From a bacterium (GTDB taxonomy: Bacteria; Zhuqueibacterota; QNDG01; DTFT01): a DNA stretch of 64,000 bases. The notes beneath the pieces were generated by a model. The model saw only the letters and a program-made list of their open reading frames with translations. It was not told the origin of the DNA and did no database searches. The translations under genes were made by a program, and so were the position numbers. The number at the start of each line of letters is the position of its first letter. The stretch's first letter is position 1. Shown piece after piece: positions 1-64,000 of the stretch. The stretch covers positions 8,567-72,566 of the forward strand of contig JAFGAX010000147.1 in assembly GCA_016933415.1 (NCBI GenBank), in the 5' to 3' direction.

Positions 1-899
1 CGTCGCGCCGGGAGATGGAACTGACCCTCAAGTCCGGCCGCAAGGCCTCCATCGGTTATACCGTCACCGACCGGGTGGACAACCAGAGGCGGAAGGTGGG
101 AACCATTGTCTCCTTCCGCGACATCACACTGATCAAGCAGATGCAGAACGAGGTCATCCGGATGGACCGGCTGGCTTCGCTCGGCGTGCTCGCTTCCGGC
201 ATCGCGCATGAAATCAAGAATCCGCTGGCCGGCATCAAGTCACTGGCCCAGGCCTGCGAAGAGGAATTCGAGGGGGAAGACTCGCGCCGGGAATATCTGG
301 CCCGCATCATCCGGCAGGTCAACCGCATGGATGACCTGCTGCGGACCTTTTTCGCGTATGCCAAGCCCAAGCCGCCGGACCGGAAGCCGGTTCCCCTCAG
401 CGACATCGTCCGAGAAGTCGGCCACCTGATGAGCCGAAAAATGGACAAGGCGGGCATCGGCTATTCCGTGGAAATAGCCGATGTCCTTCCGGCCGTGGTC
501 GTGGACGGACCGCAAATCCAGCAGGTTTTTCTGAACCTGATGCTCAATGCCGTGGACGCCATGCCCGAGGGCGGGACCCTGGCGATCCGGGCGGCCGCCG
601 CGGACCCGGATTTCCGGGGCCTGATGCGACGTCGCACGCCGGACATGCATCCGGATCCTTCGCTGAAAGGACCGTCCTACGTGGAAATTCGCATCCGCGA
701 TTCGGGCACTGGCATTCCGGAGGACAAGCTGGAAACCATTTTCGACCCGTTCTTCACCACCAAGCCCAGCGGCCTCGGCCTCGGGCTGTCCATCGTTTAC
801 CGCATCATCGCCGAACACCAGGGGGACATCCGAGTCAAGAGCCGTCCCGATCAGGGGACGGAATTCAGCATTTATTTACCCACGGGAGATCCTTCATGA
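1..899 (+). CDS. Sensor histidine kinase, C-terminal part (gene starts upstream of the window)
   Basis: H-box ASGIAHEIKNPL followed by a HATPase_c region (N-box LMLNAVDA, G-boxes DSGTGI and GLGLGLS); the reading frame is open to the window edge; the stop overlaps the next gene's ATG (ATGA at 896-899). Confidence 0.8.
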   Translation, partial: SRREMELTLKSGRKASIGYTVTDRVDNQRRKVGTIVSFRDITLIKQMQNEVIRMDRLASLGVLASGIAHEIKNPLAGIKSLAQACEEEFEGEDSRREYLARIIRQVNRMDDLLRTFFAYAKPKPPDRKPVPLSDIVREVGHLMSRKMDKAGIGYSVEIADVLPAVVVDGPQIQQVFLNLMLNAVDAMPEGGTLAIRAAAADPDFRGLMRRRTPDMHPDPSLKGPSYVEIRIRDSGTGIPEDKLETIFDPFFTTKPSGLGLGLSIVYRIIAEHQGDIRVKSRPDQGTEFSIYLPTGDPS

Positions 900-2254
900 A
901 TTCCGCCAACATCCTCGTCATCGAGGACAACGAAGACCTTTCATTCACCATATCCAAGGTTCTGCACAAGGAGGGTTTCAAGCTTTTCACGGCGAAGGCC
1001 GGGGAGGAAGGCCTGCTTCTGTTTCGGAAGGAAATCGTGGATCTGCTCCTGCTTGACCTGAAGCTTCCGAAAATGAACGGGCTGGAAGTGCTCTCGCGCG
1101 TCAAAGAGATGGACCCGGATCTCGCCGTCATCATGATGACGGCCTCCACCGACGTCAAGCCGGCCATCGAGGCCATGAAACGGGGCGCCACCGATTATCT
1201 CATGAAACCGTTCGAACTGGACGAGCTGAAACTGGTCGTCAAAAAGGCGCTGGAAATGCATCAGCTCAAAATTGAAGTGGCGCGTCTCCGGCGGGACCAT
1301 GTGAAGGCGAATCCCCACGACACGCTGTACGGCGAGAGTCCGAGAATCAAGGAGATCCGCAAGCTGATCCAGATCGTATCGGAAACTCCCCGGACTTCCG
1401 TTCTCATACAGGGCGAAAGCGGCACGGGCAAGGAACTCGTCTCGAACGCTATTCACACGGCCAGCAGCCGGGCCGGCAAACCCTACATCAAGATCAACTG
1501 CAGCGCCATTCCGGACAATCTTCTGGAAAGCGAGCTTTTCGGCCATGAAAAAGGCGCTTTCACGGACGCGAAACTCATGAAAAAGGGGCTTTTTGAACTC
1601 GCCAACGGGGGCACGATTTTTCTCGATGAAATATCCAGCATGAAGCTCGGGCTGCAGCCCAAAATTCTGCGCGTGCTCGAGACGCAGACGTTCCGCCGCA
1701 TCGGCGGCATCGGCGACATCAAGATCGACATCCGGGTCATCGCCGCCTCCAACACCGACCTCGGTGAACTCGTCAAACTCAAGGAATTCAGGGACGACCT
1801 GTATTACCGGCTGAAAGTCATGGAAATCGACCTGCCTCCGCTCCGGGATCGGAAGGAGGACATCATGCTTCTCGCCAAGCTCTTCCTTCAGGAATTCAAC
1901 AAGGAGTTCAACAAGCGGGTCCAGAAATTTCACGCGAAAACCGAGGAACTCCTTGTGGCCTACCATTGGCCGGGGAACGTCCGGGAACTGAAAAACGTCA
2001 TCGAACGGGCCGTCATTCTCACCCAGGACGACTCCCTTCACCCGGACCACCTTCCCATCGAACTCAAGGAAGAGGGGCGGTCCCCCATGCCGGAAAGAGC
2101 CGACATGGGCAGGATGTCGCTGGAGGACATGGAGAAAATGCACATCGACCAGGTCCTTCAATCCGTCAAAGGGAATAAGTCCCAGGCCGCGAAAATTTTG
2201 AACATTTCAAGATCGACACTTCGGGAAAAACTGAAGGCCTATCATATTTCCTGA
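896..2254 (+). CDS. Sigma-54-dependent two-component response regulator (NtrC family: receiver + AAA+ sigma-54 activator + Fis-type HTH)
   Basis: N-terminal receiver (DLLLLDLKLPKMNG), Walker A GESGTGKE, GAFTDA motif for sigma-54 contact, ESELFGHEKGAFT, C-terminal HTH; 452 aa. Confidence 0.9.
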   Translation: MNSANILVIEDNEDLSFTISKVLHKEGFKLFTAKAGEEGLLLFRKEIVDLLLLDLKLPKMNGLEVLSRVKEMDPDLAVIMMTASTDVKPAIEAMKRGATDYLMKPFELDELKLVVKKALEMHQLKIEVARLRRDHVKANPHDTLYGESPRIKEIRKLIQIVSETPRTSVLIQGESGTGKELVSNAIHTASSRAGKPYIKINCSAIPDNLLESELFGHEKGAFTDAKLMKKGLFELANGGTIFLDEISSMKLGLQPKILRVLETQTFRRIGGIGDIKIDIRVIAASNTDLGELVKLKEFRDDLYYRLKVMEIDLPPLRDRKEDIMLLAKLFLQEFNKEFNKRVQKFHAKTEELLVAYHWPGNVRELKNVIERAVILTQDDSLHPDHLPIELKEEGRSPMPERADMGRMSLEDMEKMHIDQVLQSVKGNKSQAAKILNISRSTLREKLKAYHIS

Positions 2255-2284
2255 TGATCTGATTTCGGCCATGTTTGAAGAACA

Positions 2285-2314
2285 GACGCCTGCACAAGCA
2301 GGCGTTGTCTTTTT
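2285..2314 (+). terminator. Rho-independent terminator after the NtrC-type regulator gene
   Basis: GACGCCTGC-acaa-GCAGGCGT hairpin followed by a T-rich tract gtcTTTTTg. Confidence 0.6.
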
Positions 2315-2377
2315 GCTAAGTTACTGTATATAAATAAGTAAGTTGATTCGCCGGGATTCCCGGGGAAATCTGTTTCC

Positions 2378-2392
2378 TGGTATATATTTTGC
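2378..2392 (+). promoter_or_regulatory. Candidate sigma-54 (-24/-12) promoter
   Basis: TGG-N10-TTGC (cTGGtatatattTTGCc) with the correct GG-N10-GC spacing, about 45 nt upstream of the receiver gene and immediately downstream of a sigma-54 activator gene. Confidence 0.45.
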
Positions 2393-2438
2393 CCGATAAA
2401 GTCTCAGAAAGTCACATCCGTATAAGGAAACAGATCCA

Positions 2439-2840
2439 TTGAAAACCTGGAAAAAAAGAGTTTTGATTGTGGACGATGAAGAGGATTTGACCTGGAGCAT
2501 CGTCCGGGGCCTTTCGAAAGACAAATCCGGCGTCGAAGTGCACTGCGCCAGTTCGGGTTCGCTTGCACTGGATCTGATTCATCGTCATTCCTATGACCTG
2601 CTGGTTACGGACGTGCGGATGCCCGGTCTGGACGGAAAGGGTCTCGTGCAACGGGCGCGATCCATGCATCCGGGCCTGAAAATCATCCTGATGACCGCCT
2701 TTCCGTCTCCGGATGTCCGGGAATTCGCGGAACGCTTCCGCATCTCGGAAACCGTGGAAAAGCCTTTTGAGATGGGGGAATTCCGGCGCCTGATCGGGAA
2801 TCACCTGGAGACCGAATCCGCGTCGTCCGGGGCCGCCTGA
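2439..2840 (+). CDS. Single-domain response regulator (CheY-like receiver)
   Basis: VLIVDDEE...LLVTDVRMPGLDG...KIILMTA receiver signature; 133 aa; TTG start preceded by AAGGAAACA. Confidence 0.8.
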   Translation: MKTWKKRVLIVDDEEDLTWSIVRGLSKDKSGVEVHCASSGSLALDLIHRHSYDLLVTDVRMPGLDGKGLVQRARSMHPGLKIILMTAFPSPDVREFAERFRISETVEKPFEMGEFRRLIGNHLETESASSGAA

Positions 2841-2865
2841 CCGATCACACCCGTCATCAACCGCC

Positions 2866-4470
2866 TTGGGGAGAAACGACTTCATGAAAGACGTTCATGC
2901 ATTATCCGCCGCTCCGGACATTCCGCCGGAACGGATGGATGTCTATCAGACATCCATCCGGGTTCTGGGGGCCGGAGGCGCCGGAAACAACACCATCGAC
3001 CGGCTCCTGAGGCTGGGCATCCGGAATGTGGACACGATCGCCCTCAATACGGATGCGCAGCAGCTCCTCGAGACGCATACCCAGCGGCGCATCCTGATCG
3101 GGAAGAACATCACGGCCGGGCTCGGATCCGGCGGTGACCCCCAGATCGGTGAGCGTTCGGCTGAAGAGAACCATGCCGCGATACGCTCCGCGATCGAAGG
3201 CGCCGATTTGCTGTTCATCACCGGCGGACTCGGCGGCGGCACCGCCACGGGCTCCATTCCGATCATCGGGCGTGTGGCCCGTGAGCAGGGGACCCTGACA
3301 ATGGCCATCGTCACCATGCCCTTCTCCGATGAAGGCATCGTGCGCTGGGAGAACGCCCAGATCGGCCTCGAAAAGATACGCAAGAATGTGGATACCGTGA
3401 TTGTCCTGCGCAATGACAAGCTGCACGACCTGTATCCGGACACCACACTGCTCGATGCTTTCCGCAAGGCGGACGAGATACTCATCCACAGCCTCATCGG
3501 GCTGTCCGACCTGGTGCAGAAACGGGGCCTGATCAATCTCGATTTCGCCGACATCCGGTCGGTTCTCACCGACGGTCCCAACGCCGTCATCGGGCTCGGC
3601 GAGAGCCGATCCGAGAACAGGGCCGAGGAGGCCGCGCGGCGCGCCTTCAGCCATCCCATGATGGACTCCGACATCACGGGCGCCCAGAGCGCCATGGTGC
3701 ACATCACCGGAGGGCCCGACCTGACACTGAAGGAATCCCGGCAGGTCATTCAGGCGCTTTCCCGCAAGCTCGACCCGGGGGCGAAAATCATCTGGGGCGT
3801 GACCATCGACAAATCGGTCAAGGGAACCCTGAAAGTCCTGCTCATCGTGACCGGTCTTGTGGAAAAAGAGGATGATTTTCCCAGGCGCCTCGATGAGCCG
3901 GAAGCCGTTTCCCGGCCTTCCCTCGAGACGGAAGGGACGATGCCCGGTCCGCTTCAGCCGATGCGCGACGACGGAAAGAGCATTTTCGACATCAAGGAAT
4001 CCATCATGGCCTCCGGCGAGGAGACCACCACGCTGACGAAACCCAGAAAGGCCGTCGCCCAGTCTTCGCAGATTTTTTACACGATATTCGAAGAGGAGGC
4101 GGCCGCGGACCTGAAGCGTTTCGACCGTGCGGTCCATCTGCTTCGGGAGACGCCGGACAGCCGCAAAGCCCTGCTGGACGCCCTTCAGTCCTGCAAAATG
4201 CTGTTCGCGTCCGCCCAGATGTTCGGATTCGACGAAACCTGCCAGCTGCTCGGCGCGGTGCAGGATATTCTGCAGAGCGTCCACGCGAAGGAAATCCAGA
4301 TGAATCCGAGAATCCTGGATTCCATCACGCTGGCGATCGAGATGGTCGTGGATCTGATGGAAAACCGCTGCGACGGACGCGGCGAAACCGGGTACATCGT
4401 GGACCGGCTTCGGGACCTCCGGAGCGAGCAGATGGAATCCGCGGCTTCCGCGGACGGGAACAAACCCTGA
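2866..4470 (+). CDS. FtsZ/tubulin-family GTPase paralogue with a C-terminal HPt-like extension
   Basis: GAGGAGNN, NTDAQQL, tubulin signature GGLGGGTATG, MPFSDEG, GLINLDFADIRSV and an FtsZ C-domain; then about 200 extra residues whose pattern (F.EEA...L..LL....PD....L......LKxSA.MFGFD....L.......D.L) matches an HPt/CheA-P1 four-helix bundle; no DIPAFLR-type C-terminal peptide. Confidence 0.85.
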   Translation: MGRNDFMKDVHALSAAPDIPPERMDVYQTSIRVLGAGGAGNNTIDRLLRLGIRNVDTIALNTDAQQLLETHTQRRILIGKNITAGLGSGGDPQIGERSAEENHAAIRSAIEGADLLFITGGLGGGTATGSIPIIGRVAREQGTLTMAIVTMPFSDEGIVRWENAQIGLEKIRKNVDTVIVLRNDKLHDLYPDTTLLDAFRKADEILIHSLIGLSDLVQKRGLINLDFADIRSVLTDGPNAVIGLGESRSENRAEEAARRAFSHPMMDSDITGAQSAMVHITGGPDLTLKESRQVIQALSRKLDPGAKIIWGVTIDKSVKGTLKVLLIVTGLVEKEDDFPRRLDEPEAVSRPSLETEGTMPGPLQPMRDDGKSIFDIKESIMASGEETTTLTKPRKAVAQSSQIFYTIFEEEAAADLKRFDRAVHLLRETPDSRKALLDALQSCKMLFASAQMFGFDETCQLLGAVQDILQSVHAKEIQMNPRILDSITLAIEMVVDLMENRCDGRGETGYIVDRLRDLRSEQMESAASADGNKP

Positions 4471-4488
4471 CCGGCGGATGCGCCGCCG

Positions 4489-4527
4489 CCCGTTTCCAGC
4501 CGGCCGGCAGGAAACGGGTTTTTTTTT
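4489..4527 (+). terminator. Rho-independent terminator
   Basis: CCCGTTTCC-12 nt loop-GGAAACGGG followed by nine T residues. Confidence 0.8.
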
Positions 4528-4542
4528 GACGGAGTCATCGGC

Positions 4543-6195
4543 ATGAACCCGCTTGTTCTGCAGTCCGAGAAGCCGGGCCGGTCCAATCAGGACCACGGGC
4601 CGGCGGCGCGCATCGCCGGAGCCGAACAGGTCCGCGCGGACCACGAAACGTATCTGACCGACGAGTCCCGGATGCCGGGCGGTTTTGCGGACGAACTGGT
4701 GTTCGCGGCCAGTGAAAAACAGGTATGCGAAGCGCTGGTCGGAGCCGGGCAAAGGCGCATCCCGGTGACGGTTTCCGGCGCCAGGACGGGCATTGTCGGC
4801 GGAGCGGTCCCGTTCGGCGGGATGCTGTTATCCATGGAATCCTTCAACGGATTCATCGGCGCATTCCGTCCGGACGGGGGAGGAGACTGGCGGATCCGGG
4901 TTGAACCCGGGCTGACGCTGGAAGCGCTGAATCGGATCATTGAAACCGGACTTCCGGCTGGAAACGGCGGACCGGGTTACGACCCGGACCGGTTTCCGGA
5001 AACCCCCCGGTTTCTGGCTGAATCGGCGTCCTGGTTCTATCCGCCTGATCCCACGGAGAAAACCGCGCAACTCGGCGGAACCGTGGCGACCAATGCTTCC
5101 GGATCACGTTCTCTGAAATACGGCCCCACTCGTGATTGGGTGACGGCACTCCGCGTGGCTCTGTCGGACGGGCGTGTGCTGGAACTCCGGAGAGGCGAAT
5201 GCATTTCAGCCGGAGGATCCGCACTGCACATCCGATTCGATGATCAGAAGCGCATCGTGCATCCGCCCAGGATCCGTCCGGTCCGCGTCAAGTCCAACGC
5301 CGGTTACTGGGGCGGAAGGCCCCTGGATTGGATCGATCTGTTCATCGGATCCGAGGGTACGCTCGGGGTCATCACGGAAATCGAACTCCGGCTGGCCCGA
5401 AAGCCGGAATCCGTGTTCGGCGGCCTCGTCTTTTTCCATACCGAGGAACAGGCCCTTTCCTTTGTCCGGCTTGCGGTTTCGCGGGACGGTCCGCGACCGT
5501 CCGTCCTCGAGTTTTTTGACGCGGCCGGCATCCGTTTCGCGGCCGGCAGTGAATCCGGGGCAGTACGGGCTTTTTCTTTTCCGTTCGATCCGGAATCCGC
5601 AGGTTGCGCCGTGTATTTCGAACAGGAATGCGAGACGGACCGCATGGAGGAGTCGCTGGACGGGTACGGCCGGATGCTGTCCGAGTGCGGCAGTTCTATG
5701 GACGAGGCATGGGGCGCGGTCGACGAAAGGGAATTGAGAAGAATCGCGGATTTCCGTCACGCGCTTCCTGAAGCGATCAATACCGTGATCGGCGGGCGCA
5801 AGCGGATTCATCCGGGGATTCACAAGGTTAGCACGGATTTTGCGGTTCCCGGGGAATCCTTTCACGACATGTTCCGGTTCTACCGGGAACACCTGGATCC
5901 GACTGGCATGGAATACGTCATTTTCGGGCATATCGGTGAAAATCATGTTCATCTGAACGTTCTTCCCGGATCGGAGCAGGAACTGACTGCAGCGATACAG
6001 GTCGTACGGGATCTCGCAACCGAAGCAGTTCGGCTGGGCGGCACGGTCAGCGCGGAGCATGGCATCGGAAAGCTTAAAAAACATCTACTTGCCCTCCAAT
6101 TCGGACCGGAGGACCTTGATTCCATGGTCCGTGTAAAAAAAGAACTGGATCCTGGCTGGATTCTCGGCAGAGGATCTCTTTTTGATATCCCCTAA
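4543..6195 (+). CDS. FAD-linked oxidase (GlcD / D-lactate dehydrogenase family)
   Basis: FAD-binding PCMH-type N-terminal domain (VSGARTGIVGGAVP), C-terminal VAO-type domain ending HGIGKLK; 550 aa. Confidence 0.8.
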   Translation: MNPLVLQSEKPGRSNQDHGPAARIAGAEQVRADHETYLTDESRMPGGFADELVFAASEKQVCEALVGAGQRRIPVTVSGARTGIVGGAVPFGGMLLSMESFNGFIGAFRPDGGGDWRIRVEPGLTLEALNRIIETGLPAGNGGPGYDPDRFPETPRFLAESASWFYPPDPTEKTAQLGGTVATNASGSRSLKYGPTRDWVTALRVALSDGRVLELRRGECISAGGSALHIRFDDQKRIVHPPRIRPVRVKSNAGYWGGRPLDWIDLFIGSEGTLGVITEIELRLARKPESVFGGLVFFHTEEQALSFVRLAVSRDGPRPSVLEFFDAAGIRFAAGSESGAVRAFSFPFDPESAGCAVYFEQECETDRMEESLDGYGRMLSECGSSMDEAWGAVDERELRRIADFRHALPEAINTVIGGRKRIHPGIHKVSTDFAVPGESFHDMFRFYREHLDPTGMEYVIFGHIGENHVHLNVLPGSEQELTAAIQVVRDLATEAVRLGGTVSAEHGIGKLKKHLLALQFGPEDLDSMVRVKKELDPGWILGRGSLFDIP

Positions 6196-6218
6196 CCCGT
6201 TGTATTTATAAAATTTTC

Positions 6219-6247
6219 TTGACATTGCCCGTTTTTTACATTAAATT
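6219..6247 (+). promoter_or_regulatory. Sigma-70 promoter driving tRNA-Val and the thrS operon
   Basis: -35 TTGACA (6219-6224), 17-nt spacer, -10 TAAATT (6242-6247); the tRNA starts about 13 nt downstream. Confidence 0.6.
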
Positions 6248-6258
6248 TGTGACACTTT

Positions 6259-6333
<75 letters not shown>

Positions 6334-6374
6334 CTCGATATTTTCCTGCTAAAGGAGATAATAAAGGACACCTG

Positions 6375-8291
6375 TTGAGTCAAATCACGATCACATTCGA
6401 AGGCGGAACCCAAAAGCAGGTCGAAAAAGGTATTTCCATATCTCAGGCGATTCAGCAGGCGCTCCCCGAAATGGCTCCTTCCGCAATTGCCGCGGTTGTC
6501 AACGGAAAAATGACGGATTTACAGGATCGGATCGAATCGGACGCGACGGTTCAAATCGTCTCGGATCGCGATCCCGAAGGCCTGCATGTATTCTGGCACA
6601 GCGCCTCCCACGTGATGGCCCAGGCGGTCCGCGCTCTTTTCCCGGACGCCAAACTGGGCATCGGTCCTTCCATCGAGAACGGGTTCTATTACGATTTCAG
6701 CTTGGACAGGACTCTGACCGCAGAGGATCTGCCGGCCATTGAAGCGAAGATGAAGGAGATCGTCAAAGCCGATCAGCCCTTCATCCGCGACCGGCTGTCT
6801 CCGGAAGAGGCCGAGGCGTTGTTCAGAAGCCGGGGCGAGGATTTCAAACTCGAGCTGATCCGCGATCTCCCGGCCGACAGCCTGACCGTCTACCGCAACG
6901 GCGATTTCGTCGACCTGTGCCGCGGGCCTCATGTTCCGGCCACCGGGCGGATCCGGCATTTCAAGCTGCTCAGCGTGGCCGGCGCCTACTGGCGGGGCGA
7001 CGAACGAAACGCCGTGATGCAGCGGATTTACGGCATCGCGTTCCGCGACGGCGATTCACTCAAGAGCCATCTGGCCATGCTGGAGGAGGCCCGCAAGCGC
7101 GATCACCGCAAGCTGGGAAAAGAGCTGGACCTGTTCAGTTTTCAGCCCGAAGGTCCGGGGTTCGCATTCTGGCACCCGAATGGGATGTCGCTTTACAATT
7201 CGGCCATGGAGGCGGTACGCGAAATCCTCATCCGCAAGGGTTACGCCGAGATCAAGACGCCGATTCTGCTCAACGAGTCGCTGTGGCACCGGAGCGGACA
7301 CTGGGATCATTACAAGGAGAACATGTACTTCACGAGCATCGACGAACAGCCGTTCGCCGTGAAGCCCATGAACTGCCCCGGGTGTCTTCTCGTCTACCGC
7401 CACACGCCGCGCTCCTACCGCGACCTTCCCGTGAAATTCATGGAAATGGGGCTGGTCCACCGGCATGAGAAATCGGGCGTTCTGCACGGTCTGTTCCGCG
7501 TCCGTCAGTTCACCCAGGACGACGCGCACGTGTTCTGCACGCCGGATCAGCTCGAGGCGGAAATCGGGAAACTGATCGATCTTGTGGCCGAAGTGTATGC
7601 CCTTTTCGGATTCCACCGCTATCAGATCGAGGTCTCGACGCGCCCCTCGAAATCCATCGGGTCCGACGAGATGTGGAAACGCGCCGAAGACGCCCTGACG
7701 CATTCGCTTGCTTCCAAGGGAATCGCGTATACGCTGAACCCCGGTGAAGGCGCCTTTTACGGGCCGAAAATCGACTATCACATCCAGGATTCGCTCGGCC
7801 GGACATGGCAGTGCGGAACGATCCAGGTGGATTATTCCATGCCCGAGCGGTTCGACCTGGAGTACGTCGGTGCGGACAACGCGAAACACAGACCCGTCAT
7901 GATCCACCGCGCCATTTTCGGCTCCATCGAGCGTTTCATCGGAATCCTGATCGAGCATTTCGGCGGCGCGTTCCCGCTGTGGCTGGCCCCGGTTCAGTGC
8001 GTGGTGATCCCCATTACGGACAAGCATCATGCCGCGGCCGCCGAGGCGGCCGACCGGCTCGACCGTGAGGGCATCCGCGTCCGGGTCGACGGCCGAAACG
8101 AGAAGATGGGCTATAAAATCCGGGAGGCGGAGAAGCTGAAAATACCCGCGATGGCCGTGATCGGAGACCGGGAGGCGGAACAGGGTGCCGTATCCGTCCG
8201 CCGGCACGGGCGCGGCGATCTCGGCTCCCTGCCGCTCGGTGCATTCGCGGAATCCCTGAAGGACGAAATCGCAAGGAGGGCGAGCCATTAG
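6375..8291 (+). CDS. thrS: Threonyl-tRNA synthetase
   Basis: TGS and editing domains, class II core with HRDLK-type motifs, anticodon-binding C-terminus. The ORF-track start (6288) lies inside the tRNA-Val gene, so the start is placed at the in-frame TTG at 6375, preceded by AAAGGA. Confidence 0.9.
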   Translation: MSQITITFEGGTQKQVEKGISISQAIQQALPEMAPSAIAAVVNGKMTDLQDRIESDATVQIVSDRDPEGLHVFWHSASHVMAQAVRALFPDAKLGIGPSIENGFYYDFSLDRTLTAEDLPAIEAKMKEIVKADQPFIRDRLSPEEAEALFRSRGEDFKLELIRDLPADSLTVYRNGDFVDLCRGPHVPATGRIRHFKLLSVAGAYWRGDERNAVMQRIYGIAFRDGDSLKSHLAMLEEARKRDHRKLGKELDLFSFQPEGPGFAFWHPNGMSLYNSAMEAVREILIRKGYAEIKTPILLNESLWHRSGHWDHYKENMYFTSIDEQPFAVKPMNCPGCLLVYRHTPRSYRDLPVKFMEMGLVHRHEKSGVLHGLFRVRQFTQDDAHVFCTPDQLEAEIGKLIDLVAEVYALFGFHRYQIEVSTRPSKSIGSDEMWKRAEDALTHSLASKGIAYTLNPGEGAFYGPKIDYHIQDSLGRTWQCGTIQVDYSMPERFDLEYVGADNAKHRPVMIHRAIFGSIERFIGILIEHFGGAFPLWLAPVQCVVIPITDKHHAAAAEAADRLDREGIRVRVDGRNEKMGYKIREAEKLKIPAMAVIGDREAEQGAVSVRRHGRGDLGSLPLGAFAESLKDEIARRASH

Positions 8292-8796
8292 CAAAGACGA
8301 AATCCGTCTCAACGAGGAAATCCCGTCCGAAACGATGCGGGTCATCGACGCGGACGGGAAACAGATCGGCGTCCTGATCAAGTCGAGGGCGCTCGAACTG
8401 GCGGCCGAACGCAACCTGGATCTGGTGGAAATAGTCCCGAACGCGTCGCCGCCCGTCTGCCGCATCATGGATTTCGGAAAGTACAAGTACCAGCTCAGCA
8501 AGAAGGAGAAGCTGAGCAAAAAGAAACAGCACGTCATTCATGTCAAGGAAATCCGGTTCCGTCCGACCATCGACGATCACGATATCGAGACCAAGCTCAA
8601 GCAGGCCCGGAAATTCCTCGACATGGGGGACCATGTGCGTGTCCGCATCATGTTCCGCGGGCGTCAGATCGTGCATCCCGAACTCGGGCGGGCCGTCCTG
8701 GACCGGGTTCAGAAGGAACTGTCCGACATCGCCAAAATGGAAAAGGATGCGATCACCGAAGACCGCAGCATCGTCGTCACCTTCATTAAAAAATAG
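8287..8796 (+). CDS. infC: Translation initiation factor IF-3 with a non-canonical AUU start
   Basis: IF3 N-terminus (ISKDEIRLNEEI...VRVIDADGKQIGV) extends in frame upstream of the first ATG to an ATT at 8287-8289, which overlaps the thrS stop (cATTAG). AUU starts are the rule for infC. Confidence 0.8.
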   Translation: MSKDEIRLNEEIPSETMRVIDADGKQIGVLIKSRALELAAERNLDLVEIVPNASPPVCRIMDFGKYKYQLSKKEKLSKKKQHVIHVKEIRFRPTIDDHDIETKLKQARKFLDMGDHVRVRIMFRGRQIVHPELGRAVLDRVQKELSDIAKMEKDAITEDRSIVVTFIKK

Positions 8797-8816
8797 AGTA
8801 AAGGAGTCTTCATCCC

Positions 8817-9014
8817 ATGCCGAAAACCCGAACCCGGAGCGGCGTGAAAAAGCGGTTTTTCGCAACCGCATCAGGCAGCACCATCAAGCGTGACAAGGCG
8901 TATGCCCGCCATATTCTCACGTCCAAGTCCACCAAACGCAAACGCAAACTGCGCCAGTCGGATAGCGTGTCCCCGTCCGAGGACCGCCGCGTCAAGCGGA
9001 TGCTCGGCATCTGA
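8817..9014 (+). CDS. rpmI: 50S ribosomal protein L35
   Basis: [14 protein letters not shown]...; 65 aa. Confidence 0.9.
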
Positions 9015-9061
9015 GGCCGGTCCTGCTTCGCATCCGAACCGCATAACCCAGGAAGAATCGA

Positions 9062-9412
9062 ATGCCCAGATCAACCAACAACGTCGCTTCGCGGGCGCGG
9101 AGGAAGAAAATCCTCAAGGCGGCCCGCGGTTATTTCGGTGGAAAGAGCAAGCTCATCAAGACGGCGAAGGAAGCCGTCCAGCGCTCCATGCGCTACGCGT
9201 ATCGCGACCGCCGGACCCGGAAGCGGGAATACCGGACACTTTGGATCGCCCGCATCAACGCGGCTGTGCGTCCGTTCGGCCTGAATTATTCGGGTTTCAT
9301 CCGGAGCCTCGCGAAATCGAATATCGAGATCGACCGCAAACTGCTCGCCGATCTCGCGGTCACCGATCCGAAAGCCTTCGCCCGCATCGTCGAACAGGTG
9401 AAGAACGCCTGA
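9062..9412 (+). CDS. rplT: 50S ribosomal protein L20
   Basis: [26 protein letters not shown]...; 116 aa. Confidence 0.95.
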
Positions 9413-9428
9413 CCGGGGGCCCGATTCC

Positions 9429-10451
9429 ATGGCATCGGAAAACCTGACCGGGGAAATCCGGAAGATCGACGAGGCGTTTCAGTCCCGTCTGGCCGAGGCG
9501 AAAGACGCCCCGTCCCTGGAACGGATCCGCACGGATTTTCTCGGCCGCAAAGGACATATCGCGCGCCTGTTCGAGACGCTGGGTGAAGCGGATCCCGCCG
9601 TCCGCCGGGAGGCGGGCCGCCTTCTGAATGAGCTGAAAAATCGCGCCCAGTCCGCCGTTCTGGGGGAGGCCGCCCGCGTTTCGGCGAAAGAATCCGGGGA
9701 AGACCGCCCAGATCTGACGCTTCCGGGATACGCGCCGCCGGTCGGACGCCTGCACCCGCTGACGATCGTCATGCGCCGGGTCAAGTCCTGTTTTCAGAAG
9801 CTGGGCTTCGCGGTCGCCCAGGGGCCTGAAGTCGAGTCGGATTACTATAACTTCGAAGCGTTGAATATTCCGCCGGGTCATCCCGCCCGCGACATGCAGG
9901 ACACCCTGTACGTCAGCGATCGGGTGGTTCTTCGCACGCACACCTCGCCCGTTCAGATCCGGGTGATGGAGAATCAGAAACCGCCGGTCCGGATCATCGC
10001 GCCCGGACGGGTTTACCGCCGCGATACGCCGGATGCCTCGCATTCCCCGGTTTTCCACCAGGTGGAGGGGCTTTGCGTCGACGAGGGCGTGAGTTTCGCC
10101 GATCTGAAGGCGGTCATCCTGGCCTTCGCCCGTGAGATGTTCGGATCGGACATGACGATCCGTTTCCGGCCGAGCTTTTTCCCGTTCACGGAACCCAGCG
10201 CAGAGTACGACTTCACCTGCGTCATCTGCCGGGGAAAGGGCTGCCGGGTCTGTAAAAACACGGGATGGGTCGAGATCTCCGGAGCGGGCATGGTGAATCC
10301 CGAGGTGTTCCGCTTCGCGGGCATCGACAGCGAACGGTACACCGGATACGCCTTCGGCATGGGCGTTGAACGCCTCACCATGCTTTTGTACGAGGTTCAG
10401 GATATCCGGGCATTTTATGAAAACGACCTCCGTTTTCTCGGGCAGTTCTAG
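9429..10451 (+). CDS. pheS: Phenylalanyl-tRNA synthetase alpha subunit
   Basis: Class II core motifs (FRPSFFPFTEPS, GMGVERL); 340 aa. Confidence 0.95.
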   Translation: MASENLTGEIRKIDEAFQSRLAEAKDAPSLERIRTDFLGRKGHIARLFETLGEADPAVRREAGRLLNELKNRAQSAVLGEAARVSAKESGEDRPDLTLPGYAPPVGRLHPLTIVMRRVKSCFQKLGFAVAQGPEVESDYYNFEALNIPPGHPARDMQDTLYVSDRVVLRTHTSPVQIRVMENQKPPVRIIAPGRVYRRDTPDASHSPVFHQVEGLCVDEGVSFADLKAVILAFAREMFGSDMTIRFRPSFFPFTEPSAEYDFTCVICRGKGCRVCKNTGWVEISGAGMVNPEVFRFAGIDSERYTGYAFGMGVERLTMLLYEVQDIRAFYENDLRFLGQF

Positions 10452-10460
10452 GGCGACGCC

Positions 10461-12839
10461 ATGAAGATACCGCTTGCCTGGCTGCAGGACTGGATTCCCG
10501 TTCCCCTTGACGCGCATGAAACCGCACGGCGGCTCACGCTGGCCGGCCTGGAAGTCGAATCCATTGACATCGTCGGCGGACGCTTCCGGGGCGTGGTGAT
10601 CGGACGGATCCTGTCCGTCGGGCCGGTTCCCGGAGCCGACAAACTCCGCCTGTGCCGCGTGGACGCCGGTTCCGGCGAAATTCCCGTGGTCTGCGGCGCC
10701 CCGAACGTGCGCGACGGGATTCTCGTGCCCGTTGCCCTGGAAGGCGCCGAACTGCCCGGCAACATGAAAATCCGCCGGACGGTCATCCGGAACGCGGAAT
10801 CGGCCGGCATGATCTGTTCCGCCAGGGAACTGGGCCTCGGCGACGACCATTCCGGCATACTCGTGCTCGACGATCCGTCGCTCCGGCCCGGTGATGCCTT
10901 CACGGACCGCGAGGGAAACGATTTTATTTTCGACATCAACGTCACTCCCAACCGGCCGGATTGCCTGTGTGTCCGGGGCATCGCCCGGGAAGTGGCTCTG
11001 TTGCACGGTTGCGCGCTCCGGTCTCCGGAAACCGTAAAACCCGTGGATGCGGCCGGCGGCCCGGTCGACATCCGCATCGAGGACCCGGACGGCTGCAGCC
11101 GTTACACGGCCCGCCGGTTGAAGGACATCCGCATCGGCCCTTCCCCCGAGTGGATCCGGAAACGGATCGAGGCGGCCGGCATGCACGCCATCAACAATAT
11201 TGTCGACATCACCAATTACGTCATGCTCGAAACGGGTCAGCCGCTTCACGCGTTTGACGCGGATCTCCTGGACGGGGGCCGAATCATCGTGCGCCGCGCC
11301 GGAGAAATCCGCCAGTTCACGACCCTGGACGGCCAGGAACGAAGGCTCTCCGCCGAGGATCTCCTGATCTGCGACGGCGCCCGTCCGGTCGCGCTGGCCG
11401 GCATCATGGGCGGGCGGAATTCCGAAGTATCCGAGGGAACCCGCCGGATCCTCCTGGAAAGCGCCCATTTCGATCCGATGACCATCCGGCGCACCGTCAA
11501 GCGGATCGGTATCTCCTCCGAAGCGAGTATCCGGATGGAGAAGGGCGTCGATCCTTCCGGAACGCGGGACGCGCTGGAGCGGGCGATCGCGATAATGGTC
11601 GAGCTGAGCGGCGGTTGTCCGGATTCGGGCGTGACCGACGTCGTGGCGCGTCCGATCCGTCCGGTTCGGATCTCGCTCCGCCCGCAGCGCATCCGCAGAG
11701 TGCTTGGCGCCGAGATCCCGCATGCGGACATCCTCCGCATACTCTCGGGGCTCGGCATGACCGTCGAAGGAACGGATCCGGTGGAGGTCACGGTGCCGAC
11801 CCGCCGGCCGGATGTGACGGGGGAGATTGACCTGATCGAGGAAGTGGTGCGTCATTTCGGGTACGACCGCATCGAACCCAGCGCCTCCACGACCGGCCCG
11901 ACCGCCGTCCATTCGAACCGGGAGGATGAATTCATCGAACGGCTCCGGGATATTCTGTCGGGCATGGGATTCACGGAAGTTTTCAACAACAGCATGGTCG
12001 ACCGTCAATCGACGGATCTGTTCTTCGCGCCGGTTCCCGCCGTTCCGGTGCGCAACCCGCTGAGCCCGGAAACCGCTTTTCTGCGCACCGCTCTGATGCC
12101 CGGTTTGATGGAAAGCGTCCGATGGAATCAGAACCGTTCCGTCTTCGATCTGCGTCTGTTCGAGATCGGACGCGTGTTCGAGCACCGGGGGGAGGGACTT
12201 CCGGAGGAACGGGTCCGCGTCGCGGGCGTCATCAGCGAATCGGCCCGCCAGAAGGGGTACTGGAAATCGCGCTCGCCGCGGCCGGACTGGTATGCCGTCA
12301 AGGGAACGCTCGAGGCCCTGGCGGAGGCGCTGCACCTCAAAGAAACGGCATTCCGGCCGTCTCCCGGACGGGGATGGGTTCCGGGGACTGCAGCAGTTTT
12401 TGAAGCGGGGGGGAAGCGGATCGGGTCGTTCGGAGAGGCGGATCCCTCCGTGCGCGCCGCATGCGATGTATCGGAAAGGGTTTTCGGCTTCGAGTTGGAT
12501 GGTTCCGCGTTGCTGGAATGCCTGCCGCAGTCACCGGTCGTCCGCCCGGTTCCCCGGTATCCCGCCGTGCGGCGGGATCTCGCACTGGTCGTCGACGCCG
12601 GCGTGCCGGTGGGTTCCATTCAGCAAACCCTTCTGCTGAACGGAGGCGGACTGCTCGTGTCCGCCGATCTTTTCGATCTCTACCAGGGGAAGCAGATCCC
12701 CGCCGGGCGGAAGAGCCTCGCTTTCACACTCGCTTTTCTGTCTCCGGAACGTACGCTCACGGACGCCGACGTCGACCCGTTGATGAACGGTATCATCCGT
12801 TGCCTCGAGTCGGTTCACGGCGCATCCCTGCGGTCTTGA
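10461..12839 (+). CDS. pheT: Phenylalanyl-tRNA synthetase beta subunit
   Basis: tRNA-binding N-terminal domain, B3/B4, B5 and FDX-ACB domains; 792 aa. Confidence 0.95.
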   Translation: MKIPLAWLQDWIPVPLDAHETARRLTLAGLEVESIDIVGGRFRGVVIGRILSVGPVPGADKLRLCRVDAGSGEIPVVCGAPNVRDGILVPVALEGAELPGNMKIRRTVIRNAESAGMICSARELGLGDDHSGILVLDDPSLRPGDAFTDREGNDFIFDINVTPNRPDCLCVRGIAREVALLHGCALRSPETVKPVDAAGGPVDIRIEDPDGCSRYTARRLKDIRIGPSPEWIRKRIEAAGMHAINNIVDITNYVMLETGQPLHAFDADLLDGGRIIVRRAGEIRQFTTLDGQERRLSAEDLLICDGARPVALAGIMGGRNSEVSEGTRRILLESAHFDPMTIRRTVKRIGISSEASIRMEKGVDPSGTRDALERAIAIMVELSGGCPDSGVTDVVARPIRPVRISLRPQRIRRVLGAEIPHADILRILSGLGMTVEGTDPVEVTVPTRRPDVTGEIDLIEEVVRHFGYDRIEPSASTTGPTAVHSNREDEFIERLRDILSGMGFTEVFNNSMVDRQSTDLFFAPVPAVPVRNPLSPETAFLRTALMPGLMESVRWNQNRSVFDLRLFEIGRVFEHRGEGLPEERVRVAGVISESARQKGYWKSRSPRPDWYAVKGTLEALAEALHLKETAFRPSPGRGWVPGTAAVFEAGGKRIGSFGEADPSVRAACDVSERVFGFELDGSALLECLPQSPVVRPVPRYPAVRRDLALVVDAGVPVGSIQQTLLLNGGGLLVSADLFDLYQGKQIPAGRKSLAFTLAFLSPERTLTDADVDPLMNGIIRCLESVHGASLRS

Positions 12840-12857
12840 TTCACGCGGGAGGGCATA

Positions 12858-13139
12858 ATGGATCTTCAGTTCTTCGACATGCTGGAAGAGAAGGTGAACC
12901 GGATGGTTCAACAGCTCAGTCAGCTCAAGACGGAGAACCGCGAACTCCGGATGCGGAACCAGGAATTGCAGGCCGTTTTGGAGGAAAAGGAACGCGCCGT
13001 GTACACCCTGCGGACCGAGCTGGATCAGACCCGGGCCGTCCAGGGGGAAATCGACAATTACCGCAAGAGCCAGGACCGGATACGGTCCAAGGTGGAAACA
13101 CTTCTTGAGAAACTGAAGGATTTCGAGAATATCCCCTGA
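12858..13139 (+). CDS. zapB: Cell division protein ZapB-like coiled-coil protein
   Basis: 93-aa all-coiled-coil protein (LEEKVNRMVQQLSQLKTENRELR...), immediately upstream of zapA. Confidence 0.7.
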   Translation: MDLQFFDMLEEKVNRMVQQLSQLKTENRELRMRNQELQAVLEEKERAVYTLRTELDQTRAVQGEIDNYRKSQDRIRSKVETLLEKLKDFENIP

Positions 13140-13211
13140 AGCGCCGTCCGTGCGGCAGGGGCAAAGACCCGGTCACGTTGAAGGAATTTAAAATCGTACG
13201 GGATCGTTCCG

Positions 13212-13511
13212 ATGGAATCTGACAAAAATGTTCTGAAGGTCAGAATCTACGGCGCCGAATACTTGATCCGAGGACAGGCGGACGTCAATTACATGCAGTC
13301 TGTCGCTGAATACGTGAATGACAAGATGCTTGAAATCGATCAGACGATCCGGACCGATTCCTCGCTCAAAGTGGCCATACTCGCCACGCTGAACATCACC
13401 GACGAGCTGTTCCGCGAGCGGGCGGAATCGGAAGCCATTCGGAACGAACTCGAGAATAAAATAAGGGAGCTGAATCTTCTGATCGACCGGCAGTTGTCTA
13501 CCGACGTGTGA
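13212..13511 (+). CDS. zapA: Z-ring-associated protein ZapA
   Basis: 99 aa; conserved ZapA N-terminal beta domain (VKVRIYGAEYLIRGQADVNYMQSVAEYVNDKM) followed by a coiled coil. Confidence 0.75.
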   Translation: MESDKNVLKVRIYGAEYLIRGQADVNYMQSVAEYVNDKMLEIDQTIRTDSSLKVAILATLNITDELFRERAESEAIRNELENKIRELNLLIDRQLSTDV

Positions 13512-13631
13512 GCCGGAAGGTCCTCGCTCCTCCTTCCTTCAACCTTCTTTTCTCCCAAGTCCCGCCTACCGGCGTGATGGACCGGGTCCTCCATCATTTT
13601 CCGCGTATCGTGTCCATAGATCGGAGGCGTT

Positions 13632-15197
13632 ATGATTCCATTGGTTTGGGTGATTATCGGATTCCTGCTGACATCCGTATTGTTTTTTTTCCTGGGATGG
13701 GTCGTCAACAACAAGCTGGGACAGGGTAAAATCGCGAGCGCCGAGAAGCTGGCGGCCAAAATCATTTCGGAATCGGAGAAAGAGGCCGAATCCCTTAAAA
13801 ACCAGAAGCTCATTGAAGCGAAGGATGAATCCATCCGGCTTCGCCAGAACGTCGAGCGCGAGACGCGCAACCAGCGTCAGGAGATCGACAAGCAGAAGCG
13901 GAAGCTGGAGTTCAAGGAAATCGAGCTCGACCGCCGGCTGAACCACCTGAACCAGCGGGAGACCGAGCTGAAAAAGCTGGAACAGAGCCTGAAGGACCGC
14001 AACGACCACCTTGCAAAGAAGGGCGAGGAGCTCGACCAGGTCATCGCCGAGCAGAACGACCGCCTCATGAAAATATCCGGAATGAGTCACGAGGAGGCCC
14101 TGAAGGAGCTGAAATCCAACCTGCTGGCCAAAGCCAAGCAGGAATCCGCTCAGATCATCAAGGAAATCAAGGACCAGGCGCGGCTGAGCGCGAACAAGGA
14201 GGCGAAGGAGATCATCATTTCGTCGATTCAGCGCACCGCCGCCGACCACTCGACGGAGGCCACGGTCTCGGTCGTCCACCTTCCGAGCGACGAGATGAAG
14301 GGAAGGATCATCGGCCGTGAGGGCCGGAACATCCGCGCCTTCGAGAACGCGACCGGCATCGACATGATCGTGGATGACACGCCGGAAGCGGTGATTCTGT
14401 CGGGGTTCGATCCGTTACGCCGTGAGATCGCCAAACGGGCGCTCGAGAAACTGATCACAGACGGCCGGATCCACCCGGGTCGCATCGAGGAAGTCGTCGA
14501 GAAGACGAAGAAGGAGATGGAGGAGGTCATCCTTCAGCTCGGAGAACAGGCGCTGTTCGAGACGGGCGTTCACGGCATCCATCCCGAACTCGTCAAGCTT
14601 CTCGGAAAGCTGAATTTCCGGACCAGCTACGGACAGAACGTTCTTCAGCACAGCGTGGAGATGGCCCATCTGTCCGGCCTGATGGCCGCGGAACTCGGCC
14701 TCGACGCGGTGATCGCCAAGCGCGCCGCGCTCCTCCACGACATCGGGAAAGCCGTGGACAAGGAGACGGAAGGCACCCATTTTCAGATCGGCGCCGACTT
14801 GGTCAAAAAGTACGGGGAAGGCGCCATCGTGCAGAATGCCGTGGCCTCCCACCACGGGGACGTCGAAATGATTTCCCCGATCTCAGCCCTCGTGCAGGCC
14901 TCGGATTCAATCTCCGGCTCCCGTCCGGGCGCCCGGCGAGAGACCCTGGAAGGATACATCAAGCGTCTGGATAAACTGGAGGAGATCGCGGAGTCCTTTC
15001 AGGGCGTTTCGAAGACCTATGCCATCCAGGCGGGGCGCGAGATCCGGGTTCTGGTGGAACCGGACCGGATCAGCGACGCATTGGCCGATCAGCTCGCATC
15101 GGACATTTCCGAGAAAATCCAGTCTGAAATGGAATATCCCGGACAGATCCGGGTGACGGTGATCCGCGAATACCGATCGACCCAGTACGCGAAGTAA
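13632..15197 (+). CDS. rny: Ribonuclease Y
   Basis: N-terminal transmembrane helix, long coiled coil, KH domain ([15 protein letters not shown]), HD domain (HSVEMAHL...LLHDIGK). Confidence 0.9.
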
Positions 15198-15215
15198 ACC
15201 GAACAGATCGATTTC

Positions 15216-16025
15216 TTGAGGCCGGCCATGGCAACGCTTCGCATTCTGTTCATCGGAGACGTCATCGGCAATTCAGGCGTGTCCCTTCTGCAAACTTCGC
15301 TGAGCGGACTTCAGCGTCGGACGGGTGCGGACATCACCGTTTTGAACGCTGAAAACGCCTCGGCGGGGAGGGGGCTGACGCCGTCCATGGCCGCAACCCT
15401 GTTTGGACTCGGCGCGGACGTGCTCACCAGCGGAAACCACATCTGGAACAAGGATAAAATTTACCCGGTCCTGGAGGAACAGCCGTATCTGCTGCGCCCC
15501 CTGAATTATCCCCCCGGAGCGCCCGGGCACGGCGTCTGTGTCTTCCGGACCGCGGCCCTCGAACCGGTGGCGGTGCTGAACCTCCAGGGAAGAAGTTTCA
15601 TGATGCCGATCGAATGCCCCTTCCGGGCGGCGGACGCCGAAATCGAACGCCTGAACCGGGAAGGGATCCGCGTCATTTTCATCGATTTCCATGCGGAAGC
15701 CACGGCCGAAAAAATCGCGCTGGGGCGTTATCTGGACGGCCGGATCACGGCCCTGGTCGGGACGCATACGCATGTTCAGACCGCGGACGAAACCCTTCTG
15801 CCGAAAGGAACGGCTTATATCACGGATGCCGGAATGACCGGACCCGTCGATTCGGTCATCGGTATGGACACGGAGTCCGCCATTCTCCGTTTCAGGAGCC
15901 AGCTGCCGGTTCCTTACCGCGCGTCCGAGTCCGCCGCTTTTCTCAACGCGGTCGTGATTGAAGCCGATGCGTCCACGGGCAGGGCGGTGCGGATCGAACG
16001 CCTGCGGGAAACGCAAACACACTGA
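15216..16025 (+). CDS. ymdB: YmdB-like metallophosphoesterase (2',3'-cyclic-nucleotide phosphodiesterase family, TIGR00282)
   Basis: ILFIGDVIGNSG...TSGNHIWNK...GTHTHVQTADE calcineurin-like motifs; immediately downstream of rny, as in Firmicutes. Confidence 0.8.
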   Translation: MRPAMATLRILFIGDVIGNSGVSLLQTSLSGLQRRTGADITVLNAENASAGRGLTPSMAATLFGLGADVLTSGNHIWNKDKIYPVLEEQPYLLRPLNYPPGAPGHGVCVFRTAALEPVAVLNLQGRSFMMPIECPFRAADAEIERLNREGIRVIFIDFHAEATAEKIALGRYLDGRITALVGTHTHVQTADETLLPKGTAYITDAGMTGPVDSVIGMDTESAILRFRSQLPVPYRASESAAFLNAVVIEADASTGRAVRIERLRETQTH

Positions 16026-16038
16026 ACGGGAGACTGTT

Positions 16039-16935
16039 TTGGCTCAACTGATAGACGGTAAAGCCATTGCCGCGGCCATCCGGACCGAAACGGCCGCCGA
16101 ATCGGCGGCGTTCAGGTCTGCCGGCGTGACGCCGAAACTCGCGGTCATACTGGTCGGCGATGATCCGGCTTCGGGCCAGTACGTCCGCAACAAGGAGAAG
16201 GCCTGCGCCGAGGCGGGCATTGTCTCCGAGACGATTCGGCTTCCCGGATCCTCAGATACCGCCGCGCTTCTCGATAGGATACGCCTCCTCAATGAGGACC
16301 CCGCCGTGCACGGCCTGCTGGTTCAGGTGCCGCTTCCGAAGCAGATCGACGAAGCGGCTGTTCTTCTGGCCGTTTCTCCCGAGAAGGATGTGGACTGTTT
16401 TCACCCCCTCAATGTGGGCCGGCTGATCGCAGGATTCGACGCGGACAGTTTCGTCCCCTGCACCCCCGCGGGAATCGTGGAAATGCTGATGCGGTCCGGC
16501 AATCCGCCGGCCGGCAAACGGGTTGTCATCGTCGGCCGCAGCGCGATCGTGGGCAAGCCGCTCGCGCTTCTGCTGATGGGGAAGGGGCCCTCCGCGGACG
16601 CTACGGTTACGGTCTGCCACACGCGCACACCCGATCTGGCCGTATTCACACGGACCGCGGACATCCTCGTGGCCGCGGCCGGACGGCCGGAAATGATCCG
16701 CGGCGACATGGTCCGGTCCGGCGCCGTGGTGATTGACGTGGGCACCAACCGGGTTCCTGATCCGACCGGCGCGAAGCCGTACCGCTGGGTCGGCGATGTC
16801 TGCTTCGATGAAGTCTTTCCGAAGGCATCGCACATTTCGCCTGTTCCGGGCGGAGTCGGACCCATGACCATCGCCATGCTCCTGAGAAACACGCTGACGG
16901 CCTGCCGCCGCCATGAAAGGAGTCGATCGACTTGA
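16039..16935 (+). CDS. folD: Bifunctional methylene-THF dehydrogenase / methenyl-THF cyclohydrolase
   Basis: M-AQLIDGKAIAAAIR...VGDDPASGQYVRNKEKA; the start is placed at TTG 16039 (preceded by GGGAGAC) because the ORF-track start 15958 overlaps ymdB. Confidence 0.9.
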   Translation: MAQLIDGKAIAAAIRTETAAESAAFRSAGVTPKLAVILVGDDPASGQYVRNKEKACAEAGIVSETIRLPGSSDTAALLDRIRLLNEDPAVHGLLVQVPLPKQIDEAAVLLAVSPEKDVDCFHPLNVGRLIAGFDADSFVPCTPAGIVEMLMRSGNPPAGKRVVIVGRSAIVGKPLALLLMGKGPSADATVTVCHTRTPDLAVFTRTADILVAAAGRPEMIRGDMVRSGAVVIDVGTNRVPDPTGAKPYRWVGDVCFDEVFPKASHISPVPGGVGPMTIAMLLRNTLTACRRHERSRST

Positions 16936-18644
16936 AACTGTCCCGCGCTTATCTGCCCACGCTCAAGGAGATTCCCGCGGACGCGGTGATTCCAAGCCAC
17001 CGCCTCATGATCCGCGCCGGCCTGATCCGCCCGCTCGCCGCGGGAATCTACACCATTCTGCCGCTCGGCTGGAAGGTTCTTAAAAAAATCATGGGCATCG
17101 TCCGGGAGGAGATGGATCGGATCGGCGGCCAGGAGCTGCATATGCCCGCGCTGAATCCGGCTGAAATCTGGGACGAGACGGGCCGGAACGCGGATTTCGG
17201 AGACGAACTATTCCGCCTCAAGGACCGGAAGGAACGTCCCCTTGTCCTGGCCCCCACGCACGAGGAAATCATCTGCGACCTGGCCCGCAAATTCGTCAAG
17301 TCGTACAAGGATCTTCCGCAGATGTGGTACCAGATCCAGAACAAGTTCCGCGACGAGCCGCGGCCCCGATCGGGCGTCATTCGGACCCGTCAGTTCTTCA
17401 TGAAGGATTCGTACTCCCTGGACAGCGACGAGGAAGGACTTGACCGATCCTACCGACTGCATGCCGACGCCTACCGCGCCATTTTCAGCCGCTGCGGTCT
17501 CGATTTTCACGTGGTCGGCGCCTCGAGCGGTCTGATGGGGGGGAAGGTTTCGCAGGAATTCATGTTCGAGTCCGAATTCGGTGAGGACACGCTCGCCATC
17601 TGCGAATGCGGGTACGCGGCCAACCTGGAAGTCGCATCCGCAAAAATTGAAACCGCGGTCTTTCCTTCCGCTCCGATCACCCGGGTCGAAACGCCCGGAA
17701 AAAGGACCATTGAAGAGGTGTCCGGTTTCCTGAAAAAGGAGCCCTCCCGTTTCGCCAAGGCTGTTCTAATGGTCGCGGACGGAAAAACGGTCATGGTCCT
17801 GGTCCGGGGCGATCACGAACTCAACGAAAACAAGCTCCAGTCGTTTCTGGGTGCGGTCGTCCGGCCCGCGCATCCGGAGGAAATCGTCGCGGCCTGCGGC
17901 GTGGAAGCCGGCTTTGTGGGACCGGTGCGTCCTTCCGGACCGATCCGCATCCTGGCCGACGAGACCCTGGCCGGACAGCGGGACATGGTCGTCGGCGCCA
18001 ACCTGCGGGATCACCACTTCACCGGCGCCGAGCCCGGCCGTGATTTCACGGTCGAGGCGTTCGGTGATTTCCGGAACGTCTCCGCGGGGGACGCCTGCGC
18101 CTCCTGCGGGCGGCCGCTCAGCGTCACGAACGCCATCGAGCTCGGTCACATCTTCAAGCTCGGCATCAAATATTCGGCAGCCATGAAGGCCCATTTTCTC
18201 GATCGCAATGGAAAAGAAAAACCGATTATCATGGGCAGTTACGGCATCGGCATCGAACGGATTCTGGCCGCTGCGATCGAGCAGGGACATGATGAGAAGG
18301 GGCTGGTCTGGAACACCGTGCTGACGCCCTATCATGTCCATCTGATCCCGGTCAAGATGGACAACCCGGAAATCGTCCGCGTTTCGGAATCCCTGTACGC
18401 CGCGCTCGGCGCCGAGTCCTGGGAATGCCTGCTGGACGACCGCCCGGCCTCGCCGGGCTTCAAATTCAAGGATGCCGATCTGATCGGCGTTCCACTGCAG
18501 GTGGTCGTCGGCGAACGCTGGATCCGGGAGAAGAAACTCGAATTCCGCATCCGGCGTACGGGCGAAACGGCCCTGATCGGCGAAAATGAATTGTCTCACA
18601 GGATCCGAGCCTATTTCGGAGAAAAACGGGAGGGAGCGACATGA
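16932..18644 (+). CDS. proS: Prolyl-tRNA synthetase
   Basis: MKLSRAYLPTLKEIPADA...; class II core with an INS editing domain; 570 aa; TTG start overlapping the folD stop. Confidence 0.95.
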   Translation: MKLSRAYLPTLKEIPADAVIPSHRLMIRAGLIRPLAAGIYTILPLGWKVLKKIMGIVREEMDRIGGQELHMPALNPAEIWDETGRNADFGDELFRLKDRKERPLVLAPTHEEIICDLARKFVKSYKDLPQMWYQIQNKFRDEPRPRSGVIRTRQFFMKDSYSLDSDEEGLDRSYRLHADAYRAIFSRCGLDFHVVGASSGLMGGKVSQEFMFESEFGEDTLAICECGYAANLEVASAKIETAVFPSAPITRVETPGKRTIEEVSGFLKKEPSRFAKAVLMVADGKTVMVLVRGDHELNENKLQSFLGAVVRPAHPEEIVAACGVEAGFVGPVRPSGPIRILADETLAGQRDMVVGANLRDHHFTGAEPGRDFTVEAFGDFRNVSAGDACASCGRPLSVTNAIELGHIFKLGIKYSAAMKAHFLDRNGKEKPIIMGSYGIGIERILAAAIEQGHDEKGLVWNTVLTPYHVHLIPVKMDNPEIVRVSESLYAALGAESWECLLDDRPASPGFKFKDADLIGVPLQVVVGERWIREKKLEFRIRRTGETALIGENELSHRIRAYFGEKREGAT

Positions 18645-19999
18645 AAACCCCCGGATCGAAATCGGTCCAGACGGTCCTGAAGGTGTCTGAAATCCAGGCC
18701 GATCCCGAACTTTTTCCGATTCCGGGAGAGACGCCCTCTTCCGAGGACATCCGGTTGCTTCTGGAAAAACGGTACGCCACGGAGTCCGGCAGGCTGACGG
18801 TTTCCCTGGAGCAGGATATCATCCGCATTCAGTTCAGACCCCGTTCCGTCGATGTCAACGCCGAGCAGATACACGCCGCCGCCGTGCGTCTCGCCCGTCA
18901 GCGTCAGTTCGAACCGGCCCTGGAGAAGTGGAAACAGGCCGTTTCCGTGAATCCGGACGACTCGGAATACCATTACCATATCGGTCTTGTTCTGTACGAG
19001 CAGAAACGGTATGATGAATCCGTCCGTTCGCTCGAACGGGCCGTCCGCATCTGTCCCATTCATTACAAGGCGCATCTGGCGCTCGGGCTGAGCCGGATCA
19101 AGCTGAACCGGCATGACGAAGCGGTCCGGCATTTCAACGAATCCGTCCGGCTGCACCGAGAGAATGTGCTCGGCTATCTGAATCTCGGCGCCGTGGCCAG
19201 CCTTCAGAAACGGTACAATGAGGCGATCGAAGCCTTCAATCACGCCATTCAGTACAATCCCCGGGAAAGCCGCGCATATCTGGGAATCGCGAAAATCTAC
19301 GTTCATCTGAACGACACGGAGGCCGCGAACAGCTATTTCAAGAAAGTCATCGAACTGGCTCCGGGGACGCCCATCGCGGAATTCGCCGGAAAATCGATCT
19401 CCGAGTCAAAGGCAGAAACCGCTCCGGAAGTGCTTCAGGGAGACCGCCTGGCGGCCCTGTCAAAAGGCACGGGATTCGCGCTTGCCGGCAATTACACGGC
19501 GGCCGCAGAACATTATCAGGTATACCTGCGTCACCAGTCTTCGGACGATTTCGCCTGGTATCTGCTCGGAGAAGCCGAAATCAGAAAAGGCCGGCTGGAC
19601 GAGGCCGCGGACGACTTCCGAAAATGCGTCCGGCTGAATCCCAAAAAAGGTCTTTACCAGAAGGCCCTGGGAACGGTGTACCATTTCCAGAAGAAACCCG
19701 CCGAAAGCGCCGAATGCTTCAAGCGGGCGATCGAACTCGGAAAGATCGATCCGATGGTGGTGACCCTGTACGGCATCCAGCTTCTGCGCATGCGAAAAAC
19801 AGACGAGGCCATGCACCAGTTCCGCATGGCCTTGAAGAAAAACCAGAACAATCCGCTGGCCATGTACCAGCTGGCCTACGCGTATTCACTGAAACATGAA
19901 AATAAAAAGGCGATGGAATGGCTGGACAAGGTGAATGCGGTCGAATTTTTCGCTCCGATAAAAGAGCACGCCAGGAGATTGATGAATAATCTGAAATAA
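18641..19999 (+). CDS. TPR-repeat protein
   Basis: Multiple 34-residue TPR units (...YHYHIGLVLYEQKRYDESV..., ...AYLGIAKIYVHLNDTEAA...); start overlaps the proS stop (ATGA). Confidence 0.75.
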   Translation: MKTPGSKSVQTVLKVSEIQADPELFPIPGETPSSEDIRLLLEKRYATESGRLTVSLEQDIIRIQFRPRSVDVNAEQIHAAAVRLARQRQFEPALEKWKQAVSVNPDDSEYHYHIGLVLYEQKRYDESVRSLERAVRICPIHYKAHLALGLSRIKLNRHDEAVRHFNESVRLHRENVLGYLNLGAVASLQKRYNEAIEAFNHAIQYNPRESRAYLGIAKIYVHLNDTEAANSYFKKVIELAPGTPIAEFAGKSISESKAETAPEVLQGDRLAALSKGTGFALAGNYTAAAEHYQVYLRHQSSDDFAWYLLGEAEIRKGRLDEAADDFRKCVRLNPKKGLYQKALGTVYHFQKKPAESAECFKRAIELGKIDPMVVTLYGIQLLRMRKTDEAMHQFRMALKKNQNNPLAMYQLAYAYSLKHENKKAMEWLDKVNAVEFFAPIKEHARRLMNNLK

Positions 20000-20240
20000 C
20001 ACAGGGAAAAGGGATTTGCATAACTTCGCATAAGATATATTATGTATACTTGCAATTGATCGTATGTAATTAATTCCATTGTTTTTAATTTTTATTGTAT
20101 TCCTCGCTTTTCTCCGGACCATCACTTCTCCTTTTCCGATTGTGGCATATCAGGACGTTAAAAAATTCTTTTAATATCAATCGACTCTTACAGCTAATCT
20201 TTTTTCCGATCGTTTATTTATGCTTGCTTTTACATCGGGT

Positions 20241-20269
20241 AAAAAAAAATCCCGGTCAGAAAACCGGGA
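20241..20269 (-). terminator. Rho-independent terminator of the tRNA-Arg transcript
   Basis: On the minus strand, a TCCCGG-ttttctga-CCGGGA hairpin followed by nine U residues, about 20 nt downstream of the tRNA 3' end. Confidence 0.6.
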
Positions 20270-20289
20270 TGGATTGCGCAAATATCGGG

Positions 20290-20363
<74 letters not shown>

Positions 20364-20379
20364 GTTCAGACGGCAGGGA

Positions 20380-20408
20380 AATTTAGCCAATTGACGTAGG
20401 AAAGTCAA
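20380..20408 (-). promoter_or_regulatory. Sigma-70 promoter of tRNA-Arg
   Basis: On the minus strand: TTGACT - 17 nt - TAAATT, about 17 nt upstream of the mature tRNA 5' end; same architecture as the tRNA-Val promoter. Confidence 0.5.
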
Positions 20409-20426
20409 TAGCCAATAAATGCAGCG

Positions 20427-22373
20427 CTAATGAACGCTTAAAGCCGCGACTGTCATGCCTCCTGGGGCCGCTGGCGGTGTCAACTCGAGTTCAACGTAGT
20501 CTCCTGATCGGATTTCATCTGAAACCGTCGACCCCGCATCCATCAGAGCGTCGGAAGGCAGACGGTAACGGGCTGTTCCCTCGGCAACGGATCCGTCCAG
20601 GGCCAGCGCTCCAGTGAAGACATTTCCCGGTACGGCACCGGTCAGAACGATCGTTGAAACGGTGCCATCCGCTTCGTCCATGTACAGGGGGCCTGGATTT
20701 TTGACCACGGTTTCGGATGCGGTCAATTCAACGCTTAAAACCTTTTTCAGAACCCGGAAAGACTGGATCGTGGCGTAGAGTTCCTTTTCTGTGATCGGGA
20801 TCGGGTCCGGATCGATTTGGGGGAAATAAAGCGGTTCATACTCATGGATGCCGATATCCGGATTCTGACCGGTGTACGGATAAGACACGCCGTCTCCGGC
20901 TTTCCAGGAAATGTTCCGGTCCACGGTGATCCGGTTGTTCGTGTAATCCGCAGACAGGATCCTCAGGTTCTTTTCCGCGCCGATCTGGATGATATCGCCC
21001 TGTCCGGGAATGCCGAAACCGTCCGTCAGACACCGTGCGGATTCCAACGGAACAACGGTTCCGGAGCCGGCGGAACCGATCCGGGTCAGAACGGTTCCCT
21101 GATCGATGCATCCCGATTCTTTTTTCAGCTTGAAATTGTACCGTGCGGCGTCCATGTCGATCCACTCGAGGCCGTGAAACAGTGTTTTTTGCCAGTCCAG
21201 GGGAGCGGATACGAAACCCGGGTCTCCCGTCAGGGTCGTGGGCGCGAACCTTCGTTTCCATTCCGCGAGGGACATGAATCCGAGCCAGTAGATTTCGGTT
21301 GCATTTCCGAGTTCTCCCCAGACCCAGTTGTTTTCGGCTTTGATTCCGGTCTGATTGTCCGCATCCTCGAGGATGATCGGGCAGATTTGGTCGTACCGTG
21401 CCGTTCGTTTGCGGCCGTATATGATGTTGTTCTTCAGAACCGCGTTGTGAACCCACTGATCCGTCAGGTACAGTTCCGCCATGTTCTGACAGCGGTTGGT
21501 GTCGGCCATGTTCCGGAAGAGGATGTTGTGGATCATGGCCAGGTTCCCGGTATTGTTGTTCAGAACGCCGGAGCCTCCGTTGTTGTAGAAGATATTCCGT
21601 GTCATCAGATGTAGGCCGCCGGTTCCGGCGAGGTCCCAGGTGAATCCGTTTCCGTCCCAGTAGGATCCGTTTCGTTTCTGCCAGTTCGCGTACATGACGT
21701 TCCGCCGGACGATAGAGAACCACTGAATGCCGGAATCCAGCAATTCGCGGTTGTTGATGGAGGCACCGTCCCCCCACCCGCTGTCCCCGTCCGCCTTCCA
21801 TCCGTTGTGGTGCAGAACGCAGTCCTGTATGATGATGTGATTCGATCCGACTGTATTCAGACCCGCATTTCCATTATCGTACACGATCAGATCATCCAGA
21901 AACACAAAATCCGCGTAATAGACTGAAACCCCGTCCTGCTGATACCCGTGAAAGGACAGATTCCGTATGTGAAAATGGGTTTTGGTGAACGGCGATCCAA
22001 GCTGTCCCTGAATGATGAATCCGTATTGTCCGGTTCCCGTCACGTCCGGACGGGTTCCCGGTTCACCCGTCACCGTGATCCACTTTCCGGGAGCGCCGGA
22101 ATTTGAAAATGGGATGTCGCTTTCAACATAGGTGCCGGGCAGGACGATCAGGCTGTCTCCGGCGGCCAGAATCGAAGCCGCTTTTCGAATGGTTTTCCAT
22201 GGAGTGGAACGATTCGTTGCCTGCGCATTGGTGCGGCTGTCGTTTCCTGCGGGCGAAACAAAATAGGTGGAGGCTTTCAGCGATGCCGTCCAGAGGATCA
22301 AGAACAGAATCGGAAAAACTTTCCCGCAACCGTTTCCGACCGCCACGAATCGGGGCAAATATTTCCTTTTCAT
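20427..22373 (-). CDS. Secreted right-handed parallel beta-helix (pectin-lyase-fold) protein; putative polysaccharide lyase, hydrolase or C5-epimerase
   Basis: N-terminal signal peptide (KVFPILFLILWTASLKA), many N/G/D-rich beta-helix rungs (NNGGSGVLNNNTGN, HNILFRN, NAVLKNNIIYG); 648 aa; visibly lower GC than its neighbours. Confidence 0.75.
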   Translation of the reverse strand: MKRKYLPRFVAVGNGCGKVFPILFLILWTASLKASTYFVSPAGNDSRTNAQATNRSTPWKTIRKAASILAAGDSLIVLPGTYVESDIPFSNSGAPGKWITVTGEPGTRPDVTGTGQYGFIIQGQLGSPFTKTHFHIRNLSFHGYQQDGVSVYYADFVFLDDLIVYDNGNAGLNTVGSNHIIIQDCVLHHNGWKADGDSGWGDGASINNRELLDSGIQWFSIVRRNVMYANWQKRNGSYWDGNGFTWDLAGTGGLHLMTRNIFYNNGGSGVLNNNTGNLAMIHNILFRNMADTNRCQNMAELYLTDQWVHNAVLKNNIIYGRKRTARYDQICPIILEDADNQTGIKAENNWVWGELGNATEIYWLGFMSLAEWKRRFAPTTLTGDPGFVSAPLDWQKTLFHGLEWIDMDAARYNFKLKKESGCIDQGTVLTRIGSAGSGTVVPLESARCLTDGFGIPGQGDIIQIGAEKNLRILSADYTNNRITVDRNISWKAGDGVSYPYTGQNPDIGIHEYEPLYFPQIDPDPIPITEKELYATIQSFRVLKKVLSVELTASETVVKNPGPLYMDEADGTVSTIVLTGAVPGNVFTGALALDGSVAEGTARYRLPSDALMDAGSTVSDEIRSGDYVELELTPPAAPGGMTVAALSVH

Positions 22374-22464
22374 GGCAAATACCCCTTTCGATAACCCCTT
22401 GTTTTTATGAAGATAAACTAATTACTTTTTCTTCACAATCCTATATATAGGCAAAGCAGGGGCC

Positions 22465-22503
22465 AATAAAAATCCCCGTGAAAGATTCCACTGTTTCACG
22501 GGG
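22465..22503 (-). terminator. Rho-independent terminator at the end of the exopolysaccharide operon
   Basis: Perfect 10-bp inverted repeat CCCCGTGAAA-10 nt-TTTCACGGGG, followed on the minus strand by AUUUUUAUU. Confidence 0.6.
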
Positions 22504-22526
22504 TTGATACGGTCTGTGATGACTTG

Positions 22527-23465
22527 TCAGACTGAGTTCCTGCTCCATTCGTTCAGAATGCGTTCATACGGCGCAACCCACAATCGTGTTTTCAGGGAAC
22601 CCAGAAAGCGGATGAAATCCCTGAACCGACCGAGCCGTCCGATGTCCGATGGGTCGAAATAGAGATTGACGTACGATCCCGTATCCATCGCCATTCCGAT
22701 GATTTTTTCGATGCGGCCGAAAAAGGCGTTTTCCTGCTCCGCAGGAACCGGTCCATCCGTTCTCGGAAACCGGTTGTAGGTGTCAAAGCAGGTATTCGGA
22801 TATGCCGGGTCGAATGAAAGTGGAAATTCCCATATCCCGTCCGACTCGCGGTACGGCATTCCATATCCCGGACACTGGATGGAAATCCTGGAGCTGGAGT
22901 ACCGGTAGCCGATTCCGGCCAGGACGGAGTATACGTCCCTTGTGTGGGAATCCCCGAAATGAGGCGTTCGGAAACCCGACGGCCGGTAATTCAGCCTGAC
23001 GCGGATGATCCGGTCCGCCATTTCGATTTCCTCTCGTCTGGCGCCGGGCGTGATTTCGTTGAAACGTTCGTCCGGATGGAAGCGGCTGTTGCTGGGATGC
23101 GTATAGGTGTGGTTGACCAGTTCGTGGCCGCGACGGATCAATTCGAGATGACTGTCCGGATCCAGTTCCACCCATTTGGCGATGCAGGCGAACGAGGCGC
23201 TCAGCCCCTCCCCTGCCAGCGCGTCCAGCAGTTCCGGCATCGCCCGGTAATCGGCCTCATGGTCGCAGTCGAAAGACAGGGTTAAACACGCGCTCTTTCC
23301 GGGCCAGAGAGCGGGCTTCCCACGGTTGTGAGAATAAAAAGCCGATGCGAATCCATCGGACCAGACGCGTCCGATGATCCGGCGGAGTGCTTTCGCGGCG
23401 AGCCCCGGCCTGTCTTTCCGGAAAGCGGAGGCCGCGAGATCGGCCAGCGCCAATCGGGTATTCAA
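22527..23465 (-). CDS. Polysaccharide deacetylase (NodB/CE4 family)
   Basis: CE4 motifs LTLSFDCDHE and HELVNHTYTHP; 312 aa. Confidence 0.75.
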   Translation of the reverse strand: MNTRLALADLAASAFRKDRPGLAAKALRRIIGRVWSDGFASAFYSHNRGKPALWPGKSACLTLSFDCDHEADYRAMPELLDALAGEGLSASFACIAKWVELDPDSHLELIRRGHELVNHTYTHPSNSRFHPDERFNEITPGARREEIEMADRIIRVRLNYRPSGFRTPHFGDSHTRDVYSVLAGIGYRYSSSRISIQCPGYGMPYRESDGIWEFPLSFDPAYPNTCFDTYNRFPRTDGPVPAEQENAFFGRIEKIIGMAMDTGSYVNLYFDPSDIGRLGRFRDFIRFLGSLKTRLWVAPYERILNEWSRNSV

Positions 23466-24358
23466 CGCAATTTCCTTTCTTTTGCGAAGGACCGGATCCC
23501 CCGGATCAGGGTTTCCGTCCCGTTGTCCGGCAGCAGACGGACCATTTCTCCCCCCGCTTCCCTCAGAACCTGAAGATCGGTCGCGAGAATGGGCAAGCCC
23601 ATCGCTGCGGCTTCCGCGAACTTGATCGGCGTTACATGTTCCGTCACCGTGTTCCTGGGCCTCGGCACAACGACCGCATCGGTGCGGTCGGCCAGAATCC
23701 GGATCATTTCCGTATGGGGAACGCTTTCATGAAAACGGACGTTTTTCGTGTCCGTGCCCGGGATGCCGTAGCAGTGCAGCCGCAGGTACGGATCGGATTC
23801 GAGCCGGGCAAAAGCGTCGATCAGGTTCCGGAATCCCTGCCAGGGCTTTTCAGACCCCATGTAAACAAAATGAATTCGTCCGTCCATCCGGTTCTTCCGT
23901 CGGGCCGCCGGAAGACATACGGGAATGGGCAGTACGAACATCCGCCAATCCGGAAACCGGAACCGGGTTTTCAGATAGCGGGCCATGGACACGCTGAGCA
24001 CCCGGACCACGGCTGTCTTCAGCGCGAGCCGAAAGGTCCAGCGGGAAAGCATGATGCGCAGGCGCGATCGTCCTGCCATTTCCAGCTCGAGCCAGGGAAA
24101 GGAGGCCAGATCGAAGACGGTTGGTTTACGGATCCACGCGCAGAAGGGGATCCAGCGCAGAAACAGCCTTTCGGAACGGATCCAGACGACATCCGCGCTC
24201 CGCAGGTCGCGGAGTCGCGCGTGCCCGGTGAGTCGCACGCGGTTCCAGCGCCCGAGAAAGTCATGCAGGTATTGCACGTGAATGGTGTGCCCGCAGATCC
24301 GGCCGGGGTCATGATCCGAAAGAATCAGGATGTTCAGGTTTCGGAACGGCGGGTTCAT
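23462..24358 (-). CDS. Glycosyltransferase, group 1 (GT-B, GT4-like)
   Basis: C-terminal donor-binding pattern (VYMGSE...PIKFAEAAAMGLPILATD); 298 aa; start overlaps the upstream gene (ATGA). Confidence 0.7.
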   Translation of the reverse strand: MNPPFRNLNILILSDHDPGRICGHTIHVQYLHDFLGRWNRVRLTGHARLRDLRSADVVWIRSERLFLRWIPFCAWIRKPTVFDLASFPWLELEMAGRSRLRIMLSRWTFRLALKTAVVRVLSVSMARYLKTRFRFPDWRMFVLPIPVCLPAARRKNRMDGRIHFVYMGSEKPWQGFRNLIDAFARLESDPYLRLHCYGIPGTDTKNVRFHESVPHTEMIRILADRTDAVVVPRPRNTVTEHVTPIKFAEAAAMGLPILATDLQVLREAGGEMVRLLPDNGTETLIRGIRSFAKERKLR

Positions 24359-25731
24359 CCGGACTCCGATCCGCCGGTGGGAATTTCGGAGATGAACATC
24401 CGGTGCTTGCCGCTGGCGTCAGGCGGGATGGAATCGCGAAACCGCACGTTCAGCCGCACCAGGCCGTCGAAGTCCTCCTCAAAGGCTTTGCGGAAATAGG
24501 ATTCCACATCCGCCTGATCCTCCGTACGGCAGACCACCTCCACCTCAAAGAGGTCCAGCCTCTTCTGGATGATCCGGTACTGCCTGATTTTTCTGCCGAT
24601 TTCAAAAAAGCTGTACTGGCCCATATGACAGAAGAGAACGGGAGAAACCTGCGATCCGTCGGGAAGACGCACCATTTCTGAGTCCCGTCCGATGTCAACG
24701 CGAATCCGGGAGAGCGCCGATCCGCAGGCGCAGGGCTCAGGATCCGGACGCACCAGGTCTCCGATCTCGTACCGCAGCAGCGGTGTCGCGCGGTTGTTCA
24801 GTTCGGTCAGAATCAGCCGTTTGGGGCCATCCGGACCGGCCTGAGGCAGATCGGCGAATTCTGCAATGAGGTTCTCCTCCATCAGATGCATGCCGCCGGA
24901 AGGACATTGAAAAGCGATGATGCCGACTTCGCTGGCGCCGTATTCGTCGATCACGGGACACCGGAAGGCCGATTCCAGAAAACGACGCTGATCATCATAG
25001 AGGCGTTCGGATGTGGTGCAGACGGCGCGGAAGCCGAGTTCAGCGGGGTGTCGTCCGCTTTCCTCGAAGAGCCGGGCGATACCGAGAATGGAACTGACAT
25101 AGCCGCGCACGTACGCGCCCCGGTGCTTCCGGAAGAGTTTCCAGGTTTCGGCGGCGGAGGCGTCCGTCAGCCGCATGGCCGAGAAGCGAAAGCGGTTTTC
25201 GATCCAACTCATTCGGATGTTCCGCATCAGAGACCGTTGAAGATGATACGTCCCCCATATCTCCAGAACAGGCGAGCCGATGTCCCACCCCCACCACCGG
25301 CGGCTCCGGAACAGGGCGGCCATGCGGAAGCTTTCGGCTTCCGTGTCCGCGCAAAGCACCTTGGGATCGCCTGTCGAGCCGCTGGACTGGTGGCAGTACG
25401 TTCTCGGAAAGAGCCCCGGCTGACTGATGACTTCCCTGTTTTCCCGCAGGAGGGATTTGGTGAGAACCGGCAGGCGGGACAGATCAGCCAAGGATTGGAA
25501 GGAATCAGCGGTGAGGCCGTTCCTTTCCAGCATTTCACGGTAATAGGGCGTACGGGCGCCGCAGTCCGTGATGAGGGAGCGGAGTTTCCGGAGCTGGAGG
25601 TCCTGGATTTCCGAAGGTGTCCGGTTTCGGCCGGCTTCCAGTGCATGCAGTTTGGACCGTATCGTCAGGCCCCGCGATTTCTCGTACAGCGGGTATGAAA
25701 CGGTCCGGATGAACCGTTCCTTCCAATTCAT
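24355..25731 (-). CDS. CapK / PaaK-like adenylate-forming enzyme (phenylacetate-CoA ligase / coenzyme F390 synthetase family)
   Basis: AMP-binding core (YCHQSSGSTGDPKVL...), PaaK-type C-terminal domain; 458 aa. Confidence 0.75.
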   Translation of the reverse strand: MNWKERFIRTVSYPLYEKSRGLTIRSKLHALEAGRNRTPSEIQDLQLRKLRSLITDCGARTPYYREMLERNGLTADSFQSLADLSRLPVLTKSLLRENREVISQPGLFPRTYCHQSSGSTGDPKVLCADTEAESFRMAALFRSRRWWGWDIGSPVLEIWGTYHLQRSLMRNIRMSWIENRFRFSAMRLTDASAAETWKLFRKHRGAYVRGYVSSILGIARLFEESGRHPAELGFRAVCTTSERLYDDQRRFLESAFRCPVIDEYGASEVGIIAFQCPSGGMHLMEENLIAEFADLPQAGPDGPKRLILTELNNRATPLLRYEIGDLVRPDPEPCACGSALSRIRVDIGRDSEMVRLPDGSQVSPVLFCHMGQYSFFEIGRKIRQYRIIQKRLDLFEVEVVCRTEDQADVESYFRKAFEEDFDGLVRLNVRFRDSIPPDASGKHRMFISEIPTGGSESG

Positions 25732-27158
25732 GCCGTATTCCCCCTTCGGCTGAGCAGTTCCCGGAACATGCGGATTTCACCCTTACCGAAAGTCCGGATC
25801 GCGAATAGCATTGAAACATACGCCAGTCCGTATGCGGGAAGAAGAACGGCCGGCGATTGATGACGGAAAGGAAGGAGCGCGGCCCCCAGGATTCCCGCAC
25901 AGATCATTGCCTTGGCGAGGATTCTCACCGGATGGACACCCGGTATCCGGGATGTCAGTGCTCCGGCGGAAAGCAGTGTGATCAGCGCCTGGGACCCGGC
26001 GCTTGCGGCGCAGAGGCCGATGCCGCCTGTAGCCGGTATCAGCAGGAGGCCAAGAACGACGTTGAAGGCGGTGCCGAAAGCCTGAAACCGGACGAAAATC
26101 GATTCTCGGTCCATGGCCGAGAAGGCGATCATGAAAGCCTGGTTGAGGAAGGCGAATACGAGCATCCAGAGGAGAATTCGGAGCATCGGGACCGATTGGC
26201 CGAATGAGGATCCGTACAGGAGCCGGATGATCGGACCGGCAAGAACGGAGAAGCTGACCGCGATCGGGATGACAAGGATGAATAAAAATTTCAGGGATTT
26301 CTCATAACTCAGGCGGAATGAGGCGTCGTCTCCCGATTCCCTGAATTTGGCCATGGCCGGCAGTACGGCGCTGGTGAAAGCCATGGGCAGAAAAGTCAGA
26401 ACACCGCAGATCCGGAGAGCCGCGGAAAAATACCCGGTTTCGGACTCACCCTTGAAGAAGGTGAGCAGAATCGTTCCGATCTGGGTATTGACCGTCACGA
26501 TAATCCCGAGCGCGGCGAAGGGAAGAGCGGAGCGGAACAGGCCGGCATAGAACGCGGTTTGTCCGGTGAAAACCGGCTGGCTATAGCGACGGACGAGGAT
26601 CCGGATGCCTGCAGCGAAAAACACCGCATAGAGCGCGAGGCGGACGGCCAGCATCGGCAGAAGACCGTACCCCATCCAAATGACGGCTACGCCGGTGATC
26701 GAAACGGACAAATTGAGGCCGATCTTGTTGAACACCTCATGAACGGCGTTCTGATGGGCCCTGTAAATCGCGTAGAAAATATCGAGGATGGAGGAAAATA
26801 CAAGAATGCCGGCGCAGATGAGGACAACGGCGCTCTTTTCCGGGCCGGTGCCCATCAGCAGCAGGGTGATCCAGACCGCGGCCAGAACCGCCGCGCCCAG
26901 AAGGGTTTCCAGCACGAGCAGGCCGCCGAGCACCGGTCCAGTCCGTTCCGGATGCTTTGCCAGATCCCTCGCAATCATGGTGCGGAACCCGAAACGCGTG
27001 ATGAATCCGAAAAGTTCGGTGAAGGACAGAGCGAAGGCCAGAAGGCCGAGTTTCTCCGCTCCGAGTCTTCGCGCGATCAGAATGGTCAGGAGCGCCCCGA
27101 GCGCGCGCGTGACGACTTCCGCGGAAACGAGAAGGGTCGTGTTCCGCGCGATGACCAT
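25728..27158 (-). CDS. Wzx-type oligosaccharide flippase (MOP superfamily polysaccharide biosynthesis protein)
   Basis: Twelve or more hydrophobic segments with the MOP N-terminal motif (MVIARNTTLLVSAEVVTRALGALLTILIARRLGAEKLG). Start placed at the internal ATG at 27158, just past the Wzy stop, not at the ORF-track start 27281. Confidence 0.75.
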   Translation of the reverse strand: MVIARNTTLLVSAEVVTRALGALLTILIARRLGAEKLGLLAFALSFTELFGFITRFGFRTMIARDLAKHPERTGPVLGGLLVLETLLGAAVLAAVWITLLLMGTGPEKSAVVLICAGILVFSSILDIFYAIYRAHQNAVHEVFNKIGLNLSVSITGVAVIWMGYGLLPMLAVRLALYAVFFAAGIRILVRRYSQPVFTGQTAFYAGLFRSALPFAALGIIVTVNTQIGTILLTFFKGESETGYFSAALRICGVLTFLPMAFTSAVLPAMAKFRESGDDASFRLSYEKSLKFLFILVIPIAVSFSVLAGPIIRLLYGSSFGQSVPMLRILLWMLVFAFLNQAFMIAFSAMDRESIFVRFQAFGTAFNVVLGLLLIPATGGIGLCAASAGSQALITLLSAGALTSRIPGVHPVRILAKAMICAGILGAALLPFRHQSPAVLLPAYGLAYVSMLFAIRTFGKGEIRMFRELLSRRGNTA

Positions 27159-27159
27159 T

Positions 27160-28662
27160 CTATCGGAGACCAATCCGGCCTCCTTCCCCGCCGTGGGTGG
27201 ATGCCTGTGTTTCAGGCCGGCCGGACAGGGCGATGATCGCCGCGGCAAAGATCCAGAAAACGAGAAACGCCTCGGAATCAATGGTCGCGTTGTTGACGGT
27301 ATGATGGATCAGGAGTCCGGTCACCCCGCTGATGCACCCGATCAGGAGCTGTTTGGATCGGTCCGGCAAAGGTGAGGAGAGGGAGGACAGCGTCCGGATA
27401 TACAGGCCGGCAATGAAAGCGAGGAACGCGGCGAGCCCCGGAAGCCCGATCTCGGCCGCCAGCTGGAGGTACACGTTGTGAACCGGATGAAAGAATTCGA
27501 GCGTCAGGCCGGTCGGGTCGAAGGGGGCCATGGACAGGGTGTAATTGTTCAGGCCGACCCCCAGCCACGGGAATTCCCGGATCATGCCCAGGGCGATCTG
27601 CATCATGGGTATTCTCGACTGGGCGGATCCGTAATCCTCGCCCGTGAACCGCAGAAGGATGAAGTCGCGGAGCGCCCAGAGGACCGTTGAAATGACGGCG
27701 AGCACGATCAGCCCCCGGAACAGTGCCCGGCTCCGGTTTTCGGCGATACGCCAGTGCAGGAGGGCGAAAACCAGAAGACCCCCGGCAAAGCCGATCCATC
27801 CGCCGCGGCTGAACGTGAAGACGAGCAGCATCGTGCCCGCGAGAACGGCCGCCAGCAGCAGGAGCCGCGGGATCGCCCGCTTCAGCGAGGACCACCAGCC
27901 CATGAACAGAAGCAGCATCATGAGGAGATAACTTGAAAACCGGTCGGACCCATCAAGGGTGCCGGACACGCTGATCATGGATCGATCGCCGATGCGACGG
28001 ACACTGTTCGTTGTGGCGTTTGTCAGGATGCCGAGGTGCACATCCCGGTTGAGGGTGTACTGGATGGTTCCAACCGCCAGTTCGAAAAGAAAAACGATCA
28101 GCAGAACCGACAGGGCGGTCGTGACGGCCCCCCGGTCCCGGAAGGCGTCCGCCAGAACGAAAAAAAGCAGAAGCGCCTTGGAGAGTTCCAGAAGCTGGTA
28201 CAGGCCGAGACGCGGACTGAACGCCTGGGTGAGCGAAAATGCCGAAAAAACGAAAAGCAGCAGAAGCGAAACCCAGGCCCACATCGGGGGTCCCTGCCGT
28301 CCGGACCGTATTCCCGGGAAGGCGGTTGGACGGAGCGCCATGAAACCCAGCAATACGATGTTCCAGAAGGCCAGGATGAGACCCTTGGCGCCGCCGGAAT
28401 GATCCGGGTTCAGGAAAAAGGTCTTGTCGATGTTGATGATCAGCGATGCGATGAGAAGCGAAAGGACGGCGGTGCCGGCTTTTCTGTACGCCACAGCCGC
28501 CAGACCGCCTCCTGCTACCAGAAGACCGCCCAGGATGAGCGTCGGAGGCAGTGCGAGAAACCGCATGGATGCGATGCCGGCCAGAATACCGGCCGCAAAT
28601 CCGGGCAGGAGTATGCGGAAAAAACGGTCGCGTGATCCGCTGATCGGTTCCCGTGCGATCAT
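27160..28662 (-). CDS. Wzy-type polymerase / O-antigen ligase family membrane protein
   Basis: Polytopic membrane protein with an O-antigen-ligase-like central loop; start chosen at the ATG at 28662, forming an ATGA overlap with the upstream gene. Confidence 0.65.
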   Translation of the reverse strand: MIAREPISGSRDRFFRILLPGFAAGILAGIASMRFLALPPTLILGGLLVAGGGLAAVAYRKAGTAVLSLLIASLIINIDKTFFLNPDHSGGAKGLILAFWNIVLLGFMALRPTAFPGIRSGRQGPPMWAWVSLLLLFVFSAFSLTQAFSPRLGLYQLLELSKALLLFFVLADAFRDRGAVTTALSVLLIVFLFELAVGTIQYTLNRDVHLGILTNATTNSVRRIGDRSMISVSGTLDGSDRFSSYLLMMLLLFMGWWSSLKRAIPRLLLLAAVLAGTMLLVFTFSRGGWIGFAGGLLVFALLHWRIAENRSRALFRGLIVLAVISTVLWALRDFILLRFTGEDYGSAQSRIPMMQIALGMIREFPWLGVGLNNYTLSMAPFDPTGLTLEFFHPVHNVYLQLAAEIGLPGLAAFLAFIAGLYIRTLSSLSSPLPDRSKQLLIGCISGVTGLLIHHTVNNATIDSEAFLVFWIFAAAIIALSGRPETQASTHGGEGGRIGLR

Positions 28663-30020
28663 GATCCGGCCTCCCGCGACCTTTCCGCCGCCAGTCCGGC
28701 GGAAAGTCCGTAAAAGGCCCATGCCTGGGACCAGCGCATGTAGGGAATCCGGATGCAGTAATGGCGGTGCGCCTGGTAGTAGAAATAACCGGACGGGTCC
28801 TGCATGTGCGTGACCAGCCAGCGGATCAGAGACCGCCTTCTGATTCGGACTGCGTCATTCTGCGGCACCGCACAGAGTGCGGACACCGCCGCAAAAGCGT
28901 GGATATCTTTCGGAAACGGCCTGTCATGCCAGAGCGACGCCGAACCGTCTTCCCGGAAGAATGTCCGGAGGAAGTATGCGGTTCCCCTTTCCAGAACCGG
29001 CGCGAACGCTCGGTTTCCGGCGGAAGAGGACTGGTAACGGCTCAGGCTTTCGAGGATGAACGCGGTGTGGTGAAGGTCGATCCATCCCTGGGTGGGGGCC
29101 TCCCCATACACCCAGGAACCATCCGGCCGCTGATGTTCCGCCACCCAGTTCATCATTCTTCGAGCGGAATGCAGCCAGTCCCTGCGGTTCCGGACCGACC
29201 CGACTCGGGCGAGAAAGGCGGCGCCGATGGCATTCGAATTGAATATCCGCGACCGGTCAAGGGGCGTGTATCCTAGGCACAGCCGTGTTTCGTCATCCAC
29301 CACCCGAGGGAGACTTTCCAGAATGAATCCGGCCGACCCCTCGGCGACTTTGAGAAGAGAAGGGTCTCCGGTCGCGGCATACGCGTCCAGGTGGGCATGA
29401 CCCGCGAAACCGGTGTTGACCAGGGTCGGCGTATAGGATGGATACAATTGGTTTCGGTTCTGCCACGGGAAATGATAGCCCCAGCAGGGGTGTTCATATC
29501 CGGGTGAACGATTCTCATGGAGAAGGCGGACCAGCAGGCGGATGCGCGCCTCCCGTCCGTCCGGGAAGGCGGCGGCCGGACGCGCCGCATATCCGCTCAG
29601 GAAAAGCGACAGCCCCTTCGGATTCAGGCCCGGGGGAATGCCCAGCATGGGGCGCGGATTGAAAGGCAGGCGGCGCAGAATCTGTGTGAAGACGATGCGC
29701 ATCAAGGGCCTGTTGAAGACCGGATGGGATGCCGCGGGAGAAAGAAGGGCGTCATACGGATCGAACCCGCGGTACGATTCTCGCTCCACGTATTCGGTCA
29801 GAATCGAAAGGGATTTCAGAATGAGCGCCCTGGAACGTCCGGCGTTCAGCCGTCCGGTTCCGTGGGCATCCGACAAGCGGCATTTTTTCATGGGGCCGTT
29901 TTCAGGAGCCATCGGTTGATCCCGTTCCGTACGCGCGGCCGATATGCCGGAATCCGCAGGACGCCGCATTGCAGGACCACGAACGGAACGCCTGCGCAGG
30001 GAGTCAATGCCCGGGGTCAT
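28659..30020 (-). CDS. Uncharacterised protein of the exopolysaccharide operon (possible alpha/alpha-toroid polysaccharide-modifying enzyme)
   Basis: No family recognised with certainty; W/Y/H-rich helical repeats (WGYHFPWQNRNQLYPSY, HSARRMMNWVAEHQRPDGSWVYGE); start uncertain (ATG candidates at 30020, 29969, 29912, 29891). Confidence 0.5.
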   Translation of the reverse strand: MTPGIDSLRRRSVRGPAMRRPADSGISAARTERDQPMAPENGPMKKCRLSDAHGTGRLNAGRSRALILKSLSILTEYVERESYRGFDPYDALLSPAASHPVFNRPLMRIVFTQILRRLPFNPRPMLGIPPGLNPKGLSLFLSGYAARPAAAFPDGREARIRLLVRLLHENRSPGYEHPCWGYHFPWQNRNQLYPSYTPTLVNTGFAGHAHLDAYAATGDPSLLKVAEGSAGFILESLPRVVDDETRLCLGYTPLDRSRIFNSNAIGAAFLARVGSVRNRRDWLHSARRMMNWVAEHQRPDGSWVYGEAPTQGWIDLHHTAFILESLSRYQSSSAGNRAFAPVLERGTAYFLRTFFREDGSASLWHDRPFPKDIHAFAAVSALCAVPQNDAVRIRRRSLIRWLVTHMQDPSGYFYYQAHRHYCIRIPYMRWSQAWAFYGLSAGLAAERSREAGS

Positions 30021-31422
30021 GAAACTCCGGCGGCTTGAGCCGCTTCCAGGGAAAAGAAACCGAACGACGGCCGCTTTCGTCCGGCGGATTCGTCCGCAGG
30101 TCCCGGCACGCTTTCCCGTGAACCAGAATCCGAACCGGTTTTCCGTCCGGAACGGTGAACGTGATCCCCTGCAGGTTCTCCTCGTTCGCTTCGATTTCGC
30201 CGAGAATCGTATCCCGGATGCCGTGAATCCGGATGACCGTTTCCGTCGAATCCGCCTCGGCTGTCCAGCGGAGCGCTCGCCTGACGGTGGTGTAATTCAG
30301 CAGTTTATAGGTGGTCGTGACGAGAATGCGACCTTCCGTCGCGTGAACGGATAAATTGCGGAGCGCGTCCGCGGTTTGCGGATCCACCCAGGGCTGTCCG
30401 TCCCCGTTTTTACCGAGATGCGTGTAGACAATGCCCGTTCCTCGGACCTCCAGAAGGCGCTTCAGAACGGATTCGGAAATGTTCTCAGCCAGTCCGCGGC
30501 TGTCGGCGCCGTATCCGATGCCTTCCCGATGGAGGTCGTAACGCATGAATTCATAAACGCGCCTGCCGTCCTCGAGACGCCGAATGCCGATCAGGGCATT
30601 GTCCCGGTGCAGAAAATAACGCGTATCGGAAAGTCCGAACATCGAGGCAATTCTCTTGAAAAATGACTTGGCGCTGTTCCGGAGGGACTTCAGGCACGCC
30701 TCCGAAACCGGCGGACAGAGATAGGATCGCCAGGAGACCGGCGCGTCCTGCCCGACAACCGATGTGCTGCTGCCGCAACTGACGTACCGGATGGCGTACG
30801 GAATCGTCACGTCCGAGTGATAGGCCGGATCGCCGAGCCGGTCGCCGCGGTTCGTTTTGAACCATTTCGACATATTGGATCGCGCGTTGCTGTGGTTGAT
30901 CCAGACCGGCACACGGCAGCCGTCCCGTTCGAGCGCCCGAATCGCGGATACGGCCTGCACGCGTGTCGAGCATCCTTCTCCGTAGGAGTGCAGACAGTCG
31001 ATGATTCCGGCACGGATGAATTCACGGATAATCCGCTGGTCCTGCGGCCGGTCGGAAAACCACGTAAACTCGTTCCGCCCCGGACGGTCGACCATATAGA
31101 AGCTGTTCCCGATCTCCAGCCCGACGCCTCGGCCGTAGACGGTTTCATGATCCGTGTTGAGAAATTCCTGTATGGAGAGGAATTCCTCGGGCGTCTCCGT
31201 GTCATCGATGTCACTGCAGATACTGAGCGCGGCGCGGAAGGGATACGGATATTGACGCAATGACACCGGCGCGTGCATCGATGCGGCATCGCGGTACAGC
31301 CTGGCGGTGCGGGAAAAATCCCATTGAACGGCCAGAATCAGAAAGAACCCGGTTGCCGCCGAAACAGCGGCCGTTTCGCGCAGGGTCCGGCCCACGTTCC
31401 GATTCGGACGGCGGGTGGTCAT
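30004..31422 (-). CDS. Uncharacterised membrane-anchored protein of the exopolysaccharide operon (possible divergent deacetylase/hydrolase fold)
   Basis: One N-terminal transmembrane helix (AAVSAATGFFLILAV), then a 440-aa soluble domain with DxD and His clusters (SICSDIDDTE, CLHSYGEG, WINHSNARS); no confident family assignment. Confidence 0.5.
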   Translation of the reverse strand: MTTRRPNRNVGRTLRETAAVSAATGFFLILAVQWDFSRTARLYRDAASMHAPVSLRQYPYPFRAALSICSDIDDTETPEEFLSIQEFLNTDHETVYGRGVGLEIGNSFYMVDRPGRNEFTWFSDRPQDQRIIREFIRAGIIDCLHSYGEGCSTRVQAVSAIRALERDGCRVPVWINHSNARSNMSKWFKTNRGDRLGDPAYHSDVTIPYAIRYVSCGSSTSVVGQDAPVSWRSYLCPPVSEACLKSLRNSAKSFFKRIASMFGLSDTRYFLHRDNALIGIRRLEDGRRVYEFMRYDLHREGIGYGADSRGLAENISESVLKRLLEVRGTGIVYTHLGKNGDGQPWVDPQTADALRNLSVHATEGRILVTTTYKLLNYTTVRRALRWTAEADSTETVIRIHGIRDTILGEIEANEENLQGITFTVPDGKPVRILVHGKACRDLRTNPPDESGRRSVSFPWKRLKPPEFHDPGH

Positions 31423-32564
31423 CGGTCCAATCCCGCGGTGATACGGTAGCAGCGACCGAATGTTTTTTCCGCATTTTTCATGCTGTACATCCGCAGCACT
31501 TTCTCCCGGTTGTAAAGACCCATTCGTTTCCGGACGGATGGATTCTCGATGAGACCGGCCAGCGCCCGGGCCAGTGCTTCGGAGTCGCGGGGAGGAATCA
31601 GGATGCCGCCGATTCCGTCATCGATCATTTCCGGAACGGCCCCCACCCGGGTCGCCGTCACCGGGAGTCCCGCGGCCATGGCTTCGAGAACGGACATGGG
31701 AAATCCCTCGCCATGGCTGGGCAGAATGAAGATATCCGCGGCCGACATCCATTGTCGGACCGTTTCCGGGGAAATATTTCCGGTGAACAGGACGCGTTCT
31801 CCTCCCCTCATGGACTTTCGGATCCGCCTGAGTGCGCTCTCCGCTCCCCCCCCGCCGATGACGCAGAACCGGAGTTCCGGATAAGAGGGCAGCAGTGCCG
31901 CAGCCGCGCCCATCAGTTCAAATACCCCCTTGGCCGGATAGAGATGGGGGGCCGCAAAAACCGCGAGACAGGATCGCTGCGGGATGCCGAATCTGGAGCG
32001 GATTTCCTTTCGTGGAACCGTCTCCCCCGCCTTCACGAAATTGGGAACCCGTTCGATTCCATTCCTCCGGCTCAACAGGCGGAGGGGTATTTCCTGCATC
32101 CTTGAAAGAACGCCGATCCGTGTCGGGAACGAAAGGAGGATTCTCGGAAGTGATCCCGCGCTGGGGTGCCGCCGCATGAAGGATGCCAGGTCTCCGCCGT
32201 GGATCTGCAGAAAAACCGGCTTGCCCGCAGCCCTGGCAAGCAGCACGTACAGGGAATCCCGCCAGAACGACCAGTCTCCGAAAGAAGTGTGCACATGAAC
32301 GAGGTTTGGCGCCCTGCGGACGAGAAACGGGATGAATCGCGCCATATCCGACAGCACCCGTCCCGTCTTCCATAAAACGGATTCCTCTCCGTATGCAGCG
32401 GATCCGCCCTTGCGTGAATAGGTGTGAAAGGGCAGAAACGCGTGTCGATGCCGCAGGCCGGACCGCATCAGATTGTCGATGCAGGCCGAGATTCCGCCGA
32501 TCGCGGGAGGAAAAGCGCCGAGCATGGCGATACGGGTGCGCATGCGGCCTTTCCCCTCAGGCAT
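31419..32564 (-). CDS. Glycosyltransferase family 4 (group 1)
   Basis: EX7E-type motif (PSHGEGFPMSVLEAMAAGLPVTATRVGAVPE); 381 aa. Confidence 0.8.
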   Translation of the reverse strand: MPEGKGRMRTRIAMLGAFPPAIGGISACIDNLMRSGLRHRHAFLPFHTYSRKGGSAAYGEESVLWKTGRVLSDMARFIPFLVRRAPNLVHVHTSFGDWSFWRDSLYVLLARAAGKPVFLQIHGGDLASFMRRHPSAGSLPRILLSFPTRIGVLSRMQEIPLRLLSRRNGIERVPNFVKAGETVPRKEIRSRFGIPQRSCLAVFAAPHLYPAKGVFELMGAAAALLPSYPELRFCVIGGGGAESALRRIRKSMRGGERVLFTGNISPETVRQWMSAADIFILPSHGEGFPMSVLEAMAAGLPVTATRVGAVPEMIDDGIGGILIPPRDSEALARALAGLIENPSVRKRMGLYNREKVLRMYSMKNAEKTFGRCYRITAGLDR

Positions 32565-33690
32565 GCCCGGAGACGGTCCGGATCAACTCGCGAGCCAGGA
32601 TTTCGGCCAGGTCGGACTGTCCGCCGCTGACGGTGCGACGGACCCGCTTCACGACGCGGATGCGCCCGATTTGAGATTCATTTTCGATGAAAGTCAGGCG
32701 TCCGCTTCGGTTGAGGTGACGGTCCACGGCCCCGGTCCGGCCTCTGAATATCGAATACACCGGAACACCCAAGGCCGCCGCTTCGCGGTTCATCGTGCCG
32801 CCTCCGCCGACAACCAGGTCGGAATGCCATATCCAGTTCAGGGCGTCGACCGCGCGATCCGGGACGATGAGTCTGCCCGGCAGGCGGGAAACCCGCTGTC
32901 GCAGATTCAAACCATCCTCAGCCGACCGGGGCAGGAACAGAACCGTGACACCGCGATGCGTCAGCAGCGCTTCCGTAACCCGGTTAAAAAGAATTTCACT
33001 CTCAGGATTTCGGTAATGGGCGGAGACAGAAGGAGCGCGCAACACCACGGTCACGGAGTGATGTGGAATCTTCAGGCGGCTGAAAGCGGCCGTATCCGGC
33101 TTGAAGCGGTGTACATACGCGTCTTCCTTCAATCCCGGATAGGCGTAACCTTTGGACGGGGGCACGCCCCGGTCCCGGAGAATCCGTGCGGGTATCGCGG
33201 ACGGAAAGAAGAGCCGTGTTGCGAAGCGGTTTGCGATGCCGAGGAAAACATGTTCATAATCGGTCATGAAAACCGACGGCATGCCGAGCAGCGAGGCGGC
33301 CACGACCTGATACGTGGAACCCTGGCTGACCGCCAGGGACAGACGGCGTCCACGACAGGCCCGGACCAGCTGAGCCGTCCGGATGAGGAATCCGGCGGCT
33401 TTTGCGGCTGTCTCTTTGCCGTAATCCCGTCCGATGACGAGGGGATCGAGCCCGTGGAGTACGCACAGGTCCTTCACCTGAAAACGGTCCCGGACCGTGA
33501 CGAAACACCGGTGTCCTCTGTTCTCAAGAGCCCGTATCTGGGGGGAGAAAAAAAGGACATGCGGCGGATGGCAGAGATCAAACCAAAAAGTCAAACGCGG
33601 ATCTCCCGGTTTGGCGCCGCTCAGGCCTTCGCCGGAAAGGCCCTCAATCAGGAGGCGGCAGTGCGTTCTGGAACGGCAGCCGCGGGCCAA
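32557..33690 (-). CDS. DUF354-family GT-B-fold protein (putative glycosyltransferase)
   Basis: N-terminus FWFDLCHPPHVLFFSPQIRALENRGH is typical of DUF354; C-terminal Rossmann half with a GGGGTMNREAAALGVPV motif. Confidence 0.6.
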   Translation of the reverse strand: MARGCRSRTHCRLLIEGLSGEGLSGAKPGDPRLTFWFDLCHPPHVLFFSPQIRALENRGHRCFVTVRDRFQVKDLCVLHGLDPLVIGRDYGKETAAKAAGFLIRTAQLVRACRGRRLSLAVSQGSTYQVVAASLLGMPSVFMTDYEHVFLGIANRFATRLFFPSAIPARILRDRGVPPSKGYAYPGLKEDAYVHRFKPDTAAFSRLKIPHHSVTVVLRAPSVSAHYRNPESEILFNRVTEALLTHRGVTVLFLPRSAEDGLNLRQRVSRLPGRLIVPDRAVDALNWIWHSDLVVGGGGTMNREAAALGVPVYSIFRGRTGAVDRHLNRSGRLTFIENESQIGRIRVVKRVRRTVSGGQSDLAEILARELIRTVSGHA

Positions 33691-33693
33691 CGG

Positions 33694-36012
33694 TCAGGAT
33701 GCGCCGTAATAGTCCCGGTATGAACGGCGTTCGCCCCGGTCCGCGCCCGTGAGGACGGCCCCCGCGACACGGGCGCCGACACTCTGAAACCGTTCGACGG
33801 ACTCCTGAAGCTGTTTCAGGCTGGACTTTCCCAGCCGGACGACCACCAGCACGGCGTCCGTCAGCGGGGAAAGAACCAGCGCGTCCGTGACCGGCAGCAG
33901 GGGCGGGCTGTCCAGGATCACCACGCCGTATTTTTTCTGGGTCTCGCGCAGAAACAGTTTCATGGCGGATGACCCGAGTATTTCGGGGGCATTCTTCACG
34001 GCCGGTCCGGCCGCGAGGAAATCGAGATTTTTCAGAGTGGTTTCTCGGACGAGTGATTCCCAGCCCGTTTTTTGGCTCAGGACGGAGGTCAGTCCGGTTT
34101 TCATTTCGGATCCCATGAAAAGCAGGTCCAGGGCCGGCTTCCGGAGATCCGCGTCCGCCAGAAGCGTGGAGATTCCGTTTTCTGCGAAGGCGATGGCGAG
34201 ATTCGCAGCGGTTGTGGTCTTTCCGTCGGACGGCTCCGGACTGGTGACGAGCAGGGTTTTCCAGCGGTTCTGGCGCATCGTGTAATACAGAGAAGTGCGA
34301 ACCGCCCGGTACACTTCCCGAAGTTCAGGTTCGTCATTTCCGAAACCGACCAGAAAGGGGTAAATGCGGCGCGCCCGCTGTGTCCGGGCCTCCCCCTCTC
34401 CCCGTGAAACGGATCTGCGTCCGGCCGGGCGCAGTTCGGGCACTGCGCCCAGAACCGGAACACCCAGGGGGGCAAGATCCTCGGCCGATCCGACCGCACC
34501 GAACAGCGCCTGCTTGACGAACACCGTGCCGGCCGCCAGGAGGCTTCCCATCAGAACCGCCAGAACGAGATTCAACCGGACATTCGGCCGGAACGGCGCG
34601 GAAGGCGGGACGGCACGGTCCAGAACCCGGATCAGGCCAGATTGCCCGTTCTCTCCGATCCGCGCCTGCTCAAATTTCTCTTTGAGCATGGAGTAGATTT
34701 TCGTGTTGAGCTGAACGTCCCGTTCAAGCCTTGCCAGTTCGAGACTTTTATCCGGGAGCCGGTCCAGTTTTCGCGAATAGTCGTCAACGATGGATTTGAG
34801 GGCCGACATCCGGGCCGTCCAGGAAGACTGCTGGGTCCGGATTTCCAGAATGGAACTGATGAGATTTTCGGAAAAGGCCAGGGGATCCGCGGGCGGAATT
34901 TCAGCCTGCAACAGGCGGCGGGTTTCCAGTTCGATCCGGTTCTTGAGTCCCCGGATCCGATTCTCCATCTGGGCGATTCGGGAGTCGTTCCCCGGATTGT
35001 ACCCGGCGCCCGAGAGCTGGGCTTCATAGGCCACGCGCTGGGCTTCGGTTTCGGCGAGTTGTTTTTGAAGTTCCGTCAGGACGGGATTGGATTGCCGGGT
35101 CATATTCTCCAAGATGTGCTTCCGGCTTTCGCCCAGCTGTTCCTTGAGAAAGGCGAGCTGGTTCTGCGCGGCCTCGGACTCGGTCTTGGCCTGGTTGTAC
35201 TGCGACTCGAAACTGGCCAGCTGCTGGACAATCTGTGCGGTCTCCTCGGGAAGGGAAACCACGTTGCTGCGTTTCTGATAGCGCTTCAGTTTTTCCTCGG
35301 ATTCGGCGAGGGCCGTTTCCATCTCCAGGAGCTTGGTCTCGAGGAAATTCTTGACCTGGATGACTTCGCCTCGGTTGTCCGAGCGGTTGAAGTCCCGGTA
35401 GGCATCGACCCAGACATTGACCAGAATCGCGGCTTCGCGGGCCGAATGGGACCGGCCTTTCAGGTAGAGAATGTCCGAATCCCTGCCGTATGAGACGCGC
35501 GTGGAGGCGTAGAACCGATCGATCCAGTCTTCCGGACCGGCGGGTTCCCGGACGTTTTCCGGATTCGCTTTTCCGCCGGACAGCCTGGCCAGCAGGCTGC
35601 TGATACGGCCCCGAACCGCCGGCTGGAGAATCTCGAGGGAATCGGCGTTCCCCAGTGCGGCCAGACGGTTCACAACATCGGCCGTGAGGGTTCTGCTTTC
35701 CAGAATGGTGACCTGGTTCTTGATCCAGTATTTCTGCTGGGATTCGGCGGCGAGATTGAAAATCTTCTCGTTCCATCCGGGCTGTTCCTGGATGGAAAGT
35801 GTGGCGGAAGCCTCGTATTCCCGGGGGGCGCGGATGGAAAGCACGGCCACGGCGGCGACAAAACCCGTCCAGACCGCGATGAACAATCCCGCGTTCCGCC
35901 GAAGCACGCGAATCCACCGGAAGAGATCGGCTGCGGATTTCGGTGCGGATTTTTCCGGTGGCCGTTTATTTTCGCCGCGCGTCGCGTTCAAGGCGCTGCG
36001 GCTCCCTGGCAT
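33694..36012 (-). CDS. Polysaccharide co-polymerase / tyrosine autokinase (Wzc/GumC-like; Wzz domain + BY-kinase)
   Basis: Transmembrane helix, periplasmic Wzz domain with long coiled coils, second transmembrane helix, Walker A SPEPSDGKTTTAANLA, Tyr-rich C-terminal tail RRSYRDYYGAS; 772 aa (start may be internal). Confidence 0.85.
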   Translation of the reverse strand: MPGSRSALNATRGENKRPPEKSAPKSAADLFRWIRVLRRNAGLFIAVWTGFVAAVAVLSIRAPREYEASATLSIQEQPGWNEKIFNLAAESQQKYWIKNQVTILESRTLTADVVNRLAALGNADSLEILQPAVRGRISSLLARLSGGKANPENVREPAGPEDWIDRFYASTRVSYGRDSDILYLKGRSHSAREAAILVNVWVDAYRDFNRSDNRGEVIQVKNFLETKLLEMETALAESEEKLKRYQKRSNVVSLPEETAQIVQQLASFESQYNQAKTESEAAQNQLAFLKEQLGESRKHILENMTRQSNPVLTELQKQLAETEAQRVAYEAQLSGAGYNPGNDSRIAQMENRIRGLKNRIELETRRLLQAEIPPADPLAFSENLISSILEIRTQQSSWTARMSALKSIVDDYSRKLDRLPDKSLELARLERDVQLNTKIYSMLKEKFEQARIGENGQSGLIRVLDRAVPPSAPFRPNVRLNLVLAVLMGSLLAAGTVFVKQALFGAVGSAEDLAPLGVPVLGAVPELRPAGRRSVSRGEGEARTQRARRIYPFLVGFGNDEPELREVYRAVRTSLYYTMRQNRWKTLLVTSPEPSDGKTTTAANLAIAFAENGISTLLADADLRKPALDLLFMGSEMKTGLTSVLSQKTGWESLVRETTLKNLDFLAAGPAVKNAPEILGSSAMKLFLRETQKKYGVVILDSPPLLPVTDALVLSPLTDAVLVVVRLGKSSLKQLQESVERFQSVGARVAGAVLTGADRGERRSYRDYYGAS

Positions 36013-37031
36013 TCAGGACTTTCGGCATCCGGGTCCTCGATCTCCGAGGTGACGGGAATCTTCGGGGAAATCGGCTCGTCCGAAGCCTCTACGCTCCGGA
36101 GCCATTCGAACGTCCGTGTCAGTCCTTCCTTCAGGCTGATTCGGGGCGTCCACCGCATGATGCGGCGTATTTTTTCGATGTTGACGACACGGCGCCGGAT
36201 ATTGTCGATGTCTCGACGGTCAATGTGAACCGGTTTCTGGCTGGATCCGAAAATCGACAGGATCGTTCGGGCCAGTTTGTTGACGCTCGTCTCACGGCCG
36301 GATCCCACGTTGAAAATGTCGCCCACGGCCTTGGGGTTGAGCGCGGCCATTAAAGTGGCCTCCACCACGTCCGAGACGTACGTGAAATCGCGTGTCTGTT
36401 CGCCGTCCCCGTGGATGAGGGGCGGCAGGCCGTTCATGAGTTTCTCGAAAAATTTCGAAACCACGCCGCAATACGGATTGGTCGGGGACTGGTTGAGACC
36501 GTAAACGTTTGAATAGCGCAGAATGACGACCGGAACGCCGTAGGTTTCGAAGAAGGAGGAACAGAAATTCTCTCCGGAGAGCTTGCTGGCCGCATAGGGG
36601 TTGATGATGCTCAGGCGGTCGTCCTCGTTGACCGGAATGTAGCGGGCGTTTCCGTACACGGATGCCGAAGAGGCGTAGACGATTTTCTCGATCCCGTGTT
36701 TTTTCGCCGCGAGCAGGACGTTGAAAACGCCGCCGGTGTTGACCAGAAAATCGAGACGCGGGGAGCGCGTGGAAACGATGATGTTCCGCACGGCCAGGTT
36801 GAAGACGATTTCGGACTCCTGAACCAGTCGGGAGACCAGGTCGAACCGGGTCACTGATCCCTCGATGAAACGGATGCCGTCAAGATGCCGGATGTTCTCC
36901 CGTCGGCCGGTGAAGAGGTCGTCCAGCACCGTGACTTCGGCGCCCTCTTCGACCAGCCGATCCGTCAGATTGGATCCAATGAATCCGGCCCCGCCAGTGA
37001 CCAGAACCCGTTTACCCGCGAACCTCTTCAT
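35988..37031 (-). CDS. NAD-dependent nucleotide-sugar epimerase/dehydratase (extended SDR, UDP-glucuronate decarboxylase / UDP-glucose 4-epimerase-like)
   Basis: VLVTGGAGFIGSNL Rossmann motif, YASSASVYG, YAASK catalytic motif; 347 aa. Confidence 0.85.
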   Translation of the reverse strand: MKRFAGKRVLVTGGAGFIGSNLTDRLVEEGAEVTVLDDLFTGRRENIRHLDGIRFIEGSVTRFDLVSRLVQESEIVFNLAVRNIIVSTRSPRLDFLVNTGGVFNVLLAAKKHGIEKIVYASSASVYGNARYIPVNEDDRLSIINPYAASKLSGENFCSSFFETYGVPVVILRYSNVYGLNQSPTNPYCGVVSKFFEKLMNGLPPLIHGDGEQTRDFTYVSDVVEATLMAALNPKAVGDIFNVGSGRETSVNKLARTILSIFGSSQKPVHIDRRDIDNIRRRVVNIEKIRRIMRWTPRISLKEGLTRTFEWLRSVEASDEPISPKIPVTSEIEDPDAESPECQGAAAP

Positions 37032-37052
37032 GCTGCGGCTTTTCCCCTTTTC

Positions 37053-37832
37053 TCAAGTGGCGTCCTTCATGGACAGAACGAACGGAACCGTCATGATCAG
37101 AATGCGGAAATCCAGAAGCAGGCTCCAGTGATCCACATACCAGAGGTCGTGCAGAATGGCTTCTTCGTAATTATCCGGTGTGAAACGGAGATTCAGTTTG
37201 GACCATCCGGTGAGGCCCGGTTTCACCTGGAGCCGCCGGTGGTACCATTTCTTGTAGGATTCCACCTCATAGGTCGGATGGGGCCTGGGGCCGACCAGAC
37301 TCATCTCACCGGTCAGTATGTTGAAAATCTGGGGCAGTTCGTCCAGGCTGCTCGCACGGAGAAAGCGGCCGATCCGCGTGATTCTCCGGTTGAGGTATTC
37401 GACGTACCGTTCAACGCGATCCGCCTGTCCGGCGTCTTCAGGCCCGGACAGCAGGGATTCGACATAGGCTTTATGCTCTTTCTCTCCGTCGTCGGCCCGC
37501 ATGGTCCTGAATTTCCAGATGCGGAATTTCCGTCCCCGGTACCCGATCCGCTCCTGGCGGAAAAAAACAGGACCCCGCGAAGTCGTCTTGATCAGCACCG
37601 CGACGACCATAAAAACGGGCAGGCTGAAGGTCAGAAAGACGGAAGCGAAAGCCAGGTCGAAAAGACGCTTGACGGCCTGCCGGAACCCGAGCGCGATTTC
37701 ACGGGCGATGCCCGCCTGAATCGCGGATGTCCCGTCCATCCGGCAATCCCTGAAGGATGCGGCAATCTGATCGTCGATTGCGTGATGAAAGGATTTGAAA
37801 GGTGCCGGTTTCATGTCATCCGAACAATTCAA
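37053..37832 (-). CDS. Undecaprenyl-phosphate sugar phosphotransferase (small PglC/WbaP-C-type priming sugar transferase)
   Basis: Single transmembrane helix plus the bacterial sugar transferase domain (RIWKFRTMR...DELPQIFNILTGEMSLVGPRP). Confidence 0.8.
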   Translation of the reverse strand: MNCSDDMKPAPFKSFHHAIDDQIAASFRDCRMDGTSAIQAGIAREIALGFRQAVKRLFDLAFASVFLTFSLPVFMVVAVLIKTTSRGPVFFRQERIGYRGRKFRIWKFRTMRADDGEKEHKAYVESLLSGPEDAGQADRVERYVEYLNRRITRIGRFLRASSLDELPQIFNILTGEMSLVGPRPHPTYEVESYKKWYHRRLQVKPGLTGWSKLNLRFTPDNYEEAILHDLWYVDHWSLLLDFRILIMTVPFVLSMKDAT

Positions 37833-37841
37833 TGTCCCCGA

Positions 37842-38525
37842 TCAGGCAAAACGGTATCCCATCCCGTGTATGGTCTGAATGTACCGGGAGGGGTTGGTTT
37901 TCTCCCCGAGTTTTTCTCTCAGACGCTTGACATGAACGTCCACGGTTCTATCCGTGACGTACACTTTCTCGCCCCACACCTTTTCGAGAATCTCCTCCCG
38001 GGAAAAGATCGTGTCGCGGTGCGTAACCAGAAGGTACAGGAGCTTGAACTGCGTATACGTGAGGTCCACCGGCTTACCGCTTTTCGTCACCTCATGGGTC
38101 TCAATGTTGATTTCGATGTCCCTGATCTGTATCGTGTTCGGCGATGTGTCGACCAGATCGATGCGCCGGATCAGGGCCTTCACCTTGGCCACCAGCTCCT
38201 CAAAGGCCTCCGTCCCCGCCTGGCATTCATCCGCACCGTTCTCGAGCGCACTGATGCGGTCCGATGATTTACGGCTTCCGGTCAGGACGACGAGCGCGGT
38301 TTTTCGGTTGGTTTCCTGCAGCAGACGGTTGATTTCGCCGATTTTGTCCTGTGCGGCGGCGTAATCAATGACGAACGCGCGCGGATTCTCCTTTTTCAGA
38401 AGCGGCAGTGCATCCTGGTCCGGCGGGACTGAAACCACCCGGAAACCGGCGGAAGTGAAATGCCTTGCGATCTCCTTTTCGACCGATGGGTCCGGCGTGG
38501 CAACGAGAACTTTGGGTGCGGTCAT
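37842..38525 (-). CDS. OmpR-family response regulator (receiver + winged helix)
   Basis: Receiver FVIDYAA, C-terminal trans_reg_C (LTYTQFKLLYLL...RTVDVHVKRLREKL...IQTIHGMGYRF); no kinase gene adjacent. Confidence 0.85.
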   Translation of the reverse strand: MTAPKVLVATPDPSVEKEIARHFTSAGFRVVSVPPDQDALPLLKKENPRAFVIDYAAAQDKIGEINRLLQETNRKTALVVLTGSRKSSDRISALENGADECQAGTEAFEELVAKVKALIRRIDLVDTSPNTIQIRDIEINIETHEVTKSGKPVDLTYTQFKLLYLLVTHRDTIFSREEILEKVWGEKVYVTDRTVDVHVKRLREKLGEKTNPSRYIQTIHGMGYRFA

Positions 38526-38735
38526 GGTGGCATCCGTTTGTTAATGAAACATCACAGATGTGAACGACAGGTAATAGAATGCAAGTTCCATGCCACCCAA
38601 ATGTACTAATATTCAGGCGTAACAGACATCCTCGATCGTGATCGGGAGGGAAAAACCGGATGGGGGGAGGAAAAAAATGCCTGTTCCTGTACCGATTCAA
38701 GCCTCCAATCCGCTCAGTCGTTTGAAATGAACCGG

Positions 38736-39578
38736 TCAGCCTCGGCCTGGAAGAACCAGCCAGAACAGATAGGCATAGACCACCGGCGCCACCAGAATGG
38801 GCGCGTCGAAACGGTCGAACATGCCGCCATGACCGGGCAGTAGATTTGAAGAATCCTTGACGCCGGCGTCCCGTTTGAATACGGATTCGGTCAGATCCCC
38901 GATTTGAGAAAAAACGCCGATGATCACTCCGATCAGAATTGCATCCGTTGTGCTCAGCATCGGCAGGGTCCGGTTTTGAATGAACACGCTGACCAGAGGC
39001 GCGGATACCAGGCCCGCGAGACCGCCTTCCCACGTTTTCTTCGGGCTGACCCGCGGAAAAAGCCTGTGCCGACCGAAGCTGGAGCCGATAAAATAAGCCG
39101 CCGTATCACAGACCCAGATCGTCAAAACGGTCATCAGCAGAATCCAGCCTCCAGCCGCATAGGGCCATCCGGCGCTGGCCGGAAGCTCCCGGATCGGGAT
39201 GAAAAATGAAAAGAGACCGATATAGAAAAAACCTGCAATGGATGCGGAGGCATTGGCGATGGCGCCCGGCTTTCCGCGGAAGAGCTCGACCAGGAGCGAC
39301 AGCACGAGAAAGCATCCTGCCACGCGGGCGGCGTCCGGTGTTCCGCCGAAATACCAGGCCGCGTTGAGCGCAGGAAACGCGGCCAGCCCGGGCCAGACGG
39401 CCGGATGGATACCCTTGCGTTTCGAAAGGCCGCGCCATTCCCAGAATGAAACCGCCTGGACGATGGTAATCAGGACGGGCAGGGCCAGAAGACCGATCCG
39501 GAGCGAACCCAGGATGATGGGGATGCCGAACACGGCCACGGCGACTCTTTTCGGAAGCGTGGAATAATCGGAACTCAT
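38736..39578 (-). CDS. cdsA: Phosphatidate cytidylyltransferase (CDP-diglyceride synthase)
   Basis: Eight transmembrane segments and the C-terminal signature SxxKRxxGxKDxSxLLPGHGGMxDRFD; start placed at the ATG at 39578, overlapping the upstream stop (ATGA). Confidence 0.75.
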   Translation of the reverse strand: MSSDYSTLPKRVAVAVFGIPIILGSLRIGLLALPVLITIVQAVSFWEWRGLSKRKGIHPAVWPGLAAFPALNAAWYFGGTPDAARVAGCFLVLSLLVELFRGKPGAIANASASIAGFFYIGLFSFFIPIRELPASAGWPYAAGGWILLMTVLTIWVCDTAAYFIGSSFGRHRLFPRVSPKKTWEGGLAGLVSAPLVSVFIQNRTLPMLSTTDAILIGVIIGVFSQIGDLTESVFKRDAGVKDSSNLLPGHGGMFDRFDAPILVAPVVYAYLFWLVLPGRG

Positions 39579-41119
39579 GTGCGGCGCTCTCCGGAGTTGG
39601 TGAGATAAATGCCCTTCAGACCCTCGACCGGACAGCGCACGGCGCAGATGCCGCATCCCACACAGGAGTCCTCGACCACGTATGGCTGCAGGACCGTGTT
39701 CTCCCGGCCGTCGATGGTGATCACCGCCGCCTCCCTGAAGCGGATCGCTTTTTCAGGAACGGGGCAGTGTTCTTCGCACACCATGCAGTTTTCGCCGTAA
39801 TACCAGGGGATGCACCGCGTCTTGTCAAAATGTGCGGTTCCCATCTTGACCGTCGTTTTCTCCTCCGCATTCAGCCGTGGAATGGCGCCTGTCGGGCAGA
39901 CCTGTCCGCACAGGTTGCAGTGATACTCGCAGTATCCCTTTGGAGGGGACAGAACCGGCGTTCCCAGACCGTCCCATCCCGCCTCCAGACCGGCCAGTTG
40001 AAGCCCCTGACCGGAGGTGGAACAGACCCGGACGCATTCGCCGCAGCGGATGCACCGGTCCAGGAATTCATCCTCGATTCGGGCGGCAGGCGGACGAATG
40101 ACCAGGCCGCTGCGGACCGGGTCGGTGAAACGGGTGCGCGCCAGACCCGCGGCGAAGAGACCGGCCACTCCAGCGCCCAGCAGTTTCCTGCGGGACAGGT
40201 CGACCGGAGCCGCGGAAGGTTTGCCGACGAAACGGAATCGGACGACCTGATCCGGGCATACGGCCTGACAGTCCATGCAGTTGATGCATTCCGCGTGACG
40301 GGTCGAACGATAATCCGCGGGGATGGCGTCCATCCGGCACTCGGCCGCGCAGAGCCCGCAGGCCCGGCACCGGTCCCCGACCGTGCGGCGGTACCAGCGC
40401 CGGCGGGCCAGAATCCCGAGGAGTCCGCCCAGCGGGCACAGGTATCGACACCAGAAACGTCTCCGAATCAACCCGGTCAGGAGAATGGCCAGAAACATCA
40501 CGGCGATCCAGAAAGCGCCGCTGAAATCGGAAGGCGCCACGGGAAGGAATGAGCCGTGCAGCCAGTCATCCGCCCGGCCGACCGCGGAGTCCAGAAAAGG
40601 GACGCCCGACAGAAAGGCGAGAAGGCCTTCCGTCATCCAGACAAAAAGCGGAAAAATCACGGCGGTCAGGGTGCGCGTCAGGATTGAGATCGGATCGAAC
40701 CATCCCGCCATTTGAACGGAAAAGACCGCCGCGGTCACGAGAGCGGCAAGCAGAAAGTATTTCACGCTTCTGAGCCGGGCGGATACCGCCGGAGCAAACC
40801 CGTCCGGGCTTCGGCCGGGCCCGCGTTTCCGGACGGGTTTCGTGCAGTTGTCAAAGCCGTCGATGACAGTACCCATCGGGCACACCCAACCGCAGAAAAA
40901 CCGGCCGAGCACGACTCCGGCCGCAACAAGAACCATGGCCCAGAGGCAGGCGGGGATCCAGGAACGGCCGGCGACCGCCGCGGTGAACGTGACGAGGGGG
41001 CTCAGACGAAGGAAAGCGTCCACGGGAAGCCCGGTCTCAAGAGGATAGGAAGCCTTGATCCAGAACAAAATGAAAAGCAGAAGGAAGAAGATCTGTGAAA
41101 TCCGTCTTGCGGTGCGCAT
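39575..41119 (-). CDS. NapH/MauN-like membrane polyferredoxin (integral membrane protein with several 4Fe-4S clusters)
   Basis: N-terminal transmembrane segments with FCGWVCPMG, followed by several CxxCxxCxxxCP ferredoxin motifs (CIRCGECVRVC, CNLCGQVCP, CVGCGICAVRCP); 514 aa. Confidence 0.7.
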   Translation of the reverse strand: MRTARRISQIFFLLLFILFWIKASYPLETGLPVDAFLRLSPLVTFTAAVAGRSWIPACLWAMVLVAAGVVLGRFFCGWVCPMGTVIDGFDNCTKPVRKRGPGRSPDGFAPAVSARLRSVKYFLLAALVTAAVFSVQMAGWFDPISILTRTLTAVIFPLFVWMTEGLLAFLSGVPFLDSAVGRADDWLHGSFLPVAPSDFSGAFWIAVMFLAILLTGLIRRRFWCRYLCPLGGLLGILARRRWYRRTVGDRCRACGLCAAECRMDAIPADYRSTRHAECINCMDCQAVCPDQVVRFRFVGKPSAAPVDLSRRKLLGAGVAGLFAAGLARTRFTDPVRSGLVIRPPAARIEDEFLDRCIRCGECVRVCSTSGQGLQLAGLEAGWDGLGTPVLSPPKGYCEYHCNLCGQVCPTGAIPRLNAEEKTTVKMGTAHFDKTRCIPWYYGENCMVCEEHCPVPEKAIRFREAAVITIDGRENTVLQPYVVEDSCVGCGICAVRCPVEGLKGIYLTNSGERRT

Positions 41120-41131
41120 GGCGGCCGTCCG

Positions 41132-42040
41132 TCAAGCGCCGAGGTTCACGGTGCGGACAGACACGCGGCTGAGGTCATTCTCTCCGAGTCCCCTGCGTTT
41201 CGCCTCGGTCAGGAAAGGAATACGGCCGGGATTCAGGCTGAACAGGGTCGCGCCGAACGCATCCACCGCAACGGGATCCGTCCCGGCGATGACGGTTCGA
41301 CGGAGTGAGACGTCGGAGAGATTGCCGCCGCTCGGACCGTTGCGTGTCAGGACGCGGAATGCATCCAGGACGATGAGGTCCGGACGGATGCGGGCGTTGA
41401 GATCCGCTATCTTCGGCGCGAAATCACGGTGAAACTGTCCGCGATTGCCGCCGATGACGCCCATCAGATTCTTCATGCCGAGGGAGACGCCTGCGTCCGG
41501 CACGCTGTGATGCTTGGCCGCCGGGACATTGATCAGCCGGTCCGCCTCCAGCACGTCTTCGTAGACCTCCCACGATCGAATTTTCTCGCCTTCCGGAAAG
41601 GCCGTAGACTTGAACTTACGCTCCGACACGAAGGAAACCTCGGCGCCGGCCCGGCGCGCGGCCTGTTCGATGCCGGACCGCTTGTAGCACCGCCGGGGCT
41701 CGTTGAGCGTGAAATCAAAGACGCGTACTTTTTTTGCCCCCGCCTCGAGGGCCATGCGGACCACTTCGGCCACCACTTCCGGGTTCGTCGTGGCGCCCTG
41801 CTCCGGAACGCGGTCCCAGGCGATGTTGGGTTTCACCACGACCACGTCCCCGGGTTTGACGAATTTCCGCATCCCCCCGATTTCATCGACCGCCCGGCGC
41901 GCGAGCGCGGCGGGAGAACCTTCCCGGGCCACGGCGATTTCAGGAGCGGGCGCGGCAAAGGCCGGAGGGTGCTTGCGCAGGATCAGGGAACCTGCAGCCG
42001 CCAGCAGGGCGGATCGTTCGAGAAACGCGCGTCTGTCCAT
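41132..42040 (-). CDS. DUF362-domain protein with a twin-arginine (Tat) signal peptide
   Basis: MDRRAFLERSALLAAAGS Tat motif; DUF362 core (VVVKPNIAW..., GVIGGNRGQFH); 302 aa. Confidence 0.6.
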   Translation of the reverse strand: MDRRAFLERSALLAAAGSLILRKHPPAFAAPAPEIAVAREGSPAALARRAVDEIGGMRKFVKPGDVVVVKPNIAWDRVPEQGATTNPEVVAEVVRMALEAGAKKVRVFDFTLNEPRRCYKRSGIEQAARRAGAEVSFVSERKFKSTAFPEGEKIRSWEVYEDVLEADRLINVPAAKHHSVPDAGVSLGMKNLMGVIGGNRGQFHRDFAPKIADLNARIRPDLIVLDAFRVLTRNGPSGGNLSDVSLRRTVIAGTDPVAVDAFGATLFSLNPGRIPFLTEAKRRGLGENDLSRVSVRTVNLGA

Positions 42041-42057
42041 GGGTTTTCCGTTCCGGT

Positions 42058-44529
42058 CTAATGGGTGTCCTGGGGCTTGACCGACCTGGGATGATCAACT
42101 TTTTTCTTGACCGATTCGGCATCCACGAATTCGAGCCCGTCGTCCTTGCTGCGGACCAGGATCTGGGCGCCGCTTGGGAAACGGTTTCTCAGGAGTTCCT
42201 CGGCGATCGGGTCCTCCACGTACTTCCGCACAATGCGGCGGACCTGCCGGGCGCCGTAAGTGGGGTCATATCCCTTGTCTACGAGGAATTCCTTGGCCTT
42301 GTCCGTGAAAACGACCTGCACGTTCCGATCCTGAAGTTCCTTCAGGCTGTTCTGCAGCGCCAGATCGACGATACGGAGCATGTGTTCCCGGCGGAGCGGC
42401 CGGAATACCACGCTCTCGTCAATGCGGTTGATGAATTCCGGGTTGAACAGCCTCTTGGTCTCCTCCAGCATGACGGATCGCATCGACTCGTAGTCGATTT
42501 CGTCGGCTTTTGCGCTGAATCCGTAAGATCCCTTGCGGATCGCGCGGGTGCCGATATTGGAGGTCATGATCAGAATCGTGTTCTTAAAATCGACTTTCCG
42601 GCCGAGTCCGTCGGTGAGGTGGCCGTCGTCCAGAATCTGCAGGAGGAGATTGAAGACGTCCGGATGGGCCTTTTCAATCTCGTCCAGCAGCACGACGGAA
42701 TAGGGCCTTCGGCGCACTTTCTCCGTCAGCTGTCCCCCCTCCTCGTAGCCGACATAGCCGGGAGGCGCGCCGGTCATTCGGGAAACGGCGAATTTTTCCA
42801 TGAACTCCGACATGTCCATCCGGATCAGGGCGTTTTCGTCGTCGAACAGGTACTCGGCGAGCACTTTGGCCAGGTAGGTCTTGCCGACACCGGTGGGCCC
42901 CAGGAAGAGAAATGAGCCGATCGGACGGCGGGGATCCTTGAGACCCGCGCGTGTCCGGCAGATGGCCCGGCTCAGAATGTCGATGCTTTCGTCCTGGCCG
43001 ATCACACGCTGTTTCAGGACCGAGGACATGGCGAGCAGTTTTTCGGACTCGGACTGGGCGACGCGGGACATGGGAATGCCGGTCATCATCGAGACGACTT
43101 CCGCGATGTCGTCCATCGTGACCGTGGCCAGGGCCTCCCCTTCCTCCTCCTCCCACCGTTTCCGGGCGTCCTCGAGATCCGTCTGAAGCTTTTTCTCTCG
43201 ATCCCGCAGAACGGCGGCTTTCTCGAACTCCTGGTTCCGGATCACGTTTTCCTTCTCGGTTCGGATGACCTTGAGACGCTCCTCGAACATGGTGATCTCG
43301 CGCGGAACGGCGATATTGGCGAGATGCACCTTCGATCCGGCCTCATCCAGCACGTCGATGGCCTTGTCCGGCAGGAACTTGTCGGTGATGTACCGGTCCG
43401 AAAGACGCACGCAGGCTTCGACTGCGTCCTCGGCGTAGCGAATCCGATGATGCTTTTCATACCGCTCCCGCAGACCGTACAGGATGCGGATGGTGTCCTG
43501 CACCGAGGGCGGATCGACGATCACCTTCTGAAAACGCCGTTCCAGGGCCCCGTCCTTTTCGATGTACTGCCGGTACTCGTCCAGCGTGGTCGCGCCGATG
43601 CACTGCAGTTCACCGCGGGCCAGCGCGGGCTTGAACATGTTCGATGCGTCCAGAGATCCGGACGCGCCGCCGGCCCCGACGATGGTGTGCAGTTCGTCGA
43701 TGAAGAGGATGATGTTCTTCGATTTGCCGAGCTCGTTCATAATGGCTTTCATGCGCTCTTCGAACTGGCCGCGGTATTTTGTGCCTGCCACGATGGCGCC
43801 GAGGTCCAGCGTCACCACGCGCTTGTTGTGCAGGACCCGCGAGACGTTCTTCTCGATGATGCGCATGGCCAGGCCTTCGGCGATGGCCGTCTTGCCGACT
43901 CCCGGCTCTCCGATGAGGACGGGATTGTTTTTCTTGCGGCGGGACAGGATCTGGGCAACCCGTTGGATTTCGTTTTCGCGACCGATGACGGGATCCAGTT
44001 CCCCCTTCTGCGCGAGTACGGTCAGGTCCCGGCCGAAATGGTCGAGTGCCGGCGTCTGCGATTTGCTCTTCGGTTCCTTCTGCGTGGACGTGCCCCGCAG
44101 GACGTTTTCCAGCTCTTCGAGAACGGCCTCGTAGGTGACATCGAAGCTCGACAGCACCTGGGCGGCGATGCCCTCCTGGTCGCGGAGCAGGGCCAGCAGC
44201 AGATGCTCGGTTCCGATCACGTTCGATTTGAAGCGTTCGGCTTCGGCCGTGGCCACGCGCAGCACCCGTTCTGCCCGCTTCGTGAACGGTATATTACCCA
44301 CGGTGATGGTGCCGCCGGAAGACTTGACCGTGTCTTCGACCGCTTTTTTCAGTTCCTCGAGATCCAGGTCCATATTCTGAAAGATCTCAATGGCCACGCC
44401 TCCGCCCTCCTTGATGAGGCCGAGCAGAAGGTGCTCCGTGCCGATGTAGTCGTGGCCGAGCCGCAACGCTTCTTCCCGGGAAAGCTGAATCACGAGTTGT
44501 ACACGTTGCGAAAAATTATTCTTGATCAT
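42058..44529 (-). CDS. clpC: ClpC/ClpA-type AAA+ chaperone (Clp_N repeats, two AAA+ modules, UVR motif)
   Basis: Two Clp_N repeats, Walker A GEPGVGKT and [11 protein letters not shown]-like coiled coil between the AAA+ modules, ClpB_D2-small domain; 823 aa. Confidence 0.9.
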
Positions 44530-44640
44530 GGTGTAAGTCCTTTATTCTGAAAAAAATGACAGCCCTAATTTGATATGCAAATATCAGGCCATCAAACCGG
44601 AATCAGTCAGCGTTTTTGACGGCGTCTAACATCATATTTT

Positions 44641-45336
44641 TCATGGTTTCTTGATTCCACCGTCTACCATTTCGATGACCCGGTCTGCCTTTTTGGCCAG
44701 GTCTGGATTGTGAGTGACCACCACAAAAGACATGTTTTCCTGCCGGACTCTGTTCCACATCAGTTCATGCAGGGCGTCGCTGTTCGCGCGGTCCAGATTC
44801 CCCGAGGGTTCGTCCGCGAGAACCAGGACCGGATTGTTGACCAGCGCGCGCGCGAATGCGACCCGTTGCTGTTCCCCGCCCGAAAGTTCTCTCGGCTTGT
44901 GCAGCCTGCGGTTCGAAAGACCCATGGCATCAAGAAGTATTCTGGAACGCCGGAAGGCATGGTCCGGTGTTTCACGGGCGATGAGGGCGGGCATGGCGAC
45001 GTTCTCCTCGGCGCTGAAGTCCGGCAGGAGATGGTGGAACTGGAAGACGAACCCGATGCGGCGGTTGCGGAATCCGGACAGGCGCGAATCATTCATCGAA
45101 AAGACGGGAACGGATTCGATGGAAACGTTGCCCCGGGTGGGCCGGTCCAGAGCGCCGAGTATATGCAGAAGGGTGCTCTTTCCGGCTCCGGACGGGCCGA
45201 TCACGGCGAGGATTTCACCTTGGACGATCTTCAGGTCAATTCCCTTCAGGACCGGAAGCGTGCGGTGGCCCGCGATCGGGAAGGATTTATGGATGTCTTC
45301 AGCTGAAAGCAGAACGCTGGATCCGGTTTTATTCAT
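44641..45336 (-). CDS. lolD: Lipoprotein-releasing system ATP-binding protein
   Basis: ABC ATPase (GPSGAGKST, LSGGEQQRVAFARAL, LADEPSGNLD); 231 aa. Confidence 0.85.
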   Translation of the reverse strand: MNKTGSSVLLSAEDIHKSFPIAGHRTLPVLKGIDLKIVQGEILAVIGPSGAGKSTLLHILGALDRPTRGNVSIESVPVFSMNDSRLSGFRNRRIGFVFQFHHLLPDFSAEENVAMPALIARETPDHAFRRSRILLDAMGLSNRRLHKPRELSGGEQQRVAFARALVNNPVLVLADEPSGNLDRANSDALHELMWNRVRQENMSFVVVTHNPDLAKKADRVIEMVDGGIKKP

Positions 45337-46576
45337 AGCGGATCGCCTCCACGGGAATCAGGTCGGCCGCTTTTTTGGCCGGATAAATCGAGGCGACCAG
45401 GCAGATCAATACGGAGGCCAGGCCGATGTAGAGAAAATCCGTTGCCTGCATCCGTACGGGCATGACGCTGATGAAGTAAACGTCTCCCGGAAGGGAGATG
45501 AACTTATAGGTCTGCTGGGCCCAGCACAGGCCGTATCCGACGGCCAGGCCGAGCGCGGTGCCGGTGATTCCCACGCCCACGCCGAGGCAAAGAAATAGCC
45601 GCATCACTCCCCCGGAAGTCGCGCCGATGGATTTCAGAATGCCGATTTCCTTCGTTTTCTCCATGACGACCATGATGATGGTGCTGATGATGTTGAAGGC
45701 CGCCACCATGATGATCAGGGAGAGAATGATGAACATGGCGATTTTTTCAAGCTGCATCCATGAAAACAGATTCTTCCGCATCTCGAACCAGGTCATCGGA
45801 TAATAGGGGAACCCCAGGCGTTTCTCGATGGTGTCGACCACGGCGTCCGCCTTGTACAGGTCGTCCAGCCGCAGCTCGATTCCCGAAACGCGTCCGCCCA
45901 TTCTGAAAAGCTCCTGCGCGGCCGCGTTTGAAATGTAGACATAGGTGTTGTCGTATTCGTACATGCCGGTTTCAAAATAACCTGTGACGATGAACTGCTT
46001 GACGGGCGGCATTTGAAGCATGGAGCGGATGCCCGACGGACTGAACAGGGTGACCACATCACCTGGCTCCGCGAGAAGCCGGTCGGCCAGATAGCGCCCC
46101 AGAACGATGCCGGGAAGCGTACGGCCGTCGCCGCGCGGGACGGGGCCCAGATCGAGCCGGCCGTAGGCCATGTTGCGTGACAGGTCGGAGACTTCGTCGA
46201 GGGTCCCCGGATCCGCGCCCCGGATGAGGCAGCCGTCGTTCCGGTCACCTGCCTGGATCATCCCCTTTTCCAGGATGTAGGGGGAAAGGCCGATGACGTG
46301 CGGAATGCCCCGGATTTTCTCCAGGACGGCGGCCGGGTCGGAGATGCCCTCGTCGTGATAGCTGCGGACCCGGATGTGGGTGTCGAAACCGATGATGCGC
46401 GATCGAACCTCGGATTCGAAGCCGTTCATGACCGACAGGACGATGATAAGGGCCGCCACGCCGATGGTGACCCCGAGAATCGAGATCCAGGCGATCAGGG
46501 TGATGAAACCCGTCCGCCGCCGGGCGCTGAGGTACCGGCGGGCGACGAACCATTCGTATGGAATCCATTTCTTCAT
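45329..46576 (-). CDS. lolC: Lipoprotein-releasing system permease (LolC/LolE family, FtsX fold)
   Basis: MKKWIPYEWFVARRYL N-terminus typical of LolC/E, MacB-like periplasmic domain and a C-terminal FtsX four-helix bundle; start moved to the internal ATG so that it does not overlap lysS. Confidence 0.8.
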   Translation of the reverse strand: MKKWIPYEWFVARRYLSARRRTGFITLIAWISILGVTIGVAALIIVLSVMNGFESEVRSRIIGFDTHIRVRSYHDEGISDPAAVLEKIRGIPHVIGLSPYILEKGMIQAGDRNDGCLIRGADPGTLDEVSDLSRNMAYGRLDLGPVPRGDGRTLPGIVLGRYLADRLLAEPGDVVTLFSPSGIRSMLQMPPVKQFIVTGYFETGMYEYDNTYVYISNAAAQELFRMGGRVSGIELRLDDLYKADAVVDTIEKRLGFPYYPMTWFEMRKNLFSWMQLEKIAMFIILSLIIMVAAFNIISTIIMVVMEKTKEIGILKSIGATSGGVMRLFLCLGVGVGITGTALGLAVGYGLCWAQQTYKFISLPGDVYFISVMPVRMQATDFLYIGLASVLICLVASIYPAKKAADLIPVEAIRYE

Positions 46577-46601
46577 CGATTTGCGTTCCCCGTCCGTGAT
46601 T

Positions 46602-48104
46602 TCACGCGGGCCGTTCCGGCCGCATCGCCGGAAACAGGATGACGTCACGGATGGTTGGCGCGTCCGTGAGCAGCATGGTCAGGCGGTCGACCCCGATGCC
46701 CAGTCCGGCCGTGGGCGGCATGCCGTATTCCAGTGCCCGCAGAAAATCCTCGTCCAGCAGCATGGCTTCTTCGTCGCCGGCCGCGCGGAGACCCGCCTGC
46801 TCCTGGAAACGCCGCCTCTGATCGAGCGGATCGTTCAGTTCGCTGAAGGCGTTGCAGAGTTCGCGGCCCGCGATGAACCCTTCGAACCGTTCGACCAGAC
46901 CGGGCGAGGAGCGGTGTTTTTTCGCCAGGGGCGACAGTTCGATGGGGTAATCCGTAATGAACGTCGGCTGAACCAGATGCGGCTGTACGGTCTGGGAGAA
47001 TATTTCATCCAGCCATTTCCCGCGGCCCGGATTGCCTTCAACCTGGAGGCGCAGTTTTGCGGCGATCGCTTTCAGCCGGGGAATGTCCATGCCGGAGCAG
47101 TCCTCCCCCGTGTGTCTCCGGATCGCCTCGAAGAACGGAATCCGCTCCCAGGGCGGCGTCAAGCGAAGTTCGACTCCCTGGTGGATCACCGTTCCGTCGC
47201 CGAGGACGTTCAGGCAGACCGTATGGACCATTTCCTCGACCAGGGACTGCATGAAAACGTAATCGCGGTAGGCGACGTACAGCTCCATCATGGTGAATTC
47301 CGGATTGTGGTCCCGGTCCATCCCCTCGTTCCGGAAATCCTTGGCGATTTCGAAAACCCCTTCGAATCCGCCGACCAGGAGCCGCTTGAGATAGAGTTCG
47401 TCCGCGATGCGGAGATACAACGGCATGTCCAGGGCATGGTGGTGGGTGGTGAAGGGGCGTGCGAAGGCGCCTCCGTACTGCGGCTGAAGCGCCGGCGTCT
47501 CCACCTCCAGGTATCCCCGGCCTTCGAGATACCGCCTCATTTCCGATACAATCCTGGAGCGCAGGACAAAGGTCCTGCGCACCTCCGGATTGACGGCCAG
47601 GTCGGCGTAACGCTGGCGGTACCGGGTTTCCTTGTCGGCGAACGCGTCATACACGGTTTTTTCGTCGCCTTCGATCTTCTCCTTGACGATGGGCAGCGGT
47701 CTGAGAGACTTGGATAAAAGCGTCAGCTCCGCGGCCTGAATCGTGGTCTCGCCGGTCCGGGTCCGGAAAACCTCTCCCTTGACGCCGATGAAATCCCCCA
47801 GGTCGAGCAGGCGGAAAACCGCGTATCCGTCTTCGCCCAGCCGGTCCTGCGCGAAATAGACCTGAATGCGGCCCGAAGCGTCGGCGATGTGGGCGAAACT
47901 CGCCTTTCCCATGCGTCGGAGCGACACCAGACGGCCCGCGACGGCCGTGGTCACGGATGCGCCGCCGCCCGACTCGAAGGCGCTGTGCGCTTCGGCGGCT
48001 GAATGGGTGCGGTCAAAGGCATAGGTGTAGGGATTGACGCCGAGGGATTCCAGCTTTTCCAGTTTTTCGATCCGCTGCCGGCGCAGTTCTTCCAAGGGGT
48101 CCAA
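46602..48104 (-). CDS. lysS: Lysyl-tRNA synthetase (class II)
   Basis: OB-fold anticodon-binding domain and class II core (GYLEVETP, FEIAKDFRNEG, GLGIGVDRLTM). Start re-assigned to the TTG at 48104 (M-DPLEELRRQRIEKL), with AGGAGA 6 nt upstream and 10 nt after the prfB stop; the ORF-track start 48401 would overlap prfB by 285 nt. Confidence 0.9.
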   Translation of the reverse strand: MDPLEELRRQRIEKLEKLESLGVNPYTYAFDRTHSAAEAHSAFESGGGASVTTAVAGRLVSLRRMGKASFAHIADASGRIQVYFAQDRLGEDGYAVFRLLDLGDFIGVKGEVFRTRTGETTIQAAELTLLSKSLRPLPIVKEKIEGDEKTVYDAFADKETRYRQRYADLAVNPEVRRTFVLRSRIVSEMRRYLEGRGYLEVETPALQPQYGGAFARPFTTHHHALDMPLYLRIADELYLKRLLVGGFEGVFEIAKDFRNEGMDRDHNPEFTMMELYVAYRDYVFMQSLVEEMVHTVCLNVLGDGTVIHQGVELRLTPPWERIPFFEAIRRHTGEDCSGMDIPRLKAIAAKLRLQVEGNPGRGKWLDEIFSQTVQPHLVQPTFITDYPIELSPLAKKHRSSPGLVERFEGFIAGRELCNAFSELNDPLDQRRRFQEQAGLRAAGDEEAMLLDEDFLRALEYGMPPTAGLGIGVDRLTMLLTDAPTIRDVILFPAMRPERPA

Positions 48105-48115
48105 ACCGTGTTCTC

Positions 48116-49214
48116 CTATCGGTTGAATTCGAGCAGGTAAGCCTTGATGAAGGGATCCAGGTCTCCGTCCATGACGGACTGCACGTCGGATGTCTCGGTG
48201 TCGGTCCGGTGATCCTTCACCATGTTGTAGGGATGGAAAACGTAGGAGCGGATCTGATTGCCCCACGAAATGTCCTTTTTCTGCTTCTCCATCGCCTCGA
48301 ACTTCCGGCCCTCCTCCTCCTTCCGCAGCTGGTAGAGACGGGCCGTCAGCATCTTCATGGCGTTCGCCTTGTTCTGGTGCTGGGACCGTTCGTTCTGGCA
48401 CTGCGTCACGATGCCGGTCGGGATGTGGGTGATCCGGACCGCGGAACTGGTCTTGTTGACGTGCTGTCCGCCCGCGCCTGAGGACCGGTAGGTGTCGATC
48501 CGGAGTTCCGAGGGATCGATGGTGACCGTGATGGATTCGTCGATTTCCGGGTAGACGAAAACGGATGCGAAGGACGTGTGCCGGCGCTTATTCGCGTCGA
48601 ATGGAGAAATGCGCACGAGCCGATGCACGCCGGCTTCGGCCTTCAGGTACCCGTAGGCGTTCGCGCCCTTGATTTCGATGGAGGCGCTCTTCAGACCGGC
48701 CTCGTCCCCATCCTGGTAGTCCATGACATCGGACTGGAATTGATGACGCTGGGCGAAACGGAGATACATCCGGAACAGCATTTCCGCCCAGTCCTGCGAT
48801 TCGGTGCCGCCGGCGCCCGGATGGATGGTGAGAATGGCGTTCCGGCCGTCATCCTCGCCGCCGAGCATGCGCCGAAGTTCCAGGTCGGCCAGCGCTTCGT
48901 TGAGACGAACCCTGCCCCGTTCCACCTCCTCGAGAGCCGAGGCGTCGTTTTCTTCGGCCGCCAGTTCCAGGAATCCCGAGAGTTCGTCAAACTGGGCGCG
49001 AATGGAATCCCACGGGCCTGTCCAGCTTTTCAGCTCGGTGATCTGTCTCAGGACGCCCTGGGCTTTCTCGTTGTCGCTCCAGAAGTCGGGCTGTGCTGTG
49101 AGCTGTTCGAGCTGAAGCGCCTTTTCTTTTCTGGACGCGATGTCAAAGATGCCTCCAGAGATTCTGAATGCGTTCTTCATCGGATGCGAGCAGGCGCTTG
49201 AGTTCTTCGGACAT
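48116..49214 (-). CDS. prfB: Peptide chain release factor 2, made by a programmed +1 ribosomal frameshift
   Basis: Frame-0 ORF MSEELKRLLASDEERIQNLWRHL ends at CUU-UGA-C. The +1 frame continues DIASRKEKALQLEQL... through the GGQ and SPF motifs to 48116. An SD-like GGAGG sits 3 nt upstream of CUU. Confidence 0.85.
49143..49148 (-). other. Programmed +1 frameshift site CUU UGA (C) of prfB
   Basis: tggaGGAGGcatCTTTGAc read on the minus strand, identical in design to the E. coli RF2 recoding site. Confidence 0.8.
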
Positions 49215-49219
49215 GCGAT

Positions 49220-50494
49220 TCAGATCCTCTCGGTTTTCGGGATGCCCGGTCCGGGCACCGTGATGACGCCGTGCAGGGCGGACTCGGCCACCGTGGCCGG
49301 ACTGGCCAGGTACACTTCGGATGAGGGTGAACCCATCCGTCCCTTGAAATTCCGGTTGGTGGTGGAAATACAGACTTCACCGTCGGCCAGAATGCCCTGA
49401 TGCGCTCCCAGGCAGGGACCGCAGCCGGGATTGCAGACCGTGACGCCCGCGGCCAGAAGGGTTTCCAGGACGCCCCCGGACACCATCTCCCGGAGTATGG
49501 TCCTGGACGCGGGTATGGCGATGCAGCGCACGTCCGGATGAATCCGTTTCCCGGCCATACGCTCGGCCGCGATCCGGAAGTCATCCAGCCTCCCGTTCGT
49601 GCAGGACCCCAGGAAAGCCTGGTGGATGCGGCGTCCGGCCATTTCGGCGACCGGCGTCACGTTGTCCACCCGGTGGGGACAGGCGATTTGGGGAACGAGT
49701 TCATCCGCCTGGACCGAAAAGGCCGACCGGATTTGCGCGTCCGGATCCGAGGACGGCCCTTTCCGGTCCATGCCGGCCGTGGATTCGAGAAAAGCGGTTG
49801 TCGTCCGGTCACAGGGGACAAACGCGCATTTCGCGCCCATTTCCATAGACAGGTTGCAGAGGGTGAAACGTTCGGAAACACTCATGGTGTCGATCGTTCC
49901 GCCGCTGAATTCGACGCTGAGGTAATCGGCCCCTTCGCTCCCGAGCCGGCCGATCAGCGAAAGAATCAGATCTTTGGCGTAGGTGTTTGCGGGGAGACAC
50001 CCCTCGACGCTGATTCGTATGGTCTCCGGGACCCGGAGCCAGGTCTTCCCGGTCGCCCAGACCGCGGCCATTTCAGTGGCGCCGATGCCCGTGGACAGGG
50101 CGCCGACGCATCCGTAGGAAGTGGTGTGGGAATCCGTGCCCAGAATCAGTTGTCCTGGAAGGGCATGCCCTTTTTCCAGCATGATCTGATGACAGATCCC
50201 CTCGCCGATGTCGTAAAACCGGCGGATACCCTGCCTGCGCACGAATTCCCGGATCGTCCTGTGGCCATTGGCTGTTTTCAGGGATTCCGCAGGAGTTCGG
50301 TGATCGAGCGGTATGACGATCTTGTCGGGATTCCAGACGAGCGAAACGCCGATTTCCTCGAATTGCCGGATCACCAGGGCCGCGTTGTCGTGGGACATGA
50401 CCATGTCGGGTTCAACAACGACGATTTCACCGGTTTGTACCGATTTTTTCCCGGCTTTATTCGCAAGTATTTTCTGAACAAGGGTTTGGCCCAT
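49220..50494 (-). CDS. Aconitase-family dehydratase large subunit (3-isopropylmalate dehydratase / homoaconitase LeuC type 2)
   Basis: GTDSHTTSYG, GSCTNGR and CNPGCGPCLG cluster-binding motifs; 424 aa; no small subunit gene adjacent. Confidence 0.8.
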   Translation of the reverse strand: MGQTLVQKILANKAGKKSVQTGEIVVVEPDMVMSHDNAALVIRQFEEIGVSLVWNPDKIVIPLDHRTPAESLKTANGHRTIREFVRRQGIRRFYDIGEGICHQIMLEKGHALPGQLILGTDSHTTSYGCVGALSTGIGATEMAAVWATGKTWLRVPETIRISVEGCLPANTYAKDLILSLIGRLGSEGADYLSVEFSGGTIDTMSVSERFTLCNLSMEMGAKCAFVPCDRTTTAFLESTAGMDRKGPSSDPDAQIRSAFSVQADELVPQIACPHRVDNVTPVAEMAGRRIHQAFLGSCTNGRLDDFRIAAERMAGKRIHPDVRCIAIPASRTILREMVSGGVLETLLAAGVTVCNPGCGPCLGAHQGILADGEVCISTTNRNFKGRMGSPSSEVYLASPATVAESALHGVITVPGPGIPKTERI

Positions 50495-50580
50495 ATGGCT
50501 TCCGAACTGAATCCGCGAATCAGAAAATAAATTTACCGAAAAAGACCATTAAAGTCAAGGCAATAACCAATTGAAAATCA

Positions 50581-50633
50581 AAAAAATAAAAGACCGTCCC
50601 AAAATTACCGGAAACGGTCTTTCTTTTTATTTT
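50581..50633. terminator. Bidirectional rho-independent terminator (ends the dap operon on the minus strand)
   Basis: 9-bp stem AAAGACCGT/ACGGTCTTT with a 16-nt loop, flanked by an A-run (50581-50588) and a T-run (50623-50633). Confidence 0.6.
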
Positions 50634-50643
50634 CACCGGCCGA

Positions 50644-51477
50644 TCAGCGCAGAATATCCTCGAGCTGAACCGACCGGTCTGTTTTTTCATCCCGGTATTT
50701 GATCAGAATCGGTGTGCATACGGACAATCCCTTTTCGCGTCCCGGGCCGGTCTGGATCGGCCTCGTTCCTGGAATGATCACGGCGTTCGGAGGTATGGTC
50801 AGGGGTCCGTCCCCGGTGCGCGACAGAATACGGTCATGGACAAGATCGTAAACGGGCGTGGATCCGGTGATCACGGTTCCGGCTCCGATCACGGCCCCTG
50901 CCCCGATTACGGTCCCCTCGTAGACGCCGCAGTTGCCGCCGATGAGCACATCATCCTCAATGATCACGGGAAGGGATCCGATGGGTTCCAGCACGCCGCC
51001 GATCTGGGATCCGGCGCTGATGTGAACGCGCCTGCCGACCTGCGCGCAGGAACCCACGAGCGCGTGCGAATCGATCATGGTGCCGTCGTCCACGTAAGCG
51101 CCGACATTCACGTACATCGGCGGCATGCATGTGACGTTCCGCCCGATATAGGCGCCGTCCCGGATGGAGGAGCCGCCCGGGACGATCCGCACGCCGTCGC
51201 GGATGCTGATGGTTTTGAGGGGAAACGTATCCTTGTCGTAGAACACGAAACGGCCGTTCACGGAATAGTCCGTCAGGCCGCCGAGCCGGAAACCGAGCAG
51301 AATGCCTTTCTTCACCCATGCGTTCACCGTCCACACGCCTTCGGTCTTCTGCGCGGCGCGCGCCCGTCCCGCGTTCAATTCCGCCATGAAGGTCCGGAGC
51401 AGACCGCGGTCCTCATCCGCGGTGCCGCCTGACTGGCCGCGTTCAAACGCCTCCTCAATCCGTTGCTTCAGATTCAA
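50644..51477 (-). CDS. dapD: Tetrahydrodipicolinate N-succinyltransferase
   Basis: N-terminal DapD-specific domain (QRIEEAFERG...WVKKGILLGFRL) plus left-handed beta-helix hexapeptide repeats; 277 aa. Confidence 0.8.
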   Translation of the reverse strand: MNLKQRIEEAFERGQSGGTADEDRGLLRTFMAELNAGRARAAQKTEGVWTVNAWVKKGILLGFRLGGLTDYSVNGRFVFYDKDTFPLKTISIRDGVRIVPGGSSIRDGAYIGRNVTCMPPMYVNVGAYVDDGTMIDSHALVGSCAQVGRRVHISAGSQIGGVLEPIGSLPVIIEDDVLIGGNCGVYEGTVIGAGAVIGAGTVITGSTPVYDLVHDRILSRTGDGPLTIPPNAVIIPGTRPIQTGPGREKGLSVCTPILIKYRDEKTDRSVQLEDILR

Positions 51478-52412
51478 GTGGATTCCTTTCCGCCCGTCTG
51501 GAGCAGCCCGAGATCCGATAGAACCCCGGTGATCCGGGCCCGGCTTGCGGGTTGCACAGGCACCAGCGGAAGACGAAGCACTTCACGGATCCGGCCCATG
51601 CTGGCGAGCGCGGCCTTGACCGGCGCCGGACTGGTCTCGATGAAATTGACGCGCATCAGCGGAAAAATCCGTTTCTGTATTTCCATCGCGCGGCCGAACG
51701 CGCCCTCCAGTCCGGCCCGGACCAGCGCGGACGTTTCAGCCGGCATTTCATTGGACACCACCGAAATCAGCCCGACGCCTCCCAGGGACAGAATCGGGAT
51801 CGTATTGGCGTCGTCTCCGGAAAGCAGGATGAAAGCGTCCGATTTCTTCACGGCCAGTTCCGAAATCTGGTCGATGTTTCCAGAAGCTTCCTTGACGCCG
51901 GCGATGTTGGAAATCTCCGAGAGCCGGAGGACAGTGCCCGGAAGCAGGTTGACGCCGGTTCGGGAAGGCACGTTGTAGAGAAAAATCGGCGCATTCACGG
52001 ACGCGGCCACAGTCTCATAATGACGGAAGAGCCCCTCCTGGGTCGGCCTGTTGTAATACGGCGTGACCGACAGCACGGCGTCCGCGCCGGCCTCATCGAT
52101 GACGGCCCGGGCCATCTCGGCGACGCGGAGCGTGTTGTTTCCGCCGGCACCGGCCATCACCGGCACGCGTCCGGCCGCGGCTTCCACCGTGATCCGAATG
52201 ACGGCCAGATGCTCCTCCCGGCTTAAAACGGCACTCTCGCCCGTACTGCCGCACGGCACCAGAAAATCGATTCCCGCCGCGATCTGCCATTCCACAAGTC
52301 GCCGGAGGGCGTCTTCGTCAAGCGAGCCGTCGTCCCGGAACGGTGTCACCAGCGCGGTGCCGCATCCCCTGAATCTGACCGCGAGCGCATTCAATCCGAT
52401 TGACCCGGTCAT
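51474..52412 (-). CDS. dapA: 4-hydroxy-tetrahydrodipicolinate synthase
   Basis: GTALVTPF, GSTGES, YNVP motifs. Start at the ATG at 52412, overlapping the dapB stop (ATGA); the ORF-track extension to 52484 is rejected. Confidence 0.85.
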   Translation of the reverse strand: MTGSIGLNALAVRFRGCGTALVTPFRDDGSLDEDALRRLVEWQIAAGIDFLVPCGSTGESAVLSREEHLAVIRITVEAAAGRVPVMAGAGGNNTLRVAEMARAVIDEAGADAVLSVTPYYNRPTQEGLFRHYETVAASVNAPIFLYNVPSRTGVNLLPGTVLRLSEISNIAGVKEASGNIDQISELAVKKSDAFILLSGDDANTIPILSLGGVGLISVVSNEMPAETSALVRAGLEGAFGRAMEIQKRIFPLMRVNFIETSPAPVKAALASMGRIREVLRLPLVPVQPASRARITGVLSDLGLLQTGGKEST

Positions 52413-53119
52413 GTCGTCCTCTCTGAAAGTATCTGCTCCAATACTTCGCTGAAATGATAGAATCCGGTCCGGCCCCGGATCCATTCCGCCGCCAGGAGCG
52501 CGCCCGCGGCCAGTCCCTCCCGTCCGCGGGCCGTGTGCACCAGCGTCACCGTGTCCACGGCCGAGTCGAAACTCACGGCATGCCGGCCCGGACTATATCC
52601 CGCGCGCACGCTGGTAACCGGGATGTCGCGGTCCGGGCGGGAACGCGACAGGAGACGGCGCAATTCCAGCGCGGTGCCGGACGGCGCGTCCTTTTTGAAT
52701 TGATGGTGCGTCTCCTCGATGAAGGAGTCGTACTGGCTGAAGGCCGAAAACAATTCGCCGGCGCGTTCCGCGACACGGTAAAACAGATTGACGCCCAGTG
52801 AGAAATTGGCCGCGTGAACAAACCCGATCCCGGACCTCCGGACTTCCGCTTCCGCATCCTTCAGGAAACCGGACCAACCCGTCGTTCCCTCCACCATCGG
52901 AAGGCCGAGTTCCGACGCGATCCGGATATTCCCGGGTACGGCTTCAGCGGACGAGAAATCGATGAGGACATCGGCGCCGGACAGCACCCCGCGGCATTCC
53001 GCGTCCGGTCGGAGCGGACGGGCGTCCCAGAACCGGGCGATGACGCCGTGTCCCTGCTCGACGGCGATCCGTTCCAGGGTACCGCCCATCCGTCCCGTTC
53101 CGATGATTCCGATATTCAT
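52409..53119 (-). CDS. dapB: 4-hydroxy-tetrahydrodipicolinate reductase
   Basis: MNIGIIGTGRMG Rossmann N-terminus, EETHHQFKKDAPSGTA; start at the ATG at 53119, overlapping the lysC stop (ATGA). Confidence 0.85.
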   Translation of the reverse strand: MNIGIIGTGRMGGTLERIAVEQGHGVIARFWDARPLRPDAECRGVLSGADVLIDFSSAEAVPGNIRIASELGLPMVEGTTGWSGFLKDAEAEVRRSGIGFVHAANFSLGVNLFYRVAERAGELFSAFSQYDSFIEETHHQFKKDAPSGTALELRRLLSRSRPDRDIPVTSVRAGYSPGRHAVSFDSAVDTVTLVHTARGREGLAAGALLAAEWIRGRTGFYHFSEVLEQILSERTT

Positions 53120-54510
53120 GGCCGGCCTCCGTCTGGGGTGAACTCGAACAGCGCGGGATCCGGATCCGAGAAAAAATGGCGGTGCAGACGTTTCACCCGG
53201 TCCTCGACTGCGTCCGCCGCGACGATCAGAACGCATGACACCGGCGATACGCCGCAGAAGAATCCTTCGTCGGCCCGGTCCAGCGTGCCGCCGATGCGCT
53301 CGCTCAGGCCCTCCCGGTCCGCATCCAGGCCGGCGCCGACCAGGGCGACAGCGGCCCTTTTTGTCCGGATGACCGGACTGCCGATCCGGCTGAGGGATTC
53401 TAGAAAGGAATCCGTTCCGGGGCCGGGCGTAAAGGTCAGCGACAGGGAGTGTCCGGCCGCGGCCGCCAGTCCCAGTTCGATGCCGGCTTTTTCCGCTTCG
53501 AGAACCGCACGGGACAGGAGGTTCCAGCCCGGAGATTCAGCGCAGGTCAGGCGGACCCAGGTCACGGGCGTCCGGAAGGAGATGGATTTGATCCGGTTCC
53601 GGCCGGCCGTTTCTTCGACGGAAACGATGGTGCCCGCGGCATCGGGCCTTGCGGTGTGCGCGATCCGTATCGGGATGCCGCACCGGACCGCGGGTTCAAC
53701 GGCTTTGGGATGCAGAACACGGGCGCCCCAGAAAGTGAGTTCAGCCGCTTCCCGGTACGAGACCGACTTGACGGTCAGCACTCCCGGAACGCGTTCCGGA
53801 TCCGCGGTCATGATGCCCGGAACATCCTTCCATATCTGTATCTCTGAAACGCCGGCCGCCGCGCCGGTCAGGGCCGCGGTGTAATCGGATCCCTCAAAAC
53901 CGAGCGTCGTGGTGATTCCGTGCCGCGTGGCTCCGATATATCCCTGAAGAACCGGGACGCGTCCCCTTTCCACGGAACCGAAAACCGCCTCGCGGATGCG
54001 GCCGGACGATTCCTCCTCCAGGCAGCGCGCACGGGTGAAACGGTCGTCCGTCAAAACCAGCTGCCGTGAATCGTGCCAGTCCGCATCGATGCCGCTTCTC
54101 CGCAGGGCCCCGCACATCAGAATGGACGAAAGCAGTTCTCCGTAGGACAGCACCTTGTCCTGTGACTGCGGAGACAATTCCCCCAGAACCGCGATTCCGC
54201 CGAGCAGACGCTCCAGTTCTTCAAACCAGTGATGCACCCGGGCGGCTTCCTGCGATTCGGACCAGTCCGTCATGAGCGCCCGGGCGGTGGTCTCGTGACC
54301 CCGGCGGATTTCCGTGAGCGCGTCCATGGCCGGTCCGCTTTTTCCGGACGCCGCTGATTCGGCCGCGTTCAGGAGCCGCCGTGTGGTCTTCCCCATGGCG
54401 GACACCACCAGCAGGGGCCCGAGCTTCAGCCGGTCCGATACGATGCGAAGCACGTTCCGGACGGCGGCCGCGTCTTTCAGCGTGGCGCCGCCGAATTTCA
54501 TGACCATCAC
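53116..54510 (-). CDS. lysC: Aspartate kinase
   Basis: KFGGATL, SAMGKTT, GFEGSDYTAA, WKDVPGIMTADP; C-terminal ACT-like regulatory region; 464 aa. Confidence 0.85.
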   Translation of the reverse strand: MMVMKFGGATLKDAAAVRNVLRIVSDRLKLGPLLVVSAMGKTTRRLLNAAESAASGKSGPAMDALTEIRRGHETTARALMTDWSESQEAARVHHWFEELERLLGGIAVLGELSPQSQDKVLSYGELLSSILMCGALRRSGIDADWHDSRQLVLTDDRFTRARCLEEESSGRIREAVFGSVERGRVPVLQGYIGATRHGITTTLGFEGSDYTAALTGAAAGVSEIQIWKDVPGIMTADPERVPGVLTVKSVSYREAAELTFWGARVLHPKAVEPAVRCGIPIRIAHTARPDAAGTIVSVEETAGRNRIKSISFRTPVTWVRLTCAESPGWNLLSRAVLEAEKAGIELGLAAAAGHSLSLTFTPGPGTDSFLESLSRIGSPVIRTKRAAVALVGAGLDADREGLSERIGGTLDRADEGFFCGVSPVSCVLIVAADAVEDRVKRLHRHFFSDPDPALFEFTPDGGRP

Positions 54511-55514
54511 GGCCGGATTTCCCCGGATTCCCTCAGGCGCCGGACCAGCCGCCGGTAGAGGTCAACGGATTCTTCCAGGTCGGCTATGGCGACGGATTCG
54601 TCCGGCGCGTGCGCGTCCAGAATGGATCCCGGCCCCAGGAGAAGGGGTCGGCCCCAGCGGTTTAAAAGCGGAATATCGGTCGTGAAGGAAACGACCGTGG
54701 TCTCGAAACCATCCACCGCCTCCAGAAAGACGGGGTCGCAGTCGAACAGCGTTTCCATCCCGACACCGGCTCCCACGGCCTGACGGACGCGTCTTTCCGT
54801 TTCGGAGGCGGGGCCCACGCAACGCATCATGACTTCGGCATTCGCGCGGTCCGGGATGATGTTCGCGGCCGTGCCCCCGGCCAGTGTGCCGATGTTCAGC
54901 GATTCCGGACCGAGAACGCCGTGGGTCAGGAGGGGCATTCCCCTGAGGCGGTTCAAGCCGATCAGAAGCTTTTCAATGGCGGATTCCCCCCGCTCCGGAT
55001 AAGCCGAATGGGCCGGTCTTCCGACCGCGGTGAGACGGAACCGAAGCGCGCCCTTGGAACCGAGGGCCAGACGGTTTTCCGTCGGTTCACCGTTGATCAG
55101 GAAACGGCAGCGGTTCGGCAGGGCATTGGCGGCGCGTGCGCCGTCGCTTCCCTTCTCCTCCCCTGCGACGAAAAGCAGACCCGCGTCGCGAACGCCCTCA
55201 CGGGCCAGGGTCAGCGCGGCTTGTACCATCGCCGCCATCGCGCCCTTGGCATCGCAGGCGCCCCGGCCGTAAATGCGGCGGTCATTCTCCGAAGGGCCGA
55301 TGAAGGGCGGAACCGTGTCGAGATGCGTGGACAAAACCACCGAGGGTTCTTCGAAAACCGCGAACAGATTCGAACGGCCGCCGTCGATCGGCTGGAGCGT
55401 CACGGCCATACCCGCGGATTCGAGAAAATCCTTCAGAAAACGGACGAGGCCCGCTTCATTTCCGGTCACGGAATCGATCGCGATCAGACGCCGTGTCAAC
55501 TCGAGTAAATCCAT
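54507..55514 (-). CDS. dapE: M20-family metallohydrolase of the ArgE/DapE type (probably succinyl-diaminopimelate desuccinylase)
   Basis: M20 metal ligands (HLDTV, GRGACDAKG, GEEKG); first gene of the lysC-dapB-dapA-dapD operon; assignment to DapE versus ArgE is by context only. Confidence 0.55.
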   Translation of the reverse strand: MDLLELTRRLIAIDSVTGNEAGLVRFLKDFLESAGMAVTLQPIDGGRSNLFAVFEEPSVVLSTHLDTVPPFIGPSENDRRIYGRGACDAKGAMAAMVQAALTLAREGVRDAGLLFVAGEEKGSDGARAANALPNRCRFLINGEPTENRLALGSKGALRFRLTAVGRPAHSAYPERGESAIEKLLIGLNRLRGMPLLTHGVLGPESLNIGTLAGGTAANIIPDRANAEVMMRCVGPASETERRVRQAVGAGVGMETLFDCDPVFLEAVDGFETTVVSFTTDIPLLNRWGRPLLLGPGSILDAHAPDESVAIADLEESVDLYRRLVRRLRESGEIRP

Positions 55515-55652
55515 GATTCTCCGTTCGATCCGGCATCGCCGGACCTGGTTAAAGTACGTAAAACCCGCAGAAAAGTCAAGGCGCGCTTCATCCGTTCACG
55601 GGCATAAAAATACATTGCTTTTTTGCCGTTTTTTCATCATTTTAAACCGGCG

Positions 55653-56360
55653 ATGAAGAAAAAACTCGTTCTCGACATTCTGCCGCAGCCCGACGACACC
55701 ACCTGCGGACCAACCAGTCTTCATGCGGTTTACCGGTACTTCGGCGAAGTGCTTCCCCTCGAACGCGTCATCTCCGAGGTCCGGCCGCTCGAGGACGGCG
55801 GCACCATGGCGGTTTATCTCGCGCACCATGCCCTGGACCGCGGATACAAAGCCACCATCTACACGTACAATCTACGGGTTTTTGATCCGACCTGGTTCGG
55901 CATGGGAGGCCGATCCCTGCGGGAGAAACTCCTGCTTCAGGCGAGGCAGCATCCCCTGGACCGGGTCCGCGATGCCAGCCGGGCCTACCTGGATTTCCTG
56001 CACAAGGGCGGACGGATCCGGTTCGAGGACGGCACGGCGCAGATCATCCGCAGGACGCTCAGCCGATCCATTCCCATTCTCACCGGCCTTCTGTCCACGT
56101 ACCTGTATCAGTGCAGCCGTGAAACCTCGGAGGGACAGCGCTTGGTTCCGGATGACGTACGGGGCGAGCCCACCGGTCATTTCGTCGTTCTGACCGGGTA
56201 CGACCAGAAGCTGCGCAAAGTGCAGATCGCCGATCCCCTGCGTCACAATCCCTATTCCTCCGATCAGGCGTATGCGGTCGACCTGCAGCGCCTCATCGGG
56301 GCCATTCTGCTGGGAATCCTGACCTATGACGCCAACCTGCTGATCATCGAGCCGCACTAA
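55653..56360 (+). CDS. Papain-like (peptidase C39-like / BtrH_N-like) cysteine peptidase or acyl/aminoacyl transferase domain protein
   Basis: Candidate catalytic Cys in DDTTCGPTSL and His in GHFVVLTGYD, a spacing typical of C39-like domains. ATG at 55653 is preferred over the TTG at 55623 of the ORF track. Confidence 0.6.
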   Translation: MKKKLVLDILPQPDDTTCGPTSLHAVYRYFGEVLPLERVISEVRPLEDGGTMAVYLAHHALDRGYKATIYTYNLRVFDPTWFGMGGRSLREKLLLQARQHPLDRVRDASRAYLDFLHKGGRIRFEDGTAQIIRRTLSRSIPILTGLLSTYLYQCSRETSEGQRLVPDDVRGEPTGHFVVLTGYDQKLRKVQIADPLRHNPYSSDQAYAVDLQRLIGAILLGILTYDANLLIIEPH

Positions 56361-56384
56361 CCGGGAGCGCAATCCGACCGAGAT

Positions 56385-57854
56385 ATGCCGATCCTGATCG
56401 TCGTCACCTCACCCAAGGAATGGCCGCTAAACATCCCCGGCGTCGAACTCGTCTCCGCAAAATCCTATCTGCTGGAGGAGCGTTACGGCGAAATGCGGGG
56501 CGCCAAGGTGTTCAACCTCTGCCGGGATTACCGGTACCAGAGCCTGGGCTATTACGTTTCCCTGATTTCCACGGCCCGGGGCCACACGCCGCTGCCAAGC
56601 GTCATGACCATCCAGGACATGAAATCCCAGCGGATCATCCGGTACGTGTCGGACGAGCTGGATGAACTCATCCAGAAAAGCCTGGAGCCGCTGCAGATGC
56701 GGCGGTTCACGCTCAGCGTCTACTTCGGCAAGAATTTCACAAAAAAATACAGCCGTTTGTCTCAGCACCTGTTCAATCTGTTCCCTTCCCCCCTGCTCCG
56801 GGCCCATTTCGTGTACAACAACAAATGGCAGCTGCAGAGCATCGATCCCATTTCCGCGAGCGAAATTCCGCAGGAACAACTGTCTTTCGTTCTCGAAGTC
56901 GCCTCGGAATATTTCTCGGGACGCCGGTTCTCCGTCCCCAAGCGGCTGCCCCCGCGGTACGACATCGCCATCCTCCACAATCCCGAGGAAGTGAACGGAC
57001 CGTCCGACCCGAAGGCGATCCAGAAATTCATCCGTGCCGCGGAAGCCCTGGACATGTCCGCGGAGCTCATCACCAAGGAGGATCAGGGCCGCCTGCTGGA
57101 ATACGACGCGCTCTTCATCCGGGAGACCACGTCGGTCAACCATTACACCTACCGCCTGGCGCGCCGCGCCGCAGCCGAGGGGCTCGTGGTCATCGACGAT
57201 CCCCTGTCCATCCTGCGCTGCTCGAACAAGGTGTACCTGGCCGAACTGCTGGAGCACCACAGGATTCCGGCGCCCAAGACCCTCATCGTGCACCGGGACA
57301 ACGTCGATTCCGTCATTTCCGAGCTCGGGCTTCCCGTCATCCTCAAGCAGCCCGACAGCACCTACTCGCAGGGCGTCATCAAGATCGAAGACCGGGACGG
57401 TTTCAACGCGGAGGTGGAGCGCCTGCTCGACAAGTCGGAACTGATCATCGCGCAGGAATACACGCCCACGGAATTCGACTGGCGCGTGGGCATTCTCGAC
57501 CACAAGCCGATTTATGTCTGCAAATATTTCATGATGGGACGTCACTGGCAGATCATCAAGAAAACCAGCACGGGACGCTTTCTCGAGGGCCGCTGGGAGA
57601 CGATTCCCGCGGAGATTGCGCCCAAGAAACTGATCCGGACCGCCCTCTGGGCGGCGGACCTGATCGGCGACGGTCTCTACGGCGTGGATCTCAAGGAAAT
57701 CGACGGCAATTTCACGGTCATCGAGGTCAACGACAATCCCACAATCGAGACGGGAGTCGAGGATGACATCCTCAAGGATGACCTCTACACGCGCATCATG
57801 GAGGTTTTTCTGCGCCGCATCGAACGCCTGAAGGAAAGGAATTTCAGGGAATGA
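56385..57854 (+). CDS. RimK-type ATP-grasp amidoligase with a roughly 190-aa uncharacterised N-terminal domain
   Basis: C-terminal two thirds carry a pre-ATP-grasp region and the ATP-grasp fold (ILKQPDSTYSQGV, ELIIAQEY, VIEVNDNP); N-terminal domain with no recognised motif; 489 aa. Confidence 0.8.
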   Translation: MPILIVVTSPKEWPLNIPGVELVSAKSYLLEERYGEMRGAKVFNLCRDYRYQSLGYYVSLISTARGHTPLPSVMTIQDMKSQRIIRYVSDELDELIQKSLEPLQMRRFTLSVYFGKNFTKKYSRLSQHLFNLFPSPLLRAHFVYNNKWQLQSIDPISASEIPQEQLSFVLEVASEYFSGRRFSVPKRLPPRYDIAILHNPEEVNGPSDPKAIQKFIRAAEALDMSAELITKEDQGRLLEYDALFIRETTSVNHYTYRLARRAAAEGLVVIDDPLSILRCSNKVYLAELLEHHRIPAPKTLIVHRDNVDSVISELGLPVILKQPDSTYSQGVIKIEDRDGFNAEVERLLDKSELIIAQEYTPTEFDWRVGILDHKPIYVCKYFMMGRHWQIIKKTSTGRFLEGRWETIPAEIAPKKLIRTALWAADLIGDGLYGVDLKEIDGNFTVIEVNDNPTIETGVEDDILKDDLYTRIMEVFLRRIERLKERNFRE

Positions 57855-59089
57855 GCCGGAAACCGCTCGGCCTTTTCGGCGGTTTCGGCATCGAGCTTGA
57901 ATACATGATCGTCCGCGGCCGGGATTGCTCGGTTTTCCCCGTTTCAGACCGCGTGCTCAGCCGGTTCAACGGATCACTGTCCTCTGAAATCCGCCGGGGC
58001 GCGCTCGACTGGTCCAATGAACTGGTTCTCCATGTCATCGAACTGAAGACCCACGGCCCTGCGCCCAGGCTCGAATCTCTGCCCTCCCTTTTTCAAACGG
58101 ACGTCTCCGCGATCAACGCCTTTCTGGAACCGCAGGGCGGCCGGCTTCTGCCGACGGCCATGCATCCCTGGATGGACCCGTCACGGGAGACGCGGCTTTG
58201 GCCGCACGAATACAACGAAGTGTACGAGGCCTACAACCGCATTTTCGGCTGCAGCGGCCATGGATGGGCCAATCTCCAGAGCATGCACCTGAACCTGCCC
58301 TTCGCGGACGACCGTGAATTCGGACGCCTGCATGCGGCCATCCGCCTGATCCTCCCCCTTCTGCCCGCCCTGGCCGCGAGTTCGCCGGTCGTCGAAGGCC
58401 GGCCCACGGGGCTTCTCGACAGCCGGATCGAGTTTTACAGAAAGAACCAGGCCCGTGTGCCTTCCCTCACGGGCTCGGTCATCCCGGAACCCGTCCATAC
58501 GGAGGCGGATTATCGGCGCGAGATACTGGCGCGTCTTTACCGTGACATCGCCCCTCTGGATGAAGCCCGCTGTCTTCAGCACGAGTGGCTGAACTCGCGG
58601 GGCGCCATCGCCCGATTCGAGCGTCATGCGATCGAGATCCGGCTGATCGACGTTCAGGAATGCCCCCTGGCTGACCTGACCGTGGCGGCCGCGGTGGTCG
58701 GCGCGCTCCGCCTGCTGGATTCCGCGGAAGTCACGGGCCCGGACCCGCGGCGCTTCTTTCCCACGGACGCACTATCGGACCTGCTGACGCGGACCATCCG
58801 GGACGGCGAATACGCGCCGGTTCCGGATCGATCCTATCAGAAAGCGCTCGGGCTCCGTCCGGACGCGTCGGCGACAGCGGGCGCGATCTGGCGCCGGCTG
58901 GCGGAGCGCATGTCCGGAGATCTTCTCGATCCCGTCTGGCACGCGCCGCTGAAGACGATTCTCGACCGGGGTCCGCTGGCCCGCCGGATGCTGCGCGTTC
59001 TGAACGATGATTTTTCCCGATCCGCCGTGATGGCGCTCTGCAACAGGCTGGCGGACTGCCTTTCCGAAGGACGGCTGCTGGATGCCTGA
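57851..59089 (+). CDS. GCS2/YbdK-family carboxylate-amine ligase (glutamate-cysteine-ligase-like)
   Basis: GIELEYMIV, HVIELKT and the HLNLP region typical of the GCS2 glutamine-synthetase-like fold; start overlaps the ATP-grasp stop (ATGA); 412 aa. Confidence 0.8.
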   Translation: MSRKPLGLFGGFGIELEYMIVRGRDCSVFPVSDRVLSRFNGSLSSEIRRGALDWSNELVLHVIELKTHGPAPRLESLPSLFQTDVSAINAFLEPQGGRLLPTAMHPWMDPSRETRLWPHEYNEVYEAYNRIFGCSGHGWANLQSMHLNLPFADDREFGRLHAAIRLILPLLPALAASSPVVEGRPTGLLDSRIEFYRKNQARVPSLTGSVIPEPVHTEADYRREILARLYRDIAPLDEARCLQHEWLNSRGAIARFERHAIEIRLIDVQECPLADLTVAAAVVGALRLLDSAEVTGPDPRRFFPTDALSDLLTRTIRDGEYAPVPDRSYQKALGLRPDASATAGAIWRRLAERMSGDLLDPVWHAPLKTILDRGPLARRMLRVLNDDFSRSAVMALCNRLADCLSEGRLLDA

Positions 59090-59834
59090 CCGCCTTTTTC
59101 TGGTCTTGACCTGCGAGCACGCCTCGCCATTCCTTCCGTCTGATTTCCGGAAAAAATTCCGCGATCGGATTGAACGGATACCGGAGCATCGTCTGTTTGA
59201 CCGCGGCGCGGCGGTACTGGCCCGGAATCTTGCGGACCGTTTCCGTGCTCCCCTGATCCGCTCCCGTTTTTCCCGTTTGCTCGTGGATCTCAACCGGTCC
59301 GAGGAACATCGGGAATTGTTCTCGGAATTGTCCGCGACACTGCCGGAAGCGCGGAAAAAAGCCCTGATCTCCCGGGTGCACCGTCGATACCGCGACTCCG
59401 TCGAGAGCCTCGTGGACCGTCTGATCCGCCGGGGAACCGCCGTCCTCCATGTTTCCGTACACACGTTCACGCCGGTCCTGAACGGCGAGTGCCGCCAAAC
59501 GGGAATCGGACTGCTTTTCGACCCTTCCCGTTCCTTCGAGAGACGGTTGTGCCTTTTCTGGCGGCGAAGGTTGAAAGACGAGTGTCCCGGCTTGGCGATC
59601 CATTTCAACCGGCCCTATCATGGCCGGTCGGACGGATTCACGAAGTGTCTGAGAGAAGGAAGGTCGGACAGCCGATATGCGGGCATTGAATTGGAGGTCA
59701 ATCAGTTGTTCTTCGCGCCCGGAAAAACCGTGGAGGCGCGTCGCGTCAGGGGCGCCATCGCGCGGAGCCTCGCGGCCGCGGTTTCGGATCTGACCGGCGC
59801 GCCCGCTTCCGGTTCAGTCCGAACACGAGGTTGA
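59082..59834 (+). CDS. N-formylglutamate amidohydrolase (FGase) family zinc hydrolase
   Basis: LVLTCEHAS, LLVDLNRS, LHVSVHTFTP motifs of the FGase family; start overlaps the upstream gene by 8 nt; 250 aa. Confidence 0.75.
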   Translation: MPDRLFLVLTCEHASPFLPSDFRKKFRDRIERIPEHRLFDRGAAVLARNLADRFRAPLIRSRFSRLLVDLNRSEEHRELFSELSATLPEARKKALISRVHRRYRDSVESLVDRLIRRGTAVLHVSVHTFTPVLNGECRQTGIGLLFDPSRSFERRLCLFWRRRLKDECPGLAIHFNRPYHGRSDGFTKCLREGRSDSRYAGIELEVNQLFFAPGKTVEARRVRGAIARSLAAAVSDLTGAPASGSVRTRG

Positions 59835-59926
59835 CCGGCCCGCTGCGGCTGCGAAAAGCGCGGAGGATCACATTACGGGAATCCGGCTGAACGATTCCAT
59901 GCACCGAACCGCGGACGCGCCGTCTT

Positions 59927-60889
59927 TCATCCTTCCTGTTTCAGCCGATCCAGCACTTTCACAATGTCTTCGGGCAGTTCCGAATCAAAACGCATCCTTT
60001 CGCCCGTTGCCGGATGCAGGAAACCCAGGGTTTTCGCATGGAGGGCCTGACGCATGATCCCCTCCAGCATTTCCTCCGCCAGAGCGGACTCGGGACGGCT
60101 CAATCCCTTCGGGGTTCGTCCCCCGTATTCCGGATCTCCGAAAACCGGGTGTCCGAGATGGGCCATGTGCACGCGGATCTGATGCGTGCGGCCGGTTTCC
60201 AGCCGAAGACTGACATGGCTGAGAAAGTGAAACCGTTCCAGCGTCCGGTAATGGGTGACGGCATGCTTGCCGCGCGAAGCGACCGCGATGCGCCGCCGGT
60301 CGCGGACGCTCCGGTTCAGCAGCGTCTCGACTGTTCCGGAGGATTGGGGAAGATTCCCCCAGAGGAGGGCGCGGTATTCCCGCTCCACGCTTTTCTCCTC
60401 GAACTGAAGCGCCAGCGCCGCATGGGCCGTTTCGGTTCTGGCCACGACGAGCAGGCCCGAGGTGCCCTTGTCCAGCCGATGCACGATGCCGCTCCGCTCC
60501 GGTCCGGAGCCTCCCGCAAGGTCGGTCGTATAGCCGAGCAGGGCGTTCACAAGCGTGCCCGAAAAATGCCCGCAGGCCGGATGAACCACCATGCCGGCGG
60601 GCTTGTTGACCACCATCAGATGGCCGTCCTCATAGACGATGTCCAGCGGAATTGTTTCCGGACGAATATCCTGGGGAGGGGGCTTGGGGACCGAAACGAC
60701 GATGACATCCGCGGGAAGAACGGGCCGGTTCGGCCTGGCCGTCAATCCGTTGACCGTGACCCGGTTTTCCCGGATGAGTTTCTGAATGCGGTTTCTGGAG
60801 AGTTCGGGGATTTCCCGCGTAAGGTAGGCATCGAGCCGTTCCCGGTTTTTTCTGCGGGGAACGGTGATCTCGAAACGTCTTTCGGTCAT
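59927..60889 (-). CDS. rluD: 23S rRNA pseudouridine synthase (RluD/RluA family, with S4 domain)
   Basis: S4 domain (RLDAYLTREIPELSRNRIQKLIRENRVTVNG) and catalytic HRLDKGTSGLLVVA. Confidence 0.85.
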   Translation of the reverse strand: MTERRFEITVPRRKNRERLDAYLTREIPELSRNRIQKLIRENRVTVNGLTARPNRPVLPADVIVVSVPKPPPQDIRPETIPLDIVYEDGHLMVVNKPAGMVVHPACGHFSGTLVNALLGYTTDLAGGSGPERSGIVHRLDKGTSGLLVVARTETAHAALALQFEEKSVEREYRALLWGNLPQSSGTVETLLNRSVRDRRRIAVASRGKHAVTHYRTLERFHFLSHVSLRLETGRTHQIRVHMAHLGHPVFGDPEYGGRTPKGLSRPESALAEEMLEGIMRQALHAKTLGFLHPATGERMRFDSELPEDIVKVLDRLKQEG

Positions 60890-61392
60890 GGAGCGGGCGG
60901 AGGCTGCACTCCGGCGCCGTCCCGCCGGCCGCGGCGGAGGGCCCTCTCGTCACGGGCCATCAGCAAAAACAGGATGCCCGCCCCGACGACCACGGCGGAG
61001 TCGGCCACGTTGAACACGGGCCAGCGCACGGAACGGATGCCGGCGTCGATGAAATCCACCACGCTCCCCGCCGCGAGCCGGTCGATGAGATTTCCGGCTG
61101 CGCCGCCCAGGATGAGCGCCGTTCCGGACCGGAGCCAGTTGGATTCACGCCGGATTTTCCAGAAATAATAGGCGACTCCGACGCAGGCCGCGACCGAAAA
61201 GGCGTTAAACAGGGCCCCGCTTCCGATATGAATGCCGAAGGCAATACCGTCGTTCCGTACGAATGTCATCCGGAGAACGTCCCCGAGAACAGGCACGGAT
61301 TCCCCCGGCGTCATGGTTCGCTCGACCAGCCGCTTGGTCGACTGGTCGAGCAGCAGCACCCCGGCGGACAACAGGAGCGGAAGCCCCTTCAA
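60886..61392 (-). CDS. lspA: Lipoprotein signal peptidase II
   Basis: Four transmembrane helices, FVRNDGIAFG, NLIDR, FNVAD motifs; 168 aa. Confidence 0.85.
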   Translation of the reverse strand: MKGLPLLLSAGVLLLDQSTKRLVERTMTPGESVPVLGDVLRMTFVRNDGIAFGIHIGSGALFNAFSVAACVGVAYYFWKIRRESNWLRSGTALILGGAAGNLIDRLAAGSVVDFIDAGIRSVRWPVFNVADSAVVVGAGILFLLMARDERALRRGRRDGAGVQPPPAP

Positions 61393-61793
61393 ATGACCTC
61401 CTCTTCGGCTTCAGCGTCCGACGGCGTCTTTTCCTCGTTGGCTTTGCACTGGATGCAGAGCCGGGCGTGCGGAACGGCCTCCAGCCGTTCCTCGCTGATC
61501 GGCTTCTGGCAGGAATGGCAGAGCCCATAGGTGCCGTTTTCAATCCGTTCGAGCGCCATGTCGATGTGGTAGAGAAGCCGGCCGTCCCGCTGGGCGTAGA
61601 AAAAGCTCTTCTCCCGCTCCATCGTATCGGTTCCCTGATCGGCCATGTGAAAGGAATAGGCCGAATGGTCGCCCGTGGCCTCTTTCAAGGTCGTCTGCAT
61701 TTCGGAGTCCTTGATGAGGGTGAGCTGCTGCATGAGGTCCTTCCGCTTTTCGAGAAGAAGGTTCTTGAAGAAAGCCGTTCGTTTCGCATCCAT
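61389..61793 (-). CDS. DksA/TraR-family C4 zinc-finger protein
   Basis: Coiled-coil N-terminus and a C-terminal CHSCQKPISEERLEAVPHARLCIQC zinc finger. Start at the ATG at 61793 with AGGAG 7 nt upstream; the ORF-track TTG at 61856 is rejected. Confidence 0.7.
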   Translation of the reverse strand: MDAKRTAFFKNLLLEKRKDLMQQLTLIKDSEMQTTLKEATGDHSAYSFHMADQGTDTMEREKSFFYAQRDGRLLYHIDMALERIENGTYGLCHSCQKPISEERLEAVPHARLCIQCKANEEKTPSDAEAEEEVI

Positions 61794-61921
61794 GACGATG
61801 ACTCCTGAATCTGTCTGCTCGCGCATTTCCCGCGGCGCGGGACCAGGCGAATGCAATCTTGCGACGATTGAAGACCCCCGCTTCGAGGGGGTCGCTCCTG
61901 ATGATACGGGCGTTGACGGGC

Positions 61922-64000
61922 TCAGCCCGCCTTTTCAATGAAAACGGTGACCGATTCCCCGTCCAGGTGAATTTCACGCCCGCTGCCGGCCTGCGCAGCG
62001 CCGCGCGAAAAGTGATCCGCCAGCAGTTCGTTCCGGATATATTCCGCGCGGGCTTCGAACATGCCGGACAGCCGGTCGGACGACTCGTAGACAAGCCGGA
62101 CGCGGTCGGTCACCTTGAAATCGAATTCCTTGCGCAGGTTCTGCGCGTGATGAACGAATTCCCGGGTGATCCCCATTCCCGTCAGTTCGGGTGTCAACCG
62201 CGTGTCGAGGCCGACGGTCATGCCGTCACCGGACTGGATGGCGAAATCCTCGGCCGGACGGTTCGTCAGCTCGACATCCTCCAGGGCGATCTCGCCCCGT
62301 GTTCCATCGGACAGCGTCAGGGAGAGGCGGCCGGTGTTCTCCAAATCGGCGATTTCCTTCGCGTTCAGAGAACGGATCCGCTCGGCGGCCGCATTGGATT
62401 TCGGCCCGAATTTCGGGCCGAGTTTCCGGAATACCGGACCGGCCTGGCGGCGCATGAGCGCGGCCGGATCGCCGGCGACCTCCAGACGCAGAACGTTTAC
62501 TTCCTCAAGGATGAGGCTTTCGAAACGCGCCAGCGCCTCGGCTGCCGACGGGTCGGTCGCATGCACGACGGCGCGGGCCAGGGGCTGGCGGACGCGCAAT
62601 CCGGCCTCGTTCCGGGCGGCCCGGCACAGGGAAACGGCTTCCTGGACGGCCTTCATCTGTCGTTCCAGGTCTTCATCCCGGACGCTGAATCCGGCCGCGG
62701 CCGGATCGGGGTATCCTGCGAGATGAACGCTTTCAAAAGGTTCGACCCGACCCTGGTTCAGGTTCCGGTACATGTCCTCGACGAAGAACGGGGAAAACGG
62801 CGCGATCAGCTTCGCCAGGGTCAGCAGGGTTTCGAACAGGGTCTGATAGGCGGACCGCTTGTCGTCGTTCAATTCCGCCTTCCAGAAACGGCGCCGGTTC
62901 CGCCGCACATACCAGTTCGAGAGGTCGTCGATGACGAAGTCCTGAATCGCCTTAGCGGCTTTGCAGGAATCGTAGCGTTCGAGAACCTGGGCGACGTCCC
63001 GCACGAGGGTGTTCCGCACGGAGAGAAGCCACCGGTCGATCTCGGGACGGGATTCGACGGGGATCGGGTCGTCCCCGGGCTCCCAGCCGTCGATGTTGGC
63101 GTACATGACGAAAAAACTGTAGGTATTGACTAGCGTCCCGAAAAACTTGCGCTTGACCTCCCGGACGCCTTCCGCGTCGAACCGCGTGGGAACCCAGGGC
63201 GGACTCACGGTGAACAGGTACCACCGCAGGGGATCCGCGCCCGTTTCGTCCAGGATCCCGAACGGATCCACGGCGTTGCCGCGCGTCTTCGACATTTTCT
63301 GGCCGGTCTTATCCAGGATCAGCTCGATGGACACGCAGTCGCGGTATGCCGACCGGTCCGAGATCAGGGTGCTGATGACCAGGAGCGAATAGAACCATCC
63401 GCGCGTCTGGTCGATCCCTTCCGCGATGAAGTCAGCCGGAAAGCTCTTCTCGAAACGCCCGTCGGCCGCGAAGGGGTGATGAAACTGGGCGTACGGCATG
63501 GCGCCTGAATCGAACCAGCAGTCGATGACCTCGGGCGTCCGCCGCCGGGTGCCGCCGCAGTCCGGGCACGGAAAAGTCACCGCGTCGATGTAGGGCTTGT
63601 GCAGATCGGACAGCTCGACGCCGCCGGAAAGCGATTTCAGCTCGGCCCGGCTCCCGACGGCCTGAACCTTGCCGCAGGAATCGCACACCCAGAGATTGAG
63701 CGGGGTACCCCAGTACCGGTCCCGCGATAGGGCCCAGTCGATGTTGTTTTCGAGCCACTGCCCGAACCGGCCCTCCCCCACATCGCGCGGGAACCAGCGG
63801 ATCCGGCGGTTGTTCTCAATGAGTTTTTCCTTGAACGCAGTTGTTCTCAGATACCAGGATTTTTTGGCGTAATAGAGCAGGGGCGAATCGCACCTCCAGC
63901 AGTGCGGGTACGCATGCGTGAATTTCTCCTGGCGGTAGAAAAGGCCGCTCTGCCGGAGCGCGTCAATGAGCGCCTGTTCGACTTCAGGATCCTTGACGCT
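61922..64000 (-). CDS. ileS: Isoleucyl-tRNA synthetase, C-terminal roughly 690 codons (gene continues past the window end)
   Basis: KMSKS motif (KMSKTRGN), anticodon-binding and zinc-binding C-terminal domains. The frame stays open from 63781 to 64000 (…CWRCDSPLLYYAKKSWYL…), so the ORF-track Met is internal. Confidence 0.9.
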   Translation of the reverse strand, partial: SVKDPEVEQALIDALRQSGLFYRQEKFTHAYPHCWRCDSPLLYYAKKSWYLRTTAFKEKLIENNRRIRWFPRDVGEGRFGQWLENNIDWALSRDRYWGTPLNLWVCDSCGKVQAVGSRAELKSLSGGVELSDLHKPYIDAVTFPCPDCGGTRRRTPEVIDCWFDSGAMPYAQFHHPFAADGRFEKSFPADFIAEGIDQTRGWFYSLLVISTLISDRSAYRDCVSIELILDKTGQKMSKTRGNAVDPFGILDETGADPLRWYLFTVSPPWVPTRFDAEGVREVKRKFFGTLVNTYSFFVMYANIDGWEPGDDPIPVESRPEIDRWLLSVRNTLVRDVAQVLERYDSCKAAKAIQDFVIDDLSNWYVRRNRRRFWKAELNDDKRSAYQTLFETLLTLAKLIAPFSPFFVEDMYRNLNQGRVEPFESVHLAGYPDPAAAGFSVRDEDLERQMKAVQEAVSLCRAARNEAGLRVRQPLARAVVHATDPSAAEALARFESLILEEVNVLRLEVAGDPAALMRRQAGPVFRKLGPKFGPKSNAAAERIRSLNAKEIADLENTGRLSLTLSDGTRGEIALEDVELTNRPAEDFAIQSGDGMTVGLDTRLTPELTGMGITREFVHHAQNLRKEFDFKVTDRVRLVYESSDRLSGMFEARAEYIRNELLADHFSRGAAQAGSGREIHLDGESVTVFIEKAG

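Follow-up and report, generated by a model that had tools for sequence, protein, structure and literature searches.

Our comparative analysis of a 64-kb stretch of DNA (hereafter the window) from an uncultured bacterium of a KSB1-like lineage revealed a two-gene operon behind a conserved predicted sigma-54 promoter, next to a sensor kinase and an NtrC-type activator. The operon encodes a small phospho-receiver protein and a tubulin-like FtsZ whose C-terminal tail is a predicted HPt-like domain lacking the phospho-accepting His. We found no published description of such a module. The arrangement described in the earlier note was confirmed, with all of its features at the stated coordinates. The parts of the region are:

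1 to 899, forward strand: 3′ part of a PAS-PAS sensor histidine kinase gene, cut by the 5′ edge of the window
896 to 2254, forward strand: NtrC-type sigma-54 enhancer-binding protein (REC + AAA+ + Fis-type HTH)
2255 to 2271, no strand assigned: candidate upstream activator site, TGATCTGATTTCGGCCA
2285 to 2316, forward strand: intrinsic terminator after the activator gene (hairpin at 2285-2306 plus a T run)
2378 to 2393, forward strand: predicted sigma-54 (-24/-12) promoter, TGGTATATATTTTGCC
2439 to 2840, forward strand: single-domain receiver of 133 aa with no output domain
2884 to 4470, forward strand: FtsZ with a C-terminal pseudo-HPt domain, 528 aa
2956 to 3852, forward strand: FtsZ GTPase core (residues 25-323), archaeal-FtsZ1-like
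3979 to 4008, forward strand: conserved linker peptide SIFDIKESIM (residues 366-375)
4060 to 4452, forward strand: predicted CheA-P1-type five-helix HPt-like domain (residues 393-523) without the phospho-His
4489 to 4527, forward strand: intrinsic terminator closing the receiver-ftsZ operon (hairpin at 4489-4518 plus U9)

The truncated kinase contains HisKA and HATPase_c domains, and its full-length orthologue in one related locus (L001:5011-6933) is a 640-aa protein with two PAS domains. Kinase orthologues were 56-67% identical in relatives outside three near-identical loci (94-96%) and always occupied the same position. The TGA of the kinase gene overlaps the ATG of the activator gene as ATGA at 896-899. 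The activator contains Response_reg, Sigma54_activat (219 bits), AAA_lid_14, and HTH_8 domains, with GESGTGKE as Walker A and FLDE as Walker B. Its sigma-54 contact loop is GAFTDA in 17 of 20 orthologues, counting the window's own copy, a variant listed in the literature as activation-competent (PMC4641369). Loss of synteny in close relatives had been named beforehand as a possible refutation of the linkage, but the order of PAS-kinase, NtrC-type activator, receiver, and FtsZ fusion was conserved in 20 of 20 species-level relatives with enough flanking DNA. However, contrary to the proposal in the earlier note, the module is not self-contained, because relatives carry a second PAS-kinase and a REC-GGDEF protein immediately upstream, beyond the window edge. 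With two kinases and three receiver domains in the conserved cluster, the pairings between kinases and receivers are ambiguous.

Sigma-54 control of the operon is well supported by comparison. The promoter element (TGGTAT-ATATT-TTGCC), with one mismatch to TGGYAY-N5-TTGCW, was given as TGG-N10-TTGC in the earlier note, which is a miscount; the element is TGG-N8-TTGC, corresponding to the canonical GG-N10-GC spacing. TGGTAY-N5-TTGC was present at the aligned position in 20 of 21 orthologous spacers, whereas the remaining locus (L009) has CGGCAT-N5-TTGC, and this was the only strongly conserved block in an otherwise diverged spacer. Within the window alone the promoter pattern was not enriched (5 matches against 7.5 expected); its significance comes from its position and from conservation across the 21 spacers. 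The predicted transcript start lies near 2404, giving a leader of about 35 nt. No sigma-70-like promoter was found in the spacer, and rpoN was not found within the window. A second conserved block in the spacer alignment, the candidate activator site, abuts the activator stop codon. The window's copy is an imperfect version of a palindrome-like element (consensus TGcTCTGATTTTGACCAC), whereas a perfect palindrome (TGGTC-N7-GACCA) occurs in the related locus L018, and similar palindromes lie 150-190 bp upstream of the sigma-54 promoters in two distant loci (L025 and L026). Binding of the activator to this element is inferred. The receiver and ftsZ genes sit between two terminators, 43 nt apart; the first terminator has a 9-bp stem with 6 GC pairs followed by a T-rich tail, and the second has a folding energy of -32.6 kcal/mol (z = -2.4).

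The receiver gene starts with TTG, with AAGGAAA 9 nt upstream, and its product matches Response_reg at 72 bits. All phospho-acceptor residues are present (D12/D13, D58, T86, and K108, which are conserved), and the helix-1 signature DDEEDLTWSIS is near-invariant across relatives. The ftsZ reading frame opens at TTG 2866, although ATG 2884 behind GGGGAG is the likely start. Its product contains Tubulin and FtsZ_C domains and has more than 100 full-length relatives at 40-96% identity. The AlphaFold model shows a core (pLDDT about 90), a disordered linker, and a helical bundle, but it gives no interdomain information (pTM 0.59). GGGTATGS and NLDFAD motifs are visible in the sequence. The core is closer to archaeal FtsZ1 than to bacterial FtsZ, with M. 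jannaschii FtsZ1 as the best PDB match (339 bits, against 268 bits for the best bacterial FtsZ), and outside the fusion family the nearest representatives carry archaeal-type ...GIEFVE tails. No bacterial or archaeal tail peptide is present, no FtsA/ZipA/SepF-binding peptide was found in 119 relatives, and the gene was never in a dcw context or next to ftsA or mur genes in 28 loci. The linker peptide is near-invariant in the family alignment, with an F-[DE]-I-[KRNQ]-[DE]-type motif in 111 of 119 relatives, and is modeled as a short isolated helix at low confidence.

The HPt label used in the earlier note holds for the predicted fold only. The Pfam Hpt profile scored 16.8 bits, below the cutoff of 24.6, although the sequence matched T. 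maritima CheA P1 (E 1e-4, with similarity around the AxxMFGF helix), with the His of HTLKG aligned to Lys438 (4195-4197), which is preceded by the conserved Cys437. The AlphaFold model of this region has pLDDT above 90, and its best Foldseek matches were CheA P1 domains (3kyi, 1i5n, 2ld6, and 1tqg; TM 0.8-0.89; rmsd 1.2-2.4 Å), with the CheA3-P1/CheY6 complex on top. The His position is K in 97 of 119 relatives, S in 10, R in 4, and never H, while the surrounding motif QSCKLLxASAQMFGFDE is strongly conserved, which means purifying selection on a non-phosphotransfer function. The domain cannot accept phosphate at the canonical site; it is a pseudo-HPt and more likely a receiver-docking surface.

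The receiver type and the FtsZ fusion also co-occur, at 40-45% identity, in five further loci. More distant relatives carry them inside larger clusters with ParA/MinD-like, lytic transglycosylase, and unknown proteins, again behind sigma-54 activators. The receiver in these clusters shares the helix-1 signature at 41-45% identity. Three of the five loci have a sigma-54 activator directly upstream, and consensus promoters were looked for and found in two, L025 and L026, where they precede the receiver gene.

Collectively, the interpretation in the earlier note was partly supported. Sequence and comparison show a conserved module in which a PAS sensor kinase and an NtrC-type activator sit upstream of a sigma-54 promoter that drives a phosphorylatable single-domain receiver and an archaeal-type FtsZ, whose flexible linker ends in a CheA-P1-like helical bundle that has lost its phospho-His; these features fit the proposed two-tier circuit, in which the activator switches on the receiver-FtsZ operon. 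The mechanism itself is inferred. A signal sensed by the PAS kinase or kinases would phosphorylate the activator, which would bind the palindrome-like element at its own stop codon and open the sigma-54 promoter, so that receiver and FtsZ would be made only on demand. The receiver would be phosphorylated by one of the adjacent kinases, its helix 1 resembling that of the activator's receiver domain, and would dock on the pseudo-HPt bundle the way CheY docks on CheA P1. With Lys in place of His there would be no phosphotransfer, and the complex would instead read the receiver's phosphorylation state and switch FtsZ assembly, bundling, or localization. This contact is inferred by analogy, the about 25 sequence pairs being too few for covariation analysis. 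We give this overall reading a probability of roughly 0.55. The description of this FtsZ as a paralogue is plausible, given its archaeal-FtsZ1-like core, missing tail peptide, and absence of dcw context, whereas the cellular roles proposed in the earlier note, such as division arrest and shape change, remain speculation.

One possible but unlikely alternative is that the helical bundle is only a self-association or bundling domain for FtsZ filaments, or a dock for some other partner, with no functional contact with the receiver, and that the co-transcribed receiver acts elsewhere, for example, as a phosphate sink shaping activator phosphorylation. Helical bundles often mediate oligomerization, single-domain receivers are well known as phosphate sinks, the full-length model shows no partner surface, and the conserved linker peptide points to at least one additional, unidentified partner. 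However, the predicted fold is specifically the five-helix CheA-P1 type rather than a generic bundle, the region around the former His site is the most conserved part of the domain, and the same receiver type, with a near-invariant helix 1 (the face that contacts HPt and DHp helices), tracks the fusion across deep divergence. It is slightly less likely still that this is the only, housekeeping division FtsZ of the organism, an archaeal-type FtsZ with a novel tail having replaced the bacterial one in this lineage, with the sigma-54 promoter and receiver merely tuning an essential gene, possibly alongside an unrecognized constitutive promoter. The gene is present in every species-level relative found, evolves about as slowly as ThrS (57-64% against 56-66% identity), and sits beside housekeeping genes (tRNA-Val and thrS). 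No second ftsZ was seen in the 64-kb window or in any 20-kb locus, although with only about 20 kb visible per genome this absence means little. Sigma-54 promoters are silent without an activator, an odd choice for an essential gene, and the missing sigma-70-like promoter, binding peptides, and dcw context also speak against this scenario. Phosphotransfer through a non-canonical residue (Cys437, conserved in 105 of 119 relatives; Lys438, in 97 of 119; or a His one turn later, at position 441 in 30 of 119), by which the FtsZ itself would become phosphorylated as part of a relay, is very doubtful because position 441 is Phe in the window protein and mostly Leu, Gln, or His in others, the 437/438 pair becomes A-S, C-S, or C-I in the distant subfamily, and Cys or Lys phosphotransfer is not known in HPt domains.

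The closest comparable system for the tail is the CheA P1 domain docking CheY, as in R. sphaeroides CheA3-P1/CheY6 (PDB 3kyi), which shares the five-helix fold and, as here, a CheY-like single-domain receiver; in our case, the domain is encoded next to that receiver but fused to FtsZ rather than to a kinase, the phospho-His is replaced by Lys, and no chemotaxis genes lie nearby. Arabidopsis AHP6 is likewise an HPt fold that has lost the conserved His and acts by binding partners rather than transferring phosphate (PMC11497342, PMC7402358), but it is a free-standing competitive inhibitor of a phosphorelay, whereas here the pseudo-HPt is the tail of a bacterial cytoskeletal GTPase for which an inhibitory role would be conjecture. 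DivL of Caulobacter, a degenerate kinase with Tyr in place of His that reads the phosphorylated single-domain receiver DivK, offers the same concept of a His-less phosphotransfer-type helical domain reused as a sensor of a receiver's phosphorylation state and linked to the cell cycle and division, although DivL has a DHp/CA kinase scaffold, not an HPt bundle, and is not fused to a cytoskeletal protein. M. jannaschii FtsZ1 (PDB 1fsz) is the closest solved core, but the host here is a bacterium, judged by its sigma-54 activator and two-component genes, and the archaeal tail peptide is replaced by the linker peptide plus the pseudo-HPt. In the D. vulgaris ORP cluster, the activator DVU2106, with the same GAFTDA loop variant, drives sigma-54 promoters of genes annotated as cell-division-related (PMC4641369), but DVU2106 is a one-component regulator and the ORP operons encode no FtsZ, receiver, or HPt-like domain. 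Accessory FtsZ paralogues, such as FtsZm of magnetotactic bacteria and the FtsZl families (Makarova and Koonin 2010; PMC2875224), are extra tubulin-family proteins outside the dcw cluster with presumed specialized membrane or cell-shape roles, and none has, to our knowledge, been described with an HPt-like domain, a partner receiver, or sigma-54 control. In our model, the filament is most likely an accessory one rather than the housekeeping division ring, and in relatives this filament would work with ParA/MinD-like and lytic transglycosylase proteins. This suggests a cytoskeletal filament wired directly to two-component signaling.

Open reading frame listing and Pfam scans confirmed the gene order described in the earlier note, and its observation therefore holds. 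On the plus strand the region reads as follows.

1-899 (+), the 3' part of a histidine kinase (HisKA, HATPase_c), cut by the window edge
896-2254 (+), an NtrC-type activator of 452 aa (REC, Sigma54_activat at 219 bits, AAA_lid_14, HTH_8), whose start overlaps the kinase stop as ATGA
2285-2306 (+), a terminator-like hairpin followed by a T tail
2378-2393 (+), the candidate sigma-54 promoter TGGTATATATTTTGCC
2439-2840 (+), a 133-aa receiver with no output domain
2884-4470 (+), an FtsZ (Tubulin and FtsZ_C domains) beginning 43 nt after the receiver, with ATG 2884 as its likely start
4489-4527 (+), a strong hairpin plus U9 (-32.6 kcal/mol) that closes the unit
4543-6195, an FAD-linked oxidase gene
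6260-6334, tRNA-Val (GAC), preceded by a good sigma-70-like promoter (TTGACA-17-TAAATT) at 6219-6247
downstream of the tRNA, thrS, whose mechanically called ORF opens at 6288 inside the tRNA, so that the true start must be further downstream

The promoter spacing given in the earlier note, TGG-N10-TTGC, is a miscount, as the element is TGG-N8-TTGC, which corresponds to the canonical GG-N10-GC spacing. It has one mismatch to TGGYAY-N5-TTGCW and lies 46 nt before the receiver start codon, with a predicted transcript start near 2404. Within the window alone the promoter cannot be supported statistically, since the pattern occurred 5 times against 7.5 expected and neither promoter pattern searched was enriched in the window as a whole. 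The comparative test was decisive. One genome per species was scanned with an alignment of the FtsZ C-terminal region, which returned 23 related loci, all from uncultured-bacterium MAGs and two of them labelled candidate division KSB1; one further hit (L024) was weak and unrelated and was left out. A tblastn search with the window proteins revealed kinase, activator, receiver and FtsZ fusion, in that order, in all 20 loci with enough upstream sequence, with thrS downstream wherever the flank allowed. The FAD-linked oxidase gene was present in only about half of the related loci and is separated from ftsZ by a strong terminator, so it is probably not part of the module. In the activator-receiver spacers, TGGTAY-N5-TTGC was found at the aligned position in 20 of 21 sequences, and the last, from locus L009, has CGGCAT-N5-TTGC and thus keeps GG-N10-GC. 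This was the only strongly conserved block in spacers otherwise diverged beyond easy alignment, and given a chance expectation of roughly 0.01 per spacer it represents a clear phylogenetic footprint, lying about 35-50 nt before the receiver start codon. An Rfam search found no structured RNA in the leader, and rpoN is not in the window, where no RpoN box is present.

A second, weaker footprint abuts the activator stop codon, with the consensus TGcTCTGATTTTGACCAC and, in the window, TGATCTGATTTCGGCCA at 2255-2271. It is a perfect palindrome (TGGTC-N7-GACCA) in locus L018, and similar palindromes lie 150-190 bp upstream of the promoters in distant loci. A strict search for TGGNC-N7-GNCCA found perfect copies at the activator-receiver spacer only in L018 and the distant loci L025 and L026, indicating that the element is only a degenerate consensus in most loci, including the window; we consider it a candidate activator-binding site by inference. 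The activator has REC, AAA+ sigma-54 interaction and Fis-type HTH domains with Walker A and B motifs, as in NtrC-type bacterial enhancer-binding proteins. Its sigma-54 contact loop is GAFTDA rather than GAFTGA in 17 of 20 orthologues, counting the window's own copy, a variant listed among those expected to retain function in a D. vulgaris regulome study (PMC4641369), whereas the effect of this substitution is regarded as unknown in another paper (PMC10714721). Two further sigma-54-like elements were observed on the minus strand of the window. No second activator gene is present in the window. A perfect consensus, TGGCATGGAACTTGCA, at 38580-38595 lies about 55 nt upstream of an OmpR-type response regulator gene (37842-38525, minus strand) heading an exopolysaccharide cluster (epimerase, Wzz/tyrosine-kinase-like protein, glycosyltransferases, flippase), and a sigma-54-like element, TGGCCTGATATTTGCA, at 44576-44591 lies about 47 nt upstream of a ClpB/ClpC-type chaperone gene (42058-44529, minus strand).

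The C-terminal domain of the FtsZ, labelled HPt in the earlier note, was not called by Pfam in the full protein and, scanned alone, scored 16.8 bits for Hpt, below the gathering cutoff of 24.6, although a few relatives carry a precomputed PF01627 hit. The fold was supported by two other lines of evidence. A phmmer search of the PDB found T. maritima CheA P1 (2ld6) at E 1e-4, and an AlphaFold model built from 20 family sequences gave five helices with pLDDT above 90, whose best Foldseek matches are all CheA P1 domains, led by the CheA3-P1/CheY6 complex 3kyi (TM 0.8-0.89; rmsd 1.2-2.4 A). The predicted fold is therefore a CheA-P1-type HPt, a four-helix bundle with a fifth helix. However, the phospho-accepting His of H-T-L-K-G, which in such domains is solvent-exposed on helix B (H-[ST]-[IL]-K-G), aligns with Lys438, within SCKMLFASAQMFGF. 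In an alignment of 119 full-length relatives this position is K in 97, S in 10 and R in 4, and never H, while the surrounding motif QSCKLLxASAQMFGFDE is among the most conserved parts of the whole protein. The domain is therefore a pseudo-HPt under strong purifying selection for some function other than His phosphotransfer. The preceding Cys437 (residues 437-441 are encoded at 4192-4206) is conserved in 105 of 119 relatives, and position 441, one helical turn later, is His in 30 of 119 but Phe in the window. The full-length model comprised a canonical FtsZ core (residues 25-323), a disordered linker (residues 329-391) holding a short helix formed by the near-invariant peptide SIFDIKESIM, and the helical bundle (residues 393-523), without confident interdomain packing.

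The core itself is a member of the tubulin/FtsZ GTPase superfamily, with PF00091 at 146 bits, PF12327 at 103 bits, a core pLDDT of about 90 and PDB FtsZ matches reaching E 1e-100. The G-box (GGGTGTG/S) and T7 catalytic loop (NxDxxD) are read in the translation as GGGTATGS and NLDFAD, and these columns are invariant in the family alignment. The best solved relative is M. jannaschii FtsZ1 at 339 bits, compared with 268 bits for the best bacterial FtsZ (S. aureus) and about 235 for E. coli. In an exhaustive search of 1.84 billion representative proteins with the core alone, the family representative came near the top, followed by ten long FtsZs at 48-53% identity, all of which also carry the His-less HPt-like domain, then by FtsZs with archaeal-type ...GIEFVE tails at 284-338 bits, whereas proteins with the bacterial D-I-P-x-F-L-R tail appeared only at 280 bits or less. 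None of the 119 family members matched either the bacterial tail peptide, which binds FtsA/ZipA, or the archaeal one. In none of the 28 loci inspected was the gene near ftsA, ftsQ or mur genes, the neighbors being receiver and activator genes upstream and FAD-oxidase/thrS or unknown genes downstream. This argues that the protein is an archaeal-type xenologue or paralogue, not the vertically inherited division FtsZ. Because each locus covered at most 10 kb on either side of the match, the term paralogue, also used in the earlier note, remains an inference, albeit one we regard as likely. Many distant fusion proteins (representatives P0106-P0132) end in a short conserved tail of the type (D/E)-A-V-x-Y-V-x-x-L-(F/L), or VMEYLDDLF, which is absent from the window's family and may be a second short linear motif for an unknown partner. 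Three representatives of 744-840 aa (P0121-P0123) contain two FtsZ cores in one polypeptide, with two matched stretches each.

The receiver (PF00072 at 72 bits) conserves all acceptor-site residues, D12, D13, D58, T86 and K108. The term CheY-like describes its architecture only; no che genes were seen in the loci inspected. Its helix 1, DDEEDLTWSIS, is nearly invariant across relatives that are only 40-50% identical overall, and helix 1 is the face that receivers use to contact DHp and HPt helices. The activator's own receiver domain has a similar helix 1, NEDLSFTIS, which is compatible with one kinase feeding both, although this is only a hint.

The module is not self-contained within 1-4527, contrary to the earlier note. 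In a 96%-identical relative (locus L001, 1888-6933) the conserved cluster continues upstream of the position of the window edge, where a REC-GGDEF diguanylate cyclase and a second PAS histidine kinase of 743 aa precede the PAS-PAS kinase. Both upstream genes were seen by tblastn in most relatives, which hints at a c-di-GMP branch of the same signalling unit. Five loci of a distant subfamily (L025-L029; 40-45% identity, with Ser at the former His site) share a common order of receiver, ParA/MinD-like ATPase, sometimes a second receiver, SLT lytic transglycosylase, an unannotated protein of 430-874 aa with a faint Hpt hit in two loci, the FtsZ fusion, and an unknown protein of 214-448 aa. Three of the five have a kinase and a sigma-54 activator directly upstream, and consensus -24/-12 elements precede the first receiver gene in the two loci scanned for them, TGGCACATGCTTTGC in L026 and CGGCACGCTGTTTGC in L025. 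The first receiver in these clusters shares the DDEEDLTWSIS and YIEKPFE signatures with the window's receiver (41-45% identity), and in two loci it is fused to a PATAN-type domain. The receiver/FtsZ-pseudo-HPt pair and its predicted sigma-54 control are thus the invariant core of a broader, undescribed system.

Collectively, the interpretation offered in the earlier note is partly supported. Sequence and comparison establish a conserved operon of a receiver plus FtsZ-pseudo-HPt behind a conserved sigma-54 promoter, next to its activator and kinase. The remainder of the scheme is inferred, namely that the activator, once phosphorylated, switches the operon on, and that the receiver is phosphorylated by a neighboring kinase and docks on the pseudo-HPt as CheY docks on CheA P1. 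Because Lys replaces His, the complex would persist or form according to phosphorylation state and modulate FtsZ assembly or localization. Two precedents exist for this logic, as plant AHP6 is a pseudo-HPt that acts by binding, and Caulobacter DivL is a His-less kinase that reads phosphorylated DivK. Among the alternatives, both unlikely, the bundle could be a receiver-independent bundling domain, with the receiver acting as a phosphate sink, or this could be the sole housekeeping FtsZ. Phosphotransfer through a non-canonical residue is the weakest of the alternatives.

Full-text literature searches for FtsZ together with HPt, CheA P1, KSB1 or sigma-54 found no description of this architecture. 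Each part belongs to a known family, and what is new to the searchable literature is the combination of an archaeal-type FtsZ, a pseudo-HPt, a dedicated receiver and predicted sigma-54 control, which should be of high interest for the cytoskeleton and two-component-signalling fields. The family is large, with more than 100 clusters at 90% identity matching full-length and deeper relatives at 48-53% core identity, but it is confined to uncultured lineages and its members are annotated simply as 'cell division protein FtsZ', and it is therefore hidden in plain sight. The components are small and soluble, making the central claim amenable to direct testing in vitro, and the archaeal-like core raises a question of inter-domain transfer of cytoskeletal genes. 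A bolder scenario, which we hold only tentatively, is a phospho-switchable cytoskeleton in which a tubulin homologue of archaeal type was acquired by bacteria and gained a dead CheA-P1 domain acting as a reader of a dedicated receiver's phosphorylation state. Two-component signalling would then control filament assembly directly, protein to protein, and also its synthesis through sigma-54, and in related lineages the same pair would organize a ParA/MinD-like ATPase, a lytic transglycosylase and large unknown proteins into an alternative, inducible division or cell-remodelling machine. Whereas FtsZ regulation is known to work through dedicated inhibitors, positioning systems and transcription, a receiver-docking domain built into FtsZ itself would be a new regulatory principle, as well as a bacterial example of a pseudo-HPt.

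Follow-up and report, generated by a model that had tools for sequence, protein, structure and literature searches.

The P1 domains of CheA, as known from R. sphaeroides (CheA3 P1 with CheY6, 3KYI), T. maritima (1TQG and 2LD6) and Salmonella (1I5N), have a five-helix HPt fold in which a histidine accepts the phosphoryl group. AHP6 of Arabidopsis is a free-standing eukaryotic pseudo-HPt protein that inhibits the phosphorelay and is thought to bind its partners without phosphotransfer. To our knowledge, two-component signalling reaches FtsZ only indirectly, either through transcription or through dedicated inhibitors. The systems that position FtsZ include MinCDE, MipZ and PomXYZ, and PatA, a PATAN-REC regulator of Anabaena, has been linked to division proteins (PMC7380572). 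For archaeal FtsZ a GID motif has been described (PMC8178401), and it has been stated that no notable transfer of ftsZ between archaea and bacteria is detectable (PMC9871819).

In the stretch of 64,000 nucleotides analyzed here (the window), which comes from a bacterium of the uncultured group KSB1, a gene was found whose product joins an FtsZ core to a homologue of CheA P1. Besides the five-helix fold and the profile homology, the added domain keeps the helix-B motif xSAxMFGF of CheA P1 and a conserved glutamate which aligns with the catalytic Glu67 of T. maritima (Glu70 in E. coli). It differs from CheA P1 in having a lysine for the phospho-accepting histidine, in not conserving the CheA lysine three residues after that histidine, and in being tethered to FtsZ and not to a kinase, with no P2-P5 domains nearby. 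ChpA of the Pseudomonas Pil-Chp system also has the HPt fold with a non-histidine residue at this site, but its domains lie within a CheA-type kinase, whereas the fusion has no kinase and its site residue is unconserved. AHP6 is likewise an HPt fold that has lost its histidine, although it is free-standing and eukaryotic whereas the pseudo-HPt described here is attached to a bacterial cytoskeletal GTPase. The described protein closest to the FtsZ core is archaeal FtsZ1 of Methanocaldococcus jannaschii (PDB 1FSZ and 1W58), with which it shares intact GTPase and T7 motifs. Unlike FtsZ1, the fusion occurs in a bacterial context, carries a 200-residue extension including the P1-like domain, and has no terminal GID peptide, or at best a degenerate and internal one. 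No description of such a fusion was found in the searchable literature on FtsZ-HPt combinations, on FtsZ of KSB1 or Calditrichaeota, or on PATAN together with FtsZ.

Gene model and domains of the fusion

The mechanical open reading frame (2866..4470, plus strand) encodes 534 residues from a TTG codon. Judged from the sequence, the ATG at position 2884 is the likely true start, since it yields the 528 residues seen in relatives and is preceded by a GGGGAGA ribosome-binding site 9 nt upstream. The reading frame and all the motifs previously quoted from it (GGLGGGTATG, NTDAQQL, GLINLDFADIRSV and DSRKALLDALQSCKMLFASAQMFGFDETCQLLGAVQDIL) were recovered. A long antisense frame overlapping the gene (2902-4752, minus strand) was dismissed as a high-GC artefact.

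The protein was confirmed to consist of a complete FtsZ core, a disordered linker of about 60 residues and a five-helix homologue of CheA P1 / HPt (Table 1). The extension of about 200 residues that had been said to follow the core is thus present and includes a folded P1-like domain. Within the core, the Pfam Tubulin model matches with E 2e-42 (145.9 bits against a cutoff of 33) and FtsZ_C with E 1e-29 (102.7 bits against 27), and the TIGR00065 ftsZ model gives 366.5 bits against a cutoff of 295.2. The G-box GAGGAGNN, the tubulin signature GGLGGGTATGS and the T7 loop NLDFAD were all observed to be intact. The GTPase and T7 catalytic columns are invariant among 100 relatives and the core is modelled by AF2 with pLDDT >85. 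The description of this region as a textbook FtsZ core holds for its completeness and for the family cutoffs passed but not for its affinity, as it groups with archaeal and not with bacterial FtsZ. We regard a polymerisation-competent FtsZ as the best explanation, with both polymerisation and a division role remaining inferences from the sequence.

The linker is marked by AF2 pLDDT <50 at residues 333-371 and 377-391 (528-residue numbering), interrupted by a predicted helix at 371-376, and is poorly conserved apart from the motif SIFDIKESI. This motif is kept at >=80% in the close group, and its F and I are almost invariant over all 100 sequences. It may serve to bind a partner or be what remains of the archaeal C-terminal peptide of the GID type, the latter equivalence being speculative; archaeal FtsZ1 tails among the control sequences end in GIEFIE, EIDFLK or DIDFVG. 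The fusion itself ends in ...SEQMESAASADGNKP, a tail that is unconserved among relatives. The C-terminal peptide that binds FtsA and ZipA had been reported missing, and indeed neither a bacterial PAFLR-type nor an archaeal GID-type anchor peptide was found at the extreme C-terminus of the fusion, with both types being visible in the control tails.

Table 1. Features of the fusion gene and of its upstream neighbourhood in the window.
Feature	Position	Strand	Details and basis
PAS histidine kinase, C-terminal part (HisKA + HATPase_c), cut by the window start	15..899	+	Pfam
NtrC-type sigma-54 activator (REC + AAA+ Sigma54_activat + HTH_8)	896..2254	+	Pfam
Terminator-like hairpin and T-run after the activator gene	2285..2316	+	9-pair stem (6 G-C), 4-nt loop, then GTCTTTTTGC; consensus match
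Sigma-54 (-24/-12) promoter TGGTATATATTTTGC	2378..2392	+	about 47 nt upstream of the receiver start
Single-domain CheY-like receiver	2439..2840	+	133 aa, TTG start; Pfam Response_reg E 5e-20
FtsZ / pseudo-HPt fusion gene	2884..4470	+	528 aa from the likely start, ATG 2884
FtsZ core: GTPase domain (residues 31-190) and FtsZ_C domain (residues 240-331)	2956..3858	+	Pfam, TIGR00065
Disordered linker	3880..4056	+	about 59 aa; AF2 pLDDT
Linker motif SIFDIKESI	3979..4005	+	short predicted helix; conservation and AF2
CheA-P1-type five-helix HPt-like domain (pseudo-HPt)	4060..4452	+	profile, AF2, Foldseek
Lys444 codon (AAA), position of the phospho-accepting His	4195-4197	+	HMMER alignments; codon checked

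The HPt-like domain and its missing histidine

The similarity of the extension to HPt and CheA P1 domains, first proposed from the letters alone, is weak in Pfam by itself, where the Hpt model reaches only 13.3 bits (E 0.1) on the window sequence against a cutoff of 24.6, and is well above chance by profile and by predicted structure. The NCBIfam model of the CheA N-terminus matches the fusion with E 7e-6 and a phmmer search of the PDB retrieves T. maritima CheA P1 with E 2e-4. A profile built from the family finds the CheA P1 structures 2ld6 (E 1.5e-12), 1tqg (6e-12) and 1i5n (4e-9), and the Pfam Hpt model (PF01627) matches the C-terminal domains of 31/37 relatives at E<=0.01.

The four-helix bundle that had been expected is predicted as a P1 fold, that is, with a fifth helix in addition (AF2, pLDDT 89.7). 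The top Foldseek matches in the PDB are all CheA P1 domains, with a probability of 1.0 and TM scores of 0.65-0.74 normalised to the query. They comprise 3kyi (TM 0.74 by query and 0.82 by target, rmsd 2.3 A), 1i5n, 2ld6 and 1tqg. The closest structural match (3kyi/3kyj) comes from crystals of a P1 domain bound to a CheY.

The lysine proposed to replace the histidine was verified, as Lys444 aligns with His45 of CheA; in the HMMER alignment with T. maritima CheA P1, ALHTLKG stands against SCKMLFA. No histidine was observed in this column in any of 119 relatives (K 97, S 8, R 4, T 3, others 7), and the residues found across the family are K, S, R, T, I, A, Q, E and V, with Y in neighbouring proteins. 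Because the residue differs between subtypes (K, S, T or A, and Y in the neighbours), a mechanism in which the lysine reads a phospho-aspartate cannot be general. A histidine located three residues further on in many relatives (CKLLHAS) was considered as a substitute and rejected, as this position is occupied by L, Q, Y, F or H and is unconserved.

Of the roles put forward in the sequence-only reading, that of phosphoryl acceptor is effectively excluded, since histidine is missing from every relative, whereas those of docking module or decoy remain plausible. With no histidine at the helix-B site, the domain should be filed as a pseudo-HPt and not as a functional HPt.

Genomic context

The gene had been described as lying outside a division or cell-wall cluster, and we observed two-component genes as its neighbours and no dcw genes in the window. 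The kinase at the window start (HisKA, E 1e-14; HATPase_c, E 8e-26) is the second of two kinases in a conserved module, and orthologous full-length PAS kinases were found upstream in four loci. The activator that follows (Sigma54_activat, E 4e-65; Response_reg, E 1e-27; HTH_8, E 2e-16) has the loop GAFTDA at residue 220, a variant of GAFTGA, and is present upstream of the receiver/FtsZ pair in every locus with enough sequence. The terminator-like hairpin behind it carries little weight, a similar number of such sites being expected by chance in the region.

The promoter pattern TGGYAY-N5-TTGC occurs twice in the window against 0.13 matches expected. All 20 loci examined have a matching sigma-54 element between the activator and receiver genes, and in two of them it takes the perfect form TGGCAC-N5-TTGC. 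The activator most likely acts on this promoter, which is an inference without transcript data.

The receiver protein that was said to adjoin the fusion was found, with a complete phospho-acceptor pocket formed by D12, D13, D58, T86 and K108. These residues are kept in 23/23, 24/24, 24/24, 24/24 and 23/24 cases, respectively, among 24 distinct orthologues. The gap between the receiver stop and ATG 2884 is 43 nt in the window, and a receiver lies directly upstream of the fusion in every locus with upstream sequence (>20 loci, FtsZ identity 53-96%). Downstream of the fusion gene, thrS-infC-rpmI-rplT-pheST and, at a distance of ~9 kb, ZapA and a ZapB-like gene were found.

Distribution and subtypes

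The same architecture of FtsZ with a P1-like domain was found to be conserved in >100 relatives. They form a large family in metagenome genomes of KSB1/Calditrichaeota, named 'candidate division KSB1' or 'Calditrichaeota' at NCBI and annotated only as "FtsZ". Three subtypes (A, B and C) were distinguished, and the P1-like domain is constant in the whole FtsZ clade. Subtype A, to which the window gene belongs, has the receiver gene adjacent without exception. All subtype B clusters contain one or two receivers, and in the fuller cluster FtsZ has beside it the genes for a ParA/MinD/MipZ-like ATPase and for a REC-PATAN (DUF4388) regulator, usually together with one for a lytic transglycosylase. 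The REC of this regulator is orthologous to the window receiver (42-45% identity), and the flanking subtype B proteins 'big' and 'dn' carry P1-like domains without the histidine. With two receivers and up to three further genes for His-less P1-like domains, the larger cluster suggests a network of REC/pseudo-HPt interactions. The same domain occurs in the long-linker subtype C (P0502 and P0456) with no receiver or kinase gene nearby, so that its role may exceed receiver docking. Among the places listed, the subtype B protein P0503 is found in GCA_034505675.1 and the subtype C protein P0502 in GCA_034505235.1. Further assemblies with the fusion are GCA_008501765.1 (a Calditrichaeota MAG that includes a 1.0-Mb contig), GCA_015490205.1, GCA_054024455.1, GCA_022616415.1 and the MAG of NQT26725.1.

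The ParA/MinD-family ATPase of subtype B recalls the known FtsZ positioning systems, and the regulator next to the subtype B FtsZ combines PATAN and REC as PatA does, although in the order REC-PATAN and not PATAN-REC. Unlike the ParA/PATAN systems, the window version has lost the ATPase and REC-PATAN genes, and no functional data are available for the cluster.

Proposed function

Our main reading, to which we assign a probability of roughly 0.45, is that the fusion is a signal-induced FtsZ whose dead HPt docks receivers and does not accept phosphoryl groups. It is inferred, and no binding data exist. The PAS histidine kinases would control the NtrC-type activator, and this in turn would switch on the sigma-54 promoter, from which the receiver and the fusion are presumed to be co-transcribed; a signal would thus first induce the receiver/FtsZ pair. 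The kinases would also phosphorylate the receiver, which would then dock on the dead HPt through the surface by which P1 domains normally meet CheY. As no phosphotransfer would be possible, the receiver would stay bound and might alter the assembly, bundling or placement of FtsZ. A signal-controlled operon holding a receiver and the fusion suggests that two-component signalling is connected to the cytoskeleton in a way not described before. The affinity of isolated P1 for CheY is generally weak in chemotaxis systems, which counts against docking, and the approximately 24 receiver/HPt pairs are too few for a covariation analysis.

The P1-like domain may instead be a lineage-specific structural or partner-binding module of the FtsZ clade that is unrelated to receivers. 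Its function might be to bind a membrane anchor, to bind the other pseudo-HPt proteins or to bundle filaments, and the connection to two-component signalling would then be purely transcriptional. We consider this unlikely, though it has to be taken seriously. Its presence in all three subtypes, including subtype C loci without two-component genes, and the free variation of the former histidine site between subtypes agree with such a module, but a receiver adjoins every subtype A gene and one or two occur in all subtype B clusters. The His-less domains of 'big' and 'dn' would fit a homotypic or scaffold network, yet we know of no self-association of monomeric P1 domains, and the only partners known to be established for P1 and HPt folds are receiver domains and kinase catalytic domains.

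Origin of the FtsZ core and role in division

The best PDB match of the core is M. jannaschii FtsZ1 with 336 bits, whereas S. aureus FtsZ, the highest-scoring match that is clearly bacterial, reaches 269 bits. A neighbour-joining tree separates 44 bacterial sequences from 36 archaeal sequences plus the fusions with a bootstrap of 100/100, the fusions being joined to the FtsZ1-like archaeal subset in 69/100 replicates; the reference consists of 80 ordinary FtsZ loci among the matches listed. A scan of a genome collection with universal FtsZ motifs gave no fusion among the 80 loci listed, all of which belong to unrelated genomes. At diagnostic columns the ratio of archaeal-like to bacterial-like residues is 7:4 in the close group and 10:2 in the distant group. 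On this sequence evidence, with neighbour joining as the only tree method, the core is placed with archaeal, FtsZ1-like sequences in the split between archaeal and bacterial FtsZ. This contradicts the statement that no notable interdomain transfer of ftsZ can be detected (PMC9871819). The identity of subtype A to any ordinary FtsZ is 42-46%, and subtypes B and C reach 54% to archaeal FtsZ; by sequence, no branch of the fusion clade has diverged further than subtype A. The window gene does not lie in an archaeal genome, the context genes being bacterial (the sigma-54 activator, RNase Y, ZapA and thrS-infC-rpmI-rplT-pheST).

The fusion had been called a paralogue, a status that is not demonstrated. 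A second ftsZ was looked for in the window and none was found, and no second, bacterial-type ftsZ has been shown in any fusion-carrying genome. In a search with a canonical FtsZ of the FCB group (Eisenbacteria), the best 120 matches were all close Eisenbacteria relatives.

On a broader reading, which we hold to be doubtful, KSB1/Calditrichaeota would have no bacterial-type FtsZ, and an archaeal-type FtsZ, either passed between the domains long ago or kept since a deep split, would build their machinery for division or envelope remodelling. The captured CheA P1 would then serve as a general cytoskeleton adaptor, and the window gene would be a specialised copy under sigma-54 and two-component control.

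That the fusion is itself the housekeeping division FtsZ, with the extension as a lineage-specific tail and no separate bacterial-type FtsZ, appears improbable to us. The search, which did not extend to whole genomes, revealed no bacterial-type ftsZ of KSB1, and the FtsZs named 'candidate division KSB1' are all of the fusion type among the matches listed. The intact GTPase and T7 motifs and the ZapA and ZapB-like genes about 9 kb downstream are also in keeping with a division role. However, a gene that is essential and constitutive would not usually be placed behind a conserved sigma-54 promoter in a signal-transduction operon, and the extension is more than a linker, being folded and conserved as a domain. 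Subtype A is moreover the most divergent branch (42-46% versus 54% for B and C), and the slower-evolving subtype C genes in KSB1 MAGs are better housekeeping candidates.

Other alternatives

By analogy with the Spt and Tpt domains of ChpA, the pseudo-HPt could still be a phosphotransfer site that uses a residue other than histidine. ChpA has been described with Hpt, Spt and Tpt domains (PMC10896506), the nearest non-FtsZ relatives of the P1-like domain are multi-HPt ChpA-like proteins, and Ser or Thr is found at the site in some members of subtypes B and C. We nevertheless find this very hard to sustain, as the site is Lys in the window type, the family keeps no one residue that would be chemically competent, no CheA-type kinase domain occurs in any locus, and the local kinases are of the HisKA type, which need no HPt. 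An assembly or gene-calling artefact, whether two genes joined through a lost stop codon or a chimeric contig, has nothing in its favour beyond the general possibility in metagenome assemblies and is already refuted, since the unbroken architecture recurs in >100 protein clusters whose samples and sources are independent (NCBI, JGI, ENA and Logan) and in 25 independently fetched metagenome loci.

Implications

The organisms are uncultured, yet the questions raised by the fusion are directly testable with recombinant proteins. With FtsZ physically joined to a phosphotransfer fold, and with a receiver, kinases and a sigma-54 activator conserved alongside, signalling would be linked directly, at the protein level, to a filament of the tubulin family. 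Among prokaryotes, the fusion would also offer a clear example of a 'dead' HPt that has been put to new use in interactions. Finally, the archaeal-type core leads one to ask how division is organised in a whole candidate phylum.

FtsZ core and its archaeal affinity

The open reading frame at 2866-4470 (+) was confirmed to be real in the window, with ATG 2884 as the likely start on the basis of the 528-aa length of relatives and a GGGGAGA ribosome-binding site. The G-box, tubulin signature and T7 loop (NLDFAD) were all found in its protein, in columns that are invariant across 100 relatives, and the curated FtsZ model TIGR00065 was passed with 366.5 bits against a cutoff of 295.2. Judged on sequence, the core is FtsZ by every criterion; the FtsZ features that the protein fails are the C-terminal anchor peptide and the dcw location. 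Its C-terminus carries neither a bacterial PAFLR-type nor an archaeal GID-type peptide, and neither division/cell-wall genes nor a second ftsZ were found within the 64-kb window. The sequence-only reading had described an FtsZ gene outside a division/cell-wall cluster and without the conserved end peptide; both points held, and all motifs that it quoted are present. Two antisense ORFs, 2902-4752 (-; 616 aa) over the FtsZ gene and 9360-12335 (-; 991 aa) over pheS/pheT, were rejected as genes, both being Arg/Gly/Pro-rich and typical artefacts of about 60% GC.

Among the matches listed, the FtsZs of species genomes closest to the fusion core are archaeal (at most 55% identity, against 38-45% for bacterial ones). 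Mean identities within the same matches are 54% to archaeal and 46-47% to bacterial FtsZ for subtypes B and C, and 46% and 42% for subtype A (the window type), which is the most divergent. By sequence, the core matches M. jannaschii FtsZ1 best among solved structures (336 bits), the best clearly bacterial one being that of S. aureus (269 bits), and diagnostic columns also lean archaeal. With references taken from the matches listed, neighbour-joining separated 44 bacterial FtsZs from 36 archaeal ones plus all fusion cores (bootstrap 100/100), and 69/100 replicates united the fusions with the FtsZ1-like subset. These tree results rest on neighbour-joining alone, with the FCB group poorly represented on the bacterial side (one Eisenbacteria and one Gemmatimonadota sequence). 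The fusion core has an archaeal affinity in these sequence comparisons although its genomic context is clearly bacterial. A recent survey detected no notable archaea-bacteria transfer of ftsZ and does not mention an Hpt fusion of FtsZ (PMC9871819). Two archaeal MAG contigs (Methanobacteriota and Thermoplasmata) were also observed to carry two FtsZ genes each, in tandem (Table).

C-terminal extension

The extension had been likened to HPt and CheA P1, the HPt-type phosphotransfer domain of CheA, with a Lys replacing the phospho-accepting His and a helical bundle expected. Pfam Hpt against the window sequence alone remains below cutoff (E 0.1, 13.3 bits), but the other approaches agree. The extension matches the N-terminus of the NCBIfam CheA model (E 7e-6) and, by phmmer, T. 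maritima CheA P1 (E 2e-4), while a profile of the C-terminal domains of 37 relatives, 31 of which match Pfam Hpt individually, recovers solved CheA P1 structures (2ld6, E 1.5e-12; 1tqg, 6e-12; 1i5n, 4e-9). AlphaFold2 predicts five helices (pLDDT about 90) in the full-length model and the isolated domain alike. The top Foldseek matches in the PDB are exclusively CheA P1 domains, the best being R. sphaeroides CheA3 P1 crystallised with CheY6 (TM 0.74/0.82, rmsd 2.3 A).

Lys444 (SCKMLFASAQMFGF) aligns on the phospho-accepting His (ALHTLKGMAGTMGF) in all alignments, in which a conserved Glu three turns later matches the catalytic Glu of CheA. The 119 full-length relatives have Lys (97), Ser (8), Arg (4), Thr (3) or other residues (7) at this column and never His, so the domain cannot be a conventional phospho-acceptor, which effectively excludes the acceptor role that had been proposed. 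As far as alignments and predicted structure can tell, the extension is a true CheA P1 homologue without the defining His, i.e. a pseudo-HPt. The earlier observation is thereby confirmed and its structural interpretation supported. A search of a library of 1.8 billion representative proteins placed the domain closest, outside FtsZ, to long ChpA-like proteins with multiple HPt domains; the non-His Xpt domains of ChpA and the plant pseudo-HPt proteins are its closest analogies.

Locus organization

The gene order in the window is PAS kinase, NtrC-type sigma-54 activator, CheY-like receiver, FtsZ fusion, an optional FAD-linked oxidase, thrS-infC-rpmI-rplT-pheS-pheT, zapB-like, zapA and rny; relatives with more upstream sequence additionally have a second PAS kinase, a REC-GGDEF protein and gcvP. 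The receiver lies immediately 5' of the FtsZ gene in all loci with upstream sequence (more than 20), and 24 orthologues conserve the five residues of its phospho-acceptor pocket. The oxidase gene is present at six orthologous loci of relatives (L004, L093, L096, L101, L107, L113) and absent from four (L001, L005, L089, L094), and is therefore a variable insertion outside the module. The ZapB-like/zapA arrangement after pheT is kept in relatives; these bacterial Z-ring accessory genes coexist with an archaeal-type FtsZ, the sole FtsZ visible.

A -24/-12 element was present in 20/20 activator-receiver intergenic regions examined, some with perfect consensus, and the pattern TGGYAY-N5-TTGC has two matches in the 64-kb window, where 0.13 would be expected. 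Together with the GAFTDA loop of the activator and a terminator-like hairpin after its gene, this makes the receiver/FtsZ pair look like a sigma-54 operon, which we infer to be induced via the neighbouring sensory module. The only other exact match, at 38581-38595 (-) (TGGCATGGAACTTGC), is overlapped by an Arg-rich, apparently spurious ORF (38365-39033, -), and no obvious gene was identified downstream of it. Elsewhere in the window, a surface-polysaccharide cluster occupies about 20400-36000.

Coordinates of annotated features (L-handles denote loci of relatives)
Feature	Locus	Coordinates	Strand	Remarks
Pfam Tubulin	window protein	residues 31-190		E 2e-42
Pfam FtsZ_C	window protein	residues 240-331		E 1e-29
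-24/-12 element	window	2378-2392		activator-receiver intergenic region; TGGTATATATTTTGC
FAD-linked oxidase (FAD_binding_4 + FAD-oxidase_C)	window	4543-6195	+	between FtsZ fusion and thrS
ZapB-like gene	window	12858-13136		directly after pheT, ~9 kb downstream of fusion
zapA	window	13212-13502		directly after pheT with ZapB-like gene, ~9 kb downstream of fusion
Beta-helix protein	window	20427-22373
Polysaccharide deacetylase	window	22527-23465
Group-1 glycosyltransferase	window	23462-24358
Wzy_C O-antigen ligase-like	window	27160-28722
Wzz/GNVR/AAA_31 tyrosine-kinase-type chain-length regulator	window	33694-36012
Genes flanking FtsZ, subtype B	L008	7271-9895 and 11843-13039
Genes flanking FtsZ, subtype B	L091	8093-9973 and 11761-12963
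Genes flanking FtsZ, subtype B	L090	5645-6937 and 8519-9163
Genes flanking FtsZ, subtype B	L007	7646-9982 and 11806-12606
Regulator after sigma-54 activator, subtype B	L008	4493-5170
Regulator after sigma-54 activator, subtype B	L091	6135-6803
Regulator after sigma-54 activator, subtype B	L120	5509-6225
Subtype C fusion	L117 (GCA_034505235.1)	10001-12100		near rpsB-tsf-pyrH-frr
Subtype C fusion	L118 (GCA_022616415.1)	10001-12568
FtsZ tandem pair	L027	411-1340/2047-2967
FtsZ tandem pair	L028	6019-6936/7294-8220

Family and subtypes

The FtsZ-plus-extension architecture, which was sought elsewhere, recurs in more than 100 protein clusters of subtype A (505-540 aa, 50-96% identity full-length) and in two further subtypes. 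Members are publicly annotated as plain FtsZ (NCBI label "cell division protein FtsZ") under the source names "candidate division KSB1 bacterium", "Calditrichaeota bacterium" or only "bacterium", and no description of an FtsZ-HPt fusion was found in the searched literature.

Subtype B (570-610 aa, about 40-45% identity) comes from KSB1 and Calditrichaeota MAGs and has the upstream module of the window. Between activator and FtsZ it carries a REC-PATAN (DUF4388) regulator, whose REC is an orthologue of the window receiver (42-45% identity), a ParA/MinD/MipZ-like ATPase, usually a second small receiver and an SLT lytic transglycosylase, and an unannotated protein of 430-874 aa; another of 214-400 aa follows FtsZ. 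With the FtsZ-domain profile, both unannotated proteins show one to three P1-like domains each (whole-protein E 1e-9 to 1e-15), and His is absent here too, being replaced by Tyr in CYSLKG/CYSLKI or by K/A/Q. By their profile matches, these flanking proteins are a multi-pseudo-HPt family with no described function. For this larger cluster, analogies can be drawn with FtsZ positioning by ParA-family systems and with PatA, a PATAN regulator that contacts the divisome of Anabaena (PMC7380572), although cyanobacterial PatA has PATAN followed by REC whereas the subtype B regulator has the reverse order.

Subtype C (600-920 aa) joins a core like that of the window type to a His-less P1-like domain through a very long Pro/Ala-rich linker, of 200-400 residues in L117 and L118. 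Many subtype B and C FtsZs end, after the P1-like domain, in a conserved amphipathic peptide (DAVKYVNNLLKG, EVMEYLDDLF, SVNDAVKYVNNLLKG, VGEVVNYVKNLL, ATEVMEYLDDLF; relatives' proteins P0107, P0112, P0116, P0105, P0502, P0456 and P0448, e.g. L007 gene 10001-11740) that resembles membrane-targeting helices. This peptide is missing from the window protein, which has a conserved linker motif, SIFDIKESI, instead.

Possible role of the pseudo-HPt domain

To our knowledge, the established partners of P1/HPt folds are solely receiver domains and kinase catalytic domains. In subtypes A and B the FtsZ fusion always has receivers as neighbours, and the loci contain no CheA-type kinase, which favours a receiver-docking model. 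Expression of the receiver/FtsZ pair would be gated by sigma-54, and the phosphorylatable receiver would bind the pseudo-HPt domain of FtsZ and, once docked, modulate FtsZ assembly or placement; we give this tentative model a probability of roughly 0.45. The Lys that occupies the position of the lost His could conceivably contact the phospho-aspartate of the receiver, but this is speculative and is weakened by the variation of this residue across subtypes.

The main rival, which we consider rather unlikely, sees in the domain an adaptor that works without receivers and is shared by the whole clade. The subtype C loci without two-component genes would suggest this: the L117 and L118 fusion genes lie away from any two-component or dcw genes. 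Fusions of this type are possibly the housekeeping FtsZs of KSB1. That the window fusion itself is a housekeeping FtsZ appears less probable still, given its sigma-54 promoter and the fast evolution of the subtype A branch, but it cannot be excluded since a second ftsZ was looked for in the 64-kb window and not in whole genomes. Genuine phosphotransfer through a residue other than His is very improbable, and the recurrence of the fusion architecture rules out an assembly artefact.

The gene system around the fusion is conserved and previously undescribed. Beyond the fusion itself, which the sequence-only reading had recognized, the analysis adds the archaeal affinity of the core, the putative sigma-54 operon and a network of predicted pseudo-HPt proteins. 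The window type resembles a pared-down form of an ancient ten-gene system centred on receivers and dead HPt modules.

Follow-up and report, generated by a model that had tools for sequence, protein, structure and literature searches.

In the window, by which we mean the whole 64,000-nucleotide stretch of DNA that was analysed, two ATP-dependent amide-bond ligases are flanked by two amide hydrolases, and together they form a self-contained cassette. What does such a cassette build, and what does it take apart?

A tightly packed operon of four intact enzymes

The four co-directional open reading frames (Table 1) constitute a genuine, tightly packed operon. The TAA stop codon of gene 1 (56358-56360) and the ATG of gene 2 are separated by 24 nt, genes 2 and 3 have in common the ATGA of a -4 junction (57851-57854), and the ATG of gene 4 lies inside gene 3, whose TGA stop occupies positions 59087-59089 and leaves a junction of -8 nt. 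These coordinates agree exactly with the coupled operon of the original prediction, which had also placed a divergent lysine operon beyond a 138-bp spacer; the minus-strand M20 (DapE-like) gene of this DAP operon indeed has its start at 55514. The start of gene 1 was set by the alignment of its homologues, which favours the ATG at 55653 over a TTG at 55623. The 138-bp spacer contains no Rfam match, no riboswitch and no consensus sigma-70 match, and the genes flanking the cassette in the window are housekeeping genes (DAP pathway, RluD, LspA, DksA, IleS). The cassette is predicted to be cytoplasmic because signal peptides are absent from its proteins.

Table 1. Features of the cassette and of its upstream spacer in the window.
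Feature	Position	Strand	Remarks
Gene 1, C39-like papain-fold cysteine enzyme, 235 aa, predicted cytoplasmic	55653..56360	+	Peptidase_C39_2; Gln12, Cys18, His176, Asp194 present
Gene 2, RLAN + RimK-type ATP-grasp ligase, 489 aa	56385..57854	+	Pfam RLAN 6e-46, RimK 9e-9
RLAN domain, aa 26-170 of the ATP-grasp protein	56460..56894	+	Invariant patch R50-Y51-Q52...G55-Y56-Y57...R65-x-H67
Gene 3, divergent GCS2 carboxylate-amine (COOH-NH2) ligase, 412 aa	57851..59089	+	Pfam GCS2 8e-28
Gene 4, FGase-family (N-formylglutamate-amidohydrolase-like) metallo-amidohydrolase, 250 aa; accessory fourth gene	59082..59834	+	Pfam FGase 1.6e-22
Divergent intergenic region, presumed promoter region	55515..55652		138 bp, between the DAP/lysine operon (-) and the cassette (+)

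The four families proposed from the sequence all passed their Pfam cut-offs, and the extra N-terminal domain noticed on the ATP-grasp protein proved to be the Pfam RLAN domain. The catalytic residues expected for all four families are present and invariant in the alignments of homologues.

The product of gene 1 matches Peptidase_C39_2 with 38.7 bits (cut-off 24) and carries the Gln/Cys/His/Asp catalytic set of Peptidase C39, although it stays slightly short of the cut-off of PF03412 itself (21.7 vs 22). Its nearest structural relatives are double-glycine peptidases, an isopeptidase and UfSP/Josephin-type proteases; it is also structurally close to Alr0975. The protein stands alone, with neither a fused ABC exporter nor an ABC transporter or conserved small ORF nearby. 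A bacteriocin leader peptidase linked to an exporter and a double-glycine precursor was consequently rejected.

The product of gene 2 aligns with model positions 2-148 of the 150 of RLAN (PF14401; 156.2 bits vs 25) and belongs to the RimK-like clade (PF08443; 35.7 bits vs 21). Its invariant residues N281-K282, K321, Q357-E358, D435 and E447-x-N449 align with the motifs of the Pseudomonas RimK 7qys and comprise the Lys (ATP) and the Asp and Glu-x-Asn (Mg2+) motifs of the fold. PF14401 is common to all the listed homologues, nearly all of which also have PF08443, and the proteins that match this ligase form more than 8000 clusters at 90% identity. Its scores fall below the NCBIfam cut-offs of rimK_fam (65.4 vs 143.4 bits), LysX (63.8 vs 275.6), the S6 ligase PRK10446 (26.1 vs 331) and GshB PRK05246 (23.9 vs 272), and GshB, CofF and MptN are among its weak NCBIfam matches. 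Canonical modification of S6 is ruled out by the scores for RimK and the S6 ligase.

In the case of gene 3, the GCS2 family (PF04107) is reached with 98 bits for a cut-off of 21, and the invariant acidic, His and Arg positions among 30 homologues, of the kind that binds metal and phosphate in this family, include E15, E17, H61, E64, H146, N148, R250, E262 and R264. The profile built on these homologues reaches YbdK (1r8g) weakly, with an E value of 8e-4, and the plant GCL with 3e-3. The protein itself scores well under the NCBIfam cut-offs for the YbdK family (43.8 vs 176.4), gshA_cyano (28.3 vs 249 bits) and EgtA (15.7 vs 370.8). Ordinary gshA/gshB glutathione synthesis, which the original prediction had named as the finding that would overturn it, can thus be discarded, both ligases being far under the GshA and GshB cut-offs and no protein of the cassette reaching any NCBIfam cut-off, those of GshA, GshB, EgtA, YbdK, RimK and LysX included.

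The product of gene 4 belongs to the FGase family (PF05013; 81.2 bits vs 28.9), and the nearest solved structure is that of Atu2144 (2odf, 5.5e-18). Among its invariant residues (H13, D40, R65, N71, R72, H127, R138, D147, N176, E205), we take H13, D40 and H127 to be metal ligands, E205 to be catalytic, and N71-R72 to bind a carboxylate, by analogy with the M14 carboxypeptidases. A HutG function in histidine utilisation was rejected, since the protein has no NCBIfam match and the hut context is absent: none of hutH, hutU, hutI and hutF was found in the window flanks, nor a conserved hut cluster in the 80 loci described below.

Conservation of the cassette across phyla

At least 599 species genomes, distributed over more than 10 phyla, carry the cassette, and cultured bacteria such as Blastopirellula marina DSM 3645 and Thiobacillus thioparus DSM 505 are among the carriers. 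The composition of the cassette was compared in 80 loci from different species of more than 10 phyla, in which the presence of each gene was scored by tblastn. All four genes were found in 46 of these loci and the first three only in 25, so that the order C39-like enzyme, ATP-grasp, GCS2 is kept in 71 of the 80; it never differs. The FGase is present in at least 47 loci, namely the 46 scored by tblastn and one (L079) that was scored without it and in which a divergent, non-orthologous FGase occupies the equivalent slot. This replacement suggests that the cassette needs an FGase-type activity rather than one particular protein. About one third of the loci have no FGase, and in some genomes (L008, L049, L053 and L070) the RLAN-ATP-grasp gene is solitary, its partner genes not being nearby.

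The linkage of the four genes, for which the original prediction had proposed a neighbourhood search, is far beyond chance. The near-identical relative L081 repeats the layout seen in the window, the stop and start codons of the ATP-grasp and GCS2 genes overlap or abut in further loci, and across loci the four proteins diverge in a correlated way (r = 0.5-0.65 between their pairwise distances). The cassette is under strong purifying selection, and the identity of the ATP-grasp protein across phyla is about 54-62%.

The 80 loci also bear out the lack of accompanying genes: no transporter, regulator, carrier protein or precursor peptide is conserved with the cassette, nor is any riboswitch or defence gene, and within 600 bp of its ends no small ORF is conserved except between pairs of closely related genomes. 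A graspetide or other RiPP cluster was rejected, no precursor peptide gene lying beside the ATP-grasp and the window offering upstream nothing but the 138-bp spacer. As for anti-phage defence, the PADLOC models gave no match for the four proteins.

Proposed function and competing explanations

The model we propose, with a probability of roughly 0.45, is a non-ribosomal cycle in the cytoplasm, encoded by the cassette, in which a small peptide or amide containing glutamate is made and removed again. We infer its substrates, the order of its steps and the small-molecule nature of its product. In a first reaction, the GCS2 ligase would turn a carboxylate, most plausibly the γ-carboxyl of glutamate, into an acyl-phosphate and join it to a small amine or an amino acid. 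A free carboxylate of this product would next be extended by the RimK-type ATP-grasp with L-glutamate or another amino acid, possibly repeatedly, in a step modelled on GshB, RimK, CofF and MptN; the RLAN domain would offer an additional conserved surface for binding. Hydrolysis of a terminal bond of the N-acyl-glutamate type would be the task of the FGase-like enzyme, and cleavage or transpeptidation of the other amide that of the C39-like Cys/His enzyme. The joint encoding of synthesis and removal would point to a homeostatic cycle and not to an exported natural product.

To our knowledge, the characterised GCS2 enzymes all activate the γ-carboxyl of glutamate, and the characterised GCS2 and FGase enzymes all act on small molecules, either free glutamate or N-acyl-glutamate. 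Small-molecule ligases, namely GshB, CofF and MptN, also occur within the RimK clade itself. The catalysis of successive peptide ligations by linked ATP-grasp and COOH-NH2 ligases is a published generalisation (PMC4431377). Against this model, the absence of the FGase from about a third of the loci has to be counted, and the ATP-grasp may be independent of the GCS2 product, because solitary RLAN-ATP-grasp genes exist.

Two further observations count against a small molecule and lend themselves to the main rival, a reversible tagging of protein or peptide C-termini: the very high cross-phylum identity of the ATP-grasp and the invariant RLAN patch would also fit the recognition of a conserved macromolecule, and the C39-like enzyme has structural kinship with peptide- and protein-processing enzymes. 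The RimK-type ligase would add one or more glutamates to a conserved protein encoded elsewhere and docked by RLAN, the GCS2 ligase would, by analogy with PafA, attach or cross-link a further residue via a γ-carboxyl, and the carboxypeptidase-like FGase and the C39-like enzyme would take the modification off again or act on the target as processing enzymes, as in RimK/RimB, TTLL/CCP and PafA/Dop. We consider this possible but doubtful, given that neither the cassette nor its surroundings contain a conserved gene that could encode a target or a tag, that the ATP-grasp stays under the rimK_fam and S6-ligase cut-offs, and that small molecules are the substrates of all characterised GCS2 and FGase enzymes. 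Its boldest version seems to us unlikely: the cassette would be an unrecognised, widespread bacterial counterpart of TTLL/CCP or PafA/Dop, reversibly tagging a conserved cellular protein, in which RLAN, a structurally degenerate half ATP-grasp, docks the target, the RimK-type ligase adds C-terminal glutamates, the GCS2 enzyme branches or cross-links through a γ-carboxyl and the two hydrolases de-tag.

A thiol-peptide pathway of the glutathione/phytochelatin type would have the GCS2 ligase make γ-Glu-Cys, a GshB-like ATP-grasp add the C-terminal residue and the papain-fold enzyme deglycinate or transpeptidate in the manner of phytochelatin synthase. The cassette resembles GshA/GshB with a phytochelatin-synthase-like partner in its GCS2-family ligase, its GshB-related ATP-grasp and its papain-fold enzyme near Alr0975. 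The pathway is nevertheless improbable: every GshA, GshB and EgtA cut-off is missed widely, the GCS2 profile barely reaches the plant GCL and YbdK, phytochelatin synthase is farther from the gene 1 protein than the C39 double-glycine peptidases, and both the FGase, which has no role in such a pathway, and the RLAN domain on the ATP-grasp are left over. Moreover, carriers of the cassette include lineages named as sulfate reducers and Fibrobacteres/Chitinispirillia, in which glutathione is generally not expected. Still less would be expected of a carrier-dependent secondary metabolism of the butirosin (BtrJ/BtrH/BtrG) or closthioamide (CtaD/CtaG) type, in which the ATP-grasp loads or extends a carrier-tethered intermediate and the papain-fold enzyme acts as transacylase. 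This we find scarcely credible, for none of the 80 loci has a conserved acyl or peptidyl carrier protein, exporter, tailoring enzyme or resistance gene beside the cassette; the cassette has no cyclotransferase and no aminoglycoside or thioamide genes, its neighbours in the window are housekeeping genes, and its peptidase is much nearer to C39 and C39_2 than to BtrH.

Relation to known systems

Exactly this four-gene set was reportedly named by Iyer, Abhiman, Burroughs and Aravind in 2009 (Mol Biosyst 5:1636). As a kind, the cassette is already catalogued, through the RLAN family of Pfam and the ATP-grasp/COOH-NH2 ligase operons of the Aravind group. The published linkage mentioned by the original prediction agrees with PMC4431377, which credits the earlier observation of these operons to Iyer et al. 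2009. From the catalogued RLAN-ATP-grasp neighbourhoods, with GCS2, papain-fold peptidase and FGase partners in fixed order, the window copy differs in nothing detectable. It is an ordinary member, one more instance from an uncultured bacterium, and its value is that of a pointer to an orphan pathway, of which we found no biochemical characterisation. A widespread, strongly conserved cassette of four intact enzymes deserves experimental work but comes as no surprise, and its solution would enrich bacterial metabolism with a new cytoplasmic peptide or amide of the glutamate type, or else reveal a new cycle of protein modification.

With the poly-glutamylation of S6 by RimK/RimB, the cassette has in common a RimK-clade ATP-grasp with matching ATP/Mg motifs and a ligase gene adjoining that of a hydrolase that could reverse the ligation (PMC12239564). 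It departs from that system by about 200 extra N-terminal residues containing RLAN, by ATP-grasp scores below those of the RimK equivalogs, by hydrolases of the papain fold and the FGase family in place of a retropepsin, and by the second ligase, GCS2. The comparison can be widened by design alone. In glutathionylspermidine synthetase/amidase (GspSA), TTLL/CCP and PafA/Dop, an ATP-dependent amide ligase is paired with a hydrolase that undoes its bond, examples of the parts being the papain-like CHAP of GspSA, the M14 carboxypeptidase of CCP and the GS-like ligase of PafA. Although the cassette has no sequence-level membership in these systems and assembles two ligases and two hydrolases as separate proteins in one operon, it shares with them this design of a ligase and the hydrolase that undoes its work.

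Organization and genomic context of the cassette

The four genes of the cassette lie on one strand and are tightly joined, as was read directly on the sequence: the TAA codon of gene 1 is followed by a 24-nt spacer and the ATG of gene 2, the junction between genes 2 and 3 is an ATGA overlap, and the ATG of gene 4 lies 8 nt within gene 3. The start of gene 1 at ATG 55653 matches the start position in 26 homologues, and a longer TTG start (55623) is also present. With the start of the divergent upstream gene at 55514, the spacer measures 138 bp, as in the original prediction, whose account of four co-directional ORFs and their junctions agrees with this reading at every point. The scan for promoters and terminators gave matches at or below the shuffle expectation. 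The G+C content is 0.59-0.60 across the first two genes (window 55500-58000) versus 0.64-0.66 in the GCS2 gene and in the DAP operon upstream; horizontal acquisition or amino-acid constraints might explain this mild dip.

Coordinates of the cassette, of its neighbours and of related features in other loci (L numbers designate loci of other genomes carrying an ATP-grasp relative; L081 is a near-identical relative contig)
Feature	Position	Strand	Size or remark
Gene 1, C39-like	window 55653-56360	+	235 aa
Gene 2, RLAN-RimK ATP-grasp	window 56385-57854	+	489 aa
Gene 3, GCS2 ligase	window 57851-59089	+	412 aa
Gene 4, FGase	window 59082-59834	+	250 aa
DapE-like M20 peptidase, aspartokinase, DapB	window 52409-55514	-	upstream, divergent
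Same DAP genes, then DapA and DapD	L081 3014-7863		
Divergent FGase	L079 9707-10507		overlaps GCS2 stop
Solitary RLAN-ATP-grasp	L049 7001-8509; L053 1170-2642; L070 4027-5499; L008 7001-8470		
ORFs adjoining solitary ATP-grasp	L053 445-1173; L008 8510-9907		no Pfam match
TrpE/TrpG-like genes	L002 9826-11893; L040 11919-13424; L057, L068, L069 ~2300-4600; L009, L014, L025 ~3800-5070		
Selenocysteine tRNA	L045 14129-14220	-	74.5 bits

The flanks of the window copy are housekeeping genes. The divergent neighbour is, as had been proposed, a lysine operon; it belongs to the DAP pathway of the succinylase type, and the relative L081 (94-96% identical) carries the same genes followed by DapA and DapD. 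Downstream, RluD, LspA, a DksA/TraR protein and IleS are encoded convergently. The adjacency to the lysine operon was found in the window and in L081 only and was not seen in the other 80 loci compared; it is specific to the window lineage.

The clustering of the flanking ORFs of these 80 loci revealed no further family in more than 7 of them. Conservation beside the cassette extends to no transporter, regulator, carrier protein or tailoring enzyme, nor to any small ORF or precursor peptide within 600 bp of its ends, in agreement with the lack of a transporter, regulator and precursor peptide noted in the window. The Rfam search for a riboswitch, as a clue to the ligand, covered the window region and 9 diverse loci without a match, and PADLOC returned no defence-system match. 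Genes resembling TrpE/PabB and TrpG/PabA (anthranilate or aminodeoxychorismate synthase) occur near the cassette in 5-7 of the 80 loci, in several phyla, and in L002 directly after GCS2, in the place of the FGase; this proximity may be a coincidence. In L045 (Thiobacillus thioparus), a selenocysteine tRNA unrelated to the cassette is encoded about 4 kb further downstream.

Linkage across genomes

The scan for the ATP-grasp, with one genome per species, gave at least 599 loci with a relative, of which the best 80 were taken. They span Planctomycetota, Bacteroidota, Verrucomicrobiota, Acidobacteriota, Nitrospirota, Myxococcota, Desulfobacterota, Spirochaetota, Fibrobacterota and Gamma- and Betaproteobacteria, among others. 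Cultured carriers found by the scan include Blastopirellula marina DSM 3645, Thiobacillus thioparus DSM 505, Marivirga sericea DSM 4125, Pontibacter ruber, Planctomicrobium sp. SH527 and Desulfosediminicola flagellatus. By tblastn with the window proteins, 46 of the 80 loci have all four genes in the same order and another 25 have the first three; part of the rest are on truncated contigs. Some loci genuinely stop after GCS2, with a convergent gene next, and in L079 the fourth slot is occupied by a divergent, non-orthologous FGase (16% identity to that of the window, Pfam 9e-19, large insertions) which tblastn had scored as absent. The overlap of the ATP-grasp stop and the GCS2 start recurs in other loci, and the pairwise distances of the four proteins correlate across loci (r 0.5-0.65), with mean identities of 54% for the ATP-grasp, 52% for the C39-like protein, 47% for GCS2 and 39% for the FGase. 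The recurring overlaps, the correlated distances and the fixed order thus show that inheritance and selection act on the cassette as a whole. The linkage anticipated by the original prediction is conserved, and the genes are not scattered among the 80 loci.

Solitary RLAN-ATP-grasp genes were also observed in L049, L053, L070 and L008 (Gallionellaceae, Gallionella, Nitrosomonas and Verrucomicrobiota), where no C39-like, GCS2 or FGase neighbour was detected and the surrounding genes are unrelated (Lon-like protease, CorA, small metal-binding protein, Kdo transferase, etc.). The two adjoining ORFs of L053 and L008 might be very divergent cassette partners.

Protein families and active sites

The four proteins exceed the Pfam cut-offs of the families to which they had been assigned: Peptidase_C39_2 (38.7 bits, cut-off 24), RimK (35.7, cut-off 21), GCS2 (98, cut-off 21) and FGase (81.2, cut-off 28.9). 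The ATP-grasp also matches RLAN, the "RimK-like ATPgrasp N-terminal domain" (156 bits, cut-off 25), which therefore accounts for the extra N-terminal domain first noticed. Among solved structures, the ATP-grasp matches RimK and LysX by sequence (E 1e-8 to 1e-11), and the FGase only the uncharacterised Atu2144. The single-sequence search with the GCS2 protein gave no solved relative, and its profile reached YbdK only at E 8e-4. An internal duplication of the ATP-grasp, suggested by structure, is not supported by hhalign (probability 0.2%).

In alignments of homologues from many phyla, Q12, C18 (the catalytic cysteine of the peptidase) and H176 of the C39-like protein never vary and D194 varies little or not at all, whilst N281-K282, K321, Q357-E358, D435 and E447-x-N449 of the ATP-grasp line up with the RimK motifs. 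The catalytic sets of GCS2 (E15, E17, H61, E64, H146, N148, R250, E262, R264) and of the FGase (H13, D40, H127, E205, R65, N71-R72) are intact. Since none of the four proteins has a signal peptide, all are predicted from these features to be active cytoplasmic enzymes.

Proposed function and comparison with known pathways

The cassette is an already catalogued, very common and functionally orphan neighbourhood, of which the window copy has no unusual features. Our literature search on RLAN (PF14401) and on the four families in combination turned up no biochemical or genetic characterisation of the cassette. A possible exception is the Francisella tularensis "rimK" gene FTT0178c, annotated as 490 aa: its deletion causes no loss of mouse virulence (PMC2675058), and type B strains carry a disrupted copy (PMC2682660). 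The length and annotation of FTT0178c suggest an RLAN-type ATP-grasp; if so, Francisella would be a genetically tractable carrier. Klebsiella CfmP was rejected as a characterised member, its ATP-grasp being an unrelated TupA-like protein. The cassette is a clear target for reconstitution work and is not itself a discovery.

Two ATP-dependent amide ligases and two amide hydrolases, all of them intact, make up the cassette; they are cytoplasmic, translated together and inherited together, and no export or precursor genes accompany them. To our knowledge, every characterised GCS2 enzyme activates the γ-carboxyl of free glutamate. Enzymes of the RimK clade attach an amino acid, in most cases Glu, to peptides, cofactors or proteins at a terminal carboxylate, and FGase enzymes hydrolyze N-acyl-glutamate. 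In the simplest scheme, GCS2 and then the ATP-grasp would build stepwise a small glutamate-containing peptide or amide, which the FGase and the C39-like enzyme would trim, recycle or transpeptidate; the outcome would be a homeostatic cycle, not a natural product for export. We tentatively give this scheme, reasoned by analogy, a probability of about 45%. The original prediction stands as far as it was testable, in its operon, its families and their linkage; its metabolite pathway draws on family precedent.

Could the substrate be a protein instead? In the main rival, the cassette would reversibly tag a conserved protein whose gene lies elsewhere. This reading is favoured by the strong conservation, by the invariant patch of RLAN (R50, Y51, Q52, Y56, Y57, R65, H67), by the relatedness of the C39-like enzyme to protein-processing enzymes and by the existence of solitary RLAN-ATP-grasp genes, and we hold it possible, if rather unlikely. 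A carrier-dependent pathway like those of butirosin or closthioamide is very improbable, no carrier being present. A thiol pathway resembling that of glutathione or phytochelatin seems improbable, as it leaves the FGase unexplained and the NCBIfam scores speak against it. Every NCBIfam model remained below its cut-off with the four proteins, the ATP-grasp scoring 65 bits with rimK_fam (143 needed), 64 with LysX (276) and 24-42 with the GshB models (272-408), and the GCS2 protein 44 with the YbdK family (176 needed), 28 with the cyanobacterial GshA (249) and 16 with EgtA (371). As judged by sequence, the cassette ligases are subfamilies distinct from the known RimK, GshA, GshB and EgtA enzymes.
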